Virus genome (UHGV): UHGV-1375174
Length of the DNA stretch: 63,697 nucleotides
Direction: 5' to 3' (one strand)
Source of the DNA: a virus
Made by a program: the position numbers and the translations under genes. Of this stretch, positions 1 to 63,697 are shown in pieces (position 1 is the stretch's first letter; each line of letters starts with the position of its first letter). The notes below the pieces were generated by a model that saw only the letters and a list, made by a program, of their open reading frames with translations, had not been told where the DNA came from and made no database searches.

Positions 1-136
1 CTTTTTTTTTGCTTGTCCGTGTGGCTCATTATTCCGGCTCTCACCTACTCTATAGAGTGCCGTAGCACTCGCAAGCAACGCATACCAAAGGCATGTAACG
101 GCGGCCTATTTCTGGTAACTGGACAAGACTATAGCT

Positions 137-176
137 CTTGACAAAGACGCTATGCACTTGTGAAAGAACACGTTCA
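137..176 (+). promoter_or_regulatory. Candidate promoter: cTTGACAa at 137-144, with a weak -10 (TGAAAG) 17 bp downstream
   Basis: Recurrent CTTGACAA motif in an intergenic region. The -10 is poor, so this is low confidence. It faces the minus-strand promoter at 185-218. Confidence 0.3.
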
Positions 177-184
177 TCGTTGAA

Positions 185-218
185 ATGGACTCTACACGGC
201 TTATGTGGCCTTGTCAAG
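185..218 (-). promoter_or_regulatory. Sigma70-like promoter on the minus strand: TTGACA-17 bp-TAGAGT
   Basis: The reverse complement of 211-218 (ttgtcaag) gives TTGACA. There is a 17-bp spacer, then TAGAGT, the reverse complement of actcta at 189-194. Confidence 0.4.
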
Positions 219-589
219 CACTTTTTCAACACTTTCTAAAAGAACATATCAATGGGGAGCTGTGCCCCGCTGATGCCTCTTATATAGCAAGGCGTGTGCC
301 AAACTGTAAGTAGTTGAAATCATTGAATATTGGTTATCCTATAAGTTCAACTTTTTGTACAACGAATGCTACGCATTCTCGCGCCGGGCAAGTGTTTATG
401 GAGCTTATGGCCCCATGCTGTGCATGGTTCTATAAGTACTATAGGTACTTAGGACATGGTTCAAATATTGGTACGTTTGGCACGCATGAGTACAATAAGT
501 TGAACTTATGTGTAAACATGTGTAATTATTCAACCTTTTGACCATGCTAACCATAAGTAGTTGTTTTAGTTAGCTTTTGGTTACGTTTG

Positions 590-660
590 GATACTATTAG
601 TTGCTATTGATAACTATTAGCATCTATTTAATGCTATTGATTACCATTGCTGGCAGGTTC
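590..660. repeat. Short direct repeats (GCTATTGA x2, CTATTAG x2) in a 1.5-kb noncoding leader
   Basis: gctattga occurs at 603-610 and 633-640. ctattag occurs at 594-600 and 615-621. No credible ORF lies in 1-1500. Confidence 0.4.
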
Positions 661-1083
661 TGGTGCTTTAATCCTACCTACAAGCTAGGCTATGAGCCAG
701 TGCTAAGCATACCTAACCTACTGTAATCATTGTATTTTTAGCTGTCCATAACCATCCAACAGCTACTAGGAGTAGCACTAAAAACCTTAGGAGTCACATT
801 GTGCTTTCTTTCACAAGGGGGAGGGGTACCATCCCTACCCGTGGGACAGAGCGGAGGCACGGGGGTACAGATGACACAGACATCACACGTAACTTTTTAC
901 CAGCTGAATGACTGCATCATAATCATTCTTTAGTATACGTATAGTACACATATATACTAACACAAGGCAGGTACTATGTCTTCATACCTACCCCTATCTA
1001 TTGGCATACGTAACCAACAGTAGTCAGGAGTAGTTACTAGCCACCGGCCCGGCCTCCCCTTGAGCATCGGAGATGTGACCACG

Positions 1084-1103
1084 AAGTGAAGATGCGATAG
1101 AGT
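1084..1103. repeat. Copy 1 of a 20-nt direct repeat, gaagtgaag(a/g)tgcgata(g/a)ag
   Basis: Matches 1491-1510 at 18 of 20 positions. The two copies flank the promoter/terminator-bounded noncoding unit. Confidence 0.5.
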
Positions 1104-1145
1104 GAAACTTTCTTTAACTTTTTTAAACTTTCTTCTCTCAAACCC

Positions 1146-1175
1146 CTTGACAAACAGCAAAAGAATGATTATACT
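1146..1175 (+). promoter_or_regulatory. Strong sigma70-like promoter: TTGACA (1147-1152), 17-bp spacer, TATACT (1170-1175)
   Basis: Consensus -35 hexamer, a 17-bp spacer and a near-consensus -10. No ORF longer than 20 aa lies between it and the hairpin at 1411-1472. Confidence 0.55.
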
Positions 1176-1410
1176 ATCTGTATCTTTTTGATTTGCTTAG
1201 GTTGGTTGATAGGTTAGATAAGCCGGTTGGATAGGTGAACGTAGCCGGAAGGATAAGGAAAGGAAAGACCCGATGGGGTACAACCTTCTTTCAACTTGGT
1301 ATCTCTCTGACATATTAGAAGAAAGCACAGCTTAGTTGTGAAATAGAGCCGAGCGCCGCCTGTTGCTAAGAACTAAGTCTGATTAACTAAGAAGTTCTGA
1401 CCATAAAGAA

Positions 1411-1472
1411 AGCCCCCGTACTACACTTGACCATGCTTTGCATAGTGCTTGTTGTAGCCGGGGGCTTCTTGC
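1411..1472. terminator. Bidirectional intrinsic terminator hairpin (AGCCCCCG...CGGGGGCT) with U-runs on both sides
   Basis: The 8-bp GC stem at 1411-1418 pairs with 1458-1466. ttcttg follows on the plus strand and aaagaaa precedes it, which gives a T-run on the minus strand. It sits about 40 nt downstream of the minus-strand gene 1512-2402. Confidence 0.55.
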
Positions 1473-1490
1473 GTCTAAGAGCACCGTAAT

Positions 1491-1510
1491 GAAGTGAAGG
1501 TGCGATAAAG
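1491..1510. repeat. Copy 2 of the 20-nt direct repeat
   Basis: gaagtgaaggtgcgataaag, compared with 1084-1103. Confidence 0.5.
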
Positions 1511-1511
1511 G

Positions 1512-2402
1512 TTAGTCTTCTTTCTTGTCTATAGCTAGTTGTCTTGGTTTACTTAGAAGATGTTTACTTGCTTCTTCTTTAGTCATCTTACCAAACATGA
1601 CATCGTACTTGACCTTGTTACTTGTAAAGTATTTACTTGACACACAGTTAAGGGGTACCTTGATCAGTTCATCTGTATAAGCTGCTTTGACGTAAGGTGG
1701 TGTCTCAAAGCCAAGGTGAACTGTGTTCATGTGCTCACGTTCTGTACCAAAAGGTTCTATGATATTACTCTGTGCCATCTCTATGTACTCGTCTGTGTAG
1801 CCTGTATACTCAAACGTCTTATCAAAGACTTGTTGCATATACAAAGCACCTCTACGCCAGTGTCTTGCATAGTAGTACGGATGGTTAGTTGCAGACACTT
1901 TCCATGTAAACCATGTACGTTCATGTCCGGGGAAGAAGTCAGGTGTTCGAGGTACAACTACAGCTTTAAGCTGAGGATACTCTCTAAAGACAAAATACCT
2001 CTTCTTAGGTGCACGGGACACACGCTTAGACACACCAAAGCAGTCACGTGTTACTTGTGTTAAGGGTCTGCTATACGTCTTCTCTTCAACAGTGATGACT
2101 GCAAAGTCTTTAAGGTCGATACCTCCTCTGTTCTTTAAACCGTTAGACAAACACCAGATCATGACGTTAACCATTCTGCTTACTTCACTTTCTGGCAGGT
2201 AGTTAAAGAAGATGTTCAGATCATTAACAAGGTCACCCTTTGTGTACAGACCTCTGTCCCACTGTCCTTCTACTTCACACTCTGACAAACCTACCTGACA
2301 CCTACAGTTAGGAATCTTATAAGGTTCAGGTGTGTCTTCATTCAGTATAGGATTCCTCCGCCACTTTAATTTCCTACGGTCTTTTTCTAGCAGTATCGAC
2401 AT
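1512..2402 (-). CDS. Hypothetical protein (296 aa)
   Basis: Long ORF driven by a well-formed TTGACA-17-TATAGT promoter at 2495-2524. No motif I recognise. Confidence 0.5.
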   Translation of the reverse strand: MSILLEKDRRKLKWRRNPILNEDTPEPYKIPNCRCQVGLSECEVEGQWDRGLYTKGDLVNDLNIFFNYLPESEVSRMVNVMIWCLSNGLKNRGGIDLKDFAVITVEEKTYSRPLTQVTRDCFGVSKRVSRAPKKRYFVFREYPQLKAVVVPRTPDFFPGHERTWFTWKVSATNHPYYYARHWRRGALYMQQVFDKTFEYTGYTDEYIEMAQSNIIEPFGTEREHMNTVHLGFETPPYVKAAYTDELIKVPLNCVSSKYFTSNKVKYDVMFGKMTKEEASKHLLSKPRQLAIDKKED

Positions 2403-2438
2403 TTTATTTCACTTTTTATATATTTTTTACTATAACCC

Positions 2439-2468
2439 CTTGACAAAATATATATAGTTATTATACTA
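2439..2468 (+). promoter_or_regulatory. Sigma70-like promoter: cTTGACAa, 16-bp spacer, TATACT. It drives the plus-strand block
   Basis: ttgaca is at 2440-2445 and tatact at 2462-2467. It lies upstream of the ORF at 2545 and is divergent from the promoter at 2495-2524. Confidence 0.5.
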
Positions 2469-2494
2469 TATAATAGGTTATAGTATACATAAAT

Positions 2495-2524
2495 ACTATA
2501 ATCACTAATTGACTTCTTGTCAAG
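2495..2524 (-). promoter_or_regulatory. Sigma70-like promoter on the minus strand: TTGACA-17 bp-TATAGT, driving 1512-2402
   Basis: The reverse complement of 2518-2523 is TTGACA. After a 17-bp spacer comes TATAGT, the reverse complement of 2495-2500. Confidence 0.5.
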
Positions 2525-2544
2525 AGGTATAAAAAGAAAAAGTT

Positions 2545-3267
2545 ATGGATAGTCAAATTTTACTAGGGATCGTTAACGGTCTGTCAAGCTTAGTGAAAGA
2601 CGCTGACTATATATCACTTGCGATGCTGGGAGGAACTGCATTCATTATCTATGAATGTGCAACTTTATCGTCTTTTTTAAAACGTGTAGCTAAACACAAG
2701 ACGAAAAAGTTTGCAAAGGATTTTCCATCACTCATTGATATGAATAGGCGTGTTCTTACCAAGCTTAGACATGCTAAGTCTGAATTAAATGCAGACAGAG
2801 TTGCAGTTGTTCAGTTTCATAACGGGTGTCAGAACCTGTCTGGTATTGACTTTGCAAAGATGTCCTGCACACACGAAGCTGTTCGTCCCGGACTTAAACC
2901 GGCACAAGCTGATTTCTTAAATCTGCCTGTGTCTGCTTTCTCATATCTTACTAACGCTGCTTTTGGTATAGAGCCTAAAGTAATCATGAACATTGAACGT
3001 CTGCGTAAGTTTGATATGTCTACATATACACTGCTGAAGTCACACAAGGCCGTGTCCTTTGCTCTTACTCCTCTTGTGTCTGATGATCAAGATGTCTTTG
3101 GTTTCATTATCGTAGAGTTCTGTAAGATCCGTGAAGACATTACTTCTGGTGACTTCCAATTCCTTTTAAAGACATATGCAGAGAAGATAGCTACCCTGCT
3201 TGACCGCTCTGACTTAGGTGACCTTGATGAAGAAAGACTCTTTAAAGCCCCTTCTGAAGAAGCCTAG
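2545..3267 (+). CDS. Hypothetical protein (240 aa) with a hydrophobic N-terminal segment
   Basis: First ORF of the plus-strand block. The AAAGAAAAAG run sits 5 nt upstream of the ATG. Confidence 0.45.
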   Translation: MDSQILLGIVNGLSSLVKDADYISLAMLGGTAFIIYECATLSSFLKRVAKHKTKKFAKDFPSLIDMNRRVLTKLRHAKSELNADRVAVVQFHNGCQNLSGIDFAKMSCTHEAVRPGLKPAQADFLNLPVSAFSYLTNAAFGIEPKVIMNIERLRKFDMSTYTLLKSHKAVSFALTPLVSDDQDVFGFIIVEFCKIREDITSGDFQFLLKTYAEKIATLLDRSDLGDLDEERLFKAPSEEA

Positions 3268-3568
3268 TCCTTCTGTAGTTGTTCCTGACGGTAAGGGATG
3301 TACCAAGGGAGACGAACTTCTTCGTCGTCTTCGCTTTGAATTTGGGTACGATCCTATCAAGGAACTTGTGCATTTGGCTAGGTCTGCTAAGACCAACAGC
3401 ACAGAGAAGATTAAGATCGCCTCTGAACTGTTGAGCTACTACCAGCCGAAGATGAAAGCTATGGACTTCAATCCGAATGCTGGTGAAGTTATTAACGTTA
3501 ACATCTCTTTCCCTGATGAAGAGACTGCTCCTGCGGGACTCAAGGATCTGGCGAAAGAAACTGCGTAA
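3218..3568 (+). CDS. Putative terminase small subunit (116 aa; the true start may be the internal ATG at 3227)
   Basis: Lies immediately upstream of terL. The C-terminal KIKIASELLSYYQPKMKAMDF resembles the RxKAxELLgKxxGxF tail found in many TerS proteins. It overlaps the upstream ORF by 50 nt. Confidence 0.4.
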   Translation: MTLMKKDSLKPLLKKPSPSVVVPDGKGCTKGDELLRRLRFEFGYDPIKELVHLARSAKTNSTEKIKIASELLSYYQPKMKAMDFNPNAGEVINVNISFPDEETAPAGLKDLAKETA

Positions 3569-3576
3569 GGACTGTT

Positions 3577-4992
3577 ATGGATATTGATTATCAAGTCCTG
3601 CCCACGTTTGCAAAGATTCATCGTGACCCAAATCCTTTTCTGTTTGTGATGGGGCCAGTAGGATCTGGCAAGTCCTCTGGTTGTATCTTTCAAGCGTTCT
3701 TTAATGCTATGCGTCAGAAACCAGACGAACATGGAGTCAGGCACAGCAGACACCTTGTTGTCCGCGCAACGTACCCTGCCCTAAAGTCAACCACCATTAA
3801 AACGTGGTTGTCATGGTTTAAAGACAAGATCACTATTACTTATTCTACCCCCATCATCGGCAGGATAAAGTATCCTTTAGCTGATGGTACGACCGTTGAT
3901 ATGGAAGTCGTATTCATCGCTGTCGATGATGATAGATCTGCTGAAAAGCTTCGTTCGTTGGAAGTGACCTCTGCTCATTTGAACGAAGCATCTGAACTTA
4001 CAGAAGGTACCTTTCAGCTTATCAAGACACGCTTTAAGCGTTATCCTGCTAAGAAAGATGGCGGCCCAGTCAGACCATTCATTATACTTGACTACAACGC
4101 CGTAAGTACTGAGCACTGGTTATATCGCCTTGCAGAGGAAGACAAACCAGAAGGACATAGTTTCTATCGTCAACCTCCAGCTATGCTTAAAGTAGATGGG
4201 AAGTATGTTCTTAATCCTGAAGCAGAGAACCTTGCTAACCTTGATGAAGGTTACTATGAAACCATGTGTATGGGCGCAGACGAAGACTTTATCAACGTCA
4301 ACGTGCTTAACAACTATGGTGAAGTAAAACGAGGTAAACCTGTTTATAAGGATTACAGTGATCTTGAGCACCATGTTGATGAAGAGATGGTTCCTCTTCG
4401 TGGTGTGCCTGTTGTAATTGGGATGGATCAAGGGTTGACTCCTTCTGCTGCTTTCACACAGCAAGCCCCTGATGGTACAGTTATTGTGTTTGATGAGATC
4501 TGCACAGACAACTGTTCTCTCAAAGAGTTTTGTGAAGAACATCTTTGGCCTAAGATCACATCTAAGTATCCTTGGATTGTAAATAACTTTAGAGTTGTGT
4601 GTGACCCTGCTACTTCACAGCGGTCAATGAACGATGCTAAGTCTGGCATGGAGATACTGAAAGAATGTAATCTTCCTGCTAAGCTAGCTAAGACAAACAA
4701 CTGGACTCCTCGATTTGAAGCCGTTGCACAGTTCCTTCGGTTAAAGGGCAGATTCAAGCTTGGGCCTCAATGTATAGCCTTAAGAAAAGGCTTCGTATCA
4801 GAATATAAATATGCTGAATCTAAGACTGTTAACGGTGTTCTCTACAAAGCATCTCCTGTCAAGAACGAGTTCTCTCACGTTCATGACGCCTTGCAGTACG
4901 CAATGATGGAGTATGTGCATAAGCGGGAGAAGAAGTTTTTGTTTAACACACAACGTAAATATCGTGCTGCTAGCCAGATTGGAGGCTACTAA
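3577..4992 (+). CDS. terL: Terminase large subunit
   Basis: Walker A MGPVGSGKSS. The C-terminal RNase H-like nuclease motifs VVIGMDQG...VIVFDEI are present. The protein is 471 aa. Confidence 0.85.
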   Translation: MDIDYQVLPTFAKIHRDPNPFLFVMGPVGSGKSSGCIFQAFFNAMRQKPDEHGVRHSRHLVVRATYPALKSTTIKTWLSWFKDKITITYSTPIIGRIKYPLADGTTVDMEVVFIAVDDDRSAEKLRSLEVTSAHLNEASELTEGTFQLIKTRFKRYPAKKDGGPVRPFIILDYNAVSTEHWLYRLAEEDKPEGHSFYRQPPAMLKVDGKYVLNPEAENLANLDEGYYETMCMGADEDFINVNVLNNYGEVKRGKPVYKDYSDLEHHVDEEMVPLRGVPVVIGMDQGLTPSAAFTQQAPDGTVIVFDEICTDNCSLKEFCEEHLWPKITSKYPWIVNNFRVVCDPATSQRSMNDAKSGMEILKECNLPAKLAKTNNWTPRFEAVAQFLRLKGRFKLGPQCIALRKGFVSEYKYAESKTVNGVLYKASPVKNEFSHVHDALQYAMMEYVHKREKKFLFNTQRKYRAASQIGGY

Positions 4993-4997
4993 AAATC

Positions 4998-7085
4998 ATG
5001 ACTGAAAAAGATTTTTTCGGTTCTGGAACTGTAATCGACTCTGCCGAAGACAAAGATGTACAGGACTTTCTCTCGGAAGTTTCTGACAAGATGCAGGTAG
5101 ATGAAGATTCCGGTGCAGAAGATACCGAAGGCGCGTCTGAAACGCCCCAAGGTCTGGCTGCATTTGTTCGTGAAGCGTTTGACAGATCGGACAGTGCACG
5201 TAAGACTATTGAAGAGAAGTGGTTGAACGCCCTTCGTCAGTACAAAGGTATCTACTCTCCTGAAGTTCTTGAACGTATGGATCCTCTACGTAGTAAAGCT
5301 TTTGTTCGTATGACAAGAACTAAGGTCAAGACTGTTGACAGTCGTTTGTCTGACCTGCTGTTCCCTGCGAACGGAGAGAAGAACTGGGGCATTGAGCCTA
5401 CGCCACTGCCGCAGTTCAGCAAGAAGAAAGAAGCTGCTATCCTTGAAGTTGTTTCTCAGGATCAAGGTAAGCAGATTAGCCCTGAAGAACTCTATGTTCT
5501 TATGCAGGATGAAGCTAAGAATCAAGCTGGCAAGATGTCTAAGGTTATCGAAGACCAGCTTGCTGAGTTGAAGTATCGTGAGATTATGCGAGATGTTATG
5601 CATTCTGGTAATCTGTATGGTACTGGTATTCTTAAAGGGCCTCTTGTTTCTATCTCTGAAAACCGTCAGTACTATAAGAAGGAAAAGAATGGAGACAAAG
5701 AGAAGTGGATACTCTGTGATTATGACTCCATCACACCCTTCATCGAAAACGTCCGCATATGGGATATCTACCCGGACATGGAAGCTACTTGCCCCTCCGA
5801 ATGTAGATACATCATTCAACGACGGAAGATGGATAAGCACGATGTCATCGGTCTCGGAAAGAGATCAGACTTCAATGGAGATGTAATCTCTACTTATGTT
5901 GCTGAGAATCCTGAAGGTGATTATCAGAAGAAAGACTTTGAGAACCAACTTACCTCTATGGGTGATGTAATTGACAGCGGTGTTGCTGACGCTGCTCATT
6001 CTAAGAAGTATGAAGTGTTTGAGTTCTGGGGTTTTGTGGACGCTGATGATCTGAATCAGGTGGGTGTTGAGATCCCTGAACGTATGCAAGGTCAGGTAGA
6101 ACTGGCTGCAAACATTTGGGTACTTGGTAACCACGTTATTAAAGCGTCTCTCATGCCTATGGAAGGCGTTAAGTGGCCTTACTTCTTTTACTATTATGAC
6201 AAAGACGAAACCTCCATCTTTGGTGAAGGTATTCCGTCTATCATGTCTGATGTTCAGGAGTTGATTAACAGTGCGTTCAGAGCTATGCTGGACAACGCTG
6301 CTATCTCTGCTGGCCCTCAGATTGAAGTAAACCTTGACCTTATGTCGGAAGACGAAGATCCTCGTGATGTCTATCCGTTTAAGGTGTGGATGCGTACAGG
6401 TGAAGGAGCTGATGCTGCTAATCCTGCTATCCGTGTCTTCCAGCTTCCCAGTTATACTACTGAATTTGAACGGATGATTGAACTCTTCCGCAGCTATGGG
6501 GATGAAGTTACTTCTATTCCTCGTCAGATGTGGGGAGAACCTTCTGGTGCTGCTGGTCGTACTGCTTCTGGCCTGTCTATGTTGATGGGTTCTGCAAACA
6601 TTACGATTAAAGATCAGGTTAAGAACTTTGATGATGGCATCACTAAGCCGTTTATCTCTGCTATGTATCACTGGAACATGAAGTTCAATAGTGACTCTGA
6701 CATTAAGGGTGACTATGCTGTTCAAGCTCGTGGTACTTCGTCTCTTATCGCTAAGGAAATCAGAGCACAGAGTCTGATTAACTTTGCACAGATCACTAAC
6801 AATCAGGTTGATCTTGGTACTGTTAAGCGTCCGAACATTATTCGTTCGATTGCTGATGCCCTTGATCTTTCTGATGATAACTTGGTGTACTCTGATAAGG
6901 AGATTGAAGTTCAGAAGCAGCAAGAACAGAAGCAAGCTCAGGAAGAACGTCAGTGGATGACCGACATGGTTGAGACTGCACGATCTGAAGGTGTTAGCCC
7001 TGCGGCTTTGATTGACAGTTTGAGACAGCTTCGTGAAGATATGTCTCTGATTAGTCAGCCTGAACAAGCGTATCCTCAGAGTTAA
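4998..7085 (+). CDS. Portal protein (695 aa)
   Basis: Size and position directly after terL and before the scaffold and capsid genes. It has an acidic N-terminus and a Gln/Glu-rich C-terminal coil. Confidence 0.6.
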   Translation: MTEKDFFGSGTVIDSAEDKDVQDFLSEVSDKMQVDEDSGAEDTEGASETPQGLAAFVREAFDRSDSARKTIEEKWLNALRQYKGIYSPEVLERMDPLRSKAFVRMTRTKVKTVDSRLSDLLFPANGEKNWGIEPTPLPQFSKKKEAAILEVVSQDQGKQISPEELYVLMQDEAKNQAGKMSKVIEDQLAELKYREIMRDVMHSGNLYGTGILKGPLVSISENRQYYKKEKNGDKEKWILCDYDSITPFIENVRIWDIYPDMEATCPSECRYIIQRRKMDKHDVIGLGKRSDFNGDVISTYVAENPEGDYQKKDFENQLTSMGDVIDSGVADAAHSKKYEVFEFWGFVDADDLNQVGVEIPERMQGQVELAANIWVLGNHVIKASLMPMEGVKWPYFFYYYDKDETSIFGEGIPSIMSDVQELINSAFRAMLDNAAISAGPQIEVNLDLMSEDEDPRDVYPFKVWMRTGEGADAANPAIRVFQLPSYTTEFERMIELFRSYGDEVTSIPRQMWGEPSGAAGRTASGLSMLMGSANITIKDQVKNFDDGITKPFISAMYHWNMKFNSDSDIKGDYAVQARGTSSLIAKEIRAQSLINFAQITNNQVDLGTVKRPNIIRSIADALDLSDDNLVYSDKEIEVQKQQEQKQAQEERQWMTDMVETARSEGVSPAALIDSLRQLREDMSLISQPEQAYPQS

Positions 7086-7086
7086 T

Positions 7087-7350
7087 ATGATTGATACACC
7101 ACTTAACGGTAGGCGTGTGAGCTTGGAGAAATCCTTCAGGCTCACGGCCAACGCCGATCTACAAAAAAATATAGTTGCTTACCTGAAGGTTCTTAGAAGC
7201 CAACGGTATAGTAAGTTACTAAGTCCTGATAATACAGATAACGTAGACCGACTTATCGGTGAACTACGTATGGTACAAAAGCTCTTGGATGTACTGGAAC
7301 TTGGGAGCGAGCCCCTTTCGGATAACTTGCTCATGAGCCAAGCCAGTTAG
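7087..7350 (+). CDS. Small hypothetical protein (87 aa)
   Basis: ORF tightly coupled to the portal gene (its start overlaps the portal stop). Confidence 0.3.
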   Translation: MIDTPLNGRRVSLEKSFRLTANADLQKNIVAYLKVLRSQRYSKLLSPDNTDNVDRLIGELRMVQKLLDVLELGSEPLSDNLLMSQAS

Positions 7351-7390
7351 GACTTAGGGTATTAACCCTCCCTAACTTAGTTATAAAAAT

Positions 7391-8344
7391 ATGAACGATC
7401 AGAACAACAAAGATTTCAATGAAGCCTTCGACGAACTTGCGAAGTCTTACGAAGATCCCTCTAAGGCAGAGCCTTCGTTTGATGATTTCCTGAGTGAGCC
7501 TGAAGATCCTTCCGAAGAAGAAAACGTCGTGAGCCAGAATGATGACGACGAAGTTCAGCCTGCAGAAGAACTGGAGCAAGAACAAGAAGCTCCTGTTCAG
7601 AATGAACAACAGACCACTGAGCTTCCTCTGAATTATAAAGAGCTTTATGAAAAGGCAAAGCGTGACGCTGAAGCACAGAATACTCTGTGGGCTAGCAGAC
7701 TCACAGACCTGTCTCATAAGTATCAGGAACTCAAAGAAGCGAAGAATGCACCTGCGCAGACTAAGGAAGATCCAGATGAACTTCCTGAAAATGTGAAGGA
7801 ACTCTTTGAGATTCATCCTGAAATTGCTAATGCAGTGAAAACGCTTGTTGACACTAAGGTGTCTGCTGTTAAGAAGAACGTTGAGACTGAGCTTAAGACT
7901 CGGGTTGAACCTATTCAACAGCAGATCTTCCAGTCCGAAGCGGATAAACATTTCAGTACTATCCGTGCTGCCCACCCCGATATTAGTGCGATATTGGATA
8001 GTGGTGATCTCTTTACTTGGATTAACTCTCTGCCTCCTGTGATGCAGAATGGTGCTAAGTATGTGTATCAGTACGGTACAGCACAGGAAGTTATCTCTCT
8101 TCTGGACGACTACAAGTCTGCTCGTGGCGTTAACAAGCCACAGATGACTAGGGTTTCTTCTTCTCGGGTGCAGACAAACCCTGCGTCTGAGACTGAAGAT
8201 ATTGTTAAACAAGTGCTCGCTGCTATGGCAGTTCGTACTGGCAAGGAACCTATTGATATAAGCAATAAGCCTAAAGCCAAGCCTCGTGAGAAGTCTTTTG
8301 ATGAACTTGCTCGTGAGTATGAACGTAGCAGAAGGACGCGCTAA
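7391..8344 (+). CDS. Scaffolding protein (317 aa, highly acidic and predicted helical)
   Basis: Asp/Glu/Gln-rich low-complexity N-terminus (EEENVVSQNDDDEVQPAEELEQEQEAP) and coiled-coil character. It sits between the portal and capsid genes. Confidence 0.5.
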   Translation: MNDQNNKDFNEAFDELAKSYEDPSKAEPSFDDFLSEPEDPSEEENVVSQNDDDEVQPAEELEQEQEAPVQNEQQTTELPLNYKELYEKAKRDAEAQNTLWASRLTDLSHKYQELKEAKNAPAQTKEDPDELPENVKELFEIHPEIANAVKTLVDTKVSAVKKNVETELKTRVEPIQQQIFQSEADKHFSTIRAAHPDISAILDSGDLFTWINSLPPVMQNGAKYVYQYGTAQEVISLLDDYKSARGVNKPQMTRVSSSRVQTNPASETEDIVKQVLAAMAVRTGKEPIDISNKPKAKPREKSFDELAREYERSRRTR

Positions 8345-8374
8345 ACTCGTTTTTGAAATTAGGAATTATATCTA

Positions 8375-9412
8375 ATGGCTACTCCGAATACTATCATGCA
8401 TACTGGTGCTACCAGTTCTTCTCCTGATGGTACTCTTAGCACGATGGCTAATGTCTATGTCGTTGCTAAGATGCTCATCCGTGCTCTTCCTTACCTCGTG
8501 TTTGAAAAGTTTGGTCAGGCTTATCCCCTGCCGACCAAGAGCACGAAGACCGCTAAGTTCCGTCGCTTTGAATCTCTTGATGCCACGCCGAAGGAACTGA
8601 CCGAAGGTGTTACGCCTACTGCTCAGACCTTCTCGGTTACCGACATTGAAGCCACTGTGCATCAGTATGGTAACCTTGTGACCATGACCGACGTTCTGCT
8701 CGATACCAACGACTCCCCTGTTATGGAACAGGTTACGCAGATCGTGGGTGAACAGGCTGCGGAAACTGTTGAAAACATGCGTATCGGTGTTCTGCTCGGT
8801 GGTACCAACGTTGAATATGCGAACGGTACTGCTCGTAATGAAGTGAACACGCCTATCTCTCTGCCCCTGCAGCGTCGCATTACGCGTAAGCTGAAGAACC
8901 AGAAGGCTCGTTTCCTGACCGATAGCATTAAGTCCACGCCTCGCTTCTACACTGAATCCATCTCTCCCTGCTTCGTGGCTGTCTGCCATCCCGATTGTGA
9001 AGCTGACATCCGCTCGATGCCTCACTTCCAAGACGTGAAGGACTACGGCAATACGTCTCCGTGGGAAAATGAAATCGGTGCTGTTGAAGGCGTGCGTTAC
9101 CTCTTCACTACTCTGATGAAGAGCTGGCCGGATGCTGGTGGTACTAAGACGAATGCTGCTGGTGACACGATGGTTTCTACCACCGGTACCAAGGCTGACG
9201 TTTACCCCATCCTCTTCCTTGCGAAGGATGCCTATGGTCTGGTGCCCCTGAAGGGCGCTGAGTCTCTGACTCCGGTGATCATCAATCCTTCTCACACTGA
9301 ATCTGACCCGCTCGCTCAGCGTGCCCACGTTGCTTGGAAGACCATGCAGACCTGCGTGATTCTCAATCAGGCTTGGATGGTTCGCGCTGAAGTTGCTTGT
9401 ACTGCGTACTAA
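8375..9412 (+). CDS. Major capsid protein (345 aa)
   Basis: Position after the scaffold gene. The codon usage is biased (GC higher than the neighbours). A strong hairpin terminator follows immediately. The opposite-strand shadow ORF is Arg/Ser-rich junk. Confidence 0.6.
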   Translation: MATPNTIMHTGATSSSPDGTLSTMANVYVVAKMLIRALPYLVFEKFGQAYPLPTKSTKTAKFRRFESLDATPKELTEGVTPTAQTFSVTDIEATVHQYGNLVTMTDVLLDTNDSPVMEQVTQIVGEQAAETVENMRIGVLLGGTNVEYANGTARNEVNTPISLPLQRRITRKLKNQKARFLTDSIKSTPRFYTESISPCFVAVCHPDCEADIRSMPHFQDVKDYGNTSPWENEIGAVEGVRYLFTTLMKSWPDAGGTKTNAAGDTMVSTTGTKADVYPILFLAKDAYGLVPLKGAESLTPVIINPSHTESDPLAQRAHVAWKTMQTCVILNQAWMVRAEVACTAY

Positions 9413-9426
9413 GCCTTGACCCATAT

Positions 9427-9463
9427 GGGGAGAACAACTACTCTTGGGGTTCTCCCCTTTCTC
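9427..9463 (+). terminator. Intrinsic terminator after the capsid gene: GGGGAGAAC-loop-GTTCTCCCC, then TTT
   Basis: A 9-bp perfect stem (9427-9435 with 9449-9457) followed by a T-run. Confidence 0.6.
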
Positions 9464-9518
9464 GTATCTAGCTCTGCTACACCTAGCTCTACAAACTAAA
9501 TTTTAAGGTATATTCTTT

Positions 9519-10088
9519 ATGGCTAACACTCCTGTTTTTACTGACACCGATCTCAACTCTGCTTCTGATATGCAGATTCGGGATATGCTCTTTGAACGTG
9601 GCCTGCACATTCCGTTGACGGAAGACAACAAACTTATTCGTAAGCACGCTGTTCGTCTGTTGATGGATTGGAGACAGGATCACGCTGGTGTTGACTCGAC
9701 TGCACGTAAGTGTCGGGTTATCTTTCATACGTCTTCTAATCCTTCTGCTGGCCCTTATGTGTTTGCTTCTGTAAACAGCAAGAACTTCCAAGCTCCTTAT
9801 GGTAAGGAAGTAATTGTTCCTGAATACATGCTTCGTGAATGCATTGACCGTGCGTACACTACGTCTTATCAGACGCAGCAGGATGAGTTCGGTCGGCAGT
9901 CTACTGTTGAAGTTCACATTCCTACGTATCCCTATACGTTCCTTGGTTATGTTGAGGAACAGGCTGATGGGACGGAAGAAGTGGTTCCCACTCCTGAGCA
10001 GGTTGGTAAGATGGAAGCTGATGCTCTTGACATCCAGCTGACGATGCCTGTGAAGCGTGGCCCCGGTCGTCCGCGTAAGAATAGTTAG
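9519..10088 (+). CDS. Structural-module protein (189 aa) with a C-terminal AT-hook (KRGPGRPRK)
   Basis: ORF downstream of the capsid terminator. The GRP-core AT-hook sits at the extreme C-terminus. Confidence 0.45.
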   Translation: MANTPVFTDTDLNSASDMQIRDMLFERGLHIPLTEDNKLIRKHAVRLLMDWRQDHAGVDSTARKCRVIFHTSSNPSAGPYVFASVNSKNFQAPYGKEVIVPEYMLRECIDRAYTTSYQTQQDEFGRQSTVEVHIPTYPYTFLGYVEEQADGTEEVVPTPEQVGKMEADALDIQLTMPVKRGPGRPRKNS

Positions 10089-10105
10089 TCTAACATTTTG
10101 CTTAC

Positions 10106-10828
10106 TTGAGGGTAATAATGAAAGTCTCTGATATCATAAATAGAGTAACTCTTCTGTATAATGATATGGACTATGTTCGACTCTCAAAGCACCAGTACCT
10201 TGAGTTTCTTGATGATGCTATCAATAAGCTGATCATGATGCGTCCTGACGTATGGGTTAAAACTGATGTAGTGAAGTTGAACCCCGGTATTCGTCAGACT
10301 ATTCCTGATGATGCTTATGCTCTCATTGACATCTATTGTAACGCTACAAAGGAAGAGGATAACACCTTTACGTTCGGTGAACCTGTGTTTCAGGTAGAAC
10401 GTAGAGATCTTGATTATTTCTCTGACTGGAGACGAACTACTCCTTCTGATGTTGTCTACGAATTTGTGTATGATCGTAAGACTCCTCGGCAGTTTCTTGT
10501 TAACCCTCCGGTAGCAAAAGATAAAGATGTTTATGTAGAGATGGCTTACTCTGCACCGTATGTTTCTTTTGCAGAAATGGATGACGATGTTGCTATGCAG
10601 CAAGATCTGCAACTTATGGGCAATTATCGTGGCCCTATTGTAGACTATATGTTGTACCTTGCGTACAGTACTGATAGTATTTCTGCAAACGACAGGCAGA
10701 TTGCACAACAGTGCGTTCAGTCTTTTTATCAGTCTTTGGGTCAGGAGTATAATGCTTCTGTAATCGCTATGCCAAAGATTGATGAGCTACCTACGAATCT
10801 TGGGGAGGCACAGCCAAGCAATGATTGA
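10106..10828 (+). CDS. Hypothetical structural protein (240 aa)
   Basis: ORF in the morphogenesis operon, with GAGGGTAATA ATG. Confidence 0.45.
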   Translation: MRVIMKVSDIINRVTLLYNDMDYVRLSKHQYLEFLDDAINKLIMMRPDVWVKTDVVKLNPGIRQTIPDDAYALIDIYCNATKEEDNTFTFGEPVFQVERRDLDYFSDWRRTTPSDVVYEFVYDRKTPRQFLVNPPVAKDKDVYVEMAYSAPYVSFAEMDDDVAMQQDLQLMGNYRGPIVDYMLYLAYSTDSISANDRQIAQQCVQSFYQSLGQEYNASVIAMPKIDELPTNLGEAQPSND

Positions 10829-11510
10829 TCATTTGAATAACGCTGTTTGGGAAGACTTCTTCAAGTACGTGCGTCCTGATGTGCATGGTTGTCCTGTGGC
10901 TATGGTGAAAGAAGCTCTGCGAAACGCATGTATTGAGTTTTGTGAGAAGTCTCTTATTTGGCAGCAAGAGATTTATTGTGGAGATCTTGTTAAGGATGAA
11001 CCTAAGTATGGTATCAATATCGTAGACAAAGATGCTACGATTGTGATGCCTGTCACTGTTACTATCCGTGACACTGTTGAAGGACAACTTCGTCAGTTTC
11101 AAGTAGAGAAAACAAATAGGCAAGACCTTGACTCGTACTCTCCTGATTGGCGTCTGCGTAAGGATAAGTATCCTAAGTACTTCTATATGGAAAGTCCTAA
11201 TGTGATGCATCTTGTAGGTGTACCTATGGAAGACATTCCAGAAGCTTTGCATATGCTTGCTGCTGTGAAGCCTACGCGAGAAGCTGATGAGATTCCTAAG
11301 TTCCTGTATACGGACTGGGCTGAGACCATTGCTTCCGGTGCACTTGCTTATTTGCACAGTCTGTCCGGTAGAGTTTGGTCTAAGCCTAACCTTGTGAACT
11401 ATTATATTCGCAAGTTCCGTGCGGGTATCTCTCGTGCTAAGTCTAAGGCTTACAAGTCTTGGGTTGCTCAGTCGAAGACGATGCTCCCGCTTAAACATAA
11501 AATTTTCTAA
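10821..11510 (+). CDS. Hypothetical structural protein (about 229 aa; the ORF runs 10779-11510 and the likely start is the ATG at 10821, which overlaps the upstream stop)
   Basis: ATG/TGA overlap with the upstream gene. Confidence 0.4.
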   Translation: MIDHLNNAVWEDFFKYVRPDVHGCPVAMVKEALRNACIEFCEKSLIWQQEIYCGDLVKDEPKYGINIVDKDATIVMPVTVTIRDTVEGQLRQFQVEKTNRQDLDSYSPDWRLRKDKYPKYFYMESPNVMHLVGVPMEDIPEALHMLAAVKPTREADEIPKFLYTDWAETIASGALAYLHSLSGRVWSKPNLVNYYIRKFRAGISRAKSKAYKSWVAQSKTMLPLKHKIF

Positions 11511-11520
11511 AGGAAATAAC

Positions 11521-11958
11521 ATGTCTGGTTTTAGTACTTATCTTGACGACAAGATTCTTGCCCATGTGTTTAACGGTACCGTTTATAACACTCCGGCTAA
11601 GTACTGGGCTCTGTTCACGTCTGCGACTGGTTTGACTGATAACAGCCCTGTTAAGAATGAAGTTACTGGCGAAGGTTATGCTCGTGTCAAAGCTGAGAAC
11701 AACTCTTTTACGACGCCTGCTGCGAGTGTAGTGAAGAATGCGAATGCTATTGAATTCCCGGTTGCTATTTCTAACTGGGGTCGTGTGACGCATGTTGCTA
11801 TCATGGATGCAGCTACTGGCGGTAACGTTCTGGCTTGGGGTGCTATTCGTAATCCTCAGACGCTTGATGAACGTCCGCGTGATGTAGATGCTGGTGACCA
11901 GTTCATCATCCGTGCTCAGACTTCGAGCATTCGTATTACTGACAGCACCACGGTGTAA
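11521..11958 (+). CDS. Hypothetical structural protein (145 aa)
   Basis: AGGAAATAAC ATG. It is the internal start of the ORF 11419-11958. Confidence 0.45.
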   Translation: MSGFSTYLDDKILAHVFNGTVYNTPAKYWALFTSATGLTDNSPVKNEVTGEGYARVKAENNSFTTPAASVVKNANAIEFPVAISNWGRVTHVAIMDAATGGNVLAWGAIRNPQTLDERPRDVDAGDQFIIRAQTSSIRITDSTTV

Positions 11959-11981
11959 AAGTTATTTGAGGTAGGTAGACA

Positions 11982-12719
11982 ATGACACTCATGAATCCTA
12001 TTAACGGGATGCTTGTCAACACTACCTTGATAAACGCAGGCACCCTTCAGCTTGGTGCTGTTAATGCAGATGTTATTGTCGATCTGCTTACACAAGGTAA
12101 TGTCATTACGACAACTGATGTAATTGTTAACGCAGTTGCAGAATTTCTAGCTAGCTCAACTGTTCGTCTTCAGTCTCACGAAGTTCCTATGTGGGCTGAT
12201 GCTTACATGATTAACAGAGATATAGATAAGATTACTCCTATCACAGATGTAGGAACTAACATAGTATCTCGTGTTGTCATGGATGAACTTCCTTTTGATA
12301 TCATTATCAGAGGTGTTCTAATAGAAGCAGTCACAGACATGGAGGCTATGCAAACTGTAGGTAAGATAGGTGTTACTTCCATTGAAGCGATTACGCATAT
12401 GGATGACACTGAAGCTGACATCATACAGCGTGCATGGTTCTGTGAAGCTGGGACGGATATGATTGTTCCTGTGATAATTGGTCAGCTTGGTGCTGTTGAG
12501 ATTGAAGCTATAGCAGAGTCTAAACCTTGGGCTAATGTTATCTCTGAGAATGCGACAGTCATAGAGGCTAATCATGAATGGCCTGTAGTTGATGTCATAA
12601 TCAAGGTCGGAGACGCTATCAAGCTTGACGACTGTAACTGTGACTGCCCTGTGTATGGGCCTAATCTTACTTTCCCTCCAGAAGGATGTGACATAAATGG
12701 CAATTCAATTTGCAAATAA
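11982..12719 (+). CDS. Hypothetical structural protein (245 aa)
   Basis: GAGGTAGGTAGACA ATG. The C-terminus is Cys-containing (CNCDCPVYGP...CDINGNSIC). Confidence 0.45.
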   Translation: MTLMNPINGMLVNTTLINAGTLQLGAVNADVIVDLLTQGNVITTTDVIVNAVAEFLASSTVRLQSHEVPMWADAYMINRDIDKITPITDVGTNIVSRVVMDELPFDIIIRGVLIEAVTDMEAMQTVGKIGVTSIEAITHMDDTEADIIQRAWFCEAGTDMIVPVIIGQLGAVEIEAIAESKPWANVISENATVIEANHEWPVVDVIIKVGDAIKLDDCNCDCPVYGPNLTFPPEGCDINGNSICK

Positions 12720-13479
12720 TGCAGCGACGACACTCTTTAGTTCAGTAATTGTGTCTGATTCGCAGATCGTCGTTTCTCCGGGAGGAGGTGCTTTGTTTCC
12801 AAATGCTGGAAGTAGTAACTATTTCATGGTGACAGTGGTTGATAAAACAACCAGTACTCTTGAGATCATGAAAGTTACTAAGCGTAGTGGTGATACTTTT
12901 ACTGTGGTTCGTGCACAGGAAGGCACTACTGCCAGAGCTTTTCCTTCTGGAAGCCCAGTAGAGCTTCGCCTTACTGCTCAGTCTATTCTTGATGCTATTG
13001 ATGTAAAGATTCCTCGCGGGATCATCACAATGTGGTCTGGTGCTGTTGATGCTGTTCCTTCTGGATGGCATCTTTGTGACGGTACTGCCAATACTCCTGA
13101 CCTGCGTAATCGTTTTATTGTGGGTGCAGGTAATTCTTATGCTCCCGGTAACACAGGTGGTGCTCTTTCGTATACTCCTACAGTTACTGTGAATGTTGCT
13201 GGTACTGGTGTACAAGTTGGTTATCATACTCTTACAGAAGCTGAGATACCTCCACATTCGCACAGGATGCAGAACATACATTATCAAGGTAATCCTGATA
13301 ACTGGGATGAGTGGAATACTGTATTGTCTGGTGGGAATGATTTATGGTCTGGCGCTACTGGTGGGGGTCAGGGGCATAACCACCCTATAACAGACAACGG
13401 ACATGCACATACTGCTTCTGCTTCTGCTGTCGATTCTCGTCCCCCTTACTACGCACTTGCGTTTATCATGAAGCTGTAG
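12697..13479 (+). CDS. Tail fiber protein with a phage tail-collar domain (260 aa)
   Basis: IITMWSGAVDAVPSGWHLCDGTANTPDLRNRFIVGAG matches the tail-collar signature IxxWxG...GWxxCDG...PDLRxRF. Its N-terminal ~100 aa is paralogous to the N-terminus of the next gene. Confidence 0.65.
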   Translation: MAIQFANNAATTLFSSVIVSDSQIVVSPGGGALFPNAGSSNYFMVTVVDKTTSTLEIMKVTKRSGDTFTVVRAQEGTTARAFPSGSPVELRLTAQSILDAIDVKIPRGIITMWSGAVDAVPSGWHLCDGTANTPDLRNRFIVGAGNSYAPGNTGGALSYTPTVTVNVAGTGVQVGYHTLTEAEIPPHSHRMQNIHYQGNPDNWDEWNTVLSGGNDLWSGATGGGQGHNHPITDNGHAHTASASAVDSRPPYYALAFIMKL

Positions 13480-13488
13480 GAGTAACAT

Positions 13489-16400
13489 ATGGCTATTCTA
13501 TTTAAAAACAATGCTGCTTCTACGCTTACCTATAAAATGACAGATGTACAAGAAGTACTGTATGTAGCAGATGCTTCTGTGTTTCCTGTTATTGCATCTG
13601 ACTCAGGTGATGTGTTTAAACTTACTCTTGTTGGTGATGATACCTTAGAGATTGTAGAAGCTTTTGAAGTATATAATCCAGAAGGTAGACAAGGCTTTAA
13701 GATTAGGCGTGCACAGGAAGGCACTACTGCACAAGCATGGCCTGCAGGTACTCGTGTAGAGATGCGTATTACTGCTGGTGCTCTCCAGTCTTTCTTTAGT
13801 ACGATTGCTACTACAGAAGAATTGGGTGTGTCTAAGTTGTCTACGTATCAGCAAGCTATTGAAGGTATAGACAACACGACTAACATGACGCCTCGTCGTA
13901 CAGTTGATGCTATTCACCAGTTCAACACTACAATTGTTGAAACTCCTGTTGTTACTGGTACTACTTCTGTACGTTCTGGTACAACGTATCCTTATACGTT
14001 TACTGCGTCAGTGATGGGTGGCTTTGAAGATCCTATCGTTGCCTTCTATTATGTAGGTAACCAGACTGGTGAAGAGACGTTCATCCGTGTACTTGTAACT
14101 ACGCCTACTACAACGAATGCTACGGCTACTGGTGATGTATCTTTCACTGGTGATGTTGGTGACGTTATTATAGTTACTACGTATGCTGAGACTGCGTCTG
14201 GTAACTTATCTCGGTACGGTACTCTGAATGTTAACATCATTGCTAACAACCCACCGGACATCTCTAAACTTGTCCATGATGTACCTACTACTGCTTCTCG
14301 ATATGCTACTTCTACTGTTCACTTCTCTGGTGTTACTGATGCCGATGGTGATAAAGTTAAGTACAGAATCAAGAATGCTGTAAACTGTTCATTCTCTAAG
14401 ACGAACAACATCGCTGCTAATGAAGCTGTAACTATCACATGGAAGGTGCCTGCTGGTTATCCTGTAGACGCAGAACGTGCAGCTTTTTCAGGTGCTTCTA
14501 CTTTTACTCTTGAAGCATATGACTTCTTGGGTGGTGCTTCGTCTAAGAACTTTAGTACAACTGTTCAGTACAGATGGGCTAATGATACAAAGGTTACAGT
14601 AACTTCTGGTACAAGCCCTCATCTTACGTTTACCTTTGCTGCTCCTCGTCCCGGAGAGCCTTCTTTTATTTGGCCTAATGTGTTTGTGTATGACATCAAC
14701 TATGCTGATGGTACACTGTTTAAGCACGGTTGGTTGACAAAAGATGAAACGTCTAATTGGACTACAGGACGTTCTGTTACAGTAGATGTACCGTGGAATG
14801 AAAACCTTAAGATTCATACATACTGGGCTGATAACGGTGAGTATGACTTAGATACTCTTCGTGTTACTTGTTTGCAAGACGTAGAGTTTTCTACAGTGGT
14901 TGCCTTTACTGCTCCTGTGTGGACATCTAAACAGGATCAAGTAGTTACAGATACTGATAGTTTTCGTATTGCTTGGACGCAGGGTACTTCTAGTCCTGCA
15001 TATACAGTAACTGGACATCATTGTCAAACCTCTACTGATCCTAATTTTAGCACTACAATCAATAGTATAGAAAAAAAGTCAACATCAAATTCTTCTACAT
15101 TGACTGCGTCTGCATGGTTTGAGTTTGGTAATCCTGCTGTAGTTAACTACGTAAGATTACGCAATTACTGGATTGATCCACAGACTAATAAGAAGTACTA
15201 TTCAGCATGGACATCTCCGCTGTTGCAGGTAAACGGTCAGACTGCTTCACTTGATTCAGCTACGATTACTTCTCCTGCCACTAACTCTATACTTGATCCT
15301 TCTATTGTTATTCCAACGACAATTGCTCTTGGTGCAGTAACGGGACAGACTGTAGATAAGATGAAGATAAGTGCCTACTCTGGTATAACTGCTGATCCTT
15401 CTGCACAACAGCCTATATGGACTAGTGGAGAAGTTGCATATAGTTCTTCTTATAATATCCCTGCTAATAGTCTACAGTGGAATAATGTATATAAACTGTT
15501 CGTTGATGTACACGGTACTATAACTGGTTGGGCACGAGATACAGACGGTGTAGTTGTAAGAACTATTATGCACAAGTATACTGGTCAACCCAACCAAACG
15601 TATCCTGTTCAAGGTCAGACTCAAATTCCTGTTGAGTCTGCTCAGACTTATACTTGGACAAATGCTCCTCGTGTTGGTTCTAACGTCCCTTCATATACTC
15701 GTGTAGTTATTTACCGTAAGTCTGATAATGCTGTAGTCTTTTCTAAGGAGACAGGCATAGATGCTACTACATGTGTAATCCCTGCTAATACACTTGCTCA
15801 CAATACTGAGTATCACTGCCGTATTGACAACTGGTTTGTTAAAGGTGGTCAACTTGATGTTGAAGATATGACTAAGTTCACAAGCAAGACGGTTGGTTAT
15901 GTTACTAGTTATCCTGCTGTATGGCAAGCCTACCGTTCATCTACAACTTATAGTGTTCCTTATACTGGAACGTATGATGTTGTTGCGATCGGTGGTGGTG
16001 GCTCTGGCGGTACAGGTTATTCTAGGTTTGACTCTAGCAATCCGCCTATGTTTGTTACCTATGTCAATTCAGGTGCTGGTGGTGGTTCTGGTGGCATATC
16101 AAGATGGCAAGGAACTATTAATGCCGGTACTGCACTTACTTGTACAGTAGGTGCTGGTGGTGCTGCACAAACTGCTAGCTCTATGGCTGGCGTCGCTGGT
16201 GGGAGTACTTCTGTAACAGGTGGCCCTGTAAGTGTATCTGCTGGTGGCGGTGGCGGTGGCGGAAAAGATGGTTATGGTGGTTTAGGTGCAACTGGTGGTG
16301 CCGGTGGTTCTGGTAATTTATATACCGGTGGTGCTGGGGGAAAGACTATTTACTGCGACCCCGGTAGAGCAGGTGAAGGTGTTAACTGTTCTGGCGGTGC

Positions 16401-16641
16401 TGGGTATCCAACAAGTCAGTGTACAGGTAATAGTCAAGTAGGAGATGCTCCCGGTGGTGGTGCTTGCTCGGCATACGGTGGCTACATTGCCGGTGGCGGT
16501 GGTGCCGGTGCACTAGGAAGCTTAATGGAACCTGCGGAGTGGGCTACACCCGGTTGGGCTAATGACTCCTATACGCATCCTGCTAATGCTGGAGCAGGTC
16601 AAGTTGGGTGTGTTCTTATAATCAGTACGTGGGCATTGTAA
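13489..16641 (+). CDS. Large tail fiber or receptor-binding protein (1050 aa) with a Gly-rich C-terminal domain
   Basis: It shares the N-terminal domain (MAI-F-NNAA-TL...RAQEGTTA-A-P-G--VE-R-TA) with the 12697 gene. The C-terminal 250 aa consists of GGxGG and poly-Gly blocks separated by short variable segments. Confidence 0.6.
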   Translation: MAILFKNNAASTLTYKMTDVQEVLYVADASVFPVIASDSGDVFKLTLVGDDTLEIVEAFEVYNPEGRQGFKIRRAQEGTTAQAWPAGTRVEMRITAGALQSFFSTIATTEELGVSKLSTYQQAIEGIDNTTNMTPRRTVDAIHQFNTTIVETPVVTGTTSVRSGTTYPYTFTASVMGGFEDPIVAFYYVGNQTGEETFIRVLVTTPTTTNATATGDVSFTGDVGDVIIVTTYAETASGNLSRYGTLNVNIIANNPPDISKLVHDVPTTASRYATSTVHFSGVTDADGDKVKYRIKNAVNCSFSKTNNIAANEAVTITWKVPAGYPVDAERAAFSGASTFTLEAYDFLGGASSKNFSTTVQYRWANDTKVTVTSGTSPHLTFTFAAPRPGEPSFIWPNVFVYDINYADGTLFKHGWLTKDETSNWTTGRSVTVDVPWNENLKIHTYWADNGEYDLDTLRVTCLQDVEFSTVVAFTAPVWTSKQDQVVTDTDSFRIAWTQGTSSPAYTVTGHHCQTSTDPNFSTTINSIEKKSTSNSSTLTASAWFEFGNPAVVNYVRLRNYWIDPQTNKKYYSAWTSPLLQVNGQTASLDSATITSPATNSILDPSIVIPTTIALGAVTGQTVDKMKISAYSGITADPSAQQPIWTSGEVAYSSSYNIPANSLQWNNVYKLFVDVHGTITGWARDTDGVVVRTIMHKYTGQPNQTYPVQGQTQIPVESAQTYTWTNAPRVGSNVPSYTRVVIYRKSDNAVVFSKETGIDATTCVIPANTLAHNTEYHCRIDNWFVKGGQLDVEDMTKFTSKTVGYVTSYPAVWQAYRSSTTYSVPYTGTYDVVAIGGGGSGGTGYSRFDSSNPPMFVTYVNSGAGGGSGGISRWQGTINAGTALTCTVGAGGAAQTASSMAGVAGGSTSVTGGPVSVSAGGGGGGGKDGYGGLGATGGAGGSGNLYTGGAGGKTIYCDPGRAGEGVNCSGGAGYPTSQCTGNSQVGDAPGGGACSAYGGYIAGGGGAGALGSLMEPAEWATPGWANDSYTHPANAGAGQVGCVLIISTWAL

Positions 16642-17090
16642 TGTATAGATACGCTACTCTTATCGGTGAAGGACAGATTAACAATATCATTGTACGTGAT
16701 ATTCTTGTTCCTGACACCCCTACCTGTGTAAATATAGACGACTCTCCGTGGCTTCAGATTGGTGATATGATTGATACGCCTAAGCCTACACCTGTTACTC
16801 CCAAGACTACTTGGCAGACTAACAAAGAGTTGTTTGATAGTTACATGGATTATTTGGACAAGTTGCAAAATCGTCCTCTGGCTTCTATTATCGTAGCTCA
16901 AAGTAACCAACAAGAACCAGATGCTACTGATATAGAAAAGCTGGCTAAGTATGAGGAACGTAAGAAGTACTTGCGTGAGAAGCGAGATGTGCTGTTGAGT
17001 AATTCAACACAAGATCTTATTGCTTTGATTGATTCTTATACAGAAGCAGACGTGCTTGCAAATCAAAAGCTTGCTAAGACTGTAGCTTAG
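16641..17090 (+). CDS. Hypothetical protein (149 aa)
   Basis: TAATG overlap with the fiber gene stop. The ORF 16608-17090 has this internal start. Confidence 0.4.
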   Translation: MYRYATLIGEGQINNIIVRDILVPDTPTCVNIDDSPWLQIGDMIDTPKPTPVTPKTTWQTNKELFDSYMDYLDKLQNRPLASIIVAQSNQQEPDATDIEKLAKYEERKKYLREKRDVLLSNSTQDLIALIDSYTEADVLANQKLAKTVA

Positions 17091-17098
17091 GAGCTCAT

Positions 17099-19006
17099 AT
17101 GAAACTAACATTCCAACAGTTTAGCGGGATTGCTCCTCGTATAGCTCCACGGCTTTTACCCGCTACTCTTGCACAGGAAGCTCTCGACGTTAAGCTGTGG
17201 AGTGGAGAGCTTCGACCTCAATATGCTGATGAGATTCTTCAGTATATCCCGAGTAATATTCAATCTATCTATAGATATAAGTGGAAGAATAAGACATATA
17301 ACTGGTTGATGTGGCCTTACGAAACACGTGTAGCTAAAGGCCCTGTGTACGATGACGAGAACAATCGTATCTACTTTATGAATCAAGGTGGGTTCTTCGT
17401 AACAGACAGTTCTCTTCTTGAAGACAAAGATTACACGAATGGTCTTGGTGAAAGTGGCACGCTATACTATACTGCTGGTATACCTCGTGCAGGCTATAGT
17501 ATAATGTCTGTTCATGGTTCTGGTTCTGGTGATATTGAGGCTAGGTCTTATATTGTATGTTATGTTAGACAGTGGCCAGATGGAACAATCGACGTAGGTA
17601 AGTCTAGTGAACCTTATGCAACGTCTTGGGATGCTGCTGCAAGACGGACTATAGACGTACGTCCCGGACAGACAGTAAAAATATCCGTGAATAATATTAG
17701 CGACACAGACAGTGCGAAGACAGGTGTGAATAAAGTATATATTTACCGGTCTGAAGTAACTTCTTCAGGACAAGCATTGTACAGCTATGTTGACCAATTT
17801 GACATCAACCCGTCACATGTAACTAATAATCCTAATGCTACGTGGAATACGGGTGGTTGGTATGAGTACCTAGATAAAAAAGCAAACACACAGCTTGGTG
17901 AAGCTTGTCCTTCTCTTTACTGGGATGCTCCAGTAGACGGACTCAAAGGTCTTGTTTCTTTGCAGAATGGTTTGTTTGCAGCGTATAAAGATTCTACTGT
18001 CTATGTATCTGATTGGAATGCTCCCCATGCTTGGCCTTATGAACATACAATAACGATTGACTATCCTATAGTAGGTCTTGGTTCTTTTGGTAATACGATT
18101 GTTGTTTGTACAGAAGCAGCTCCTGTGTTGATTGTTGTACAAGACCCAACAAATCCTACGACTAAAGCTATCCAAGAGAACTGTCCTTGTGTGTCTGCTG
18201 ACTCTATTGTGAATACACGTAATGGTGTTATCTTTGCTAGTCAGAATGGTTTAGTACTAATTAACAGTACGAGTCCTACCTTTATTACAGAGAAGCTCCT
18301 TACTCAGGATGAATGGCTACCTTTGCATCCTGAATCATTGAAGGGTGCTTTTCTAAATAATACTTACTATGGATTCTTTACTAATCCTACAGATACAGCA
18401 GCTGGTTTTATCTTTGACTTAGACAGCTATACATATAGTACAGTATATAACAGTATTGTTTCTTCAGGTATGGTTTATACTACACAACCTGCAAAGGTTG
18501 TCTATAACGATATTGAACAATCACAGTTGTATGTATGTTATCCTCTTGAGAACGGTACACAATATAGCTTGTGTTCCTTTGCTTCAGATTCTCGTATAAA
18601 CAAATCTTTTAGATGGCGTTCAAAAGTTAATGTTAGCCCACAAGGTTTGTTTAATTTGAGCGCGGCCCGTGTCATGATGATATCCCAATCGTCTCAAAAA
18701 GAAAACGAGCATATCTGGGAAGGTAAGCTTACAGGTTCAAGTCTCGCGGCCCGTGTCATGGATGGTGAACCAATCAATGGTTGGTGTAAAACGAACGAGC
18801 TGGAACTAGCGGATGCTACAGTGTTTAACTATTATGTCGATGGCGAACTTAAATATTCACGAGAAGTAAAAGACTCTAAACCTTTCCGTCTTCCTTCTGG
18901 TTTTAGAGGTGAGACTATTGAGGTGGAAGTTAAGTCGAATGCTTACATTCATTCGATTACTCTTGCTTCAAGTATGGGAGAACTCGTAGAAGGAGAAAGC
19001 AAGTAA
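17099..19006 (+). CDS. Tail or baseplate structural protein (635 aa)
   Basis: AGGAGCTCAT ATG. Large ORF in the tail module. It contains an internal 16-nt direct repeat. Confidence 0.5.
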   Translation: MKLTFQQFSGIAPRIAPRLLPATLAQEALDVKLWSGELRPQYADEILQYIPSNIQSIYRYKWKNKTYNWLMWPYETRVAKGPVYDDENNRIYFMNQGGFFVTDSSLLEDKDYTNGLGESGTLYYTAGIPRAGYSIMSVHGSGSGDIEARSYIVCYVRQWPDGTIDVGKSSEPYATSWDAAARRTIDVRPGQTVKISVNNISDTDSAKTGVNKVYIYRSEVTSSGQALYSYVDQFDINPSHVTNNPNATWNTGGWYEYLDKKANTQLGEACPSLYWDAPVDGLKGLVSLQNGLFAAYKDSTVYVSDWNAPHAWPYEHTITIDYPIVGLGSFGNTIVVCTEAAPVLIVVQDPTNPTTKAIQENCPCVSADSIVNTRNGVIFASQNGLVLINSTSPTFITEKLLTQDEWLPLHPESLKGAFLNNTYYGFFTNPTDTAAGFIFDLDSYTYSTVYNSIVSSGMVYTTQPAKVVYNDIEQSQLYVCYPLENGTQYSLCSFASDSRINKSFRWRSKVNVSPQGLFNLSAARVMMISQSSQKENEHIWEGKLTGSSLAARVMDGEPINGWCKTNELELADATVFNYYVDGELKYSREVKDSKPFRLPSGFRGETIEVEVKSNAYIHSITLASSMGELVEGESK

Positions 19007-19452
19007 TGGCTACTGCAAAACAAGTACAGCTTTCTGATGTACCCTACACAGAAGACTGGAATACCTACGAGTATCTTGTGTCTGTCAACGCTGCTCTTGC
19101 CTCTTTGCAAAAGCAGGTTGATGCACTTAGTAATCGTATCGACAAAGAAGGTGTTATCACTGGTGGTGATGATACTAATGGATGGTATGCTAAGTTCCCT
19201 GATGGTAAAGTCTTGCAAGGTAAATTTTTTCCAGCACCCGGTGCGTATGACATAACGTGGACTTTTCCTATTGCTTTTATAGACAGAGAAGCTTATTGTG
19301 TGTCTTGTACTCCCGGTAACTTTTCTTATCCTAGTATGTGTCAATGTATAGAAAGAACAAATAACACGGCTAGGTTTAGAATACATAAAAAAGATGGGTC
19401 TGCAGCAACTGACAGTGCTTATCATGTTATGGCTTTTGGGAGGTGGAAGTAA
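19006..19452 (+). CDS. Hypothetical structural protein (148 aa)
   Basis: TAATG overlap with the upstream gene. Confidence 0.45.
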   Translation: MATAKQVQLSDVPYTEDWNTYEYLVSVNAALASLQKQVDALSNRIDKEGVITGGDDTNGWYAKFPDGKVLQGKFFPAPGAYDITWTFPIAFIDREAYCVSCTPGNFSYPSMCQCIERTNNTARFRIHKKDGSAATDSAYHVMAFGRWK

Positions 19453-21003
19453 ATGAACAACTACGGATACTTCCCTACATATACTACAATGTTGCCTATC
19501 TACCAAACGGTGCTGGGTAACTACGGTATAGGTGGTAGCAGTACTCAAGGTAACTCTAGTCGTAATAAATGGTATAACAATCAAAACCGTTTCTCTAACC
19601 AGCAGTCTTCTTCCGATAAGGAGAAGGCTAACAAAGGTACTACTCTAGGTAAAGAGTTTACCGGTGGTGATGGACGAGATGGTTTTGGTGGTGGTACTGC
19701 GGGTGGTTCTTCTAGCAAGGGTAATGATGCTGGCCCCTCTAATAAGGGGCATAGCTTCACTGACAAGCAAGCTATGGATGCTGCTATGTCTGGCTTTGGT
19801 CAGATGGGACTAGATGCTGCTACTAAGACTGGACTTGCTCTTGGTTTGAACGCACCTGTTAATGCTGCCTTGAACTTTGGCTTGTCTGGTATTCCCGGTA
19901 GTCTTGCAGGTACTGTAGGACAAATTGGTGCTGCTTCTCTTGGTATGACTACAGGTACAACGATGGGTTCTATGGCCTTTGGTGCACTGGGTGGTTTACT
20001 TGGTGGCCCTATTGGTGGAATGCTTGGTGGACTTGTAGGCCCCACGATTGGTGGTTTGCTTGCTGATGCCTTTGACGCACGTGCAGAAGAACCTACACGT
20101 GATGTCATGGAAGATACCTTTGGTCAGATTACTGGTCGTCAGATTGGTGCAGCTTACGTTAACAACATTGCTACACATAACATGGACATGGCTACAATCA
20201 ACGACATGTCTCTTGCTCAGGCTATCAATGATGCCATTGCTGGTTCTAAGTCTTTGAGTCCTAACGCTGTAGCTAATGCAACCGCTGCTGTAAACAACTC
20301 TATCGGTATGGCTAATCCTACTTCTTCTTGGGGTAGAGATATGGTTGGCCCTGTTGCTTCTGCTTATGCTGGTGCTATGGCTAGCCTTGGCGATCTTGGT
20401 ATGGATACTGGTTCCTTTGGTGGAGACAGCAAGGGAGGCTTTGCAAGTACTGGTTCCTTTGGTGGTATTGGTACTGACCAAGGTGGTTTTGGTACAGGTG
20501 TTGGTGGTGCCATAGGCGGTGGTGCTATGTCTCATGGTGCAACCCAAGGTAACTTCGGCGGTATTGGTGGCTTTGGTAGTGTAAATGATTCTGGTCTTTC
20601 TGGTATTGGCGGTGTAAGTTCTAGTACTGCTGCTGATACAGCTGCTTCTACGTCTGCTGCTGAATCTGATACTGCTGGTGGCACAGCTACTGGTGGTACA
20701 AGTGAAGGTACTGACTCTGGTACTACTGGTGAAGGTGGTGCTAACGAAGGTAATGATGCCGGTAACGACTCTGGTGACAACGGCTCTACCGGTAATGATG
20801 GCGATTCCGGTGGTAGTGGCGGAGACGGTAACGGTGGTGGTTTTGGCAACGACGGCGGCGGAGGCAGTGGTGGCGACGGAGATAACAATGGTGGCCCCAA
20901 TGGTGGCTCCGATAGCCAAGGTACCGGTGAAGGACAAGCTGGTGACGGCACTGGTTCTGGAGCCAACGGTCAGAACGATGGTGGCGATGATGGTGGCTGG
21001 TAA
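19453..21003 (+). CDS. Gly/Ser/Thr-rich low-complexity virion protein (516 aa)
   Basis: GGAGGTGGAAGTAA ATG. Long GGxGG stretches and an acidic Gly/Asp-rich C-terminus. The antisense ORF 19996-21114 is a shadow. Confidence 0.5.
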   Translation: MNNYGYFPTYTTMLPIYQTVLGNYGIGGSSTQGNSSRNKWYNNQNRFSNQQSSSDKEKANKGTTLGKEFTGGDGRDGFGGGTAGGSSSKGNDAGPSNKGHSFTDKQAMDAAMSGFGQMGLDAATKTGLALGLNAPVNAALNFGLSGIPGSLAGTVGQIGAASLGMTTGTTMGSMAFGALGGLLGGPIGGMLGGLVGPTIGGLLADAFDARAEEPTRDVMEDTFGQITGRQIGAAYVNNIATHNMDMATINDMSLAQAINDAIAGSKSLSPNAVANATAAVNNSIGMANPTSSWGRDMVGPVASAYAGAMASLGDLGMDTGSFGGDSKGGFASTGSFGGIGTDQGGFGTGVGGAIGGGAMSHGATQGNFGGIGGFGSVNDSGLSGIGGVSSSTAADTAASTSAAESDTAGGTATGGTSEGTDSGTTGEGGANEGNDAGNDSGDNGSTGNDGDSGGSGGDGNGGGFGNDGGGGSGGDGDNNGGPNGGSDSQGTGEGQAGDGTGSGANGQNDGGDDGGW

Positions 21004-21028
21004 GCCAAACATACAAGGAAAATAAACA

Positions 21029-21850
21029 ATGGGACTTTTTGATAACTGGTCTTGGGGTGATACATGGAGTGCTCTTGGTACTGTAGGTAATCTTGCAGCT
21101 ACCGGGTACGACATTTACTCCGGCATTAAATCAGCAAACCAAGCGTCAAAGTATGCTGACCTTGCGTTTGGCTCTATCGAGAAACAGGACGAGTACGCTT
21201 CCGAAGCTTGGCAGAGACAGAAAGAAAAGTACTGGCCTCTTGAAGATTTGAATATTCAGTATAGTATGGAAGATCTTCAAACGCTTAGACCTCTAGGTCA
21301 AGCACAAGCACAGTACGCAGTAGACAGAGGTCTTGCTGACATCCAGCAACAGCGAGAACTTGATCCTCTTTATAGAGATACTGAGAAGTCTGTTATTCGT
21401 AAGCTCACTGAAGGTGAGGATGTCATTCGTGACAGGCTTATGAATCAAGCTACTGCTGACGTAGCTGCTGGTTATGCACAGCAGCGTGAGCAGGATACCC
21501 GTGCTATGGGCATGGCTGGTATCAACGCTAACTCTGGTGCCTTCTCTAACTATATGAACCGCATGGGTTCTCAGCAGGCACTGTCTGAAGCTATGGGTAG
21601 AACTCAGGCTTCTCGTCAAGCTGAAGATCTTGCTCTGTCTCGTCAGTCACAGGCACTTAACTATCGTAAGGGTGCTTCTTTGCAAACGTATCAGGCTACT
21701 CCTTCAGTGAACAGTTCTTCTATTCTCTCTGGTCTTGGTAGTGCTGGTGGTAGTTCTGCTAACCTTGCTGGTATGTATAATCAACAGGCACAGAACAGTT
21801 GGGCTGGTGCTGCTCGTGGTCTGCAATATCTCACTGGAGGTAATGTGTAA
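21029..21850 (+). CDS. Hypothetical structural protein (273 aa)
   Basis: AGGAAAATAAACA ATG. Confidence 0.45.
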   Translation: MGLFDNWSWGDTWSALGTVGNLAATGYDIYSGIKSANQASKYADLAFGSIEKQDEYASEAWQRQKEKYWPLEDLNIQYSMEDLQTLRPLGQAQAQYAVDRGLADIQQQRELDPLYRDTEKSVIRKLTEGEDVIRDRLMNQATADVAAGYAQQREQDTRAMGMAGINANSGAFSNYMNRMGSQQALSEAMGRTQASRQAEDLALSRQSQALNYRKGASLQTYQATPSVNSSSILSGLGSAGGSSANLAGMYNQQAQNSWAGAARGLQYLTGGNV

Positions 21851-23001
21851 TGCCTTCTATCGGACTTGCACTACATGCTGGTCGTCAGATGTGGGAAAGC
21901 GAACGTAAGGAAAAAGAAACCAACGATCGCTTCCTTGCTGAACGTAAGCTCTTTGATGCACAGCTTAAGGAACAAGAAGCTGCTGCTGAATATTTGAATC
22001 AGGCTAATGAACAAGCACGGTCTGCAAAGAAGTCTATTCTTAACAACCGTGAACGTATCCTTATCGGTGACCCTACTGGTACTGCTAACGTACTGAGAGA
22101 CACTGTATACCGTGACTTTGATGGTAAGGTTACTGTTGACCCTACGACTAAGGAAGTTATCATCATAGATAAAGATGGTAAGGAAGTAGGTAGACAGCAG
22201 CCCCTTATGGGTATGGATGGTGTTGCTAAGTTGATGCAGCTTGGTAATACGATTGACCAGACCTATGCAGCTAATGTTGCAGCTCAGCAGACTGCTCAAC
22301 AGCGCGCTTATGAAATGACTAAGATGCGTGAAGAGAAGGGCTTTGACTACAAGAAGGCTGTTGATGTTGCAGGCATCGGTGCTAACGCTACTCTTGGTGC
22401 TGCTTCTATGGGAGCTAATGCTACCCTTGGAGCTGCTGGTATCAAAGCTGGTGCTGATAGGTACAAGGCTGAACTTGAGGCTGATACTCGTCTACGTGCT
22501 GCTCAGATGGAGAACATTGAGAAGCTTGATAGATCTAAGTGGGCTCAGGCTGTAAGCGTTGCTACTGGTAAGGCTCCTACAATTGACTCTGCTACGAATA
22601 ATCTTATCCTGCCTCAGATGACTCCTGAACAAGAAGTTGCTGCTCTGAATACGTACACGGGTATGACTTCTATACAAGGTAGGCTTGGCCCTCGTACTAC
22701 AATTCCTTATGCGTTCAATGAACAAGTAGTGTACGGTAACTCTCCTACTGCGCAGAACACGCAGGGTATGTTTGACCAAGTTATAGGTATGCCTGTTGGT
22801 GTTCCTGCTCTTACTTTCAATACTGGTCTTTCTGGCGTTCAGGGTAATCCTTACAATAACTTTGGCTTCAACTTTGGAGGCCAGCAGCTTGGTGCTGTTC
22901 AACTCTCTGTAGATCAGCAGGCACAGACAGCTGCCGCTGCTGAGGCTGCAAGGCAGGCTAGAGTTCTTGAACAAGCTCGTGCTTATGGTTTTATACGTTA
23001 A
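21850..23001 (+). CDS. Hypothetical structural protein (383 aa), Ala/Gln-rich
   Basis: TAATG coupling to the upstream gene. Low-complexity Ala/Gln-rich regions. Confidence 0.45.
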   Translation: MPSIGLALHAGRQMWESERKEKETNDRFLAERKLFDAQLKEQEAAAEYLNQANEQARSAKKSILNNRERILIGDPTGTANVLRDTVYRDFDGKVTVDPTTKEVIIIDKDGKEVGRQQPLMGMDGVAKLMQLGNTIDQTYAANVAAQQTAQQRAYEMTKMREEKGFDYKKAVDVAGIGANATLGAASMGANATLGAAGIKAGADRYKAELEADTRLRAAQMENIEKLDRSKWAQAVSVATGKAPTIDSATNNLILPQMTPEQEVAALNTYTGMTSIQGRLGPRTTIPYAFNEQVVYGNSPTAQNTQGMFDQVIGMPVGVPALTFNTGLSGVQGNPYNNFGFNFGGQQLGAVQLSVDQQAQTAAAAEAARQARVLEQARAYGFIR

Positions 23002-23054
23002 CTAATTAAAGGCCCTTAGAATCGAAATATGGGCCAAAGAAAGGTATTCTAGTT

Positions 23055-26000
23055 ATGGCACTGGATGGTGTTTTGAATACGGATGTTTCTGCAGCACAAG
23101 CGTATGCTGCTGCACAGGCTGCACCTATCTCTTCTGGTGTACAGCCCTATAGTGTTGTGATGGTTCCCGGTCTTACTGAGCAAGGGCCATTGCAAGACGT
23201 TCTTGCTCAGCAGGCTGCGTACCCACGTCAGCAGTTTACGACTAGTGTTCCTGTAGGTAGTGGTGCACCGAGAAGGGCAGCTCCTGCCGTAAGTGCTCAG
23301 CCTACGTTCTCTTCCTTTGAGCAGGAGATGCCTGCTTATGGTGGTTACTCTCAACCGTTTGAGTATCAAGAACCGAAGCCAGAACATGGTGAATATGTAA
23401 AGGGTTTCCTTCGTTCTATTCCTCAGACACAAGCTCTTGTTGCTGCTGGTGGTGCTGCTCTTGCTGACCTTATGGGTCATGAACAGACTGCTGGTGATTT
23501 GATGTACTATGCACAACAGAAGCAAGAAGAAGCACAAGCTCCTGAACTGAAAGCTGCTGTTGAATCTTACAAAGACGTAGACAGCATCCAGAAGTTTGGT
23601 GATTACTTTGCTAGTCTTCTTGGTGAACAGACGTTGAATGTAGGTATGTCTCTGGCTAGTGGTGGCGTAGGTGCTGCTGCGGGTAAGAGAGTACTTGCTG
23701 GTGCTTTGTCTGGTGCTATTGAAAAGAAGACTGCTCAGCTTGTAGCTTCTGGTGTTGCTGAAGCTGAGGCTCGTGCTGCTGCTACTAAAGCTGTGACCGC
23801 TACTGTTGGTGCACAGATTGGTGCAATGGCTCCTGAGTTTGTACTGAACACTGGTGAGAACTACTCTGGTAACTATGCTGAGGGAGGGCTACTTACTTCT
23901 AATCCCGGCATGGATATTGGTACTGGTATCTTGCAGTCTGCTGTTACACTGCTTGGCGGTGAAAGTCAACTGCTTCGTAAGATGACTGGTGTTAAGGTAC
24001 CTGACTCTGTTGAACGTTCCTTTAAGGAAAAGCTCAAGGCTTCTGCGTTGTCTCTGCCCAAGGCCATGATTGGTGAAGGTGCGGAAGAATACACACAGGA
24101 ATGGTTAGGTGCAGTAAACAGCATGATTCAGGACGGACGTGCTCAGCTTACTGCTGATGACTTCGACCGTATGATGGAAGCTGGTATTGCTGGTGCTCTT
24201 GTTGGTTCTGCCTCTGGTGGAGCTAGCGTTATGGTTGACATGTTCAAGCATTCACCTAAGACAGACATTCCGTATGTTAACCCAGACCAGACGCCTCTTG
24301 AACTTCAGACTAAGTTTGAAGAAGAGCTGACTAAGATTGATCCCTTCACTCAGATTTCTAAGGGTGAAGGCATCATGCGTGATGCTATTCGTGTAGAAGC
24401 ACAGAAGGCTGTAGCTGCTTCTGAAGAATCTTTTGCTCGTGCTCGTAATCCTATTGTCAATGCTTTGCGTAAGACAAAGGATGAATTGACTACTGCTCGT
24501 GCAGGTACGTCTCCTAAGTATGCTCTGCTTGCTACGCAAGAAGCAAAGGATGCGTATGTTAAGAAGCTTGAACGTGACCAGCAGAAGTATGCTGCTCAGC
24601 TTGCACGTCTTGCTCAGGCACAGCGTGAAGACATCAAGCAGCGTAAGCAACAGTTTGAAAAAGATCTCTCTGAGTCTGATAAGAAGGCTCGTAAGGCTTT
24701 CCGTGAAACTGTAACAGAACGCTTTAAGAATCTTGGCTACGATACCAACCTTACAGCTGAACAGATTGTTGATGACCGTAGGTATCAGGAAGCTTTGTTT
24801 AAGAAAGACCCGGTCAAGTACACTGAGATTATAAACAGCATTCAAGATACTCAGCAGTACGTACAGCGTAAGCTCAACCGTGCTGATGAACATATGTCTA
24901 AGTTGCAGGCACGTAAGGGTGAATACAATGTATTCCTTGAACTCCTGCTGCAGAATGCTATTCCGTATAATGATCGTCAGTATGAGTTTGTTACAAGTGA
25001 GCTTGCTCGTATTGACAAAGAGCTTGCACAGACAAATAGATTGAAGGCAGAAGTTAGAAAGTCTGCTGTCAACCTTGCTCGCTCTGCTGCACGTTCACAG
25101 GACTTGTCCGAGATTCAGACGAACATGGACGCCTTGTTTGCTAAGGCAGACAGGCTTGACCCTGCTGTTCCTTTTGAACTTGACTTGCGTAAGCAGTTGA
25201 AGGATCTCTCAGATAAGGAAACACAGGAACGTATTGATGCTTTGCTTAAGAATGCACGTGCTCTGCGTAGTACAGCTAAGCTGACCAACGATCCTACCTA
25301 TACGTGGGATGCAGACTTTGCTGACTGGCAAGCTGCACAGATGGGCACATCTAATCAGCAAGCTGCTCTGCCTAGTGCTGATGCTTTCTCACAAAGGTAC
25401 GGTGCTCTTCAGCAGAATGTTGCTCTTGAACAAGCTGCTGCTCTAAACAATCAGGTTGATCTTGATAGGGTTGCTGCTGACCAGTACATGCGTAACATGA
25501 TTGCTGAACAACAGCAGCGTGCATATGAAGCTTCTCCTGCATATCAAGCACAGCTTAAGGTAGCTCAAGATAAGGCTAGCTATGATAATGCTTTGGACGG
25601 TAACATCCCTGAGCGTCAAGCTATTCCTCAAGAGACTTCTCAAGCTCGTCGTGACCTTGAAGCTGAACAGCTCAAGCGTATGTACAAGCAAGAGCAACGG
25701 TCTAAGCAGATTCGTAACAACATTGAAACACAGCGCCAGTCCTTTGAACGGTACACCCAGCAGGAAAAGGAAGTAGACTTCCAGCTTGCTGCTGAAGCTA
25801 CTCAGCAAGTGTACGACTGGATGAAGAACACGTTGACTCAGCTTCCCGGTCTAAAGGATGTTGTATCTATTTGTTCTTCTGTTACTGATAGTAATGTACC
25901 TACTGCTGTGCATGATGCTTTGGTTAATCTGTCCTTTAAGAACACAGATAAGAAAGCTATCCCGCAGGCAGTATACTGCGACGGGAAGATCTATGTGTTC

Positions 26001-29000
26001 GCTGACCGAGTAAAGTCTAAGGCACAAGCAGTACGTCTGCTTATGCACGAAGGTGTTGCTCACTATGGTCTGCGTGCTATAATGACTCCTCGACAGTTTA
26101 CTGGGTTCATGGCTGCTGTCTATCGTGACGCTTATGGTACTCCTCTGTGGAAAGAGTTTGAACGTCAGCGTCCTGCATACGAGAACGCTAATGACCTTGT
26201 TCGTACAGAAGAGTTCATTGCTTGGATAGCTGAGCGTGAGTCTCCTAAGTCTTTACTTGAACGACTTCCTGTTATTCGTGACCTGTACAAGTTTATTCGT
26301 AAGTTGTATCAGAAGTTGTTTGGTGTAGATGGTTATGTTACTGAAGCTGATGTCAAGGATGTCCTTGCTGCTTCTGCACAGAACCTTGCCAGCAATAAGC
26401 CTCAAGGTGTTTCTTCTAACTACACTATCTGGGGTCGTGCTACGTACATGAGCACAGCTTTGAATGATGTTGCTCCTCAGTACGAACGTGTTGACCTTGT
26501 AGGTGCAGATGATTTCTCTGCTCCATATGGTTGGGGAACTTACTTCTCTAATCCTATGAAGCTTGCTGAGTACTACAAGAGATTCAACAACAAGCAGTCT
26601 GGTCTTCCCGGACAGGTCTACAAGAACTACGCTCCTTCCTTTGAGCAGTTCATGAACTGGGAACGTCCTCTGTCTGAACAAAGATATGTTGCAGAACATC
26701 TTAATCGTTTGTTTAAACAGATGCCTCCTCAGCAGATTCCTGCACAGGATGGTATGCATATCCAGTTCTTGGGTAAAGACATTGGTGTCTTCCTTGATAA
26801 GAATGAACTTACTCAGTTTATGAAGAACAAGGGTTATCTTGAACGTGTGACTGGACAGGATGTATACGAATACCTTGTGTCTCAGTCTAACAACACTAAG
26901 CAGATCTCTAGTATGCTGAGAGACTTGGGTGTGGCTGGTACTACCTTTAACTATAACAATGCCCAGAGCTATTGTTTGTTTGAAGGCGATAACATCAGTC
27001 ATACTACTCCTGCGTATAGTTCTCCTGAAGTTCGCTTCATGGTGGATGAAGATACTACCTACACTGATATGCCTCCTCTCTATCTTGAAGAGTGGAAGCG
27101 TGCACAGATGAACCAGCAGACATGGACTGACCGTATGGTTAAGATCAAGAACACTGGCAAGTCTGTGGGTATGGATGGTAAGATCATTCCGCATACTGGG
27201 TTTGAAAGATTTGTAGAAGGCATGTATGACAAGTACCGTCGTATTCAGATTGTGCAAAGGTACATTAAGGATACGATTGGTAAGAATGTTATCGCTCCTG
27301 CTACAAACATCTACCGTCATATGACTGGTATGGTGAATAGAATTAACAGCATTCGCACTGATATTATGAATCAGCGGATTGCACCGCTTTGTGAACAGAT
27401 TGGTAAGCTTGATATTCCTGCTGTAAAGGAAGCTCTTGATGACCTGCGTAAGGCTGGTCGTAAGGTTACTGAGCAGGACAGAGTGAATGCTACTTGGTCT
27501 GCCCTTGATGAGTTCCTTCTGGCTCGACATGCGTTGGAACGTAACGCTGAAGTCAACAGGCGGTACCGTGGTAAGAATAAGTTAGAGTCTCCCTCTGGTC
27601 TTTCTGACCAGCAGGCACAAGCTATCATTGACAAGTACTCTGATGTGCCGGGTATGAATGAGATTGCTGCACAGTTTGACCAGCTTGGTAGATACCATCT
27701 GGACATGCTGGACAAGTATCGTATTGTACCTAAGACTCTTACTGATAAGCTCCGTGCTACCTATAAGCACTATGTCCCGTTGAAGAACTGGGAAGAGTTC
27801 ATTGACGATCTTGATCCTGACTATGCACACAAGAGATCAAAGGCTGGTATTTCTGTTGGTGGTCGGGAGTTGTTGAAGAAGGCGAAGGGGCGGGAAGGTC
27901 TTGCAGAAAGTCCTTCTACACACTTGATGTTGCAGATCATGGATACTGTAAACATCGGTGAGAAGAACGATGTGTCTCGTCGTCTGCTTAACCTCGTTCG
28001 AGAAGTTCCTAACGAAGACCTGTGGGAAATCGCTACGGATAAGAATGAGAAGGGACAGCCATACTTCCGTATGTCTGAGAAGGGGGATGGTACTCTTTAC
28101 TATGTGAGGAAGTCACATGGTCTTGAGGGTGAAGGGCACAAGTTCATCAACGTGATTGATGATAAGGGTAACCGTGTTCGTATTGCTATTAAGGACGTAG
28201 CTCTTGCTGCTGCTTTGCGTAACGAGAACACTGTTGAAACAGGTGCAGTCATTAACTTCATTCGTAAGATGACTCAGAAGTTCTCTGCTTTGTTAACTAC
28301 GTATAACCCTGTGTTCGCTATCAAGAACTATCCTCGTGATATTCAGACTGCTATCTTTAACGTAGGTAATGTAATCTCTGAGGCACAGGCAAACAACTTG
28401 CTTGGCAAAGAGAACAACATTCGTCAGCGTATCATTAAGGATGCTACCTCTTTCCGTATGGTTAAGTTCCTCTGGTCAGAGATGAACGGTAAGGAATATA
28501 CTGGTAAGGATGCAGCGTACCTTAAGGAAATGTATAAGAACTTTGTAGACTTTGGTGGGCATACTCGTATGTTCCTTGCTAATGACTACAAGACTATGTA
28601 CAAGGATGTACGTGAACTGTCAAAGCAGAAGGGTAACCTTCGTAAGACTCTTGACGGTGCTCTTAAGTATCTGGATACTATCTCTGATGTATCTGAAAAT
28701 GCTACTCGGTTCTCTGTGTTCGTTGCTCTGACACAAGAGTTTGACAATCATATTGCTCAGGAAGCTAAGCGTAATGGTTGGTCAGCTCAGCAGATGCAAG
28801 AGATGATGGATACTGCACACCAACGTGCAGCTAACGAAGCTCTGGAGATCACAGTTAACTTTACTCGTAAGGGTTCGTGGGCTCCTCTCTTCAACAGTTT
28901 GTGGGCATTCTCTTCTGCTAACATCGGTGGTAACGTGCGTATCTTGCGTAACCTCTGGAGGCGTGGAGATAGCTTTGCAAACAACGCAAAGAGAACCGCT

Positions 29001-30035
29001 GCTTTCATGGCTTATTCAGTAGCTTGTGGTATTCCACATGCACTACTGTGTAGGTGGCTTATGGGTGATGATGACGATGGTGTAAGTAAGTATGATAAGA
29101 TTCCTGACTATATCAAGGACAGTAACTTTATTATACCTGCACCTTTTGGTGATGGTGGTTATGTAAAGATCCCGTTGCCGTACGGTTATAATATCTTTTG
29201 GGTAGCTGCAAATGCTATGGAAGGTGTAATCAGCGGACGCACCAAGCCTTCCTCTGCCGCTGCTAAAATCTTTGGTGCTTCATTTGATAACTTCAATCCT
29301 ACTGGTGGAGCTTCCATGTTGAACTTCTTGCCTACTATCTTCCGTCCTATCGGTGAAGTAGTAGCTAATCAGAACAGCTTTGGTTATGCTCTTATGCCTG
29401 AAAGTACACATAGCTTTAAGGGTGAAGTACCTGACAGTCAGAAGTACTGGGGTACTAATCCTATGTGGTGTCGTGCTGTGGCAGAGACACTGAACTCTTG
29501 GACATTTGGGTCTAAGGTTGAAAAGGGTTGGATTGATGTGTCTCCTGAAACCATCCAGCATCTTACTGAATCGTATATGGGTGGACTTGGTAGGGTAGTC
29601 ACACAAGCTCTTGGCATGTTGACTTCTCCTGTTACTGGTGCTCCTATTGAGTTGAAGAATGTACCTATTGCTAACTCTTTCTTCGGTAAGGTTGGTTATG
29701 GTGATACACTTAATGAGTACAGCAAGATTCGGAATAAGATGCAGACTGGCTTGAATGAACTTGAGCTTGCACAGAAGGATACAACTCTTTCTCCTGATGA
29801 ACGTACTGAGATTAGAAACAAGAACAGAACTATTCAGCAGCTCAAGGGTAGATATGATTCTATCAATGCTCGCTTGAATAGCGTTCGCAAGCTTGAGAAG
29901 TTGAATGAAAAGAACAACAAGTCTACGGGTACTAAGTTCTACGAAGAAAAGGAAAAGCTGCAGAAGCGCAGAGAATTTTTGATGAAGGAACTTACTCGTG
30001 TGGCTAAGCAGTCAGGTCTTGACTATAGGGATTAA
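23055..30035 (+). CDS. Giant virion-module protein (2326 aa) with an HExxH (zincin-like) motif and extensive coiled coils
   Basis: A single uninterrupted ORF of 6.98 kb. LLMHEGVAHYGL (HExxH) lies near residue 1000. There are long helical, charged K/E/Q/A-rich segments. It is the last large gene of the structural operon. Confidence 0.6.
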   Translation: MALDGVLNTDVSAAQAYAAAQAAPISSGVQPYSVVMVPGLTEQGPLQDVLAQQAAYPRQQFTTSVPVGSGAPRRAAPAVSAQPTFSSFEQEMPAYGGYSQPFEYQEPKPEHGEYVKGFLRSIPQTQALVAAGGAALADLMGHEQTAGDLMYYAQQKQEEAQAPELKAAVESYKDVDSIQKFGDYFASLLGEQTLNVGMSLASGGVGAAAGKRVLAGALSGAIEKKTAQLVASGVAEAEARAAATKAVTATVGAQIGAMAPEFVLNTGENYSGNYAEGGLLTSNPGMDIGTGILQSAVTLLGGESQLLRKMTGVKVPDSVERSFKEKLKASALSLPKAMIGEGAEEYTQEWLGAVNSMIQDGRAQLTADDFDRMMEAGIAGALVGSASGGASVMVDMFKHSPKTDIPYVNPDQTPLELQTKFEEELTKIDPFTQISKGEGIMRDAIRVEAQKAVAASEESFARARNPIVNALRKTKDELTTARAGTSPKYALLATQEAKDAYVKKLERDQQKYAAQLARLAQAQREDIKQRKQQFEKDLSESDKKARKAFRETVTERFKNLGYDTNLTAEQIVDDRRYQEALFKKDPVKYTEIINSIQDTQQYVQRKLNRADEHMSKLQARKGEYNVFLELLLQNAIPYNDRQYEFVTSELARIDKELAQTNRLKAEVRKSAVNLARSAARSQDLSEIQTNMDALFAKADRLDPAVPFELDLRKQLKDLSDKETQERIDALLKNARALRSTAKLTNDPTYTWDADFADWQAAQMGTSNQQAALPSADAFSQRYGALQQNVALEQAAALNNQVDLDRVAADQYMRNMIAEQQQRAYEASPAYQAQLKVAQDKASYDNALDGNIPERQAIPQETSQARRDLEAEQLKRMYKQEQRSKQIRNNIETQRQSFERYTQQEKEVDFQLAAEATQQVYDWMKNTLTQLPGLKDVVSICSSVTDSNVPTAVHDALVNLSFKNTDKKAIPQAVYCDGKIYVFADRVKSKAQAVRLLMHEGVAHYGLRAIMTPRQFTGFMAAVYRDAYGTPLWKEFERQRPAYENANDLVRTEEFIAWIAERESPKSLLERLPVIRDLYKFIRKLYQKLFGVDGYVTEADVKDVLAASAQNLASNKPQGVSSNYTIWGRATYMSTALNDVAPQYERVDLVGADDFSAPYGWGTYFSNPMKLAEYYKRFNNKQSGLPGQVYKNYAPSFEQFMNWERPLSEQRYVAEHLNRLFKQMPPQQIPAQDGMHIQFLGKDIGVFLDKNELTQFMKNKGYLERVTGQDVYEYLVSQSNNTKQISSMLRDLGVAGTTFNYNNAQSYCLFEGDNISHTTPAYSSPEVRFMVDEDTTYTDMPPLYLEEWKRAQMNQQTWTDRMVKIKNTGKSVGMDGKIIPHTGFERFVEGMYDKYRRIQIVQRYIKDTIGKNVIAPATNIYRHMTGMVNRINSIRTDIMNQRIAPLCEQIGKLDIPAVKEALDDLRKAGRKVTEQDRVNATWSALDEFLLARHALERNAEVNRRYRGKNKLESPSGLSDQQAQAIIDKYSDVPGMNEIAAQFDQLGRYHLDMLDKYRIVPKTLTDKLRATYKHYVPLKNWEEFIDDLDPDYAHKRSKAGISVGGRELLKKAKGREGLAESPSTHLMLQIMDTVNIGEKNDVSRRLLNLVREVPNEDLWEIATDKNEKGQPYFRMSEKGDGTLYYVRKSHGLEGEGHKFINVIDDKGNRVRIAIKDVALAAALRNENTVETGAVINFIRKMTQKFSALLTTYNPVFAIKNYPRDIQTAIFNVGNVISEAQANNLLGKENNIRQRIIKDATSFRMVKFLWSEMNGKEYTGKDAAYLKEMYKNFVDFGGHTRMFLANDYKTMYKDVRELSKQKGNLRKTLDGALKYLDTISDVSENATRFSVFVALTQEFDNHIAQEAKRNGWSAQQMQEMMDTAHQRAANEALEITVNFTRKGSWAPLFNSLWAFSSANIGGNVRILRNLWRRGDSFANNAKRTAAFMAYSVACGIPHALLCRWLMGDDDDGVSKYDKIPDYIKDSNFIIPAPFGDGGYVKIPLPYGYNIFWVAANAMEGVISGRTKPSSAAAKIFGASFDNFNPTGGASMLNFLPTIFRPIGEVVANQNSFGYALMPESTHSFKGEVPDSQKYWGTNPMWCRAVAETLNSWTFGSKVEKGWIDVSPETIQHLTESYMGGLGRVVTQALGMLTSPVTGAPIELKNVPIANSFFGKVGYGDTLNEYSKIRNKMQTGLNELELAQKDTTLSPDERTEIRNKNRTIQQLKGRYDSINARLNSVRKLEKLNEKNNKSTGTKFYEEKEKLQKRREFLMKELTRVAKQSGLDYRD

Positions 30036-30037
30036 CT

Positions 30038-30505
30038 ATGCTAGACATAATCGCTAAGCCTGTTGAAGCACTTGTTTCCGGTGTTGTGGGATGGTTCACG
30101 AGTAGGCAAAAACTCAAAGAGGTAGAGTTGCAGAGTAAGATCGAAGTAGCTAAGGCGAGAGCTGCTGCTAAGATTGATCTCTACAAGTCTGGGGTGGTGG
30201 GAGATATTGCGTGGGAGAAAGACTCCCTCGACAACTCTGGATGGAAGGATGAGTTCTGGACAGTAGTTATCTCTATGCCACTTATTCTTGCTTGGTGTCC
30301 GTGGACAGCAGATTGGGTAACACATGGGTTTGAAACCTTTGCTACTATGCCTGACTGGTATCAGATAGCATTTGGTATCTGTGTGTCATCTGCCTTTGGC
30401 TTCAAGAAGTTTGCTGAGATCATGTCCCTCAAGAACGGTGTCAATGTTTCACGTGTGCATGAAATAAAACAGCTGCTTGCTGATATGCCTGAAGATAAAA
30501 ATTAG
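30038..30505 (+). CDS. Membrane protein (155 aa; two predicted TM segments in the C-terminal half)
   Basis: Start coupled to the giant gene. Hydrophobic segments WTVVISMPLILAWCPW and YQIAFGICVSSAFGF. Confidence 0.45.
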   Translation: MLDIIAKPVEALVSGVVGWFTSRQKLKEVELQSKIEVAKARAAAKIDLYKSGVVGDIAWEKDSLDNSGWKDEFWTVVISMPLILAWCPWTADWVTHGFETFATMPDWYQIAFGICVSSAFGFKKFAEIMSLKNGVNVSRVHEIKQLLADMPEDKN

Positions 30506-30511
30506 GCAAAA

Positions 30512-30556
30512 GAAAAACCCCCTAAGAGCCCGAAGGCCCAAAGGGGGTTTCTTTGT
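30512..30556. terminator. Bidirectional intrinsic terminator at the junction of the convergent plus and minus blocks
   Basis: AAAAACCCCC...GGGGGTTTCTTTG. The stem (30518-30522 with 30543-30547) is flanked by an A-run and a T-run. Confidence 0.55.
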
Positions 30557-30558
30557 AT

Positions 30559-30858
30559 CTACAGTTCGATAGTGCATTCTGTTTTGACTTGTGTTTCTGT
30601 ACAACCATGAATAGTCGAATGCTCTACTAGTTCAGGGCTGCTGACTTCTTTATGTTGACTAGGATGTGTTGCTAGAGTCATACCTAGAATAGCTTTAGCT
30701 TCTCCAAGTTCTGCTTCAAGCTGACGTTTCTTAACATCCACTTCTTGCTGAATCTTAACACCGTACATTTTAACAGCGTCGTTGTCAGAAGCTAATAGCT
30801 GCGTGGCTATAGGTGCCCACGTATGGACGTATTCTGCGAGAGCAGTAAGTTTCGACAT
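30559..30858 (-). CDS. Hypothetical protein (99 aa)
   Basis: ORF with GAGGAG 8 nt upstream of the ATG. Confidence 0.4.
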   Translation of the reverse strand: MSKLTALAEYVHTWAPIATQLLASDNDAVKMYGVKIQQEVDVKKRQLEAELGEAKAILGMTLATHPSQHKEVSSPELVEHSTIHGCTETQVKTECTIEL

Positions 30859-30875
30859 CGTAACTCCTCTAATAG

Positions 30876-30918
30876 AAAACCCCCTGCAGTTCTTGATCTT
30901 TCCTGCAAGGGGTTTCTG
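30876..30918 (-). terminator. Hairpin plus U-run in the 5' leader of 30559-30858 (attenuator-like, or the terminator of the upstream gene)
   Basis: CCCCCTGCAG (30880-30889) pairs with CTGCAAGGGG (30903-30912). On the minus strand the stem is followed by TTTTCTATT. Confidence 0.35.
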
Positions 30919-30984
30919 CGTGTGTATGCAACCAGTGGGTCACTCCCAGAGTACAGCCAGTCCACGCAACTGTCGCTCTTGATT

Positions 30985-31015
30985 ATAAGATAATCATTAA
31001 CGAAAAGTTGTCAAG
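30985..31015 (-). promoter_or_regulatory. Candidate promoter: cTTGACAa on the minus strand (reverse complement of 31008-31015), with a weak -10
   Basis: The motif is shared with about 11 other intergenic sites. The TATAAT lies at a 21-bp spacing, so the -10 assignment is uncertain. Confidence 0.3.
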
Positions 31016-31070
31016 ACCTAGCGTCCCTTTTTCTTCTTTTTCTTACCACCACAGGCCATACGTACCTCCC

Positions 31071-31301
31071 TTAGAGGAATGCGATGCGGGCAGGTTCCAT
31101 ACTCTCAAGATCGAGTACGAGGAGCTTGCCATCCCGCACGTCTTTCAGCAGGGAAAGCTCCCCTACTCGAGACAGTTCTTTATTCAAGCAACCTTGATAG
31201 CGTTCAACATTATGCACCGCTTTATCAAGTTCACTTTTATATACTTCAGCATTACGCTGAGCTTGCTTAATACGTTCTTCGATTGAAGGAACACCGAACA
31301 T
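31071..31301 (-). CDS. Hypothetical coiled-coil protein (76 aa)
   Basis: The minus-strand ORF looks protein-like. The overlapping plus-strand ORFs look like junk. Confidence 0.35.
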   Translation of the reverse strand: MFGVPSIEERIKQAQRNAEVYKSELDKAVHNVERYQGCLNKELSRVGELSLLKDVRDGKLLVLDLESMEPARIAFL

Positions 31302-31310
31302 GTTTAGTCC

Positions 31311-31341
31311 TTATAAGAAAGGGGGAACCGTAGCTCCCCCA
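31311..31341 (-). terminator. Intrinsic terminator after gene 31366-32034 (GGGGGA...TCCCCC plus a T-run on the minus strand)
   Basis: A 5-6 bp G/C stem (31320-31324 with 31335-31339), followed on the minus strand by TTTCTTAT. Confidence 0.45.
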
Positions 31342-31365
31342 AACTATCAAGCTATGCTTTAACTA

Positions 31366-32034
31366 CTAGGCAGCAGGCGTGGTAGTAGAAGTCCGAGACA
31401 GTGCTTCAATGATAGCACGAGTCTGGGCATTCTGAGACAGCTGCATCGTAAGCGCAGCGTTCTCGCGTTCCAGCCCACTGATCTTTTCCTGAGTCATGTA
31501 ACCAATGATCGCCGCCTGATTAGCCTGAATGGCAGCAAGCGTTTCACAATGGTTGGCGGCCATGCGGGTCTTGATGTCACAGAATTCCTGCTGGTTCTGG
31601 AACTGATTGGCCGTAGCCTGTTCCCGAATACCAGTAGCAAGATCCTGCATACGGAGCTGTGTCTGGCAGCAGCAATCGGAAAGCTGGTGAGACAGCGCGT
31701 CAGTGGCACGCTGATTAGCGTTAGACGCACGTTCGATGTTCAGATTGGTTTCGCAGCAACACGCCGAAGCAGCGTCCCGAGCGTCACGTACAGCATTGGT
31801 AATAGCGTAGGTGCTATCACAGATGCCGTTACCGACACGAGAGAACTGACCGCACTGTTCAACAGACATGCCGTTCAGCTTTTCAAGGATGAGTTGGTTC
31901 GCATTGTCCAGACCATTAGGAGCCATATTACGTCCAAACATACCGTTACCAAACCCTCCGAAAGCGAACAGAATGATAAGGATCCACCACATCCACTGCT
32001 GACCACCCATACCACCGTTCATCATAGCCATCAT
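31366..32034 (-). CDS. Cys-rich membrane-anchored protein (222 aa; N-terminal TM, two CCC triplets, C-terminal coiled coil)
   Basis: MMAMMNGGMGGQQWMWWILIILFAFGGFGNG is a TM segment. The motifs ASACCCETN and SDCCCQTQ lie 33 aa apart. Confidence 0.5.
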   Translation of the reverse strand: MMAMMNGGMGGQQWMWWILIILFAFGGFGNGMFGRNMAPNGLDNANQLILEKLNGMSVEQCGQFSRVGNGICDSTYAITNAVRDARDAASACCCETNLNIERASNANQRATDALSHQLSDCCCQTQLRMQDLATGIREQATANQFQNQQEFCDIKTRMAANHCETLAAIQANQAAIIGYMTQEKISGLERENAALTMQLSQNAQTRAIIEALSRTSTTTPAA

Positions 32035-32209
32035 TTCGCCAAGCTTGTTGTCGTCACCAGACTTAGCGAGAGTAAGGAGATCCGCAAGAGCCTTGTTCCA
32101 TCATGTTCAACCTTCTAGTTAGTTAAGCGTTAGGACAGAGACAGGTGTTCAAGGAGATAAAGTCCACCTGTCTCTGACGTAGCTAACAACTACGTTTAAG
32201 GTAACACGA

Positions 32210-32251
32210 TGTGTCTTATAAGAGTATAAGACTTATTAGAAGTTTGTCAAG
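32210..32251 (-). promoter_or_regulatory. Sigma70-like promoter on the minus strand: cTTGACAa-16 bp-TATACT
   Basis: The reverse complement of 32244-32251 is cTTGACAa. It is preceded by a GGGTAAGTAACCC hairpin. It lies upstream of 31366-32034. Confidence 0.45.
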
Positions 32252-32259
32252 GGTTACTT

Positions 32260-32394
32260 ACCCATTTGCTGGCAAGCCATCTTCAACAGCTTGGAGAACT
32301 GATCCCAGTCTTCCTGCTTGATATCCTTCGGAACTTCAAAGTCAATGTTGTAGTCCTTGCCATTACAGGTAGCCTTGATTTCAAACTTAGTCAT
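32260..32394 (-). CDS. Small protein (about 44 aa, MTKFEIKATCNGKDYNIDFEVPKDIKQEDWDQFSKLLKMACQQMG)
   Basis: An ORF below the 60-aa cutoff of the supplied track, read manually. It abuts the next ORF. Confidence 0.25.
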
Positions 32395-32578
32395 GTTCTA
32401 TATCCTCGTTAGTTGCAGGTTTAAAGTTTTTACACGTGGAGCAGTAGTCTTCATAGTCACGCCAAGCATTGCAACAATCCCAGTAAGGATAGTCTTTACA
32501 CCAGTGGCATGTCTCAGGCGTCTGTTCCACTTTCTTCCGTGTGTGGAAGAACGTATACAAGATCTCTAGCAAGCGCAT
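32387..32578 (-). CDS. Small Cys-rich protein (63 aa)
   Basis: CHWCKDYPYWDCCNAWRDYEDYCSTCKNF. It overlaps the 3' end of thyX by 65 nt, so its start is uncertain. Confidence 0.3.
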   Translation of the reverse strand: MRLLEILYTFFHTRKKVEQTPETCHWCKDYPYWDCCNAWRDYEDYCSTCKNFKPATNEDIEHD

Positions 32579-33203
32579 CTACTTCCTCCTTGTAAAGCTG
32601 ATAGATATCTTCAAACACAGGCGGAAAGAGTTTGTGCATATCACTCAGCAGCTGTAGCATAATGTACCGCATGTCTGGGTGAGCGTCCTTTGCACACCTA
32701 AGCTTAAGAATAGTTCTCCACTCTCGAAGATTTGCAGTTACTACAATGTCAGTAGCCAAAGAGTTTGGCAACACAGCACGAGCTACCTGTGGAGAATAGC
32801 CAGCTTTAATAAGATTGTTATACACAACCTCACACTCTTGCATATGCCAACCCCATGCATTCATTGAGTCAACATCTAACTCAGTGCTAGGCTTTACGAA
32901 CTCAATGTCCTTATCCTTGTAGTTGCAATATCGAGTACTTTCTTGAGCGAAACTCGCAAGGCGGTGACGCACCAGTTCATGAGAGACACCACGGTCAATC
33001 CGAAAGTGTGCAGTAGCGTGCCCGTGTTCGAGCATAGCTTCGTGCCCTCGACGTACAAGTCGCTCGATGAAAGCCACGTGAGAAGTTTCATTGATCTTAT
33101 CCTCCGATTTGTAACAGGTACGTCCAGCATCTTCAATCGTTTGCATGATGAAGTGTGGAGCAGATTGCAAAGAGACTATAACAGAAGGATCAATTACTTT
33201 CAT
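32514..33203 (-). CDS. thyX: Flavin-dependent thymidylate synthase ThyX
   Basis: The ThyX signature RHRLASFAQESTRY (RHRxxSxxxxSxRY) is present, along with HEAMLEH and RAVLPNS. The protein is 229 aa. Confidence 0.85.
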   Translation of the reverse strand: MKVIDPSVIVSLQSAPHFIMQTIEDAGRTCYKSEDKINETSHVAFIERLVRRGHEAMLEHGHATAHFRIDRGVSHELVRHRLASFAQESTRYCNYKDKDIEFVKPSTELDVDSMNAWGWHMQECEVVYNNLIKAGYSPQVARAVLPNSLATDIVVTANLREWRTILKLRCAKDAHPDMRYIMLQLLSDMHKLFPPVFEDIYQLYKEEVDALARDLVYVLPHTEESGTDA

Positions 33204-34137
33204 GAGCAGCCTTCAGGTAGATGCTAGGGTCTTGGAAACCATACATCGTAAAGCCTGCTGCATTCTTATGACCACGGATACCAGCAACGGTAGTAAGGTC
33301 GTTATCACCTTCAGAGCGCATACTGAAGTGCCATTCCTTTCCGTCCCAGTAGTACCAGCCAAAGCCAAAGTAACTATCATCAAGCTTCTGCATAGGGAAG
33401 TCATAGCTATCAGAAAGCTTTGAGTTCACCATAAGGAACTTCTTGCCTTCAATCACCATGTCGTGCACATTACGTTCTCGTTCCTCAGCAAGACCAAGGC
33501 GATACATGTGTGCAACATTACCCATGTTGATAAGCTGCAAGACTACATCCCACTTCATACGCTTAGCACGTTCTTCGTCAGGTGCATCTGCAGGAAGAGT
33601 GTCAATAGTTTCAAAGCACGCTTTCCAGAACTCATAACCATCTTCCGTAGCAGGGTCGGTGATGATGAGCTTCATTCCTGTGATGAAAGGAACAATGCGT
33701 TCGTCTGCTTGATGATCCCACACATCATACCTACCAGTCATCCACACAGCAGGAGGCATCTTGGCTTCACCCATAAAGGTTCCCCAAGTAATCTCACAGC
33801 CAGATTGATAGATACTGTGGTACACACGGATGTAAGGCTTAGTGTCTGTACCTGTCGTATCGTAATCCTTAGCCCACACAGAAGACTTGTGGTGGTCAAC
33901 AACTACGATAGGAAAACCTTTGTCATGAAGAGCCTTGAGGTCTTCTTCAGTAGGACAGAAGTCAAGGAACACAAGCCGAGCACCAGCTTCGAGATCACCG
34001 AACATCTTGTCAGAGTCATACCCGTAGTTAATGGAGCGAAGGTCAAGCTCTTCGTTCTGGTCACAGGAGTACTTGAACACAGCAGCAGCACAATGCCCGT
34101 CAGCATCTTCGTGGTAAAAGACATACGTACTAGGCAT
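33190..34137 (-). CDS. DHH-family phosphoesterase (315 aa)
   Basis: DHH motifs are present: HEDADGH (DxD), FLDFCP, and VVVDHHKSS (DHH). Confidence 0.55.
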   Translation of the reverse strand: MPSTYVFYHEDADGHCAAAVFKYSCDQNEELDLRSINYGYDSDKMFGDLEAGARLVFLDFCPTEEDLKALHDKGFPIVVVDHHKSSVWAKDYDTTGTDTKPYIRVYHSIYQSGCEITWGTFMGEAKMPPAVWMTGRYDVWDHQADERIVPFITGMKLIITDPATEDGYEFWKACFETIDTLPADAPDEERAKRMKWDVVLQLINMGNVAHMYRLGLAEERERNVHDMVIEGKKFLMVNSKLSDSYDFPMQKLDDSYFGFGWYYWDGKEWHFSMRSEGDNDLTTVAGIRGHKNAAGFTMYGFQDPSIYLKAAHESN

Positions 34138-34498
34138 TGAGTTCTACTCCTTGTGCAAAAGGTGCAACAGCATCAGCTTCCACAGCAGCTTGAGCTGCCT
34201 GCTGGTCAAGCCTAAAGATCTGCTTAACATCAATCATCTTAAGACCAGCTTCATCACACCAACGGATAGGGCACTTAAGCTCATGTGCAATAATGCGAGC
34301 ACGTTCACAGTCAGGCTGAAAGTCAATATAGACTACAGCGTCATCCTTTGTGATGACAGAACCTTTCTCACTGTAGTCTGCATTGTCTTTCACCTGCAGG
34401 TACTCAACGTCCTGCAAGCCAAACTTACCAGCTGCTGCATAGTTCTTAAGCAGACCAAGAATAGATTCTTCTTGGAAGACGAAGTATACCTTACCCAT
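34130..34498 (-). CDS. Hypothetical protein (122 aa)
   Basis: ORF in an operon with overlapping start and stop. Confidence 0.4.
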   Translation of the reverse strand: MGKVYFVFQEESILGLLKNYAAAGKFGLQDVEYLQVKDNADYSEKGSVITKDDAVVYIDFQPDCERARIIAHELKCPIRWCDEAGLKMIDVKQIFRLDQQAAQAAVEADAVAPFAQGVELNA

Positions 34499-35009
34499 TC
34501 TGCACCTCTTCCTGAACTTCAGGCTGTACTTCCTGTTCCTTCCTTACTTCCGCAAGAGCTTCTTCAAAGCCAAGACGCTTGCACCACACAAGAGAAGCAT
34601 AGTGTGCAATCTTGAGCAGGTCACGCGTAGCTTCAAGCTCACCACGAGAGTTAGAATCCATACGGTTCACATACTTCTGAATCTGTTTGATACAATCATC
34701 AGCAGACCAAGAAGCAACATTGTCACCGGGGAAGTCACCGTACTGAGGAACAGTGTACTCTTCAACGTGTCTGCCTACTTCATCAGCAAAGCAGTCCCAA
34801 AGAAGAAGACGATTAGAACGAGGACTGTATTCGTCACTGGCTTCATTCTCCTTAGCTACATCTTTCACCCAGTTCTCAACAGCCAACTGAGCACGCACTT
34901 CTTCCAACACAGCTTCTTTATTAACCGACATACATTTCTTCCTTTCTTTTCTTTTGTTCATGAGGTTCAATCTTCCAACAGACAACATGTCCAACATCCT
35001 GTCCTTCAC
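34491..35009 (-). CDS. Hypothetical protein (172 aa)
   Basis: ORF. Confidence 0.4.
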   Translation of the reverse strand: MKDRMLDMLSVGRLNLMNKRKERKKCMSVNKEAVLEEVRAQLAVENWVKDVAKENEASDEYSPRSNRLLLWDCFADEVGRHVEEYTVPQYGDFPGDNVASWSADDCIKQIQKYVNRMDSNSRGELEATRDLLKIAHYASLVWCKRLGFEEALAEVRKEQEVQPEVQEEVQNG

Positions 35010-35175
35010 GCTCAGTCAAACGCTTGACCACTTCTGGAATACGCTTGTTTGCTTCTTCCTTAGCTTCAACTTCGTTTGTTGCGTTAATAAACATCTGAGT
35101 TGTAACATACTTTCCGTTGGCTCCTTTACCACGGTAACGAGCACGGAACTTCATGTCAGCTCCTAGTACAACCAA
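34921..35175 (-). CDS. Hypothetical protein (84 aa)
   Basis: ORF. The start may be an internal Met, because it overlaps the downstream gene. Confidence 0.3.
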   Translation of the reverse strand: MVVLGADMKFRARYRGKGANGKYVTTQMFINATNEVEAKEEANKRIPEVVKRLTEREGQDVGHVVCWKIEPHEQKKRKEEMYVG

Positions 35176-35522
35176 ATAGTCGGACTCGGCTTCTTGGGAT
35201 CGCTATCCACATGGATGAAAGACTTAGCGATACCAACACGAGTAAAGCCTGCTGTAATAAGAGCCTGAACAATCTTGAACTTCTGTTCACCAGTAGCCGC
35301 ACTGATATCAGCAGCGTACCCAATTGTATGGGATGAACCAGCTACACCACCAACAGCTTTGTTGTGTGCAGGACAACGGTATCCAGAAGTAATGACGAAA
35401 GGAATACCGGCGATTTCGCGTGCAAGGGTAAGCTTATCCACAAACTCTTGATTCATTTCGTTTGTGTTACACCCACACTTACACTGAAATTCTTTTGCCT
35501 TGAAATACTTTGTGTCTTTCAT
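35163..35522 (-). CDS. Peptidase M15 (zinc D-Ala-D-Ala / L-Ala-D-Glu peptidase fold), a candidate endolysin
   Basis: FVITSGYRCPAHNKAVGGVAGSSHTIGYAADI...FIHVDSD matches M15 family motifs (SGYR, H-x-x-G, D-x-x-H). The protein is 119 aa. Confidence 0.7.
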   Translation of the reverse strand: MKDTKYFKAKEFQCKCGCNTNEMNQEFVDKLTLAREIAGIPFVITSGYRCPAHNKAVGGVAGSSHTIGYAADISAATGEQKFKIVQALITAGFTRVGIAKSFIHVDSDPKKPSPTIWLY

Positions 35523-35791
35523 TTTTTCTTTACCTTAAAGTTAAGAGGCTCTACAACACGACGGCACACTGTCGACGCAATGTAGCAAGCTTTCTCAAAC
35601 ACCTTGCAGAACTGGCAGGGTTTAACTCCTGCTTTCTTCAAGGATGCTGGAGGTGTTGTTTCCTCTCTGTTTGTGCACTGACGACACATCCTTGGCAACG
35701 TACCCCAGTAAGGATCGTCCTTCCTACGAGAAGGAATTGGAACCTCATCAGAATGTTTAAGTGCCTTGTTAATCATATCGAAGAAGCTCAC
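35519..35791 (-). CDS. Cys-rich small protein (90 aa), a putative zinc-binding protein
   Basis: CRQCTN...CQFCKVFEKAC...C. Confidence 0.4.
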   Translation of the reverse strand: MSFFDMINKALKHSDEVPIPSRRKDDPYWGTLPRMCRQCTNREETTPPASLKKAGVKPCQFCKVFEKACYIASTVCRRVVEPLNFKVKKK

Positions 35792-36918
35792 TCATAATCC
35801 CTTATGGCTGTGACTACGGGGTTTCCGATGGGGGTTCCATCCTTAGAGAAGTCAGAGCAACGTACTGTTGCCTTCTTACCTATCCAAGTATTGAAGTCTA
35901 AACAACCCCTCCGATATGCTTCTTGTCGTTGTGCTTTTGTCCAGCATGGAACAGAAGAGAAAGGTTTACCTTTGTTAAAGAACTCAAAGATAATACATTT
36001 ATCTACGTCTGCTGAGAACCCTGTGACTTTGTATTCAGTGTCTCTAAAGTTCTTATACTTCAGAAGATCATAAGACCTAACACCTTGCCGATACTTAGCA
36101 CTGTACTTACGCAGCATCAGTCCTTCATATCCTTCTGCAAGATAGTCTTCTTGTTTCTTCTTTATATTAACTATTCCTTTGACATAGTCAATAGGGCAAG
36201 CCACAACTTTTTTAAGATCTTTATCTGCAAGCAAAGCACGGTAACGTGCAATGCGTTCAAACTGAAGTTCTTCACTGATAGTGTCGTACACCCAGTACTG
36301 CAACTTGTTTGTGGCAGGACTGTATGCTTTGACAGCAGACACTATATCTTGCAGTGGCATACCATGACAGTAGATCTCACCGTCCCATGCACACCCATCA
36401 GGCATAACTTCAAACAACTCTTTGCAGAGTTTGTTATGATGATACAAGACATCATATACTTTACCTGTTCTTGACAGGAAAGTTATCTTGTCACCATGTC
36501 TTTGAACTGTACAACGTACACCGTTGAGCTTGGGTTGACAGATATAGATCGTGTCGTCATTGACTTTGTTTTGATGATCTATATAAGACTGAGCTAGCAT
36601 AGGACGAATAGGGAGAGCAGACAACTCAGCCTTGCTCTTCCTGTATCCCTTATCAAGCTGCTTCTTGAACCTAGACTTAGTTTCATTTACAGCTTGTTGT
36701 AGCGCAGTCGTAGCATTCTTCTTACCAGCATTCTTACCACAGTCATAGGAACGAGTAGTCTCCTTAAGAGTACCACCTTCGTAACCAGACTGAATAAGTA
36801 TGCTGGCTGTACCGTCTTCGTTTTCATACGCATGAGCTTGCCACGTCATTGTCTTGCCGTTAGCTGTCAGTGCATAAAGAAGAGCGGTACTATATGCTTT
36901 TACGCTGCCTTCTTGCAT
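35788..36918 (-). CDS. ATP-dependent DNA ligase (376 aa)
   Basis: Motif I CQPKLNGVRC (KxNG adenylation lysine), motif IV EGLMLRK, and motif V DLLKYK. Confidence 0.85.
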   Translation of the reverse strand: MQEGSVKAYSTALLYALTANGKTMTWQAHAYENEDGTASILIQSGYEGGTLKETTRSYDCGKNAGKKNATTALQQAVNETKSRFKKQLDKGYRKSKAELSALPIRPMLAQSYIDHQNKVNDDTIYICQPKLNGVRCTVQRHGDKITFLSRTGKVYDVLYHHNKLCKELFEVMPDGCAWDGEIYCHGMPLQDIVSAVKAYSPATNKLQYWVYDTISEELQFERIARYRALLADKDLKKVVACPIDYVKGIVNIKKKQEDYLAEGYEGLMLRKYSAKYRQGVRSYDLLKYKNFRDTEYKVTGFSADVDKCIIFEFFNKGKPFSSVPCWTKAQRQEAYRRGCLDFNTWIGKKATVRCSDFSKDGTPIGNPVVTAIRDYE

Positions 36919-37178
36919 TTGTCTTCCTTTGTATCGGTAAGAGTAATAACTTCATTAGGTGAAGTTTCTTTCACATATCTATCATTAACCACTCCTGTGG
37001 AATTGTCAACAATATCTTCTGCTACTTTCTTACTCAACTTACCAAACACTCGGACAGACTTCTTTGTCTTACCACAACGAGAGCACTTGAACTGTTCGAC
37101 TTCAATGCGGATGATGTCATACGCAGTGCCAGTCCACATCTCAGTGCGTTCCCAGTTGTGGTCTTTGAGCCAACACAT
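36900..37178 (-). CDS. Zinc-ribbon protein (92 aa)
   Basis: FKCSRCGKTKK plus further Cys residues. Confidence 0.4.
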   Translation of the reverse strand: MCWLKDHNWERTEMWTGTAYDIIRIEVEQFKCSRCGKTKKSVRVFGKLSKKVAEDIVDNSTGVVNDRYVKETSPNEVITLTDTKEDKCKKAA

Positions 37179-37648
37179 TACCCCAAGGTTAAACTCCTTT
37201 CAAGAGCGTGCAGTTTGACATGCTCTTGTCTAGTCATTATGATTAAGTTATTAACTTTATTATTAGTACGAACACCGTCGATATGATGAACTACCATACC
37301 TTTAGGTAAGTATGCCAACCCTGCATGTTTACATGCTACAAGTATGTGTGAAAGAACATACGTTGAACAGGAAGATAATCGACGTTTATGCCCTGCCCAC
37401 CAAGAAGGAGTTCTACTCTTGTAGTATCCTGCTCCGTTTAATTTAGGTGTTCTATCTTTACAAGGTACACGATGACAATAAGATGTATTTTTAATACACT
37501 GCTTAGTGTGATCTTTTATATCTCTGTAAGCTTCATGGACAATCTTTGATACTAAGTATCGAGAGCGTCCAGTCAATAAAGATATTACACGTATAGATAA
37601 ACCTAAATCAAACGCATACAGAAGGAGACTTCTCTCCTCCGTTGTCAT
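37178..37648 (-). CDS. HNH homing endonuclease, copy 1 (HNH_3-like, with an N-terminal HTH)
   Basis: HILVACKHAGLAYLPKGMVVHHIDGVRTNNKVNNLIIMTRQEHVKLH. It is paralogous to four other ORFs in 38.6-46.1 kb. Confidence 0.8.
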   Translation of the reverse strand: MTTEERSLLLYAFDLGLSIRVISLLTGRSRYLVSKIVHEAYRDIKDHTKQCIKNTSYCHRVPCKDRTPKLNGAGYYKSRTPSWWAGHKRRLSSCSTYVLSHILVACKHAGLAYLPKGMVVHHIDGVRTNNKVNNLIIMTRQEHVKLHALERSLTLG

Positions 37649-37661
37649 AGATTACCTCAGC

Positions 37662-37970
37662 TTATGCTGCGTGACGGTAATGTTCGTGCTCCTTATACCC
37701 TTCCATCTTACGGACTTTCATATCAGCAATCAGGCGGATAGCAGAAGCAGCAACCTGACAGGCTTCTTCACAAATCGCAGTAGTGTCACGCCATCTCTCC
37801 GGTTTGTAAAGCTCATGTTTCAGCTCGGCCATCTCCTCTTTGAGAATCCAAGCAGAATGCTCGATAGACGGATGCGTCTCAGGGTGGCGTTTATGCGCGT
37901 CCTTGATGGCTTCCTTTACTTCTTCGAGTGCTTCCATGTTTGCCTGTTCTATCAGTCTTTCGTTCGACAT
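37662..37970 (-). CDS. MazG-like nucleotide pyrophosphohydrolase (102 aa)
   Basis: All-helical small protein with an EEMAELKHELYK (EExxE) metal-binding motif and HEHYRH. Confidence 0.45.
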   Translation of the reverse strand: MSNERLIEQANMEALEEVKEAIKDAHKRHPETHPSIEHSAWILKEEMAELKHELYKPERWRDTTAICEEACQVAASAIRLIADMKVRKMEGYKEHEHYRHAA

Positions 37971-38373
37971 TAGTACTATTACTCTCAGCTAAGGTATCAG
38001 GCTTCCAACACGAGTAGCCGTGTCGTTTAGCCCACGTTTTGTACGTGGTGGGGTTCTTTGTAGACCGAGAGATAACTTTATCTTCAAGCATGAAGACGAA
38101 GCGTATATCTAAGTCTGGATGTTGCTCACGAATCTGAGCCATCTTACTTCGCATAGAGGGATCAAAGTATCCCTTTGCTTCGACAAAGAACTCCTCACCG
38201 TCTGGAAGTGTAACCTTAAAGTCAGGTTTATAATATCGTACAGCGGGCTGCCAAGGAATACGACAAGGTTCATACTCCCACTTGATACCAAGCTCGTCGA
38301 ACTTTTTAGCAAGCTCTGCTTCAAACTTAGAAGCAAACCTTGTCTTGTTATAGGTTGATTTTATAGATCTCAC
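37891..38373 (-). CDS. Putative PD-(D/E)xK-type nuclease (160 aa)
   Basis: KPDFKVTLPDGEEFFVEAKGY resembles the D...E-x-K core. It overlaps the downstream start by 80 nt, so the boundaries are uncertain. Confidence 0.35.
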   Translation of the reverse strand: MRSIKSTYNKTRFASKFEAELAKKFDELGIKWEYEPCRIPWQPAVRYYKPDFKVTLPDGEEFFVEAKGYFDPSMRSKMAQIREQHPDLDIRFVFMLEDKVISRSTKNPTTYKTWAKRHGYSCWKPDTLAESNSTNVERKTDRTGKHGSTRRSKGSHQGRA

Positions 38374-38391
38374 ATATGCACACTACCTCTG

Positions 38392-38577
38392 TTAAGGCAA
38401 CCAGATAACCTTAGCCAGCTGAGCAGTATCCACAAGAGGAGATTCATAACCACAACCAAAACATTTAACAAAGAACATCCCGCTCATCGTTTTGTATATG
38501 TCAAGATGTTTACTGGAACATACTTGGCATGTACTCCCGTTTTCCAGCGGGCACAATTTCATAACTGGCTCGTCCAA
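38392..38577 (-). CDS. Zinc-ribbon protein (61 aa)
   Basis: CPLENGSTCQVC...CFGCGYES. Confidence 0.35.
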   Translation of the reverse strand: MDEPVMKLCPLENGSTCQVCSSKHLDIYKTMSGMFFVKCFGCGYESPLVDTAQLAKVIWLP

Positions 38578-38594
38578 AGTTTACCTCCAATGCA

Positions 38595-39113
38595 TTATAC
38601 ACTGTACTCACGTACATACAAAGACTCCTCATCTATTGCACGACACAACCTTCTATTTCTATGCAGCTTAGCATGATCTTTGTGTAGCATAAGTACTAAG
38701 TTTTTACCTCTATTATCTGTCTTGTTTCCGTTGATGTGATGTACTGCATAACCGGTAGGAAGTTTGTCTAAACCCATACGCTTACAGCAAACAAGATGGT
38801 GGGACAGAGTTCGTCCTTTCGATGTTGTGCCCTTCCACCACTTCGGTGTAGTTGACCATAGGTATGCATTATACAATCTTGGCCCAGCATATGTAGGTTT
38901 ATAAGCTCTCCTAAAGTTTTCCTGTCGTTTAACTTCTGAGCTACGCTTACGCCTAAAGTCTTTAGAACATAGTATATTCATCCAGTTATGTAATATCTTG
39001 CTGTCTACACCATACTTCTTAGAAAGCTTTCTAATAGAGGTAGTGGTTTCAAATAAATCTGTCATAAACGATAGAATATCAAAACCTTTAGTTAGACCTA
39101 AAGACAAACTCAT
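38595..39113 (-). CDS. HNH homing endonuclease, copy 2
   Basis: HLVCCKRMGLDKLPTGYAVHHINGNKTDNRGKNLVLMLHKDHAKLH. Confidence 0.8.
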   Translation of the reverse strand: MSLSLGLTKGFDILSFMTDLFETTTSIRKLSKKYGVDSKILHNWMNILCSKDFRRKRSSEVKRQENFRRAYKPTYAGPRLYNAYLWSTTPKWWKGTTSKGRTLSHHLVCCKRMGLDKLPTGYAVHHINGNKTDNRGKNLVLMLHKDHAKLHRNRRLCRAIDEESLYVREYSV

Positions 39114-39538
39114 TATTGCATAACATACTCCGGTTGAGTGTCAATCAGCGGTGAAGACATATACCCCTTGCTGAAGTCAAACTCACCATTAACCAAAGCC
39201 TGATACAGCACAGATGCAAGCGTAGATATCTGCGTGTGGTTGAGCTTGAGGTCAGAGTGAACATCTGCAAATTCAATCAGTTCATGAATCATATTGCTGC
39301 CAAAAATGGCGGGCTTTTCAGGATTGTGGTATGCACTGATGGTAGTCGTCTGAGGATCATATTGTGCAAGTACAACATCAGTCTGCTGACCGCCCTCCAC
39401 TACCTCGATAGGGTCACTGAAAACTTTTACGCTTACGTCGTGACCGAACACGCTGAGCGAGCTAGGATAATCCATATTAGATACCTGCCTTTGCAATGTC
39501 TTGAATGTTTTGTTCAAGCATCTGTATGGTACGCTCAA
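39113..39538 (-). CDS. Hypothetical protein (141 aa)
   Basis: ORF. The start may be an internal Met. Confidence 0.4.
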   Translation of the reverse strand: MSVPYRCLNKTFKTLQRQVSNMDYPSSLSVFGHDVSVKVFSDPIEVVEGGQQTDVVLAQYDPQTTTISAYHNPEKPAIFGSNMIHELIEFADVHSDLKLNHTQISTLASVLYQALVNGEFDFSKGYMSSPLIDTQPEYVMQ

Positions 39539-39671
39539 GTTCTGCTTCCGTCATGAGCTTGGCACGAATGCCAACATCCACGAGAAGAATGGGAAGGTTG
39601 AATACAACCAGCGTACCCCAGTACACATTGGCTACACACCGCCAGATAGTCCCAAAGAATTTCTTAATCAT
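39477..39671 (-). CDS. Small membrane protein (64 aa)
   Basis: WRCVANVYWGTLVVFNLPILLVDVGI is a hydrophobic segment. Confidence 0.3.
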   Translation of the reverse strand: MIKKFFGTIWRCVANVYWGTLVVFNLPILLVDVGIRAKLMTEAELERTIQMLEQNIQDIAKAGI

Positions 39672-39886
39672 TCTTGTACCTCCACAGTTTGAATAGTGTA
39701 TCGCACCCAGTCTGTCTGTTCGAGTTTATTAAACTCTTCAAGACCAGAACGACCCAAGATAACAGCATGAACGTAGGCTATTTCTTCTACGACAGGCTCG
39801 CTTCTTGTTTCCAGCCTAAGAATTACGTCTGCTTTCATAACTACTCCTGTAATAGGTGAGGTAACCTTAGCTACCTCACCTTGCAA
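39668..39886 (-). CDS. Hypothetical protein (72 aa)
   Basis: ORF coupled to the downstream gene. Confidence 0.35.
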   Translation of the reverse strand: MQGEVAKVTSPITGVVMKADVILRLETRSEPVVEEIAYVHAVILGRSGLEEFNKLEQTDWVRYTIQTVEVQE

Positions 39887-39896
39887 AAGTTAAACA

Positions 39897-40166
39897 CTAT
39901 GCAGTTGCCTTCGCTGCTAGGATATCTTTGAGAGGAGCTACGTATTCAAACCGTTCCTTCTGTTGCACATCAGGATACTTCTCCTTATCTACATCAGACA
40001 AGAACTCAGCGACAGGTCTAACGAACAGCTTGCGATCTCCATAAAGGGAACGATAAACAACGAACTCGTTTGTGTCAAGATTCGCATCTTTAGCAACCCC
40101 AAGTACGAGATACTGATTGTTCTTGAAATGCTTCACAACAGTCATCGGCTCAAGCTTATTCATATT
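39897..40166 (-). CDS. Hypothetical protein (about 89 aa; internal start MNKLEPMTVV of the ORF 39897-40283, with an ATGA overlap to the upstream stop)
   Basis: The internal ATG at 40166 forms ATGA with the stop of 40165-40449. Confidence 0.4.
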   Translation of the reverse strand, partial: NMNKLEPMTVVKHFKNNQYLVLGVAKDANLDTNEFVVYRSLYGDRKLFVRPVAEFLSDVDKEKYPDVQQKERFEYVAPLKDILAAKATA

Positions 40167-40449
40167 ACACCCACTCGTCGGTTTGTGGTACGTTGACTTT
40201 ACCAAGTTCTTTGCCTTCGGACACACGCAAGTTATACCATCTGCACATGTCAGTCCAGTACGCATACTTACAATGTCCTCCATACTTCTTATGCCAGAAC
40301 ATCAGAGTATCAAGAATGTTTGCAGGCCACTTCCATCCACCATCTCTACGTGTCATGTACGCACGAGTAGACAGAGTCGTGTACGAGTTACCTCCAAACA
40401 AAGCATTGAGAAACTGATTCAAAGCAAGAAGCCATTGTGGTGTAGTCAA
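40165..40449 (-). CDS. Hypothetical protein (94 aa)
   Basis: ORF. Confidence 0.4.
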   Translation of the reverse strand: MTTPQWLLALNQFLNALFGGNSYTTLSTRAYMTRRDGGWKWPANILDTLMFWHKKYGGHCKYAYWTDMCRWYNLRVSEGKELGKVNVPQTDEWV

Positions 40450-40648
40450 GCATTAGTCCTCTACAGTTGAGATATCCTTCATAACCTTGAAGCAACGAAC
40501 GAAGTCGTCTTCCTTCAAAGTAACCTTGATACCAGACCGAAGTTGCACATCGACAATACCCTTGTCTCTATATGTAACGATGGCAGGTATCTTCAATTCA
40601 TATCTAATCACTACACATTCACCTCCTTAAAGAATCTCCCACGTTGAT

Positions 40649-41017
40649 CTAAGCTTGTACATGAGGTGCCTCCTCTTCAATGACAATGTATCTTTCCGTG
40701 AGCTCCTTGTTAGGAACAACGTACCATTCGTTATCCGCAGGATCGACCTTAAACCAATCGCCAACGCGGATAGTCATAGCGTAAACGATAAGGCCGTCTT
40801 CGTCCCTTTGTATGATGTCAATCATAGGATCGACTTCCTGCTTGTGTACAAGAAGTTCAAGTCCTAGATCAGCCCACACCTTAGACAGCTCAGAGAACTG
40901 CTCATCAGTGTATCTAATTGCGTACTCGATGGGCGAGTCTTCACACCACTTAGGGTTATATCTTACCTTGAGCATCTTTCCACTCCTTGTATTGGTTGTG
41001 CACTTTAGCATGTTCAC
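40649..41017 (-). CDS. Hypothetical protein (122 aa)
   Basis: ORF. Confidence 0.45.
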   Translation of the reverse strand: MNMLKCTTNTRSGKMLKVRYNPKWCEDSPIEYAIRYTDEQFSELSKVWADLGLELLVHKQEVDPMIDIIQRDEDGLIVYAMTIRVGDWFKVDPADNEWYVVPNKELTERYIVIEEEAPHVQA

Positions 41018-41354
41018 TTTTTGTAAGAACAGCTAGATTGTTTATGTCATTATTTAGCTTGTTCATATCAATGTGATGAACTTCATATCCTTTTGGTAGC
41101 TGTGTCCAACCAAACTTCTCACACACCAGTAGGATATGCTCTCTAACAAAACCTCTTGATACATACCCTGTGTACCATGAAGGTGGACGAACCGCCTTAT
41201 AACCTTTTATGGAAGATACACCATCAAGTTTGTATCTAGGATTTTGTAGACCACAAAATGTAGTACTTTTGATAGCAGCTTGCTTATGCATCTCTTGCTG
41301 TGTAGACAGCAAAGGTACTTGCCTCATGATATCATACAACACATTGCGGTGCAT
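40956..41354 (-). CDS. HNH homing endonuclease, copy 3 (the ORF extends to 41606 but overlaps the upstream gene; the likely start is an internal Met)
   Basis: HILLVCEKFGWTQLPKGYEVHHIDMNKLNNDINNLAVLTKSEHAKVH. Confidence 0.65.
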   Translation of the reverse strand: MHRNVLYDIMRQVPLLSTQQEMHKQAAIKSTTFCGLQNPRYKLDGVSSIKGYKAVRPPSWYTGYVSRGFVREHILLVCEKFGWTQLPKGYEVHHIDMNKLNNDINNLAVLTKSEHAKVHNQYKEWKDAQGKI

Positions 41355-41439
41355 ACCTACTGTGCGTGAAATAAAACTATAGGACAAAGGGAAGAAGCTG
41401 AGTGCCAGAGAAAGAAATAAAAGAGTAAGACCTTTACGT

Positions 41440-42348
41440 CTAGCTCCCCATGTTTTGCTTTTTGTATTCTGCATATTGGTTGCACCAGTTTTTGACTGGA
41501 CAATATTTCTCACATCTGGTTCTCTCACCCGGTCGAAACTCAACTTTGTACTCAGAGCCAAGTCTCTTGTGGCGAATGTACTCATCTGCTTCTTCACGAG
41601 TGTCACAAAGTTTTGTGGCCTTCGCTGCTCCTACCTTGTAAACGGCATACTTAGCAGGCTTCTCCCAGCATTCGTCCGGAGTGCATACTGGCAGCATGTC
41701 GTCGCTACAGGATTCGGCCTCCACGTGTAGACGAAGGCGTTCCTTGTAGTAGGACTCGCGCTCTTCAAGAGGCAGCACGCGGTAGCGGAATTCGTTGAAA
41801 GGTAATTCGGGATACTTGTCATCTTTGTACCGTCCAGATTGAGGTCTCCAATCCATATAGATGGCGTTGATAGCAACATCTTTTACCGGATACCCCTCCT
41901 TCTCAAGGAAGTACGCATTGATGTTGAGCTGGTCAATCCATTCTTTCTTACCAGTGCTTCCGTGCATATACGCGGAGCAAGTTTTCCAGTCGGAAAGAGT
42001 CTGTGTCTCTTTATCATAGAGGTCAAACTTTGCGACGACCCGTCTGTATGTTGACTCATCGCCTCCATCAGGCTTGTCAAAGCGTGTGACTTTACGTTCG
42101 ACCAGATACTTTGGATTCTTTGAAAGAGCTGATTCCATCTCATGATGTACTGCGTTACCTCTCCAGACATACCATTGATCCATCAGGTCTTCGACAATCT
42201 CATGCTTGTGTCTCTTGTAGAGCTGCACATAACGTGGACTATCAATCAGTGATGTAGCACTGTAGTCTGATGCACCAACAGGGTCATAAGGTTGAGGTTG
42301 AAGGGCGTCCTCAAATGCTTTGGGCAGACGATACTTGTTTGTGTACAT
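41440..42348 (-). CDS. Cas4/RecB-like PD-(D/E)xK exonuclease with a C-terminal Cys cluster (302 aa)
   Basis: The C-terminus C...CEKYCPVKNWC resembles the Fe-S cysteine cluster of Cas4/AddB-type nucleases. It lies in the replication module. Confidence 0.4.
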   Translation of the reverse strand: MYTNKYRLPKAFEDALQPQPYDPVGASDYSATSLIDSPRYVQLYKRHKHEIVEDLMDQWYVWRGNAVHHEMESALSKNPKYLVERKVTRFDKPDGGDESTYRRVVAKFDLYDKETQTLSDWKTCSAYMHGSTGKKEWIDQLNINAYFLEKEGYPVKDVAINAIYMDWRPQSGRYKDDKYPELPFNEFRYRVLPLEERESYYKERLRLHVEAESCSDDMLPVCTPDECWEKPAKYAVYKVGAAKATKLCDTREEADEYIRHKRLGSEYKVEFRPGERTRCEKYCPVKNWCNQYAEYKKQNMGS

Positions 42349-42442
42349 AACACTCCTAAAAAGAAAAGGCCAGTATATGATGTATATGTTGTCAAGTTAC
42401 ATATTCACACCAATAGACTGGCCTCTTTTGAGTTAAGCTAAC

Positions 42443-42874
42443 TTATCTTACCCAAGCAGGAGTTCCACCGGTAGCAGCCAACGCGGCCTCGCTACCTTCA
42501 ACGCCTTGCGACTTGAGAGCTTTTTCTTGCTCTTCTGTCAACGGTTCATATGTGGGAAGATCTCTGCTCTCACCGAGCTTTTCAACGGAAGCAATGTCCC
42601 ACATATTACCACCTCTGCGAACGAACTTCATGATGACAATGTCACCCGGAGAACATGCCTTCTGGAAGAACTGTACAATAGAACAGTTAGGACGTTCGAT
42701 ACCCTTCTCGATTACTGTGGTAGCAGTGTTCTCAAAGAGAATCTTTTCATAAGGAGTGTTGGGATCTTTATCATAGCCCTTGCGTTCTCCTTTGAGTACG
42801 TAACCAGTAAAGGTACGACCAGCCCTTGACACCAGATCATGTTTCAGTTCGATGCTATCGAAAATAAACCACAT
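42443..42874 (-). CDS. Hypothetical protein (143 aa), possibly an ssDNA-binding protein
   Basis: Lies immediately upstream of the polymerase fragments. There is no firm motif. Confidence 0.35.
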   Translation of the reverse strand: MWFIFDSIELKHDLVSRAGRTFTGYVLKGERKGYDKDPNTPYEKILFENTATTVIEKGIERPNCSIVQFFQKACSPGDIVIMKFVRRGGNMWDIASVEKLGESRDLPTYEPLTEEQEKALKSQGVEGSEAALAATGGTPAWVR

Positions 42875-42933
42875 GGACTTTTCCTATGTTTTCACGCGCG
42901 TATAAAAGAAAGATAAACACGAAAGAAGATTTG

Positions 42934-43830
42934 TCAAGAGAGGAAGGCAGGAAGATCTGCGAAGATCTTATCCATCTCTTCTTCCTTGATCTCTTTCGTA
43001 TTACCATAGTCATACCCTATTTCACAGTCTCCTGTCAAGGGTACCACAATATCCCAACCAAAGTATTCTTTAGCAAGTTGAGGAAGACTGTGTATCAGTT
43101 TGAGAGCTTCACGACATAACGTCTCTGCTTCTTCGATGGGAGAATCAAATACCATAGAGTCATGCACTTGAAGAATCAAGTTAGCCTTGAGACCGAGTTC
43201 TGCTACTCGTTCTATGAACTTAACCATACCTAGATACATAATGTCAGATGAGGCAGACTGAACAGGATAGTTCTTTACCTGCTTGACATCAACGGATTCA
43301 ATACCATTACGTACTTCTTCATCAAACGTAAGCACACGTCCAGAAGGATTACGTAAGTATCCACGTGCGGCTGCAATCTGTGCGTTCTCGTCTTGCCAAC
43401 GCTTCAAGCCTTGATACTTTGCATAGAATGCGTTAACAATCTCTCTCCATCTCTTTAAGCTATAGTCAGGCATACGCTGGTCTCGATAGAAACCTTCAGC
43501 GGAACCACCATAGAGAAGACGAAAGGACATTGTCTTAGCAGCTGTACGAACTTTCTTGAACTCTTTCGAGCCACGTTCATACTGGCCAGCATCAAAGAAT
43601 CGGATAGCATTGTCAGCATGAATGTCCAGACCTGTATCCAATTCATGAAGCATGACAGGATCTCTACTCAACTCAGCGGCTATGCGCCATTCAATCTGAG
43701 CTAAGTCAATGTTTACAATAACCCCTTGTTTGCTTTTAAAGAATGTTTTGATGGGGCTGGTACCATTACGGGGAAAGTTCTGCCCATTCTCAAATTTTGT
43801 ATGTCGATCAGCTAAACATACTTCCCACAT
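42934..43830 (-). CDS. Family-A DNA polymerase, C-terminal fragment (polymerase motifs A, B and C)
   Basis: Begins at the NLQNIP-equivalent ENGQNFPRNGTSPIKTFF. Motif A is NIDLAQIEWRIAAELS, motif B KKVRTAAKTMSFRLLYG, motif C LQVHDSMVFD. An in-frame stop lies 9 codons upstream of the ATG. Confidence 0.85.
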   Translation of the reverse strand: MWEVCLADRHTKFENGQNFPRNGTSPIKTFFKSKQGVIVNIDLAQIEWRIAAELSRDPVMLHELDTGLDIHADNAIRFFDAGQYERGSKEFKKVRTAAKTMSFRLLYGGSAEGFYRDQRMPDYSLKRWREIVNAFYAKYQGLKRWQDENAQIAAARGYLRNPSGRVLTFDEEVRNGIESVDVKQVKNYPVQSASSDIMYLGMVKFIERVAELGLKANLILQVHDSMVFDSPIEEAETLCREALKLIHSLPQLAKEYFGWDIVVPLTGDCEIGYDYGNTKEIKEEEMDKIFADLPAFLS

Positions 43831-43846
43831 TACTGTGGTAATTGGA

Positions 43847-44437
43847 CTATATCATCAAGAGTAGACAGTACCTAAAGAGTAAGCCTACCCAAGCTGGGCG
43901 CTGTCCTATGTCTTCATAGGCGCTTAGTCTCTGCACCTTCTTCAGTATTGCATGAATACGTCTGTGCTGACCAGACTTTAACAAAGCTAGATTCCAAACC
44001 TCATTGCACAACTTATCACCGTTAACATGATGAACGTGTATTCCTTTTGGAACCTGTGTTATACCATCTCTTTTACAGGCAACGACATGATGCACAAAAA
44101 CTTTACTAGAGTTTCCACGTGTTCCCAAAAACCATCGCGGCTTATAGACTAAAGCATAACCATCATTGTCTATCGTAATACCACCTGTATAAAAAGGACT
44201 GTGCTTTCCTTTCCTGTTATACATAGTGTTTAACTTACCAAGCTGCGCTCGTCTATAGTTCTTGGCTTTACGTGTTTTTCTTTCTTCTTCTGAAAGTCTA
44301 TTCTTAGCTACTCGCCATATAACTTTAGTACTAGTCTTTAGTTCATCAGCAATTTGTTGATATGTAAAGGATGTATTGATTAAGAGATGATATGCTTGTT
44401 CATGCACTGAAGCTTGGCTCATGATTGCCCTCAGCAA
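43847..44437 (-). CDS. HNH homing endonuclease, copy 4, inserted between the two polymerase fragments
   Basis: HHVVACKRDGITQVPKGIHVHHVNGDKLCNEVWNLALLKSGQHRRIH. It is 33 nt from the N-fragment stop and 16 nt from the C-fragment start. Confidence 0.8.
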   Translation of the reverse strand: MLRAIMSQASVHEQAYHLLINTSFTYQQIADELKTSTKVIWRVAKNRLSEEERKTRKAKNYRRAQLGKLNTMYNRKGKHSPFYTGGITIDNDGYALVYKPRWFLGTRGNSSKVFVHHVVACKRDGITQVPKGIHVHHVNGDKLCNEVWNLALLKSGQHRRIHAILKKVQRLSAYEDIGQRPAWVGLLFRYCLLLMI

Positions 44438-44470
44438 TCTCTGTTAGGGTTTCCATGAGTTCACCCAGTT

Positions 44471-45607
44471 TTACAACCCCAATGGGTACTTAGGGTTGGA
44501 AGAAGAGAGTCTACCTGTACGTGTGATGCACTGGTTAAAGGAAGGATGAAGCCTATCATCTTTACCGATGACAGCAATCAGTCCTGCCTCTTTCTCTTCT
44601 TTAGAACCAGCAATTGAGGACACTACTTTCATCAGCTTCTTCTGATCTCGTAGTGTTTGAAGGAAGGACTCAGAGCGTTTGTCACGAGACTTTAACAAAT
44701 CAAGTGTGTTCTTATCAGTTGAAGGCAAGCCGGTCTTCTTAGACAAGCAGCCGTCTGGAACTTTAAAACCAAGTCCCTTGATAGGGATCTCAATCTTAGT
44801 CTTACGTGTGGTGATCTTAAACTTACCGCTCTTTAGCTGACGAGCTACAAGTTCAGGAACTTCTTTCTTCCAAGAACCACCAAATAAAACAGCACTGAGT
44901 TGTGAAGCAGAGGAGGGAGTAAAGTCAATACCAGCCAGATCGACCAGCGTCTTGTCCATTGCTTTAACCTGTTCACGCGTTTGGTTACAGTAAGCAATAG
45001 CTTCTTCTTTGTCGAAGGCTGCACCAGATACTTCCATGTCAGAAAGGATCTGGGTTAGACGGAAAGAAAGTTCCGTTATCTTGCCAAGGCTTGCACGCTC
45101 AATGAGCGGGAGTTGTTTCTTGAACACGTCATGTGTAAGATGTACGTCCTGCTTGAGATAGTCTTCATGAATCTCCAACGGAATCTCATCCGTCTCGTAT
45201 CCAGCTTGCCAATACATAGCCATAGCATCGAGCTTATGCCCTAAGCCATAGCGTTTGGCAACAGCATTCAAACTATACTCAAGTTTGCGCTGACCATTTA
45301 TGAGATAGTCAGCTACCATCGTACACCAGACTGGCTTGTCCTTGACATTCAAACCAATCCACTTCAACCAGTTCAAGTCGAACTTAATGTTGTGTCCAAT
45401 CAAGAAGTCAACACTGTCAATCTCTTGTTGGATTTCAGCAAGAAGTTCTTCATGTGGTCTATCATTCGGATTGAAGAACCACACAGTTGAGGTACCATCT
45501 TGGCGTTCGATTCCAACAGAGCACAGATACGAGCCTATTGTCCAAGGCATATGCTTCGGTGCTTTAGAACATTCCACATCCAAAACTACGTAGCACGCTT
45601 TAGACAT
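44471..45607 (-). CDS. Family-A DNA polymerase, N-terminal fragment (3'-5' exonuclease domain plus the start of the polymerase domain)
   Basis: Exo I VVLDVEC, Exo II GHNIKFDLNWL, Exo III YLKQDVHLTHD. It ends ...TRTGRLSSSNPKYPLGL*, inside the conserved TGRLSSxxPNLQNIP motif. Confidence 0.8.
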   Translation of the reverse strand: MSKACYVVLDVECSKAPKHMPWTIGSYLCSVGIERQDGTSTVWFFNPNDRPHEELLAEIQQEIDSVDFLIGHNIKFDLNWLKWIGLNVKDKPVWCTMVADYLINGQRKLEYSLNAVAKRYGLGHKLDAMAMYWQAGYETDEIPLEIHEDYLKQDVHLTHDVFKKQLPLIERASLGKITELSFRLTQILSDMEVSGAAFDKEEAIAYCNQTREQVKAMDKTLVDLAGIDFTPSSASQLSAVLFGGSWKKEVPELVARQLKSGKFKITTRKTKIEIPIKGLGFKVPDGCLSKKTGLPSTDKNTLDLLKSRDKRSESFLQTLRDQKKLMKVVSSIAGSKEEKEAGLIAVIGKDDRLHPSFNQCITRTGRLSSSNPKYPLGL

Positions 45608-46074
45608 AAATAACTATCTCTAGCCAAGTTATGGATACGCACATGCTCTTTCTTAGTTATTAGTTGAAGATTATACCAACGATTATCTGTACGAATACCA
45701 TTGATATGATGGACACACATACCTTTTGGCAAGTAGGTTAGTCCATGTCTCTTACAACATACAAGCACATGAGAGAACACGTAGTTTTGTGCACATTCAG
45801 TACCAGTCCACCATGATGGAGTATGACTACGATAATAACCTGAACGTGTTAAAGATGGCCCAACTTTTCTTTTTGATTTATCAGCATTATGTTTAACAAG
45901 TACAGCTCTAAGTCTAGATGCAAGTGCCGTTAAGAATAAATCTTTGACACGCAGTACAGAGGGAATAGTTCTCTCATGAATATCAGCAATGTCTTCATAT
46001 GACATAAGCGTATTGGTTATATACCAATGTATGCTACTGATTTCATCTTTAGACAGATACCGACTTGTTGACAT
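45586..46074 (-). CDS. HNH homing endonuclease, copy 5
   Basis: HVLVCCKRHGLTYLPKGMCVHHINGIRTDNRWYNLQLITKKEHVRIH. It overlaps the start of the polymerase N-fragment by 22 nt. Confidence 0.75.
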   Translation of the reverse strand: MSTSRYLSKDEISSIHWYITNTLMSYEDIADIHERTIPSVLRVKDLFLTALASRLRAVLVKHNADKSKRKVGPSLTRSGYYRSHTPSWWTGTECAQNYVFSHVLVCCKRHGLTYLPKGMCVHHINGIRTDNRWYNLQLITKKEHVRIHNLARDSYLCLKRAT

Positions 46075-46075
46075 A

Positions 46076-46303
46076 CTACTTACTCGACTTAGCTTCGGTC
46101 GTCACGGTAGGCTCATCAAGCGAGAGAGACATCGTGGCTACGTTATTTGCTGCCTCAGCTTTCGTATAGTCTTTAAGCGCAGTCAGCATATCGACGAGGG
46201 AGAGATCGCGCAGAGCAAGACCAGTTTCCTGTTCCAACTTAGCAACAAATTCTTCGAAAGCGATATCAGCCTGAGCAATAACCTTGTTAGTGAATACGGA
46301 CAT
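46076..46303 (-). CDS. Hypothetical protein (75 aa)
   Basis: ORF. Confidence 0.35.
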   Translation of the reverse strand: MSVFTNKVIAQADIAFEEFVAKLEQETGLALRDLSLVDMLTALKDYTKAEAANNVATMSLSLDEPTVTTEAKSSK

Positions 46304-46305
46304 GT

Positions 46306-47703
46306 TTACTTCTGTTCCATGTTAGGGTTCCCATATATCTCAGACAAGAGTGACTTGAAGGTGGACTTGATCTCAGGTGAGCCAGAACCTTGGGGAGACT
46401 GGTCGTCGGACTTCGACACTTCGGAGAAGCTACCTGATGCCTTGTCAGTATACAAGGCACATGAAGCGTTGAACACTACTTCATATCTGCCATGCTTACC
46501 TTCATTCATCTTGTTCTTACACAGAGATATATATCTAATACTGCAAACAGGATTGTCAACATCATCAAATGATTTTCCTATCCCAATTGCATAGTCAAGC
46601 TCACCGGGCTTACCGGTCTTGCTGTTGTCCATGTCAGAAGTCTTCAACCATTTCAACCCTTCGGCTGAAGCTGACGCCTGACCAACAGCAATAACATCAC
46701 AGTCGTATGACTTAGCGAGTTCACGGAACTTACCGTACACAGCTTTAAGTCTATCGACAGTTGACATATCTCTGTCACCAGAGAAACGAACCTTGTCACC
46801 TTGGTCAATAACCAAGAGGCGCACGTTGTATGTCTTCATCAACTGTTCAATATCTTCAACAGTAATGATAGCTTGGTCATAGATTTTTATTTTGTGTCCA
46901 CCTAATTTGGTGAACTCTTCTTCTGCATCAGTAGGATAGTTTATGAGATCAGTCTTGTTGCACTTAAGCACTGACTGATAGATACGAAAGAGAACACGTT
47001 TGCCTTTCTCTTCGTTGTTACACCAAAGTATAACCTCATCATCCTTCAACTGCGATGCAAAGTTAGAAACTTCTGATACAATAAACGATGTCTTACCTGT
47101 ATCGACTCTAGCAAATACGTGACCAAGGCTACCACCTCTTAGTTCTCCGATGCTTTCGTTCAGGCAGGACAAGCGCCATCGTAATCCAGCTTCATGTACT
47201 TCTTCTTGTAAGAGTTCAGTCAAGTTAGACTTTACAAATAGTTGGTCTTCATCTTTGTTAAGCTTCACTTTGCGTTCGTTGAACTCTGATAACATCTCCT
47301 GTACTTCGTCAAGGACAGAGTATGAATCACCGTCAAGAACTTCAGTCAACTTAAATACCATCTCACTTGCAAAATATTTCTCAAGGAAGTGGTTTAAGTT
47401 TTCTTCAAGTACTTTATTATCAATCTCAGTTGAACCTAAACGCTCAAGGTAAGCAGAATAAGATGTTCTCTTCTTCAGGATAGGGTGCTTCACTGAAAAG
47501 AAAACAAGTAATTCTTCAACACTAAGGACTTTTTTATCAGGATATTCAGAGAAATATTCCTGAATTGTTTTCAGAAAGTTCTTAGTTTCAAGTTCAAGGT
47601 TCAACTCAAAGATGAATTTAAAATACTTATCAAAGTTTTCTTTGCTTAACAAGAACAAAACAAGGGAGATTTCCTCAATGTTCATAATGCCTTGCTTGTT
47701 CAA
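46306..47703 (-). CDS. DnaB-family replicative helicase (465 aa)
   Basis: Walker A FARVDTGKTSF and Walker B RLLVIDQGDKV, in a RecA-like C-terminal domain. Confidence 0.7.
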   Translation of the reverse strand: MNKQGIMNIEEISLVLFLLSKENFDKYFKFIFELNLELETKNFLKTIQEYFSEYPDKKVLSVEELLVFFSVKHPILKKRTSYSAYLERLGSTEIDNKVLEENLNHFLEKYFASEMVFKLTEVLDGDSYSVLDEVQEMLSEFNERKVKLNKDEDQLFVKSNLTELLQEEVHEAGLRWRLSCLNESIGELRGGSLGHVFARVDTGKTSFIVSEVSNFASQLKDDEVILWCNNEEKGKRVLFRIYQSVLKCNKTDLINYPTDAEEEFTKLGGHKIKIYDQAIITVEDIEQLMKTYNVRLLVIDQGDKVRFSGDRDMSTVDRLKAVYGKFRELAKSYDCDVIAVGQASASAEGLKWLKTSDMDNSKTGKPGELDYAIGIGKSFDDVDNPVCSIRYISLCKNKMNEGKHGRYEVVFNASCALYTDKASGSFSEVSKSDDQSPQGSGSPEIKSTFKSLLSEIYGNPNMEQK

Positions 47704-48052
47704 GAGTTAAGGTCAACCTTCTAATTCAGAAATAATATAGTCTTAATGTTCAAAGCATTAGTTACCTATAGTACTTATGAATTAAGAGTTAGGTTTAGTC
47801 TTAGGATAATATACTTATTAAGGTATTTACGTAGTAGGTTATTTAAGATATTATACTTAAGTAAGGTTAAGTAACGGCTAAGATATACTTAGATATATTA
47901 TAATACTTAATTAAGTAAAGTCAAGGATACTTATTAAGATACTTAATATATTAACCTAAAGGTTTTATCTTTAGGTTTACCTGTTAAGTAACCTATAGTA
48001 CTATAGGTATAAGATCAAATACCTGCTTGTCAAGTACCTGTCTGCACATTTG
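47704..48052. repeat. AT-rich iteron region: at least 6 copies of ATACTTA(n)TTAAG-type repeats plus a duplicated ACCTATAGTAC. A candidate replication origin
   Basis: aatatacttattaagg, ttatacttaagtaagg, gatatacttagatat, taatacttaattaagtaa and ggatacttattaagatacttaatat. acctatagtac occurs at about 47764 and about 47989. No ORF is present. It lies between the helicase and primase genes. Confidence 0.5.
47990..48034 (-). promoter_or_regulatory. Candidate promoter (minus strand, cTTGACAa then TATACC at 16 bp) upstream of the iteron region and the helicase gene
   Basis: The reverse complement of 48027-48034 is cTTGACAa. Confidence 0.35.
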
Positions 48053-48340
48053 TTAGGCAGCCATAGCGTAGGTGAACGAGTTCATCCTGATGTTATCAAG
48101 ATAGCCAAGACTCGTAGTGTTGTACGAATGACTCCTGCCGTTAGTGCTGCCACACTTAGGGCACGGCATCGACTTGAGCTTGTCTGCAAAAAGCGTGCCA
48201 CACGAGTCACACATAGCCAGCTCCATGTCGTAGAAGTTCGACAGCTGGTTACGTTTACGAGACAGGCTGCGCTGTATGTCGTAACCAGAGGAGGAAGAAG
48301 ACTGTACAAAGGATACAGCCTTATCGTTGAAGCTAAGCAT
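48053..48340 (-). CDS. Zinc-ribbon protein (95 aa)
   Basis: CDSCGTLF...CPKCGS. Confidence 0.4.
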   Translation of the reverse strand: MLSFNDKAVSFVQSSSSSGYDIQRSLSRKRNQLSNFYDMELAMCDSCGTLFADKLKSMPCPKCGSTNGRSHSYNTTSLGYLDNIRMNSFTYAMAA

Positions 48341-48530
48341 GACACACCTCCTTAACCGCCTTGCACAAAGTACGCCAGATAGATCGGGCGTTGCTGATGA
48401 TGTTGATCACATTCCAGAACAACTTACGAATGATCTCGAAGATGCTCATGGTTTTCTTACCGATGGTCACACCGATGGACACGTCTTTCCACGTAGGCCC
48501 ATCGTAGGTTTTCTTTCCGAATCCGAACAT
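48333..48530 (-). CDS. Hypothetical small protein (65 aa)
   Basis: ORF coupled between the primase and the zinc-ribbon gene. It overlaps the primase 3' end. Confidence 0.3.
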   Translation of the reverse strand: MFGFGKKTYDGPTWKDVSIGVTIGKKTMSIFEIIRKLFWNVINIISNARSIWRTLCKAVKEVCHA

Positions 48531-49369
48531 GTCACACCTCCTATGAAGCGTTGGACTTCTTCGGGTTTATAACACTTAGGGTCTTGGTGTGCTAGTACAA
48601 CTGGACTTGCACTGTAACCAAGTGCACGCAATTGCTTTGCGTACTTACATGCCTCTTGTCTTTTGTCGGGATCAAGCCAGACCTTTATACAATCTATATC
48701 TGCGTCCGCCAGAACATCACGTAAAAGATCCATCTTCACGTAGCTTCCAAGTAGAGCAACAGCACTCACACCGGCCCTAGCTACTGCGAGGCATGAAAGA
48801 ATATCCTCGACGAGTACGACCTTCGATGTTTGGTTATTTACAAACAGAACGATATCTGACCTTTGTGATCTCACGTTCATGTACTTAGGTCTGGATGTGT
48901 CTGAAGAAAGGTTGCGGCCCTGCCAAAAGACCAGCTCTCCATCCCGGAACACAGGAAGGATTAACCTATCTAGTCTGGGGCTGTACCCAAAATGGTACCG
49001 GCGTATCTCATCCTCATTGACGCCGTAGGTACGTAACCACAGCAAACCTGACGCGGGAATGTCAGCGGTAAAGTCTGACGGGAGAGTGACTTTCTTCGTT
49101 ACGACACTGGCATTGTCTTTGTTGCCCACGGCTCTTCGATGCAATTCACTTAAGATCGCGCTAGATGATGGGCTTTTAACTGGGTACCAGTATTTAGTGT
49201 GGCACCTATGACACCACATACTGAACCCATTCCTCTTACGTGTCACAACAAAGCCATGACTGGTTACCTTATCTGGTTCACAGAAAGGACAGTAGGCTTG
49301 TCTTACTGGCACGTCCATAGGTGCATTGTAATCAAGGAACTTCTCAAGCTCCTCTCGCCTAACAGTCAT
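48467..49369 (-). CDS. DNA primase (N-terminal zinc ribbon plus TOPRIM domain, 300 aa)
   Basis: CPFCEPDKVTSHGF...CHRCHTKYW is a Zn-binding domain. KVVLVEDILSCLAVARAG...ALLGS is TOPRIM-like. Confidence 0.65.
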   Translation of the reverse strand: MTVRREELEKFLDYNAPMDVPVRQAYCPFCEPDKVTSHGFVVTRKRNGFSMWCHRCHTKYWYPVKSPSSSAILSELHRRAVGNKDNASVVTKKVTLPSDFTADIPASGLLWLRTYGVNEDEIRRYHFGYSPRLDRLILPVFRDGELVFWQGRNLSSDTSRPKYMNVRSQRSDIVLFVNNQTSKVVLVEDILSCLAVARAGVSAVALLGSYVKMDLLRDVLADADIDCIKVWLDPDKRQEACKYAKQLRALGYSASPVVLAHQDPKCYKPEEVQRFIGGVTCSDSERKPTMGLRGKTCPSV

Positions 49370-49589
49370 ACTCTTGCATCTCTGTTATGGTTACAAGCTG
49401 ATACATCCATGCCACTGTCGAAGACAGTTTGTCTTCTCTCTAAGCATGAGTTCATGTCTTGCCTTTACGTCAGAGACACACAGTATGTCTGGACTGTTGT
49501 TGATGTTCTGTTTGCATTACATTTCTACGTCCCTCGGTTATGGTTCATATACCGTTTAAACGCACGAGGATTGATTCTAAGACACGTTT

Positions 49590-49617
49590 ATTTAAAAGAT
49601 GACTCGTAGGTCATCCT
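49590..49617 (-). terminator. Intrinsic terminator (GATGAC-loop-GTCATC plus TTTT on the minus strand) downstream of 49645-49989
   Basis: A 6-bp stem (49598-49603 with 49610-49615). aaaa at 49594-49597 is the T-run on the minus strand. Confidence 0.45.
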
Positions 49618-49644
49618 CATAGTAAACGAGGCTTAAAACCTCTC

Positions 49645-49989
49645 CTAGAGAGCAAGCCGCTCAACGTCGCTTAAACGTCTTCTCTTCCCTCGCATCCAGT
49701 TCTTAGGGATGTCAATGTCAAGCAGCTTGTGTTCTTTGTCAGTCCTCTTAAGGAATCTGTTAAAGAAACTGTGACAACATCCAGACACAAGAGAGACAGC
49801 TTTGTGAACCCTTGACATCTTTTCAGGAATGATTACGTAATCATTCTTTTCCAGTTTGTCAAGTAGTTCATTGGCAGCTTCTATGTTGGTGACGAAGTCC
49901 ATGATCTTCTTCCAACCGATCTGCCATAGGGCTTTAATACCTTTGAACAACCAGCCAAAGAACTGCTTGATACGATTACGCATAAGCAC
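49645..49989 (-). CDS. Hypothetical protein (114 aa)
   Basis: ORF. Confidence 0.4.
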   Translation of the reverse strand: MLMRNRIKQFFGWLFKGIKALWQIGWKKIMDFVTNIEAANELLDKLEKNDYVIIPEKMSRVHKAVSLVSGCCHSFFNRFLKRTDKEHKLLDIDIPKNWMRGKRRRLSDVERLAL

Positions 49990-50023
49990 CTCGTGTTAAG
50001 GTTTACAAGTAGCGTTAGCTACG

Positions 50024-50308
50024 CTAACTTTTACGAACAACGGTCGGACGAAGAGCACCCAACCACCTATGCCACACACCTTTCAGTCGAAGGGTGTAGT
50101 CGTGAAGGGAACGGATGAAGGCTTCCGCTTCCGTGCTACGCTTGAAGCAGAGGTCAAGCGCAGAACGAAAATCGTCTGCGGTATATTCACCGGGGAAGTC
50201 GATCATGTTTTCAATACGCTTCTGTTCTTCTTCCGTGTACAAGGGAAGTTTGAGTTCACATCCGGGAACAGAAGGATTGCAAATCTCAGGACGACGTGGT
50301 ACGATCAT
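50024..50308 (-). CDS. Hypothetical protein (94 aa)
   Basis: ORF. Confidence 0.4.
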   Translation of the reverse strand: MIVPRRPEICNPSVPGCELKLPLYTEEEQKRIENMIDFPGEYTADDFRSALDLCFKRSTEAEAFIRSLHDYTLRLKGVWHRWLGALRPTVVRKS

Positions 50309-50320
50309 GTTGTAATCCTC

Positions 50321-51871
50321 CTAGTCCAAGTCCCACGGAGGGAGGTTGTCATTGAGAAGTGTATCCAAGGCTTCTTGTTTGCAAGAGGGGCAAACATATA
50401 CGTTTACCTTTCTCGTCTTGCCTATGGTTTCACAAGAGCAGGAGATGTGAGGCTCATGGCAGACAGCGCACTGGTGAAGCTTACTGCTCTTCAACAGCTC
50501 TTCACTTGACAGAAGGTGTTCACCCTTAAGATCTGTCACCAGTACCATTTGCTTGCCATTCACAGTCTTCACAAAGAACTTCTTGTCTCCTCGTACCCAG
50601 AACTTACCGTTGTATCCATCGGTAGAAGGGTACTCAAAGCAAGACGTGCATACAAATCCTATGTCCTTCCTCGACCAGATGACATGGTGATTGTCACCAC
50701 ATCCGGGACACACAGGAAGAGAACTCTTGGCCTTGAGCTTTGCCTTGTTCAAATTCCTGTTAGCCTCTCGGCTCTTGGCCCGTGACTCCTCAAGCATGTC
50801 GTAGTACGCCATAGCGTTGGGGACTGTCACTGTGTCAAAGTGTTTCATGATTTGTTTCTTGCACGTTTCACAGATGAAGAAACTGTTCTTGGTATCATAT
50901 TCCATCGGTCTGTCGTCTCGCGCACACACGAAGCATTTCGGTGCCGCAGAGTATGCGTACACCGCTTCAGGAGGCATGTGAACAGGGGAATGGATATGAG
51001 TTCCTTGAACATATTCAGGGCCATCGTCAGATGCAAGCTCTTCACTGCCTACTATTTCAAGAGCAGCAGTTCCCTGACCAGCATTATCAGCAGGCTTGGG
51101 GATAGGGTAAGCGATAGACGAGTACCCGTGTCCGCTTCGGTATGTGAAGCGTTCCTTTACACGGAAGGGTTCGTCAATCATTTGCATCAAACGATCAGCA
51201 CGAAGGATGGAAGACACATAGCTTTCAGCCAAGACAAACTCATCGGCTGTGTGTTGCCGACCATAACCGCATGACAGATTGACATGAGCGATGTCATGCT
51301 TCATCCAAAGATCATAGCAGTCAGAGTAAGAACCATTGGCCTCATAGTAACCGAGCTTGGCAAGGAAGTACGTCAGCTTGCTCGGTAACGTGGGGCTATA
51401 GTATACATACTCATTGTGTCCCCTTCGGTCAAGGGCAATGACACAATAAATATGGTCGACGAACTTGTCGAGGTAGCCAGTCTTGAGGAAAGCCTTCATG
51501 CCTTTGCCACCCGTTTCTTCATAGTTTGTGAAGAGAACGAATGGTTTACTGGTATGGCGTTCAATGATGTCCAGAATACCAGCAACACCACAGCGGTCAT
51601 CACCGCCGAGGATACCGTTGGCATTCGTAATGACTCCGTACTCGGTGCACAAGATGAGAGGTTCATCCACCGAGGCGTGTCGTCTTGTATCCACATGCGC
51701 CTGCAAAAGCACAGGACATATGGTATCAGTTGTAGGAATACCGAAGACGAAGTTCTCGTCGTCAGTGTATACTTCGTACCCAGAGTCGGAACTCGTCAGA
51801 GTACCAATGATGTTCTGTATTACCTCCGCATCCGTCATGCGAAGGATTGTCTTGAGTCTCTCAATGCTCAT
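50321..51871 (-). CDS. M28/M42/M20-like zinc peptidase fold fused to three C-terminal CxxC zinc ribbons (516 aa)
   Basis: The candidate metal ligands are QAHVDT, GGDDRCGVAG, NYEETGGKG, and a later D/H. The C-terminus has CFVC...CETC, CPGC...CTSC and CAVC...CPSC. Confidence 0.45.
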   Translation of the reverse strand: MSIERLKTILRMTDAEVIQNIIGTLTSSDSGYEVYTDDENFVFGIPTTDTICPVLLQAHVDTRRHASVDEPLILCTEYGVITNANGILGGDDRCGVAGILDIIERHTSKPFVLFTNYEETGGKGMKAFLKTGYLDKFVDHIYCVIALDRRGHNEYVYYSPTLPSKLTYFLAKLGYYEANGSYSDCYDLWMKHDIAHVNLSCGYGRQHTADEFVLAESYVSSILRADRLMQMIDEPFRVKERFTYRSGHGYSSIAYPIPKPADNAGQGTAALEIVGSEELASDDGPEYVQGTHIHSPVHMPPEAVYAYSAAPKCFVCARDDRPMEYDTKNSFFICETCKKQIMKHFDTVTVPNAMAYYDMLEESRAKSREANRNLNKAKLKAKSSLPVCPGCGDNHHVIWSRKDIGFVCTSCFEYPSTDGYNGKFWVRGDKKFFVKTVNGKQMVLVTDLKGEHLLSSEELLKSSKLHQCAVCHEPHISCSCETIGKTRKVNVYVCPSCKQEALDTLLNDNLPPWDLD

Positions 51872-53444
51872 TAGCGTTTCCTTCGCTGACGTTCCAGCTA
51901 ATCTTAAGATCAGGATTGCTGGTTATAAAGTTCTGCAAGATACTGGCCTTGATGTGAACCTGTTCTTCACTGATTGTTGACGAAGGCAGAGAAGACAACT
52001 GCTGATAACAGTTGTTGCACAAAGCATGGCCACGATAAGGATACATTAAGCCGTGAGAACCACAGCATTCGCAGGTAGTCTTGTGCAAGATACTGATGCA
52101 GTGTTCACATACAGGGATGTCTTCAATCCACTGTAGCTTCTTGTCAGACTTGGTGCCGCAGATAGCGCACATGTTATTCCATGCACACTTGGGACATGCT
52201 TTGCCTTCCCGCATCATCGAACCACAGACAGGACAGAATGTGACCTTCTCCACACAGTTATCACATATGGGGTACAGCTTGTTGCTGTCCGTTTTAAGCA
52301 TCTGCTTGCCACACCTTTTGCAGTTAGTCAGCTTTGTTTCTTCGCAGTCACTGCAAATGATTGTTGATTTGGTATGATACTTACCGCACAACAAACAAGG
52401 TGCTTCTACGCACCCTCGCACATCAATGTTCCTGATCTTGTCAGACGTTGAAGAGAAGAAGAACATACGAACAGGGTCAATGTACCAGCCTTCTGGTCTG
52501 TAGTCGAGTGAAAGATAGACATCTTCACTGTTTCCATTTGTGTATGACCAGTCTGCTTTGTCATCGAGCAGAGCACACAACCAACCACACACCTTCTTAA
52601 TGATGGCGTCGTCGATAAAACCATAAGACTTCATGACGATGAACTTGTTGAAGTCTTTGTCAAAGACAACCCAAGCTCTGCCGGTGATGTTCTTTCCTTG
52701 GCGGTTGTAGATTACACCAGTCAAGGGGCAGAGAGCGATGTCAAGCGGCCCCTTACTGTTGAACCTTCCAACCGTAAAGCAAGATGAGAAGCTGCTACTA
52801 CTACCAGCCGACAGCATCGTGAACATATCCATGCTGAAACCATACGTCGCTTTCTTGATCGACGCAATCTCAGAGTAGATGTTCTGAATGATGGCGGAGT
52901 AGTATTCGTAGTCCTGCGTGATCACAACTGCCTCAGCACAGTCAGAGTTACTGACAAAGGATCTGGCATCAGGTACCTTCGGCAGTTCTTTGTTCAGCTT
53001 AGAGCGGAAGGAACTGGAATATAATCCGCTAAGGAGAATCTTCGCGGTCACATTGCTGTTGGTCTTGGCGTAAGACAAGATACGTTTGGACAGCTTCATT
53101 TGGTTAGACGTTCTGTTCGTGATGAACTCATCAAACGTAGGCTGCTTATCTTTAGGCATGACCATGCAGACAAGCTGATAAGAGAACGCAAAGCGTTCAT
53201 TCAAATCAACCGTTACTTCTTCCTCGACAGTCAGCGTGTCAGGAAGCCCGAGCTTAGCAGCCAGATTAGCCTTGTTCTGCTTGCTCAGTTTGTAGATGTT
53301 CTCGATGTAGGTACCAGCTCCATCAGCAGGAAAGCCTACATAATAAGACAGAAGAGATGGCCATTGCTTACTCAGATCAATGGACATACAAACCTCCAAA
53401 GAGGCCAGCCCATGTGCACTATGTTCGTTAGGACTTTGTCTCAC
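51861..53444 (-). CDS. Large protein (527 aa) with a C-terminal array of at least six CxxC zinc-ribbon units
   Basis: CLLCGK...CSDC, CKRCGK...CDNC, CPVCGS...CPKC, CAICG...CEHC, CECCG...CNNC. The N-terminal 300 aa are unassigned. Confidence 0.45.
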   Translation of the reverse strand: MRQSPNEHSAHGLASLEVCMSIDLSKQWPSLLSYYVGFPADGAGTYIENIYKLSKQNKANLAAKLGLPDTLTVEEEVTVDLNERFAFSYQLVCMVMPKDKQPTFDEFITNRTSNQMKLSKRILSYAKTNSNVTAKILLSGLYSSSFRSKLNKELPKVPDARSFVSNSDCAEAVVITQDYEYYSAIIQNIYSEIASIKKATYGFSMDMFTMLSAGSSSSFSSCFTVGRFNSKGPLDIALCPLTGVIYNRQGKNITGRAWVVFDKDFNKFIVMKSYGFIDDAIIKKVCGWLCALLDDKADWSYTNGNSEDVYLSLDYRPEGWYIDPVRMFFFSSTSDKIRNIDVRGCVEAPCLLCGKYHTKSTIICSDCEETKLTNCKRCGKQMLKTDSNKLYPICDNCVEKVTFCPVCGSMMREGKACPKCAWNNMCAICGTKSDKKLQWIEDIPVCEHCISILHKTTCECCGSHGLMYPYRGHALCNNCYQQLSSLPSSTISEEQVHIKASILQNFITSNPDLKISWNVSEGNANEH

Positions 53445-53497
53445 ACAGAGACAGCTACCATCATAGAAGAGTACACATGGGCCAGCAGGTTTAAAGA

Positions 53498-54019
53498 TTA
53501 GAACAGGCGGTACATCAAGGCAGACTGTTCTTCACGAATCTTGGCAGCGTGAAGGTTCATGCCTACGCCCTTGAGCAGAGGTTCGATCTTGCTGATGTTG
53601 TCAGCAACAGGAACCAGCTGGAAACCAAAGTGCTGTTCGATAACATCCATCGGTACTTCGTCATGTCCCCAGACCAGCTTGCGCTCAGGTCGAGACACAC
53701 GAGTCTTCCCTTCGTTCGTCAGGTTGACGAGGTTGAAGAGATTCTTCGGGGCACCGATGTTGTTACCGGCGGCGTCCTTGGCGAACACACCAGTCGCTTC
53801 ACGCACCAGCATGTACAAGTCACCGACCTTCTCGCCGCTGACAGCACGGAGCAGAGCTCCACGCTTGACAGAAGGACGAACAGGGGCGGGCATGACGATG
53901 GAGGAAGACATGGAGCAGAAGCAGGAAGTGCAGTTACACATATGAGAAACCTCGTGAGTTGAAACGTGATGAGTACCAAAGGTCATGGTCACAAGTATAC
54001 GCTTAGACTTGGTAAACAT
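53498..54019 (-). CDS. Hypothetical protein (173 aa; the start may be the internal MPAPVRP), in the GC-rich segment
   Basis: ORF with higher GC than the genome bulk. Confidence 0.4.
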   Translation of the reverse strand: MFTKSKRILVTMTFGTHHVSTHEVSHMCNCTSCFCSMSSSIVMPAPVRPSVKRGALLRAVSGEKVGDLYMLVREATGVFAKDAAGNNIGAPKNLFNLVNLTNEGKTRVSRPERKLVWGHDEVPMDVIEQHFGFQLVPVADNISKIEPLLKGVGMNLHAAKIREEQSALMYRLF

Positions 54020-54075
54020 GACTGTACTGCGTCGGCAACGCTAGGTGAATAGCACATTGACCTAATCCCTAGATG

Positions 54076-54189
54076 CATAGCAGGACTCACACAACCCACA
54101 CAAGACAACCTTATGTGGAGGTGCTGTCTCTACACAAGACCCCGTTACGCTACACTAGTCGCACCTAGTACGTATGAGTCCTGCTATGT
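54076..54189. repeat. Inverted repeat: CATAGCAGGACTCA (54076-54089) and its reverse complement TGAGTCCTGCTATG (54176-54189), separated by 86 nt
   Basis: Perfect 14-bp arms in a 180-nt noncoding gap. Confidence 0.5.
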
Positions 54190-54197
54190 GCTAGAGG

Positions 54198-54311
54198 TTA
54201 GTTCTTTTTGTCAAGGGCCTTAACTGCATCGTTGGCATAACCAACAGTGGTAATGGCGCACAGGCCGGTCATCAAGGTATAGAACAGAAACCCAGCGATA
54301 CGGGTAATCAT
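54198..54311 (-). CDS. Micro-ORF encoding a 37-aa hydrophobic peptide (MITRIAGFLFYTLMTGLCAITTVGYANDAVKALDKKN)
   Basis: Read manually, because it is below the 60-aa cutoff. Its stop forms an ATGA overlap with the start of 54308-54871. It has a single TM-like segment. Confidence 0.35.
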   Translation of the reverse strand: MITRIAGFLFYTLMTGLCAITTVGYANDAVKALDKKN

Positions 54312-54871
54312 TTCTTACCGCCCTTGTTATTCTGCTGCTGAGGCTTGGGCTGCTTGGTTTCCACCTTGAGGGCAGCATCACTGGGAACCACATCAGCAAC
54401 GGTGGGAGCAGGGGCCGGAGTGGGAGGAGTCATCTCCACCACACCAGCGTCGACAGTCACGGGAGCAGGGGCAGGCTGGCCGATCTGCATACCGAGACGT
54501 TTGGCCACGGACTGGATGGCACGCTTCGCTTCATCAGGATTGTTTCCCGCAACAGTGTGCAGTTCCTGCATGATGTTGCCGGAGCCACCAGTGGTGGGGC
54601 CGGTGGGAGTCACGTTGAAGACGGGGCGAACATTGCGACCAGTCCACTTGCCCACAATCCAGTCGAACCCTTTCTGCACACCGGCGCAAGCCAACGCAGC
54701 GATGGCACCGCCAATACCAGTGACGATGGCACCCTGAACCTGCTGGCCAAGGGTACCGGACTGCGAAGGATTGACCGAGGTGGCAATGGTGATGCCTTCT
54801 TTCGGGCCGTTCTGGTTGCCACCCTTCTGCTTCTGCTGGTTCTGGTTGTTGTTGTTCTGATCACCGCTCAT
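54308..54871 (-). CDS. Gln/Asn/Gly/Pro-rich low-complexity protein (187 aa)
   Basis: N-terminal NNNQNQQKQKGGNQNG. A Pro/Ala/Thr-rich segment. A C-terminal QQQNNKGGKK. GC-rich coding. Confidence 0.4.
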   Translation of the reverse strand: MSGDQNNNNQNQQKQKGGNQNGPKEGITIATSVNPSQSGTLGQQVQGAIVTGIGGAIAALACAGVQKGFDWIVGKWTGRNVRPVFNVTPTGPTTGGSGNIMQELHTVAGNNPDEAKRAIQSVAKRLGMQIGQPAPAPVTVDAGVVEMTPPTPAPAPTVADVVPSDAALKVETKQPKPQQQNNKGGKK

Positions 54872-55272
54872 GAGGTGAACTCCTTTTCAGGTTTGCGCTG
54901 GAGATGATAGAAGCTAGGACATCCGGGTAAGTCTCCAGTTATCTGATACCCTAGGTGTTGATAGAATCTGACAGCAGCTGTGTTCGACTTGAGTGTACTC
55001 AAACTGAACCAGTGTTCAGGGTACTGCTGGTGCAAGGTGCGAAGTATCTGTCCTCCAATACCTACACCACGGTAGCGCACCCCAATCCAGTAGACGTAGA
55101 CATATCTGACACGATCGCCAGACTTGAACTCGTCAAAGATAGCAGCACCAACTGGGTAGCCGTCGTCATCATACAGAGTGTAGGAGAGGTTGTCACGGTT
55201 TGACATGACATCCTCGATCCTATCATCGAAGACTTCACATAGGATGTCCAATGCATCCTGATCAACACTCAT
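54868..55272 (-). CDS. GNAT-family N-acetyltransferase (134 aa)
   Basis: RYRGVGIGGQILRTL (motif A, R/Q-x-x-G-x-G/A) and AAVRFYQHLGYQ. Confidence 0.6.
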   Translation of the reverse strand: MSVDQDALDILCEVFDDRIEDVMSNRDNLSYTLYDDDGYPVGAAIFDEFKSGDRVRYVYVYWIGVRYRGVGIGGQILRTLHQQYPEHWFSLSTLKSNTAAVRFYQHLGYQITGDLPGCPSFYHLQRKPEKEFTS

Positions 55273-55307
55273 GACAACCTCTCCAAGTTAAGGTTTAAAG
55301 AAGGAGA

Positions 55308-55496
55308 CTAGTCCTTCTTGTTTTCCACCGGCTTGGTGTCGATGGTCTGGTCGGAGGCCGGAGCGGGGAACAGAGCCTGCTTCCCTTCCTTGTAGGCGAA
55401 GGAACCAGCGACCGTGGCAATGACCGCATACACAAGGGGTTTCAGGAAACGAAACATAAGTTTCTCCTTTGTTAAAGTGTGACAGGAAAGAGGCAA
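55308..55496 (-). CDS. Small membrane protein (62 aa)
   Basis: FLKPLVYAVIATVAGSFAY is a TM-like segment. An alternative longer ORF 55288-55524 lies in another frame. Confidence 0.3.
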   Translation of the reverse strand: MPLSCHTLTKEKLMFRFLKPLVYAVIATVAGSFAYKEGKQALFPAPASDQTIDTKPVENKKD

Positions 55497-55536
55497 GGAA
55501 CATCCCTGACTCTACACCTATCACACTTCAACCCTG

Positions 55537-55821
55537 CTACCCATTGAAGTCGTATGCTTTTCGTTGCAGGTTCTTGTCAAAGTTGGTGTAGTCCACATGA
55601 TAGCATGTCCCTTGCTGATAACACATCAGCAGTTTGCCACAATTGCTCCTCAAGAGACGAGTGCCAGACTTAGGGCAGGTGATAAAGTTACCTGCGTTCT
55701 TCAGCTTCCACTCTTCCACCTCTTCTTCGGTGAGTTGAGGTGACTTCTTCGGAAGGAATCGAGGAGGAGCATAGGGATCTTTCTGTGACCAGTAATTCAT
55801 CTTGTCTTGATATGTAGGCAT
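55537..55821 (-). CDS. Hypothetical Cys-containing protein (94 aa)
   Basis: ORF. Confidence 0.4.
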   Translation of the reverse strand: MPTYQDKMNYWSQKDPYAPPRFLPKKSPQLTEEEVEEWKLKNAGNFITCPKSGTRLLRSNCGKLLMCYQQGTCYHVDYTNFDKNLQRKAYDFNG

Positions 55822-55903
55822 AACCTTTCTCCTTATACGTAAACGGACTGAGGTTAGCAGAGAGCAGCCAACCTCAGTCCGAGTAGATGTTAAAGATATG
55901 AAG

Positions 55904-56311
55904 CTAGAACGCTGACGTAAACAGGGCCTTGAGCCTCTTAAGTCCAGTCAGAGGTTGTACCTTGTTTGCGTGCAAGGCATCCAGCAGCATTTCTTTTACG
56001 GGGGTTCTTCGCAGTGACCGAACAACGAGGTGTAAGACATACCATCTACTCCTAGTTGTAGCCATAGCTTCGATGAGATCAGCCATCACCAAGCTGGTTT
56101 CACATGTGAACGCAACAGTTCTCATGATGATACCCATCGAGTACAGCTTGTTAAGTTCCTCCGTCAACACGTGTCTGCAATACTTGTACTCTCTATACCG
56201 TGCCAGAGTAAAAGCACACAGTCCCACGCCAACCACCAGTGCACCACCATGCAGATAGACTTGTCGCACTGCAGGGCTGGACACCATGAGTTCTCCTAGT
56301 ATATCAAACAT
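55904..56311 (-). CDS. Membrane protein (135 aa)
   Basis: VYLHGGALVVGVGLCAFTL is a TM segment. Confidence 0.4.
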   Translation of the reverse strand: MFDILGELMVSSPAVRQVYLHGGALVVGVGLCAFTLARYREYKYCRHVLTEELNKLYSMGIIMRTVAFTCETSLVMADLIEAMATTRSRWYVLHLVVRSLRRTPVKEMLLDALHANKVQPLTGLKRLKALFTSAF

Positions 56312-56756
56312 GACTGGCTCCTTGTAGTCAGTAAGTTGATCTTATGAAGGACATGATGCACATTGCTAGATTATCTTACCTGCCATATTCAGTAACAACT
56401 TCGCGGCATGGCTAGCCGGTACTCATGTTACTTGCGTCATCCACTAGCTCTGTGTTCGACCCAAAACACAAGTTGTGTATCCGTAGTTTGCTTTGATGTG
56501 CCGACATTGAGCACAGTATCAGCAGCCATCGAGGATTCTACACCTCACTCTGATACACAAGTTTGCAAAGCGTTTACCTAACCAACAATTCATTAGCCAC
56601 CCTAAGTCTACACGTTCGGTGGAGCGTACCTTGTGCGGAGGCTGCAACCTACCAGTTGCGCTTGCTCTCATGTACACGACAGTGTCTGCCTTACTCCTTT
56701 CACTTGCAACCTAGTTCCAAACAAGGCCGAGTTACCCCGGCCCTGCTTGTTATGGG

Positions 56757-57257
56757 TTACATGGGATGGGTGTTGACGAGAGGTTTGATCTTGTCCATCA
56801 CATCTTTGGTCAGAATCTTGGACATGATGAACTCTTCAATGCCGGAGGCTTCACGCAGAGCGTCGACAGACGCAAGCGTGGCCGCGTCGATGGCCGTCAG
56901 GAAGTACTTGGCTTTCGGATCGTCTTCACCTACGTTCGAGACAAACGCACCGCCCATGATGGACAGAGCCTGAGCCAAGCTGAACTTGAACAGAGCTTCG
57001 TTCAGCGGGTTGGACTTGATGAATCCGCCCATGCCCCAAGGCAGGCCGGACGCAATCACATCGGTCACGTTGTTCAGAACCAGACGACCAGCGGCGAGCT
57101 TGGTGATAACCACACCAGCTTCCTTGGTCTTGTCGATCTGCCGGTGCATGGTGGGAGAACTGGTCACGCTCTTGGCAATGCCGATGACCTTGGCACCGAA
57201 ACCAACCGGCTCATGTGCCGCTTCCATGTCGAGAATGATCTCATTGTCTTTGTTCAT
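56757..57257 (-). CDS. Hypothetical protein (166 aa), GC-rich
   Basis: ORF. The opposite-strand 555-aa ORF is an Arg/Gly-rich shadow. Confidence 0.4.
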   Translation of the reverse strand: MNKDNEIILDMEAAHEPVGFGAKVIGIAKSVTSSPTMHRQIDKTKEAGVVITKLAAGRLVLNNVTDVIASGLPWGMGGFIKSNPLNEALFKFSLAQALSIMGGAFVSNVGEDDPKAKYFLTAIDAATLASVDALREASGIEEFIMSKILTKDVMDKIKPLVNTHPM

Positions 57258-57287
57258 GTACTACATACCTCCGTGAGTTTCAGTGTG

Positions 57288-58373
57288 TTACTTGCTGGCC
57301 TTGGCGATCTCGTCAGAGATCTGCTTGCACTTGTTCTGCAGGGCGATGCTGCGCTTGCGCAGGTTCTGGATGCTGTTGCGCTTTTCTTCCACGGCCTTCT
57401 CGGCGCCGGACTTGATGATGGGGTCGGTGATCTTGTTGATGGTCTTTTCGCTGGCAGCGAGAGCCTTTTCACCTTCACGCAGTTCAGCTTCCACGTTGGT
57501 CAGCTCATCCGTGGCTTCAGCCAGACGCTGTTCACGAACCTTGTTCATGCGGTCATCGTTCTTCCGCTTCTGGATGGCCTTGGTCACCACGTCACGGTGG
57601 AACTTGCAGAGGTAGCTGCCTTCCAGCTTGCGCTCGTCATCGGTGATGTACTTCTGCGTGTCCTTGTCGGTGGGCAGGTGGAAGGGCTTCTGTTCAGCCA
57701 CCTTGCGAAGGACACTGCCGCAACCTTCAAAGGCGCAGCGCAGCACAGGCTTCTCGGTCTTGGCATCCTTGCCGTCCTTGGTGGGCAGGAGAACAGGCGT
57801 AGCCACTTCGGGGCCGACCTTCACAGACACGGGTTCAGCGGTGACTTCTTCCTTGGCTTCGGCCTTGTTGGGATTCTCGATGGCGTTGGCAGTGACACCA
57901 GCGGGCTTGGCCTGCGTGGAGAACCGGGGCTTGGTTTCCTTGGTGCCGTCAGACTTGGGCAGAACACCGAGCATCTGAAGGAAAGGCTTGGAGTCAAAGG
58001 TCTGGGAAACCACGGCCTGCATGTCAGCCGTCGCGCTGTCTTCGGCGGTGCCCCTCATCTGGAACACACCCGCCTCGTCGCACACACGCAGGAGTTCATC
58101 GGCGGAGTCCATCGTCATGCCGAGGCCGAGGTAGTGCAGAGCTTTGCCATGAGCGGTGTCCGGGTCAGCGAGGGACGCAGCGGTCAGCACAGCGGAGGAC
58201 GTGAGCACACCCTGCAGCACAGTGGGGTTGGCAAAGAGAGCTTCCTTCGCAGCCTTGCCTGCGATGCGAGCGGTCACGAGCTTGCCAGCTTCAGCGTTGG
58301 AATCAAGGACAATCTTGAAGATGTTACGCATGGACATAGTAGATACTCCGTTTGTTTGATGGTTGCAGTTCAT
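57288..58373 (-). CDS. Hypothetical protein (361 aa; the start may be the internal MSMRNIF), with a helical K/E-rich C-terminus, GC-rich
   Basis: ORF. Confidence 0.45.
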   Translation of the reverse strand: MNCNHQTNGVSTMSMRNIFKIVLDSNAEAGKLVTARIAGKAAKEALFANPTVLQGVLTSSAVLTAASLADPDTAHGKALHYLGLGMTMDSADELLRVCDEAGVFQMRGTAEDSATADMQAVVSQTFDSKPFLQMLGVLPKSDGTKETKPRFSTQAKPAGVTANAIENPNKAEAKEEVTAEPVSVKVGPEVATPVLLPTKDGKDAKTEKPVLRCAFEGCGSVLRKVAEQKPFHLPTDKDTQKYITDDERKLEGSYLCKFHRDVVTKAIQKRKNDDRMNKVREQRLAEATDELTNVEAELREGEKALAASEKTINKITDPIIKSGAEKAVEEKRNSIQNLRKRSIALQNKCKQISDEIAKASK

Positions 58374-58398
58374 TGTGTATATGGTACAGTAGCAGGTG

Positions 58399-58932
58399 CT
58401 ACTTGCCCAGCTTGGAAGGGGCGGTGCCCATGACGTAGGCTACGGCATCAGCCTCAGCCTTTCCGATGTCGAGGACAGAGAAGCCAACAGACCTTACCGG
58501 GATGTCGTCGTCAGGTTGCGACAGTTCCATCCCTATGCCGGGATACTTACGCTCAGCGTACTTGGATTTACCCCGGCGTTGACGTTCACGAGCGATAGCA
58601 GCGGCTTGCGATCTGGTCTTGCCACACGCAGGACATTTGCACGTGGGGCACAGGCGTTCGTACTTATCACCAACAGGTACGAGTTCCAGCCTGCGCTTGA
58701 CACGCTCAATGATGCGAGCCTGCGGACTGCCGTGCCCATAGAACTCAATCAGTTCCTCAAAGAACTTGACAATCTCGTTGTCAAGAATAGCAGAACCAAC
58801 AGGTGTTCCCATAAAATGTATCTCCTTGTTGTTCATTTGTTTCTTTGTAAATGTTAAGCCAGTCTTCCACAAGTTCCATAGCCTGCGGTCGGTCGGACTC
58901 AGCACAGAGCCCAGACCTGAGCATGAAATCAA
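58399..58932 (-). CDS. Hypothetical protein with a CPTCKCPACGK zinc-ribbon-like motif (177 aa; the start is uncertain)
   Basis: ORF. Confidence 0.4.
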   Translation of the reverse strand: MISCSGLGSVLSPTDRRLWNLWKTGLTFTKKQMNNKEIHFMGTPVGSAILDNEIVKFFEELIEFYGHGSPQARIIERVKRRLELVPVGDKYERLCPTCKCPACGKTRSQAAAIARERQRRGKSKYAERKYPGIGMELSQPDDDIPVRSVGFSVLDIGKAEADAVAYVMGTAPSKLGK

Positions 58933-58987
58933 AGATAGCTTTGTAGTCTACCTCCATGTTGAAGTCCTTATGTATATGACGCCTGAG

Positions 58988-59272
58988 TTATTCAGGCTCT
59001 GTCGTGTCACGCATGTAGTACGCACTCTGATACGCGGTGATTTGCGGATGCACAAACGTATACAGTATGGGGGCAGGGTATTTTGCAATGAGGCACTTGA
59101 GCGCAGCCTCAACTGCACGCGCCCTCATATGGCACTGTCTGGTGCGCTTATGATCAATGTTCGTCAAGATTTTCTTTCCGTCCTTTTCCTCGAAGCGGTA
59201 GCAGTATCTTGCTTCCATTGCGAAGAACGACCAGAGGTACAGCAGTTCGTTGAAGTCCCGAAGAGAAAGCAT
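58988..59272 (-). CDS. Hypothetical protein (94 aa)
   Basis: ORF. Confidence 0.35.
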   Translation of the reverse strand: MLSLRDFNELLYLWSFFAMEARYCYRFEEKDGKKILTNIDHKRTRQCHMRARAVEAALKCLIAKYPAPILYTFVHPQITAYQSAYYMRDTTEPE

Positions 59273-59334
59273 CTCTTGCCTCCTTACACATGCGCAGTAC
59301 GTCCTGCCATGTTACGTTTATTAGTGTTCATATG

Positions 59335-59643
59335 CTACCTTTCCTGATGTTTGATAAGTTCAGAACGAATCCACCAGAAGCGAAAGTCCTCTGCCGCCTG
59401 AAAGCCGTACTCTTTCTTGATAAATTTGTACAGGTCAGTATTTATGAAGTAGCCTTCATCGAACAGCACCTTAGCTCTGGCTACCAGTGCCGGGGGAAAG
59501 TATCGATAGTCTTCAAAGAGCCGTCCTTCTGGGTCACGGAAGTCTTTGACAGTTTCCGTATAGCCCAGTGAAGGCAGGACAGCAAGCAAGACTGCGCTGC
59601 ATAGAATGCCAGCACGAATATGTTTTTTACAATATGCCACCAC
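59335..59643 (-). CDS. Secreted protein with an N-terminal signal peptide (102 aa)
   Basis: MVAYCKKHIRAGILCSAVLLAVLPSLGYTE. It conflicts with the overlapping ORF 59481-59825, which is in another frame. Confidence 0.35.
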   Translation of the reverse strand: MVAYCKKHIRAGILCSAVLLAVLPSLGYTETVKDFRDPEGRLFEDYRYFPPALVARAKVLFDEGYFINTDLYKFIKKEYGFQAAEDFRFWWIRSELIKHQER

Positions 59644-59834
59644 AAAAACCTCCTGCCTTTGATGTATGGATGCTGTGACAGAACGGTACTGAGCTGAATG
59701 ATGTGGTCATAACAGTAGTTGTAGTTCTGTGCATACCAATCCTTATAAAAGAATCGTTGTGCACGCTGTGCCATACAATCCGTAGCCAGTTTGCTAACCA
59801 TTCGGTCAAGGTATGGTTGTAACATTTGGTAATC

Positions 59835-60002
59835 CTACCGAATGAGAGGGCCGATTGACGACGCCCAGTTCATCAAGGCTTGGGTTGCCGAGTACTCAGC
59901 TTGTCCACGTACCGACCAGTTGGCACAACCAGACAACAGGATGGCACACATGCCAAGGAAGAAGATGAACAGCCAGAACGTCGGGTTAGTGTACCACTTC
60001 AT
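59835..60002 (-). CDS. Small lipoprotein (55 aa, MKWYTNPTFWLFIFFLGMCAILLSGC|ANWS...), with an ATGA overlap to the upstream gene
   Basis: Read manually. The lipobox LLSGC follows a hydrophobic h-region. Its start ATG overlaps the TGA of 59999-60151. Confidence 0.4.
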   Translation of the reverse strand: MKWYTNPTFWLFIFFLGMCAILLSGCANWSVRGQAEYSATQALMNWASSIGPLIR

Positions 60003-60151
60003 GTTTGCCTCCCCCAGTTACGCACGAGGAACAGACCCTGTGCATAGTAAGAACGAAAGATGTTCCTCCTGTCCAGATACCTACGGAACATGAACATGGA
60101 ACAACAGCCAAGACCGAATGACGACAGCATGATGACAAGAATCTCAAACAT
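59999..60151 (-). CDS. Small single-TM protein (about 50 aa, MFEILVIMLSSFGLGCCSMFMFRRYLDRR...)
   Basis: Internal start of the ORF 59999-60394. It overlaps the stop of 60144-60431 by 8 nt. Confidence 0.3.
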   Translation of the reverse strand: MFEILVIMLSSFGLGCCSMFMFRRYLDRRNIFRSYYAQGLFLVRNWGRQT

Positions 60152-60431
60152 ATTGACCCCCCCAAATAAGGGTGCGTTTCTTTCGTTGGTTGATAGGTAT
60201 CTTGACTTGAACTTTAGCCTTGAGTTCCCAGACATGATTCTTTTTGACAAAGAACTGTACACAGGTGGGCTTGGTGTTCGGCATGTTGATCTGTTCCCTA
60301 ACCCAGTTGACCATAGCTGTCTTGAAGTAGAACTTCTTGACAATACACATATGCCCTTTAATACGTTTGGTCTTCTCAGACAGATACTTACCATGAACGA
60401 TGGCTTTATAGTTAGAGTTAATCATAAGCAC
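60144..60431 (-). CDS. Hypothetical basic protein (95 aa)
   Basis: ORF. It conflicts with the plus-strand ORF 60060-60470. Confidence 0.3.
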   Translation of the reverse strand: MLMINSNYKAIVHGKYLSEKTKRIKGHMCIVKKFYFKTAMVNWVREQINMPNTKPTCVQFFVKKNHVWELKAKVQVKIPINQRKKRTLIWGGQYV

Positions 60432-60441
60432 ACCTCCTATG

Positions 60442-60470
60442 GAAGCCCCGAAAGACTCCGGGGCTTTTAA
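60442..60470 (+). terminator. Hairpin AGCCCCG-loop-CGGGGCT followed by TTTT (plus-strand orientation)
   Basis: A 7-bp GC stem (60443-60449 with 60458-60464) plus a T-run at 60465-60468. Confidence 0.4.
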
Positions 60471-61040
60471 GAATGTATGCTAGAACGAGCAACAGTCTCG
60501 CTCAAAACGCAGTTCAAGAAGTACATCTTCCTCTTCCGTAGTAGGAATGTCCTGTACGTCAAGAGGCTGTTCGGGTTTACCGTCGCACGTTCTGCCGTAC
60601 AGAGGACAAAGGATACACGTCACCGCGTTGAGACAAACCTTTTCCATCTAGCAACACTGCCTTTCAAGGATGTAGCCTTGACAGTTATGATTTAACTGGG
60701 TGCGATTGACACCCTTTGAAACAAGCTGGCTTCCGCTTTGCACGGAACATGATCAAGGTGTTACTATACTTCACAGTATAGTTTAACTAGTTCTTTGGGC
60801 TAACCTTGATACAATACACTATTACCCAATTAGTATCTGGTGTTCGCCACCAGTGCGCCAGCATGTTTCTTAGATGTCAATCTGTTTGTAAACAAGACAG
60901 GTTGTAATTTGTTCCATAATTTCCAGTAGCCGTCGCGTTTTCCAATCAGTAAGAATGCAAGGCGACAGCAAGAACTTATCCGACAGGTTGTCTACATGAC
61001 ATAGATAACGTTTTGACAGAAACTGTTTGACATTAGGCAT

Positions 61041-61316
61041 TTACAGCTCCGTTTGTACAGTGAATGTTCCATCAGGTTCAGCGTACAACCACCACGAAAC
61101 ACCGTTAGAATCCTTAAACAGAAAGGTTTCGTCTATCTGTTGAAGGTCTGCACCTATGCAGAGACACAACACGCGAGCCTCATAAAAAGTCAGATGTTGT
61201 CCGTCAAACAGTTGAGCGGCATCCCTGAATGAATCAAGCGTAGTGTTGTTATCATATACAGGACGCAAGACGGTTCCCATGTTGTCTACTCCTTTGTTAG
61301 ATTCATGGCACAACAA
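61041..61316 (-). CDS. Hypothetical protein (91 aa)
   Basis: ORF. Confidence 0.4.
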   Translation of the reverse strand: MLCHESNKGVDNMGTVLRPVYDNNTTLDSFRDAAQLFDGQHLTFYEARVLCLCIGADLQQIDETFLFKDSNGVSWWLYAEPDGTFTVQTEL

Positions 61317-61372
61317 AAGCCCCGATAAGAACTTGCCTATCGGGGCTTCAATGTGACGTGAATGTAGGGGGC

Positions 61373-62286
61373 TTAGAGTTCGATACCCTTTTCAACGGCG
61401 GCGTTCAACAGGGTATTGTAGATGTATTCTTCTTCGGCAGACAGGTTTGTAGTATCGCAGTTGGATACCATCTTAAGCAGGGACGTGAAGGGCAGACGTT
61501 CCCCCTTGAGCAGACGCACCTTGGTGAGCACATCTTCGCTCATGTCGTTTTCGTCCGCGTTTTCCAGCATCTGGATGTAGTACTCCAGACCATGCGGCGT
61601 TTCAATGCCGGGGAACTTGCGTACGTCATGCACGCCGGACGCCTTCGCCTGTTCCAACAGCTTGTTCAGCTTGTTGGTGAGGCTGGTGTACTTCGCCATG
61701 ACTTCTTCTTCCGTCAGAGGCTTGTCACCACGACCGCCAGACTTTTCACGCTTCCACGTATCGAAACGCGGGGCAGAGCGCAGGGAACCAATCACGTAGT
61801 CACACAAGCGCATCATGCCCGCAGGGTCGTTGACGTTCCCGCCCTTATCACGAGCGAGCTTGTCAATTTCGGCAGCGTCGCACAATTCGTCGCAACGCTT
61901 AGCGACCAGCTTGATGGACGACTTAAGGTCAACGATCGTCCCATCGTCCAGAGTGATAGAGCTGGCGTCCTTCCCCCCGGACAAGGCGAAGGGAGCGAAG
62001 TAGAACAGCCAAGAAGTCCACGCCGGGCGGAGCTTTTCCGAAAGGTTGCCAAGAATGTAGTTCAGAGGCTGGTTGTTGCTGTTCATCATGGCGGCGCGAA
62101 CAGCGTACAGCGTGCAACGAGTGACACCGTTGACAAACTCCTTTTGAGAGTTTACAAAGACGTTGACCTGCGCCCTGAAGTCTGCCTCTGTCCAGTCCGT
62201 AATCTTGGCGGGAGCAGTGGCAATTTCAGCAGTAACGGGAGCGATAGGAGTAGCGATAGCAGCGTTCATAGTAATACCTCGTATGT
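61373..62286 (-). CDS. Hypothetical protein (about 304 aa from MNAAIATP; the ORF extends to 62365), GC-rich
   Basis: GAGG lies 8 nt upstream of the internal ATG. The plus-strand mirror ORF is Leu/Arg/Val-rich junk. Confidence 0.45.
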
Positions 62287-62361
62287 TTAAAGGTTTGTAG
62301 TCGTTTGGAAAGTCCATTGCCTTATTGCAAAAGCCTAGAGGTCTAGGCTTTTGTATATAAA

Positions 62362-62892
62362 TCAACGGAAACGCCGGGACGACCGCGTTGAGGTCATGAT
62401 GTAATCGTCTTCCGTATGCACGACGACCTTAGCATGACGACTAACACGACGCCGAACCTTTTGCGGTTTGTCCAGAGTCACAAGGGCACAAGCGTACCCG
62501 TCTTGCTTGTCCATAGCCTCACCTCTGCCCACGTTTTCAGTACGATACTTAGCGCGTGGACGTTCGCTTGTACGCACCTTGCGTATGTTGATACGCTTGC
62601 CATGCCTACCGGATACAGACTTGTTTTGTCCATATTCAGCAAACAGAAAAGGTACGTCTGCCATGCCCGGAAGAATACGATAGCCTGTAATTTCATCAAC
62701 AGGCAAATCGTTGGGATTGATGAAGGAACCTGTAAGAGAGTTCTTAAAGCCGATACATTCCCCGCGCTTGTTCCACACGGGAATAATGCGTGGTTCTTCC
62801 TTTTCCGTTTGATAGAGATTAGACAAGCCCTGATTCCTACAGATATTCAGGGCATTAGCCTGCCTCTTATAACCTTGTGGCTTATCGTGCAT
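62362..62892 (-). CDS. Hypothetical basic protein (176 aa)
   Basis: ORF. It is the first gene after the 0.8-kb 3' noncoding region. Confidence 0.4.
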   Translation of the reverse strand: MHDKPQGYKRQANALNICRNQGLSNLYQTEKEEPRIIPVWNKRGECIGFKNSLTGSFINPNDLPVDEITGYRILPGMADVPFLFAEYGQNKSVSGRHGKRINIRKVRTSERPRAKYRTENVGRGEAMDKQDGYACALVTLDKPQKVRRRVSRHAKVVVHTEDDYIMTSTRSSRRFR

Positions 62893-63245
62893 AAGTCAAC
62901 TCCTAAGTTAAACAACTTGACTGGTTGCAAGGGTATAACGCACCCAAGGCACCCCATTCCCCTGCAACTGTCAAACTGTTTACAGACGGAACACCTTTGT
63001 CTATTATTTATAGCCGTTGTACTGTCTCCAACGCAGGATGGAACGCATCCTTTTAACGCCAATACTCTACGGCTGTAACTTTTCTAAGGTTACTTTCAGT
63101 CTACCCTTTGAGCCGACTTATCGCATTGCTAGGTTGTAAATCTGCAATACCGTTTACGGTTTATCGGTAGACTATAGGCTTGCTGTAAGTAGGACTTACC
63201 ACTAACCTACCTTGCACAAGAGCACAAGGCTACCAGTTAGCTTGT

Positions 63246-63292
63246 TCCGTCCTCTTGCTTATACGTCGCACCTGTAGTTACAGGAGTATATA
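63246..63292. repeat. Nested perfect palindrome: CTTGCTTATA ... CCTGTA-gt-TACAGG ... TATAAGCAAG
   Basis: The 10-bp outer arms are exact reverse complements. They enclose a 6-bp inner palindrome. It lies in an ORF-free 0.8-kb region. Confidence 0.55.
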
Positions 63293-63697
63293 AGCAAGCC
63301 TCGCTTTTCTGTACATCGGAGCACTTCTTAGCTTGAACTAACAGGCAAACCGCACCCAAGGCACAATTTGCAAGGTAGCATAGACAAGGTAAGTTTTACG
63401 CGCATCCAACGCAAACCTGCAATCCGATTTTCCAAAGAGCCTTATTAAGCTCTTGGCATGATTGTAACTTGTGTATGTGCTACAATCCTAGCAGGACGAC
63501 ACACTAAGCTAGTGCCGTAGTATAAACCTAACTAACTCGCAAGCCTACGTTTTTCAGGCGGCTACGCTCTTGTTCCCACGGCGGCAGTAAAGCGGCTTGT
63601 GGTACTATCCTTTGCAGACATCCATCTACTAAAGGCGGCCTCTATTGAGTTAGCTTGTTGAAAGCAGTCTCTCACAAGGTTTTGCGCTTGTCAAGAG

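Follow-up and report, generated by a model that had tools for sequence, protein, structure and literature searches.

The window analysed here is a 63,697-nucleotide stretch of DNA from the UHGV virus genome UHGV-1375174. Its minus strand carries five open reading frames (37178-37648, 38595-39113, 40956-41354, 43847-44437 and 45586-46074), all of them intact rather than frameshifted pseudogenes, that a sequence-only reading had taken for HNH_3-type homing endonuclease genes. This assignment holds: all five pass the 24.8-bit cut-off of Pfam HNH_3 (PF13392), with scores of 30.7-48.2 bits. All five copies belong to a single sub-family; they fit into 8.9 kb and make up ~28% of that DNA. The features of the locus are as follows:

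37178..37648, minus strand: HNH_A, free-standing gene for 156 amino acids (Pfam HNH_3, 47 bits)
38595..39113, minus strand: HNH_B, free-standing gene for 172 amino acids (Pfam HNH_3, 36.3 bits)
40956..41354, minus strand: HNH_C, free-standing gene for 132 amino acids (Pfam HNH_3, 45.8 bits)
42934..43788, minus strand: polA exon 2, 284 codons beginning NGQNFPR... (Pfam DNA_pol_A, 134 bits)
43789..44491, minus strand: group I intron, 703 nt, IA-like, without P2 and with one P7.1 hairpin
43847..44422, minus strand: HNH_D, intron-encoded, 191 amino acids from the ATG at 44422 (Pfam HNH_3, 30.7 bits)
44492..45607, minus strand: polA exon 1, 372 codons (Pfam DNA_pol_A_exo1 and DNA_pol_A)
45575..46069, minus strand: site E cassette, 495 nt in place of 19 nt of the empty allele
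45586..46074, minus strand: HNH_E, free-standing gene for 162 amino acids (Pfam HNH_3, 48.2 bits; PHROG 7545)

The catalytic core of HNH enzymes comprises a conserved histidine acting as general base, an asparagine and a metal-binding histidine. Aligning the five proteins, which are 23-38% identical to one another, revealed a set of invariant residues (in copy A numbering H101, C106, G110, P115, G117, V120, H121, H122, N130, N134, L135, H143 and H147); because H122, N134, H143 and H147 are among them, the His/Asn/His core is conserved throughout. The longer shared motif proposed from the sequence is not invariant throughout: its L-V, K and T-D-N-R positions vary between copies. A profile built from the five copies and run against all six reading frames of the window recovered just these five and no sixth copy.

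Each copy finds its best match, at nearly full length, in PHROG 7545 ("HNH endonuclease"). All five are also full-length homologues of I-PfoP3I, an experimentally characterised nicking homing endonuclease encoded in the polA intron of cyanophage Pf-WMP3 (PMC3428280), both by blastp (30-42% identity, E = 1e-35 to 7e-17) and by the five-copy profile, which scores I-PfoP3I at 133 bits over profile positions 20-157. On these comparisons we assign the five ORFs to the I-PfoP3I branch of the HNH_3 family and predict that their products nick DNA. An AlphaFold model of HNH_E contains a beta-beta-alpha-metal core (strands 119-123 and 136-140, then helix 141-161), for which I-HmuI (1u3e) is the top PDB match (probability 1.0), and places three helices at the N-terminus (residues 9-68, mean pLDDT 83.9), supporting a helical, HTH-like domain there. 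An N-terminal HTH had been proposed for several copies; beyond HNH_E, it extends to a weak Pfam match in HNH_D (E = 0.008, nothing more), and HNH_C lacks the family's N-terminal part altogether. The copies had further been called paralogous. They do form a homologous family, but for C, and likewise for D, more than 50 cluster representatives from outside are nearer than any sibling copy, and A and E are the sole pair that appear to be near relatives, in the nuclease half only. The five copies are thus not the product of one expansion within this genome.

One copy had been recognised as lying inside polA, and indeed 43847-44437 falls between the two ORFs into which mechanical calling divides this gene (44471-45607 and 42934-43830, both of which have a codon at which translation could start); what had been missed is the group I intron around it. 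Exon 1 encodes the 3'-5' exonuclease domain and the first part of the polymerase domain, ending ...TGRLSSSNP with a terminal U, and the intron separates these codons from those for NGQNFP..., inside a conserved polymerase motif. From the intron sequence we could draw P3, P4, P5, P6/P6a, P7, P7.1, P8, P9, P9.1 and the omega-G (43789), with the 5' core at ~44408-44491, the 3' core at 43789-43945, and the P3-P7 pseudoknot, the J8/7-P7 core and the terminal G expected of a group I intron. P1 (AACCCU/GGGGUU) places a U.G pair at the 5' splice site, and P10 (AAUGGG/CCCAUU) lies immediately beside P1. Only one hairpin (CCUAUG/CAUAGG, 43905-43920) fits between P7 and P3' where IA2 introns are expected to have two, and we therefore call the intron IA-like. 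In this model of 69 pairs, 99.3% are paired as compared to 36-41% when the partners are slid; across six intron sequences, compensatory changes occur in seven pairs (in P1, P8, P9 and P9.1), while most core pairs are invariant and so uninformative either way.

The HNH_D reading frame is placed in the P6a loop. Translation likely begins not at the TTG at 44437 but at the ATG at 44422, 6 nt downstream of a GAGG; this sets the start codon in P4', the ribosome-binding site in P5' and the TAG stop in J8/7-P7'. The protein is 42% identical to I-PfoP3I over 146 amino acids (E = 1e-35). Because HNH_D lies within a group I intron, polA is predicted to be spliced rather than broken: joining the exons yields a continuous frame of 656 amino acids that reads ...TGRLSSSNPNGQNFPR..., and HNH_D would ride in a self-splicing intron. 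Rfam returned no match for the intron at its gathering threshold (50 bits), and the RF00028 score is 32.0 bits (E = 4e-5). The Pf-WMP3 intron, which self-splices experimentally, scores 31.9 bits and is likewise sub-threshold; the covariance model gives low scores to introns whose P6a holds a large ORF, and this whole class of ORF-bearing polA introns therefore goes undetected at the gathering threshold. Annotation of this widespread uncultivated phage should treat polA as a single spliced gene instead of two fragments plus a stray ORF.

We compared the locus with 17 related metagenomic contigs from IMG/VR. Across these close relatives occupancy varies at all five sites with nucleotide-exact junctions, insertion-free alleles being found in contigs L003, L004 and L002, and four further sites are occupied in other genomes. 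The four free-standing copies (A, B, C and E) are cassettes at gene boundaries. At site A, 461 nt (37185-37645) are inserted directly 3' of an ATG that in empty alleles stands ahead of the downstream gene; the breakpoints (37646/37184) are contiguous in L003 (16666/16667), with flanks 98-99.6% identical, and the HNH_A stop overlaps the ATG of the downstream gene (TAATG). HNH_A is absent from 17/17 of the IMG/VR relatives, and the exact protein occurs on 14 contigs. HNH_B is coupled to g11, the gene upstream, whose stop codon overlaps the HNH_B ATG (TAATG); the insert (38641-39108) is bordered by a 12/13-nt repeat, TGCAATA(G)ATGAG, and the sequence encoding the last 15 codons is present also in the empty allele of L002. 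The exact HNH_B protein is found in 230 blocks of the collection. Small zinc-ribbon genes had been reported beside the remaining copies, which applies to these two only: a Cys-rich ORF with a single CxxC (36900-37178) adjoins HNH_A and a Cys-rich gene (38392-38577, CxxC...CxxC) adjoins HNH_B.

Site E had been described as abutting the start of polA, and HNH_E in fact overlaps it by 22 nt, its 3' end running past a new polA ATG at 45607. HNH_E itself begins at the ATG that serves polA where the site is empty. The cassette, delimited by blastn breakpoints 46070/45574 against L004 8051/8071, contains HNH_E and a recoded polA N-terminus (MSKACYVVLDV versus MSYCTIDI in empty alleles); it is carried by L002, L003 and L007, and HNH_E is missing from 13 other relatives. 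HNH_A and HNH_E thus capture the ribosome-binding site and start codon of the gene that follows them, and judging from the sequence would pass translation on through the overlapping stop and start (A) or the recoded polA N-terminus (E). HNH_C has a PD-(D/E)XK-like exonuclease gene on one side and g5 on the other, and may be impaired; an alternative in-frame ATG at 41475 would extend it to 173 amino acids, the longer form picked by gene callers on related contigs. Ten relatives carry it and L004-type genomes have a 107-aa ORF in its place, making site C a cassette replacement, not a simple insertion. The intron is exactly absent from 10 intron-less relatives, which carry the ligated exons. In contig L031, an HNH protein is fused to endonuclease I.

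Copies group by insertion site, not by genome, and every copy is missing from some otherwise near-identical genome. The orthologues are under purifying selection, with dN/dS of 0.11-0.36 in the comparisons where substitutions suffice (sites C, D and E); those of HNH_D are 75-92% identical (dN/dS 0.12-0.20), and one comparison at site C gives 0.78, a value resting on 8 substitutions only. Genomes that are otherwise 99-100% identical fall to 60-80% identity in patches next to sites B, C, D and E. The patch 3' of the intron site shows no strict association with the intron: in L016 the intron is combined with the other haplotype, and L002 and L007 have the window's haplotype without it. Since haplotype does not strictly track the intron, this patch is only suggestive of a co-conversion tract.

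Together, the exact presence and absence, the grouping by site, the purifying selection and the homology to I-PfoP3I bear out the proposal of repeated selfish invasion, and we consider it highly probable (about 0.85) that these are site-specific homing endonuclease genes that have repeatedly invaded an uncultivated phage of ~63.7 kb, at five sites in its replication module. HEGs are known to gather at polymerase and replisome genes (PMC10448857). By analogy with I-PfoP3I, a likely mechanism is that each enzyme, made up of an N-terminal helical DNA-binding region and a C-terminal beta-beta-alpha-metal nuclease, would in mixed infection introduce a nick or cut into the empty allele near the point where its own gene inserts. 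Occupied alleles would escape, their target site being interrupted by the insert or altered by the recoded end of the gene. Recombinational repair would then copy the cassette and some flanking DNA into the empty genome, and splicing of the intron would restore the 656-aa polymerase.

Against splicing, one could hold that a free-standing HNH gene truly splits polA into two polypeptides, much as nrdA is split by mobE in Aeromonas phage Aeh1, a reading that the two called ORFs and the empty Rfam result at threshold would seem to invite. We find this scarcely credible: the break falls within ...RLSSSNP|NGQNFP..., the group I fold is complete and covarying with P1 and P10 matching both exon ends, intron-less alleles lack the 703 nt to the nucleotide, and the homologous Pf-WMP3 element at the same codon self-splices (PMC3428280). 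The enzymes themselves might instead be domesticated for the benefit of the phage, in packaging, host-DNA degradation or the initiation of recombination. Terminase-assisting HNH proteins are known from other phages, and purifying selection would fit such a role; however, each copy is dispensable in some near-identical genome and the copies group by insertion site as site-specific mobile elements do. The HNH genes all belong to the replication module, between 37 and 46 kb on the minus strand, and none adjoins the presumed terminase and portal ORFs (3577-7085, plus strand), which lie ~32-41 kb away and are assigned by size and position only (Pfam gives no family for 3577-4992). Domestication is therefore very improbable.

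That some copies are inactive relics, persisting until deleted, is also unlikely, if less remote: HNH_C lacks its N-terminal region, the intron ORF of L017 is frameshifted by a 100-nt deletion (its intron core being intact), and the L031 fusion could be read in this way, but all five ORFs in the window retain their catalytic residues and full reading frames, and dN/dS is 0.1-0.36 at sites C, D and E where substitutions suffice. A role in marker exclusion, raised by the sequence-only reading, is compatible with homing and deserves more weight, as a tentative possibility that we do not favour. The HNH proteins would then also be weapons, lowering a competitor's yield by cutting the replication genes of any co-infecting relative without them. 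Every site falls within or next to essential replication genes (polA, the helicase-proximal g2, the exonuclease, endonuclease I and the ligase neighbourhood), many close variants come from a single metagenome (3300045988), which makes co-infection plausible, and an intron-encoded HNH of phage PhiPA3 has been shown to act in interference competition (PMC11620839). Yet occupancy is patchy, not fixed, as selfish turnover would give, and nothing in the sequence separates a weapon from plain homing, whose outcomes overlap. Going further, the replication module might be a "HEG island" in which a single nickase family is represented by at least nine site-specific lineages, several with a recoded end of the adjoining essential gene, that drive block-wise exchange of replisome genes among co-infecting relatives and serve in competition; we regard this as speculative and rather doubtful, and a recoded neighbour is clearly seen for the polA N-terminus at site E. 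Were it true, the reuse of start and stop codons would represent evolved insertion without polar effects that immunises the carrier.

Repeated homing, the reading we prefer, extends known homing-endonuclease biology and overturns none of it. Dozens of near-identical genomes that differ mainly in the occupancy of ~9 sites, with known empty-site sequences, provide a natural experiment, and target sites, co-conversion tracts and any competitive effect of I-PfoP3I-type nickases are open to direct testing at this locus.

The closest known system is that of Pf-WMP3. Its polA intron occupies the identical codon and phase (...RLSSS(K/N)P|N...; PMC3428280), also lacks P2, has an ORF that begins at ~P4'/P6a and extends through P7, and encodes an enzyme with the same domain order, the HNH at the C-terminus, that shares 42% identity with HNH_D and 30-40% with the remaining copies. 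However, the two phages are unrelated (polA has its nearest cultured matches, ~35% identical, in Methylophilales phages), both P7.1 and P7.2 are described there as compared to P7.1 only in the window, and the window phage adds four free-standing genes of the same family. Introns of the I-HmuI system share the polA position (PMC3428280) and I-HmuI best matches the modelled nuclease core, but its domain order is reversed, with the HNH N-terminal and DNA-binding modules behind, and identity is only ~22% over 89 aligned columns. T4 seg/mob genes such as mobE (PMC2790892, PMC2988022) and the HEG clusters beside essential genes of ICP1 and other phages (PMC10448857) are likewise intergenic cassettes beside essential replication genes, patchy among relatives, with divergent flanks and dense clustering. 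The window differs in carrying I-PfoP3I-type HNH_3 enzymes rather than GIY-YIG Seg, T4 Mob HNH, T5orf172 or AP2-linked HNH proteins, in having five copies of a single sub-family so closely packed, and in its unusually tidy insertions, which reuse start and stop codons. Lastly, the matched introns of Kayvirus (Staphylococcus phage K/812; PM32, L001) are ORF-less, interrupt another gene and have both P7.1 and P7.2; their likeness to the window intron is confined to a 50-nt stretch of the P4-P5-P6 core, which is 88-90% identical.

All five of the HNH ORFs that the sequence-only reading had proposed are present, on the minus strand:

37178-37648, minus strand, HNH_A
38595-39113, minus strand, HNH_B
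40956-41354, minus strand, HNH_C
43847-44437 (likely ATG at 44422), minus strand, HNH_D
45586-46074, minus strand, HNH_E

Each exceeded the Pfam cut-off for HNH_3 (PF13392; 30.7–48.2 bits against a cut-off of 24.8 bits), in agreement with the proposed type, and had PHROG 7545, "HNH endonuclease", as its best match over nearly its full length. Aligning the five proteins, which are 23–38% identical, revealed a set of invariant residues: H101, C106, G110, P115, G117, V120, H121, H122, N130, N134, L135, H143 and H147 (HNH_A numbering). The His, Asn and His of the HNH core, whose loss had been named as evidence against the assignment, are among these residues and are thus kept in all five copies. 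A five-copy profile run against the six reading frames of the window recovered exactly these ORFs and none besides, and no other class of homing endonuclease gene turned up among 20 further ORFs scanned with Pfam. The dense packing described earlier is also borne out: the five ORFs occupy ~2.45 kb of an 8.9-kb interval, roughly 28%. In an AlphaFold model of HNH_E (mean pLDDT 83.9), three helices at the N-terminus precede a beta-beta-alpha core, and among PDB structures the model best matches I-HmuI, an intron-encoded nickase (1u3e; probability 1.0, E = 0.014); this fold search was more informative than a profile search of PDB sequences, which gave marginal matches only (Cas8-HNH fusions, E about 0.1).

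Mechanical ORF calling returned polA in two pieces (44471-45607 and 42934-43830) with an HNH ORF between them. The earlier placement of one copy inside polA is correct as to location, but the gene is not broken: it is interrupted by a group I intron of the type that encodes I-PfoP3I, a nicking homing endonuclease from the polA intron of cyanophage Pf-WMP3, with splicing predicted from the sequence. At the gathering threshold Rfam gave no match within the window. In E-value mode, RF00028 matched 43823-44039 (32 bits, E = 4e-5) and, weakly, 44403-44458; the 50 nt at 44412-44461 share 88–90% identity with group I introns annotated in Kayvirus phages of Staphylococcus. Over the whole window this mode matched the polA intron alone, so there is no evidence for HNH_A, HNH_B, HNH_C or HNH_E in introns. 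The predicted boundaries are as follows:

44492, minus strand, end of polA exon 1 (...AAC CCU)
44491 to 43789, minus strand, polA intron (703 nt, terminal G)
43788, minus strand, start of polA exon 2 (AAU GGG)

Joined, the exons read as a 656-aa polymerase (...TGRLSSSNP/NGQNFPR..., with the slash at the junction). An internal guide sequence, CCCAUUGGGGUU, base-pairs with the end of exon 1 in P1 (AACCCU/GGGGUU, the splice site being marked by a U.G pair) and with the start of exon 2 in P10 (AAUGGG/CCCAUU). P3, P4, P5, P6/P6a, P7, P7.1, P8, P9 and P9.1 can also be drawn; the HNH_D ORF sits in the P6a loop, with its GAGG in the 3' strand of P5, its AUG in the 3' strand of P4, and as its stop the UAG of the conserved GAUAUAGUC (J8/7-P7'). 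Across six intron copies (the window and the related IMG/VR contigs L011, L012, L013, L016 and L017), the 69 proposed pairs are 99.3% paired as compared to 36–41% with partners slid, and compensatory double changes occur at seven pairs, one of them an exon/guide pair in P1. Synonymous divergence is 5- to 10-fold lower where the HNH_D ORF overlaps the intron 3' core, a pattern that added RNA-level constraint would produce. Intron-less alleles of relatives are exactly the ligated polA exons. This evidence for an intron excludes a polA that is truly split.

The I-PfoP3I gene belongs to a self-splicing group IA2 intron; the enzyme nicks the coding strand 4 nt 5' of where the intron inserts, requires positions -3 to +11 for recognition and leaves intron-plus DNA uncut (PMC3428280). 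Its identity to HNH_D is 42% over 146 aa (E = 1e-35) and to the other four copies 30–40%, and it scored 133 bits with the five-copy profile. The Pf-WMP3 intron, which lacks P2 and whose ORF runs from P6a through P7 (PMC3428280), is inserted at the same polA codon, in the same phase, as that of the window (TRLSSSKP/NIQQIP). When this validated intron (Pf-WMP3 locus L034) was used as a control, it scored 31.9 bits with RF00028 at 1519-1844, as against about 32 for the window intron; scores below the 50-bit gathering value are thus typical of such introns, and default Rfam annotation will miss ORF-bearing introns of this class. The same HNH family was found by tblastn in polA of several cultured podophages (Providencia PS3, PhAPEC5/7 and Xanthomonas phiL7).

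Megablast of 12 kb against cultured phages gave no match, and no cultured phage is closely related, polA identity reaching about 35% at best. Searching IMG/VR with the spliced polA yielded 17 contigs of close relatives (L002-L019), a single metagenome supplying the majority. The insertion-free alleles that the sequence-only reading had suggested seeking were found among these relatives, with junctions exact to the nucleotide. Alleles without the HNH gene are available, for example, in L003 near 16666 (site A) and near 11117 (site D), in L002 near 7665 (site B), and in L004 near 11472 (site C) and near 8060 (site E).

Occupancy of sites A-E, the insertion points of HNH_A-HNH_E (g2, g5, g11, g12, g15 and g17 are gene labels)
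Site E, g2 / polA start: occupied in the window, L002, L003 and L007; empty or different in 13 others
Site D, polA intron: occupied in the window, L011, L012, L013, L016, L017 and L019; empty or different in 10 others
Site C, exonuclease / g5: occupied in the window and 10 relatives; 107-aa ORF instead in 5 others
Site B, g11 / g12: occupied in the window; a different lineage there in L009
Site A, mazG-like gene / g15: occupied in the window only; empty or different in 17/17 relatives

Four further HNH lineages of the same family occur in relatives only, at sites vacant in the window:

L002, 7919-8422, g12 / endonuclease I
L009, 7536-8051, g11 / g12
L011, 16166-16651, g17 / M15 peptidase, ending in ATGA that overlaps the peptidase gene start
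L013, 10554-11156, ligase / g17

On another related contig, L031, a 317-aa ORF (3741-4694) with Pfam matches to both HNH_3 and Phage_endo_I looks like the HNH gene of the g12/endonuclease I site fused to the neighbouring resolvase gene.

Exact look-ups extended the sampling: the HNH_A protein is on 14 contigs (those read, about 51–64 kb) and 230 blocks of the collection list the HNH_B protein (contigs read, 61.6–63.1 kb), both from many metagenomes. One contig found in this way has 63,816 nt, the window plus 119 nt, and related contigs of this length include one k119_... and one JGI contig (metagenome 3300045988). Their excess of 119 nt suggests that the window is a circular genome assembled in full, less the k-mer overlap. 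The ENA sample codes (VISC19, ASCI21, WUHA17, YOKO23) resemble labels of human-gut cohorts, names that hint at a gut origin.

At site A, empty alleles have an ATG ahead of the downstream gene; a 461-nt insert lies directly after this ATG, and the end of the insert, TAATG, overlaps that gene's start. Copies of a 12/13-nt direct repeat border the site B insert, and the HNH_B ATG overlaps the upstream stop codon. At site E, 495 nt replace 19 nt of the empty allele: HNH_E starts at polA's original ATG, and the cassette brings a new polA N-terminus (MSKACYVVLDV vs MSYCTIDI) that keeps the D-x-E exonuclease motif. Genomes without HNH_C carry an unrelated 107-aa ORF in its place (11511-11834 in L004); site C thus alternates between two cassettes and does not represent a simple insertion. 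We rejected an origin of the HNH_C C-terminal tail from the displaced exonuclease 3' end, the tail lying in the right flank shared with the L004 ORF; what is left of this idea is a 10-nt junction microhomology (CAACCAATAY) that could be chance.

An exhaustive profile search returned 757 clusters (50% identity) at E <= 1e-10. In a nearest-neighbour ranking, HNH_A and HNH_E are each nearest to the other once orthologues are set aside (53% across the C-terminal 86 aa); their N-termini are unrelated, which suggests a common nuclease module with swapped DNA-binding parts. HNH_B groups loosely with lineages at neighbouring sites in relatives, while HNH_C and HNH_D each have >50 outside representatives nearer than any sibling copy. 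From this ranking, the five copies are a mix of independent invasions and some within-lineage diversification.

HNH copies group by insertion site, not by genome, with amino-acid identities of 69–99% within site C, 75–92% within site D and 84–100% within site E; dN/dS between orthologues is 0.11–0.36 in comparisons with enough substitutions. Together with the presence and absence of copies among relatives, these data support the selfish invasion originally proposed. The intron copy of L017 (11114-11716) is shortened from 703 to 603 nt by a 100-nt deletion in its HNH ORF, which breaks the reading frame and leaves every intron core helix intact. This is endonuclease decay within an intron that probably still functions, the stage expected in a homing cycle.

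Patches of 60–80% identity lie directly beside the sites in genomes otherwise 99–100% identical to the window:

43100-43700, 3' of site D
40550-41000, 3' of site C
39200-39350, 5' of site B
46100-46250, 5' of site E

This pattern matches the reported position of nuclease genes at boundaries of genetic exchange (PMC10448857). The ~600 nt at 43100-43700, in polA exon 2, are 72–80% identical to L003, L004, L005, L010 and L016, with 99–100% identity on both sides, and in a second block of ~100 nt it is the complementary set of genomes that changes haplotype; polA is thus a recombination mosaic. The link between patch and intron is not strict: L016 combines the intron with the other exon 2 haplotype, and the window's haplotype is found without the intron in L002 and L007.

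Homing is the best explanation for the five HNH genes. On the model of I-PfoP3I, each enzyme would nick empty alleles close to where its own cassette inserts; a split or recoded target site would shield the occupied allele, and repair would copy the cassette into the empty one. The enzymes may also act in competition among co-infecting phages, a reading that is compatible with the data and has a precedent (PMC11620839). Domesticated nucleases that benefit the phage are unlikely: for each copy there is a near-identical genome that does without it, and all of the HNH genes belong to the replication module, a long way from the presumed packaging genes (the terminase is assigned by position only, with no match in Pfam). 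HNH_C, which is missing its N-terminal region, is possibly an inactive relic. For homing, the locus offers a dense, well-sampled case and a useful natural system.

Elsewhere in the window, an AT-rich intergenic stretch upstream of the helicase gene (47704-48052, GC about 0.33) is crowded with words such as TACTTAAGTA and CTTAAGTAT in direct and inverted orientation, and could be a replication origin or a phage promoter cluster. No tRNA genes were found within the window. A single 2326-aa ORF (23055-30035) ends the plus-strand structural module, and three other genes were recognized:

32514-33203, minus strand, ThyX-type thymidylate synthase
33190-34137, minus strand, DHH-family phosphoesterase-like protein (25.6 bits, under the Pfam cut-off of 28.1)
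54868-55272, minus strand, GNAT acetyltransferase
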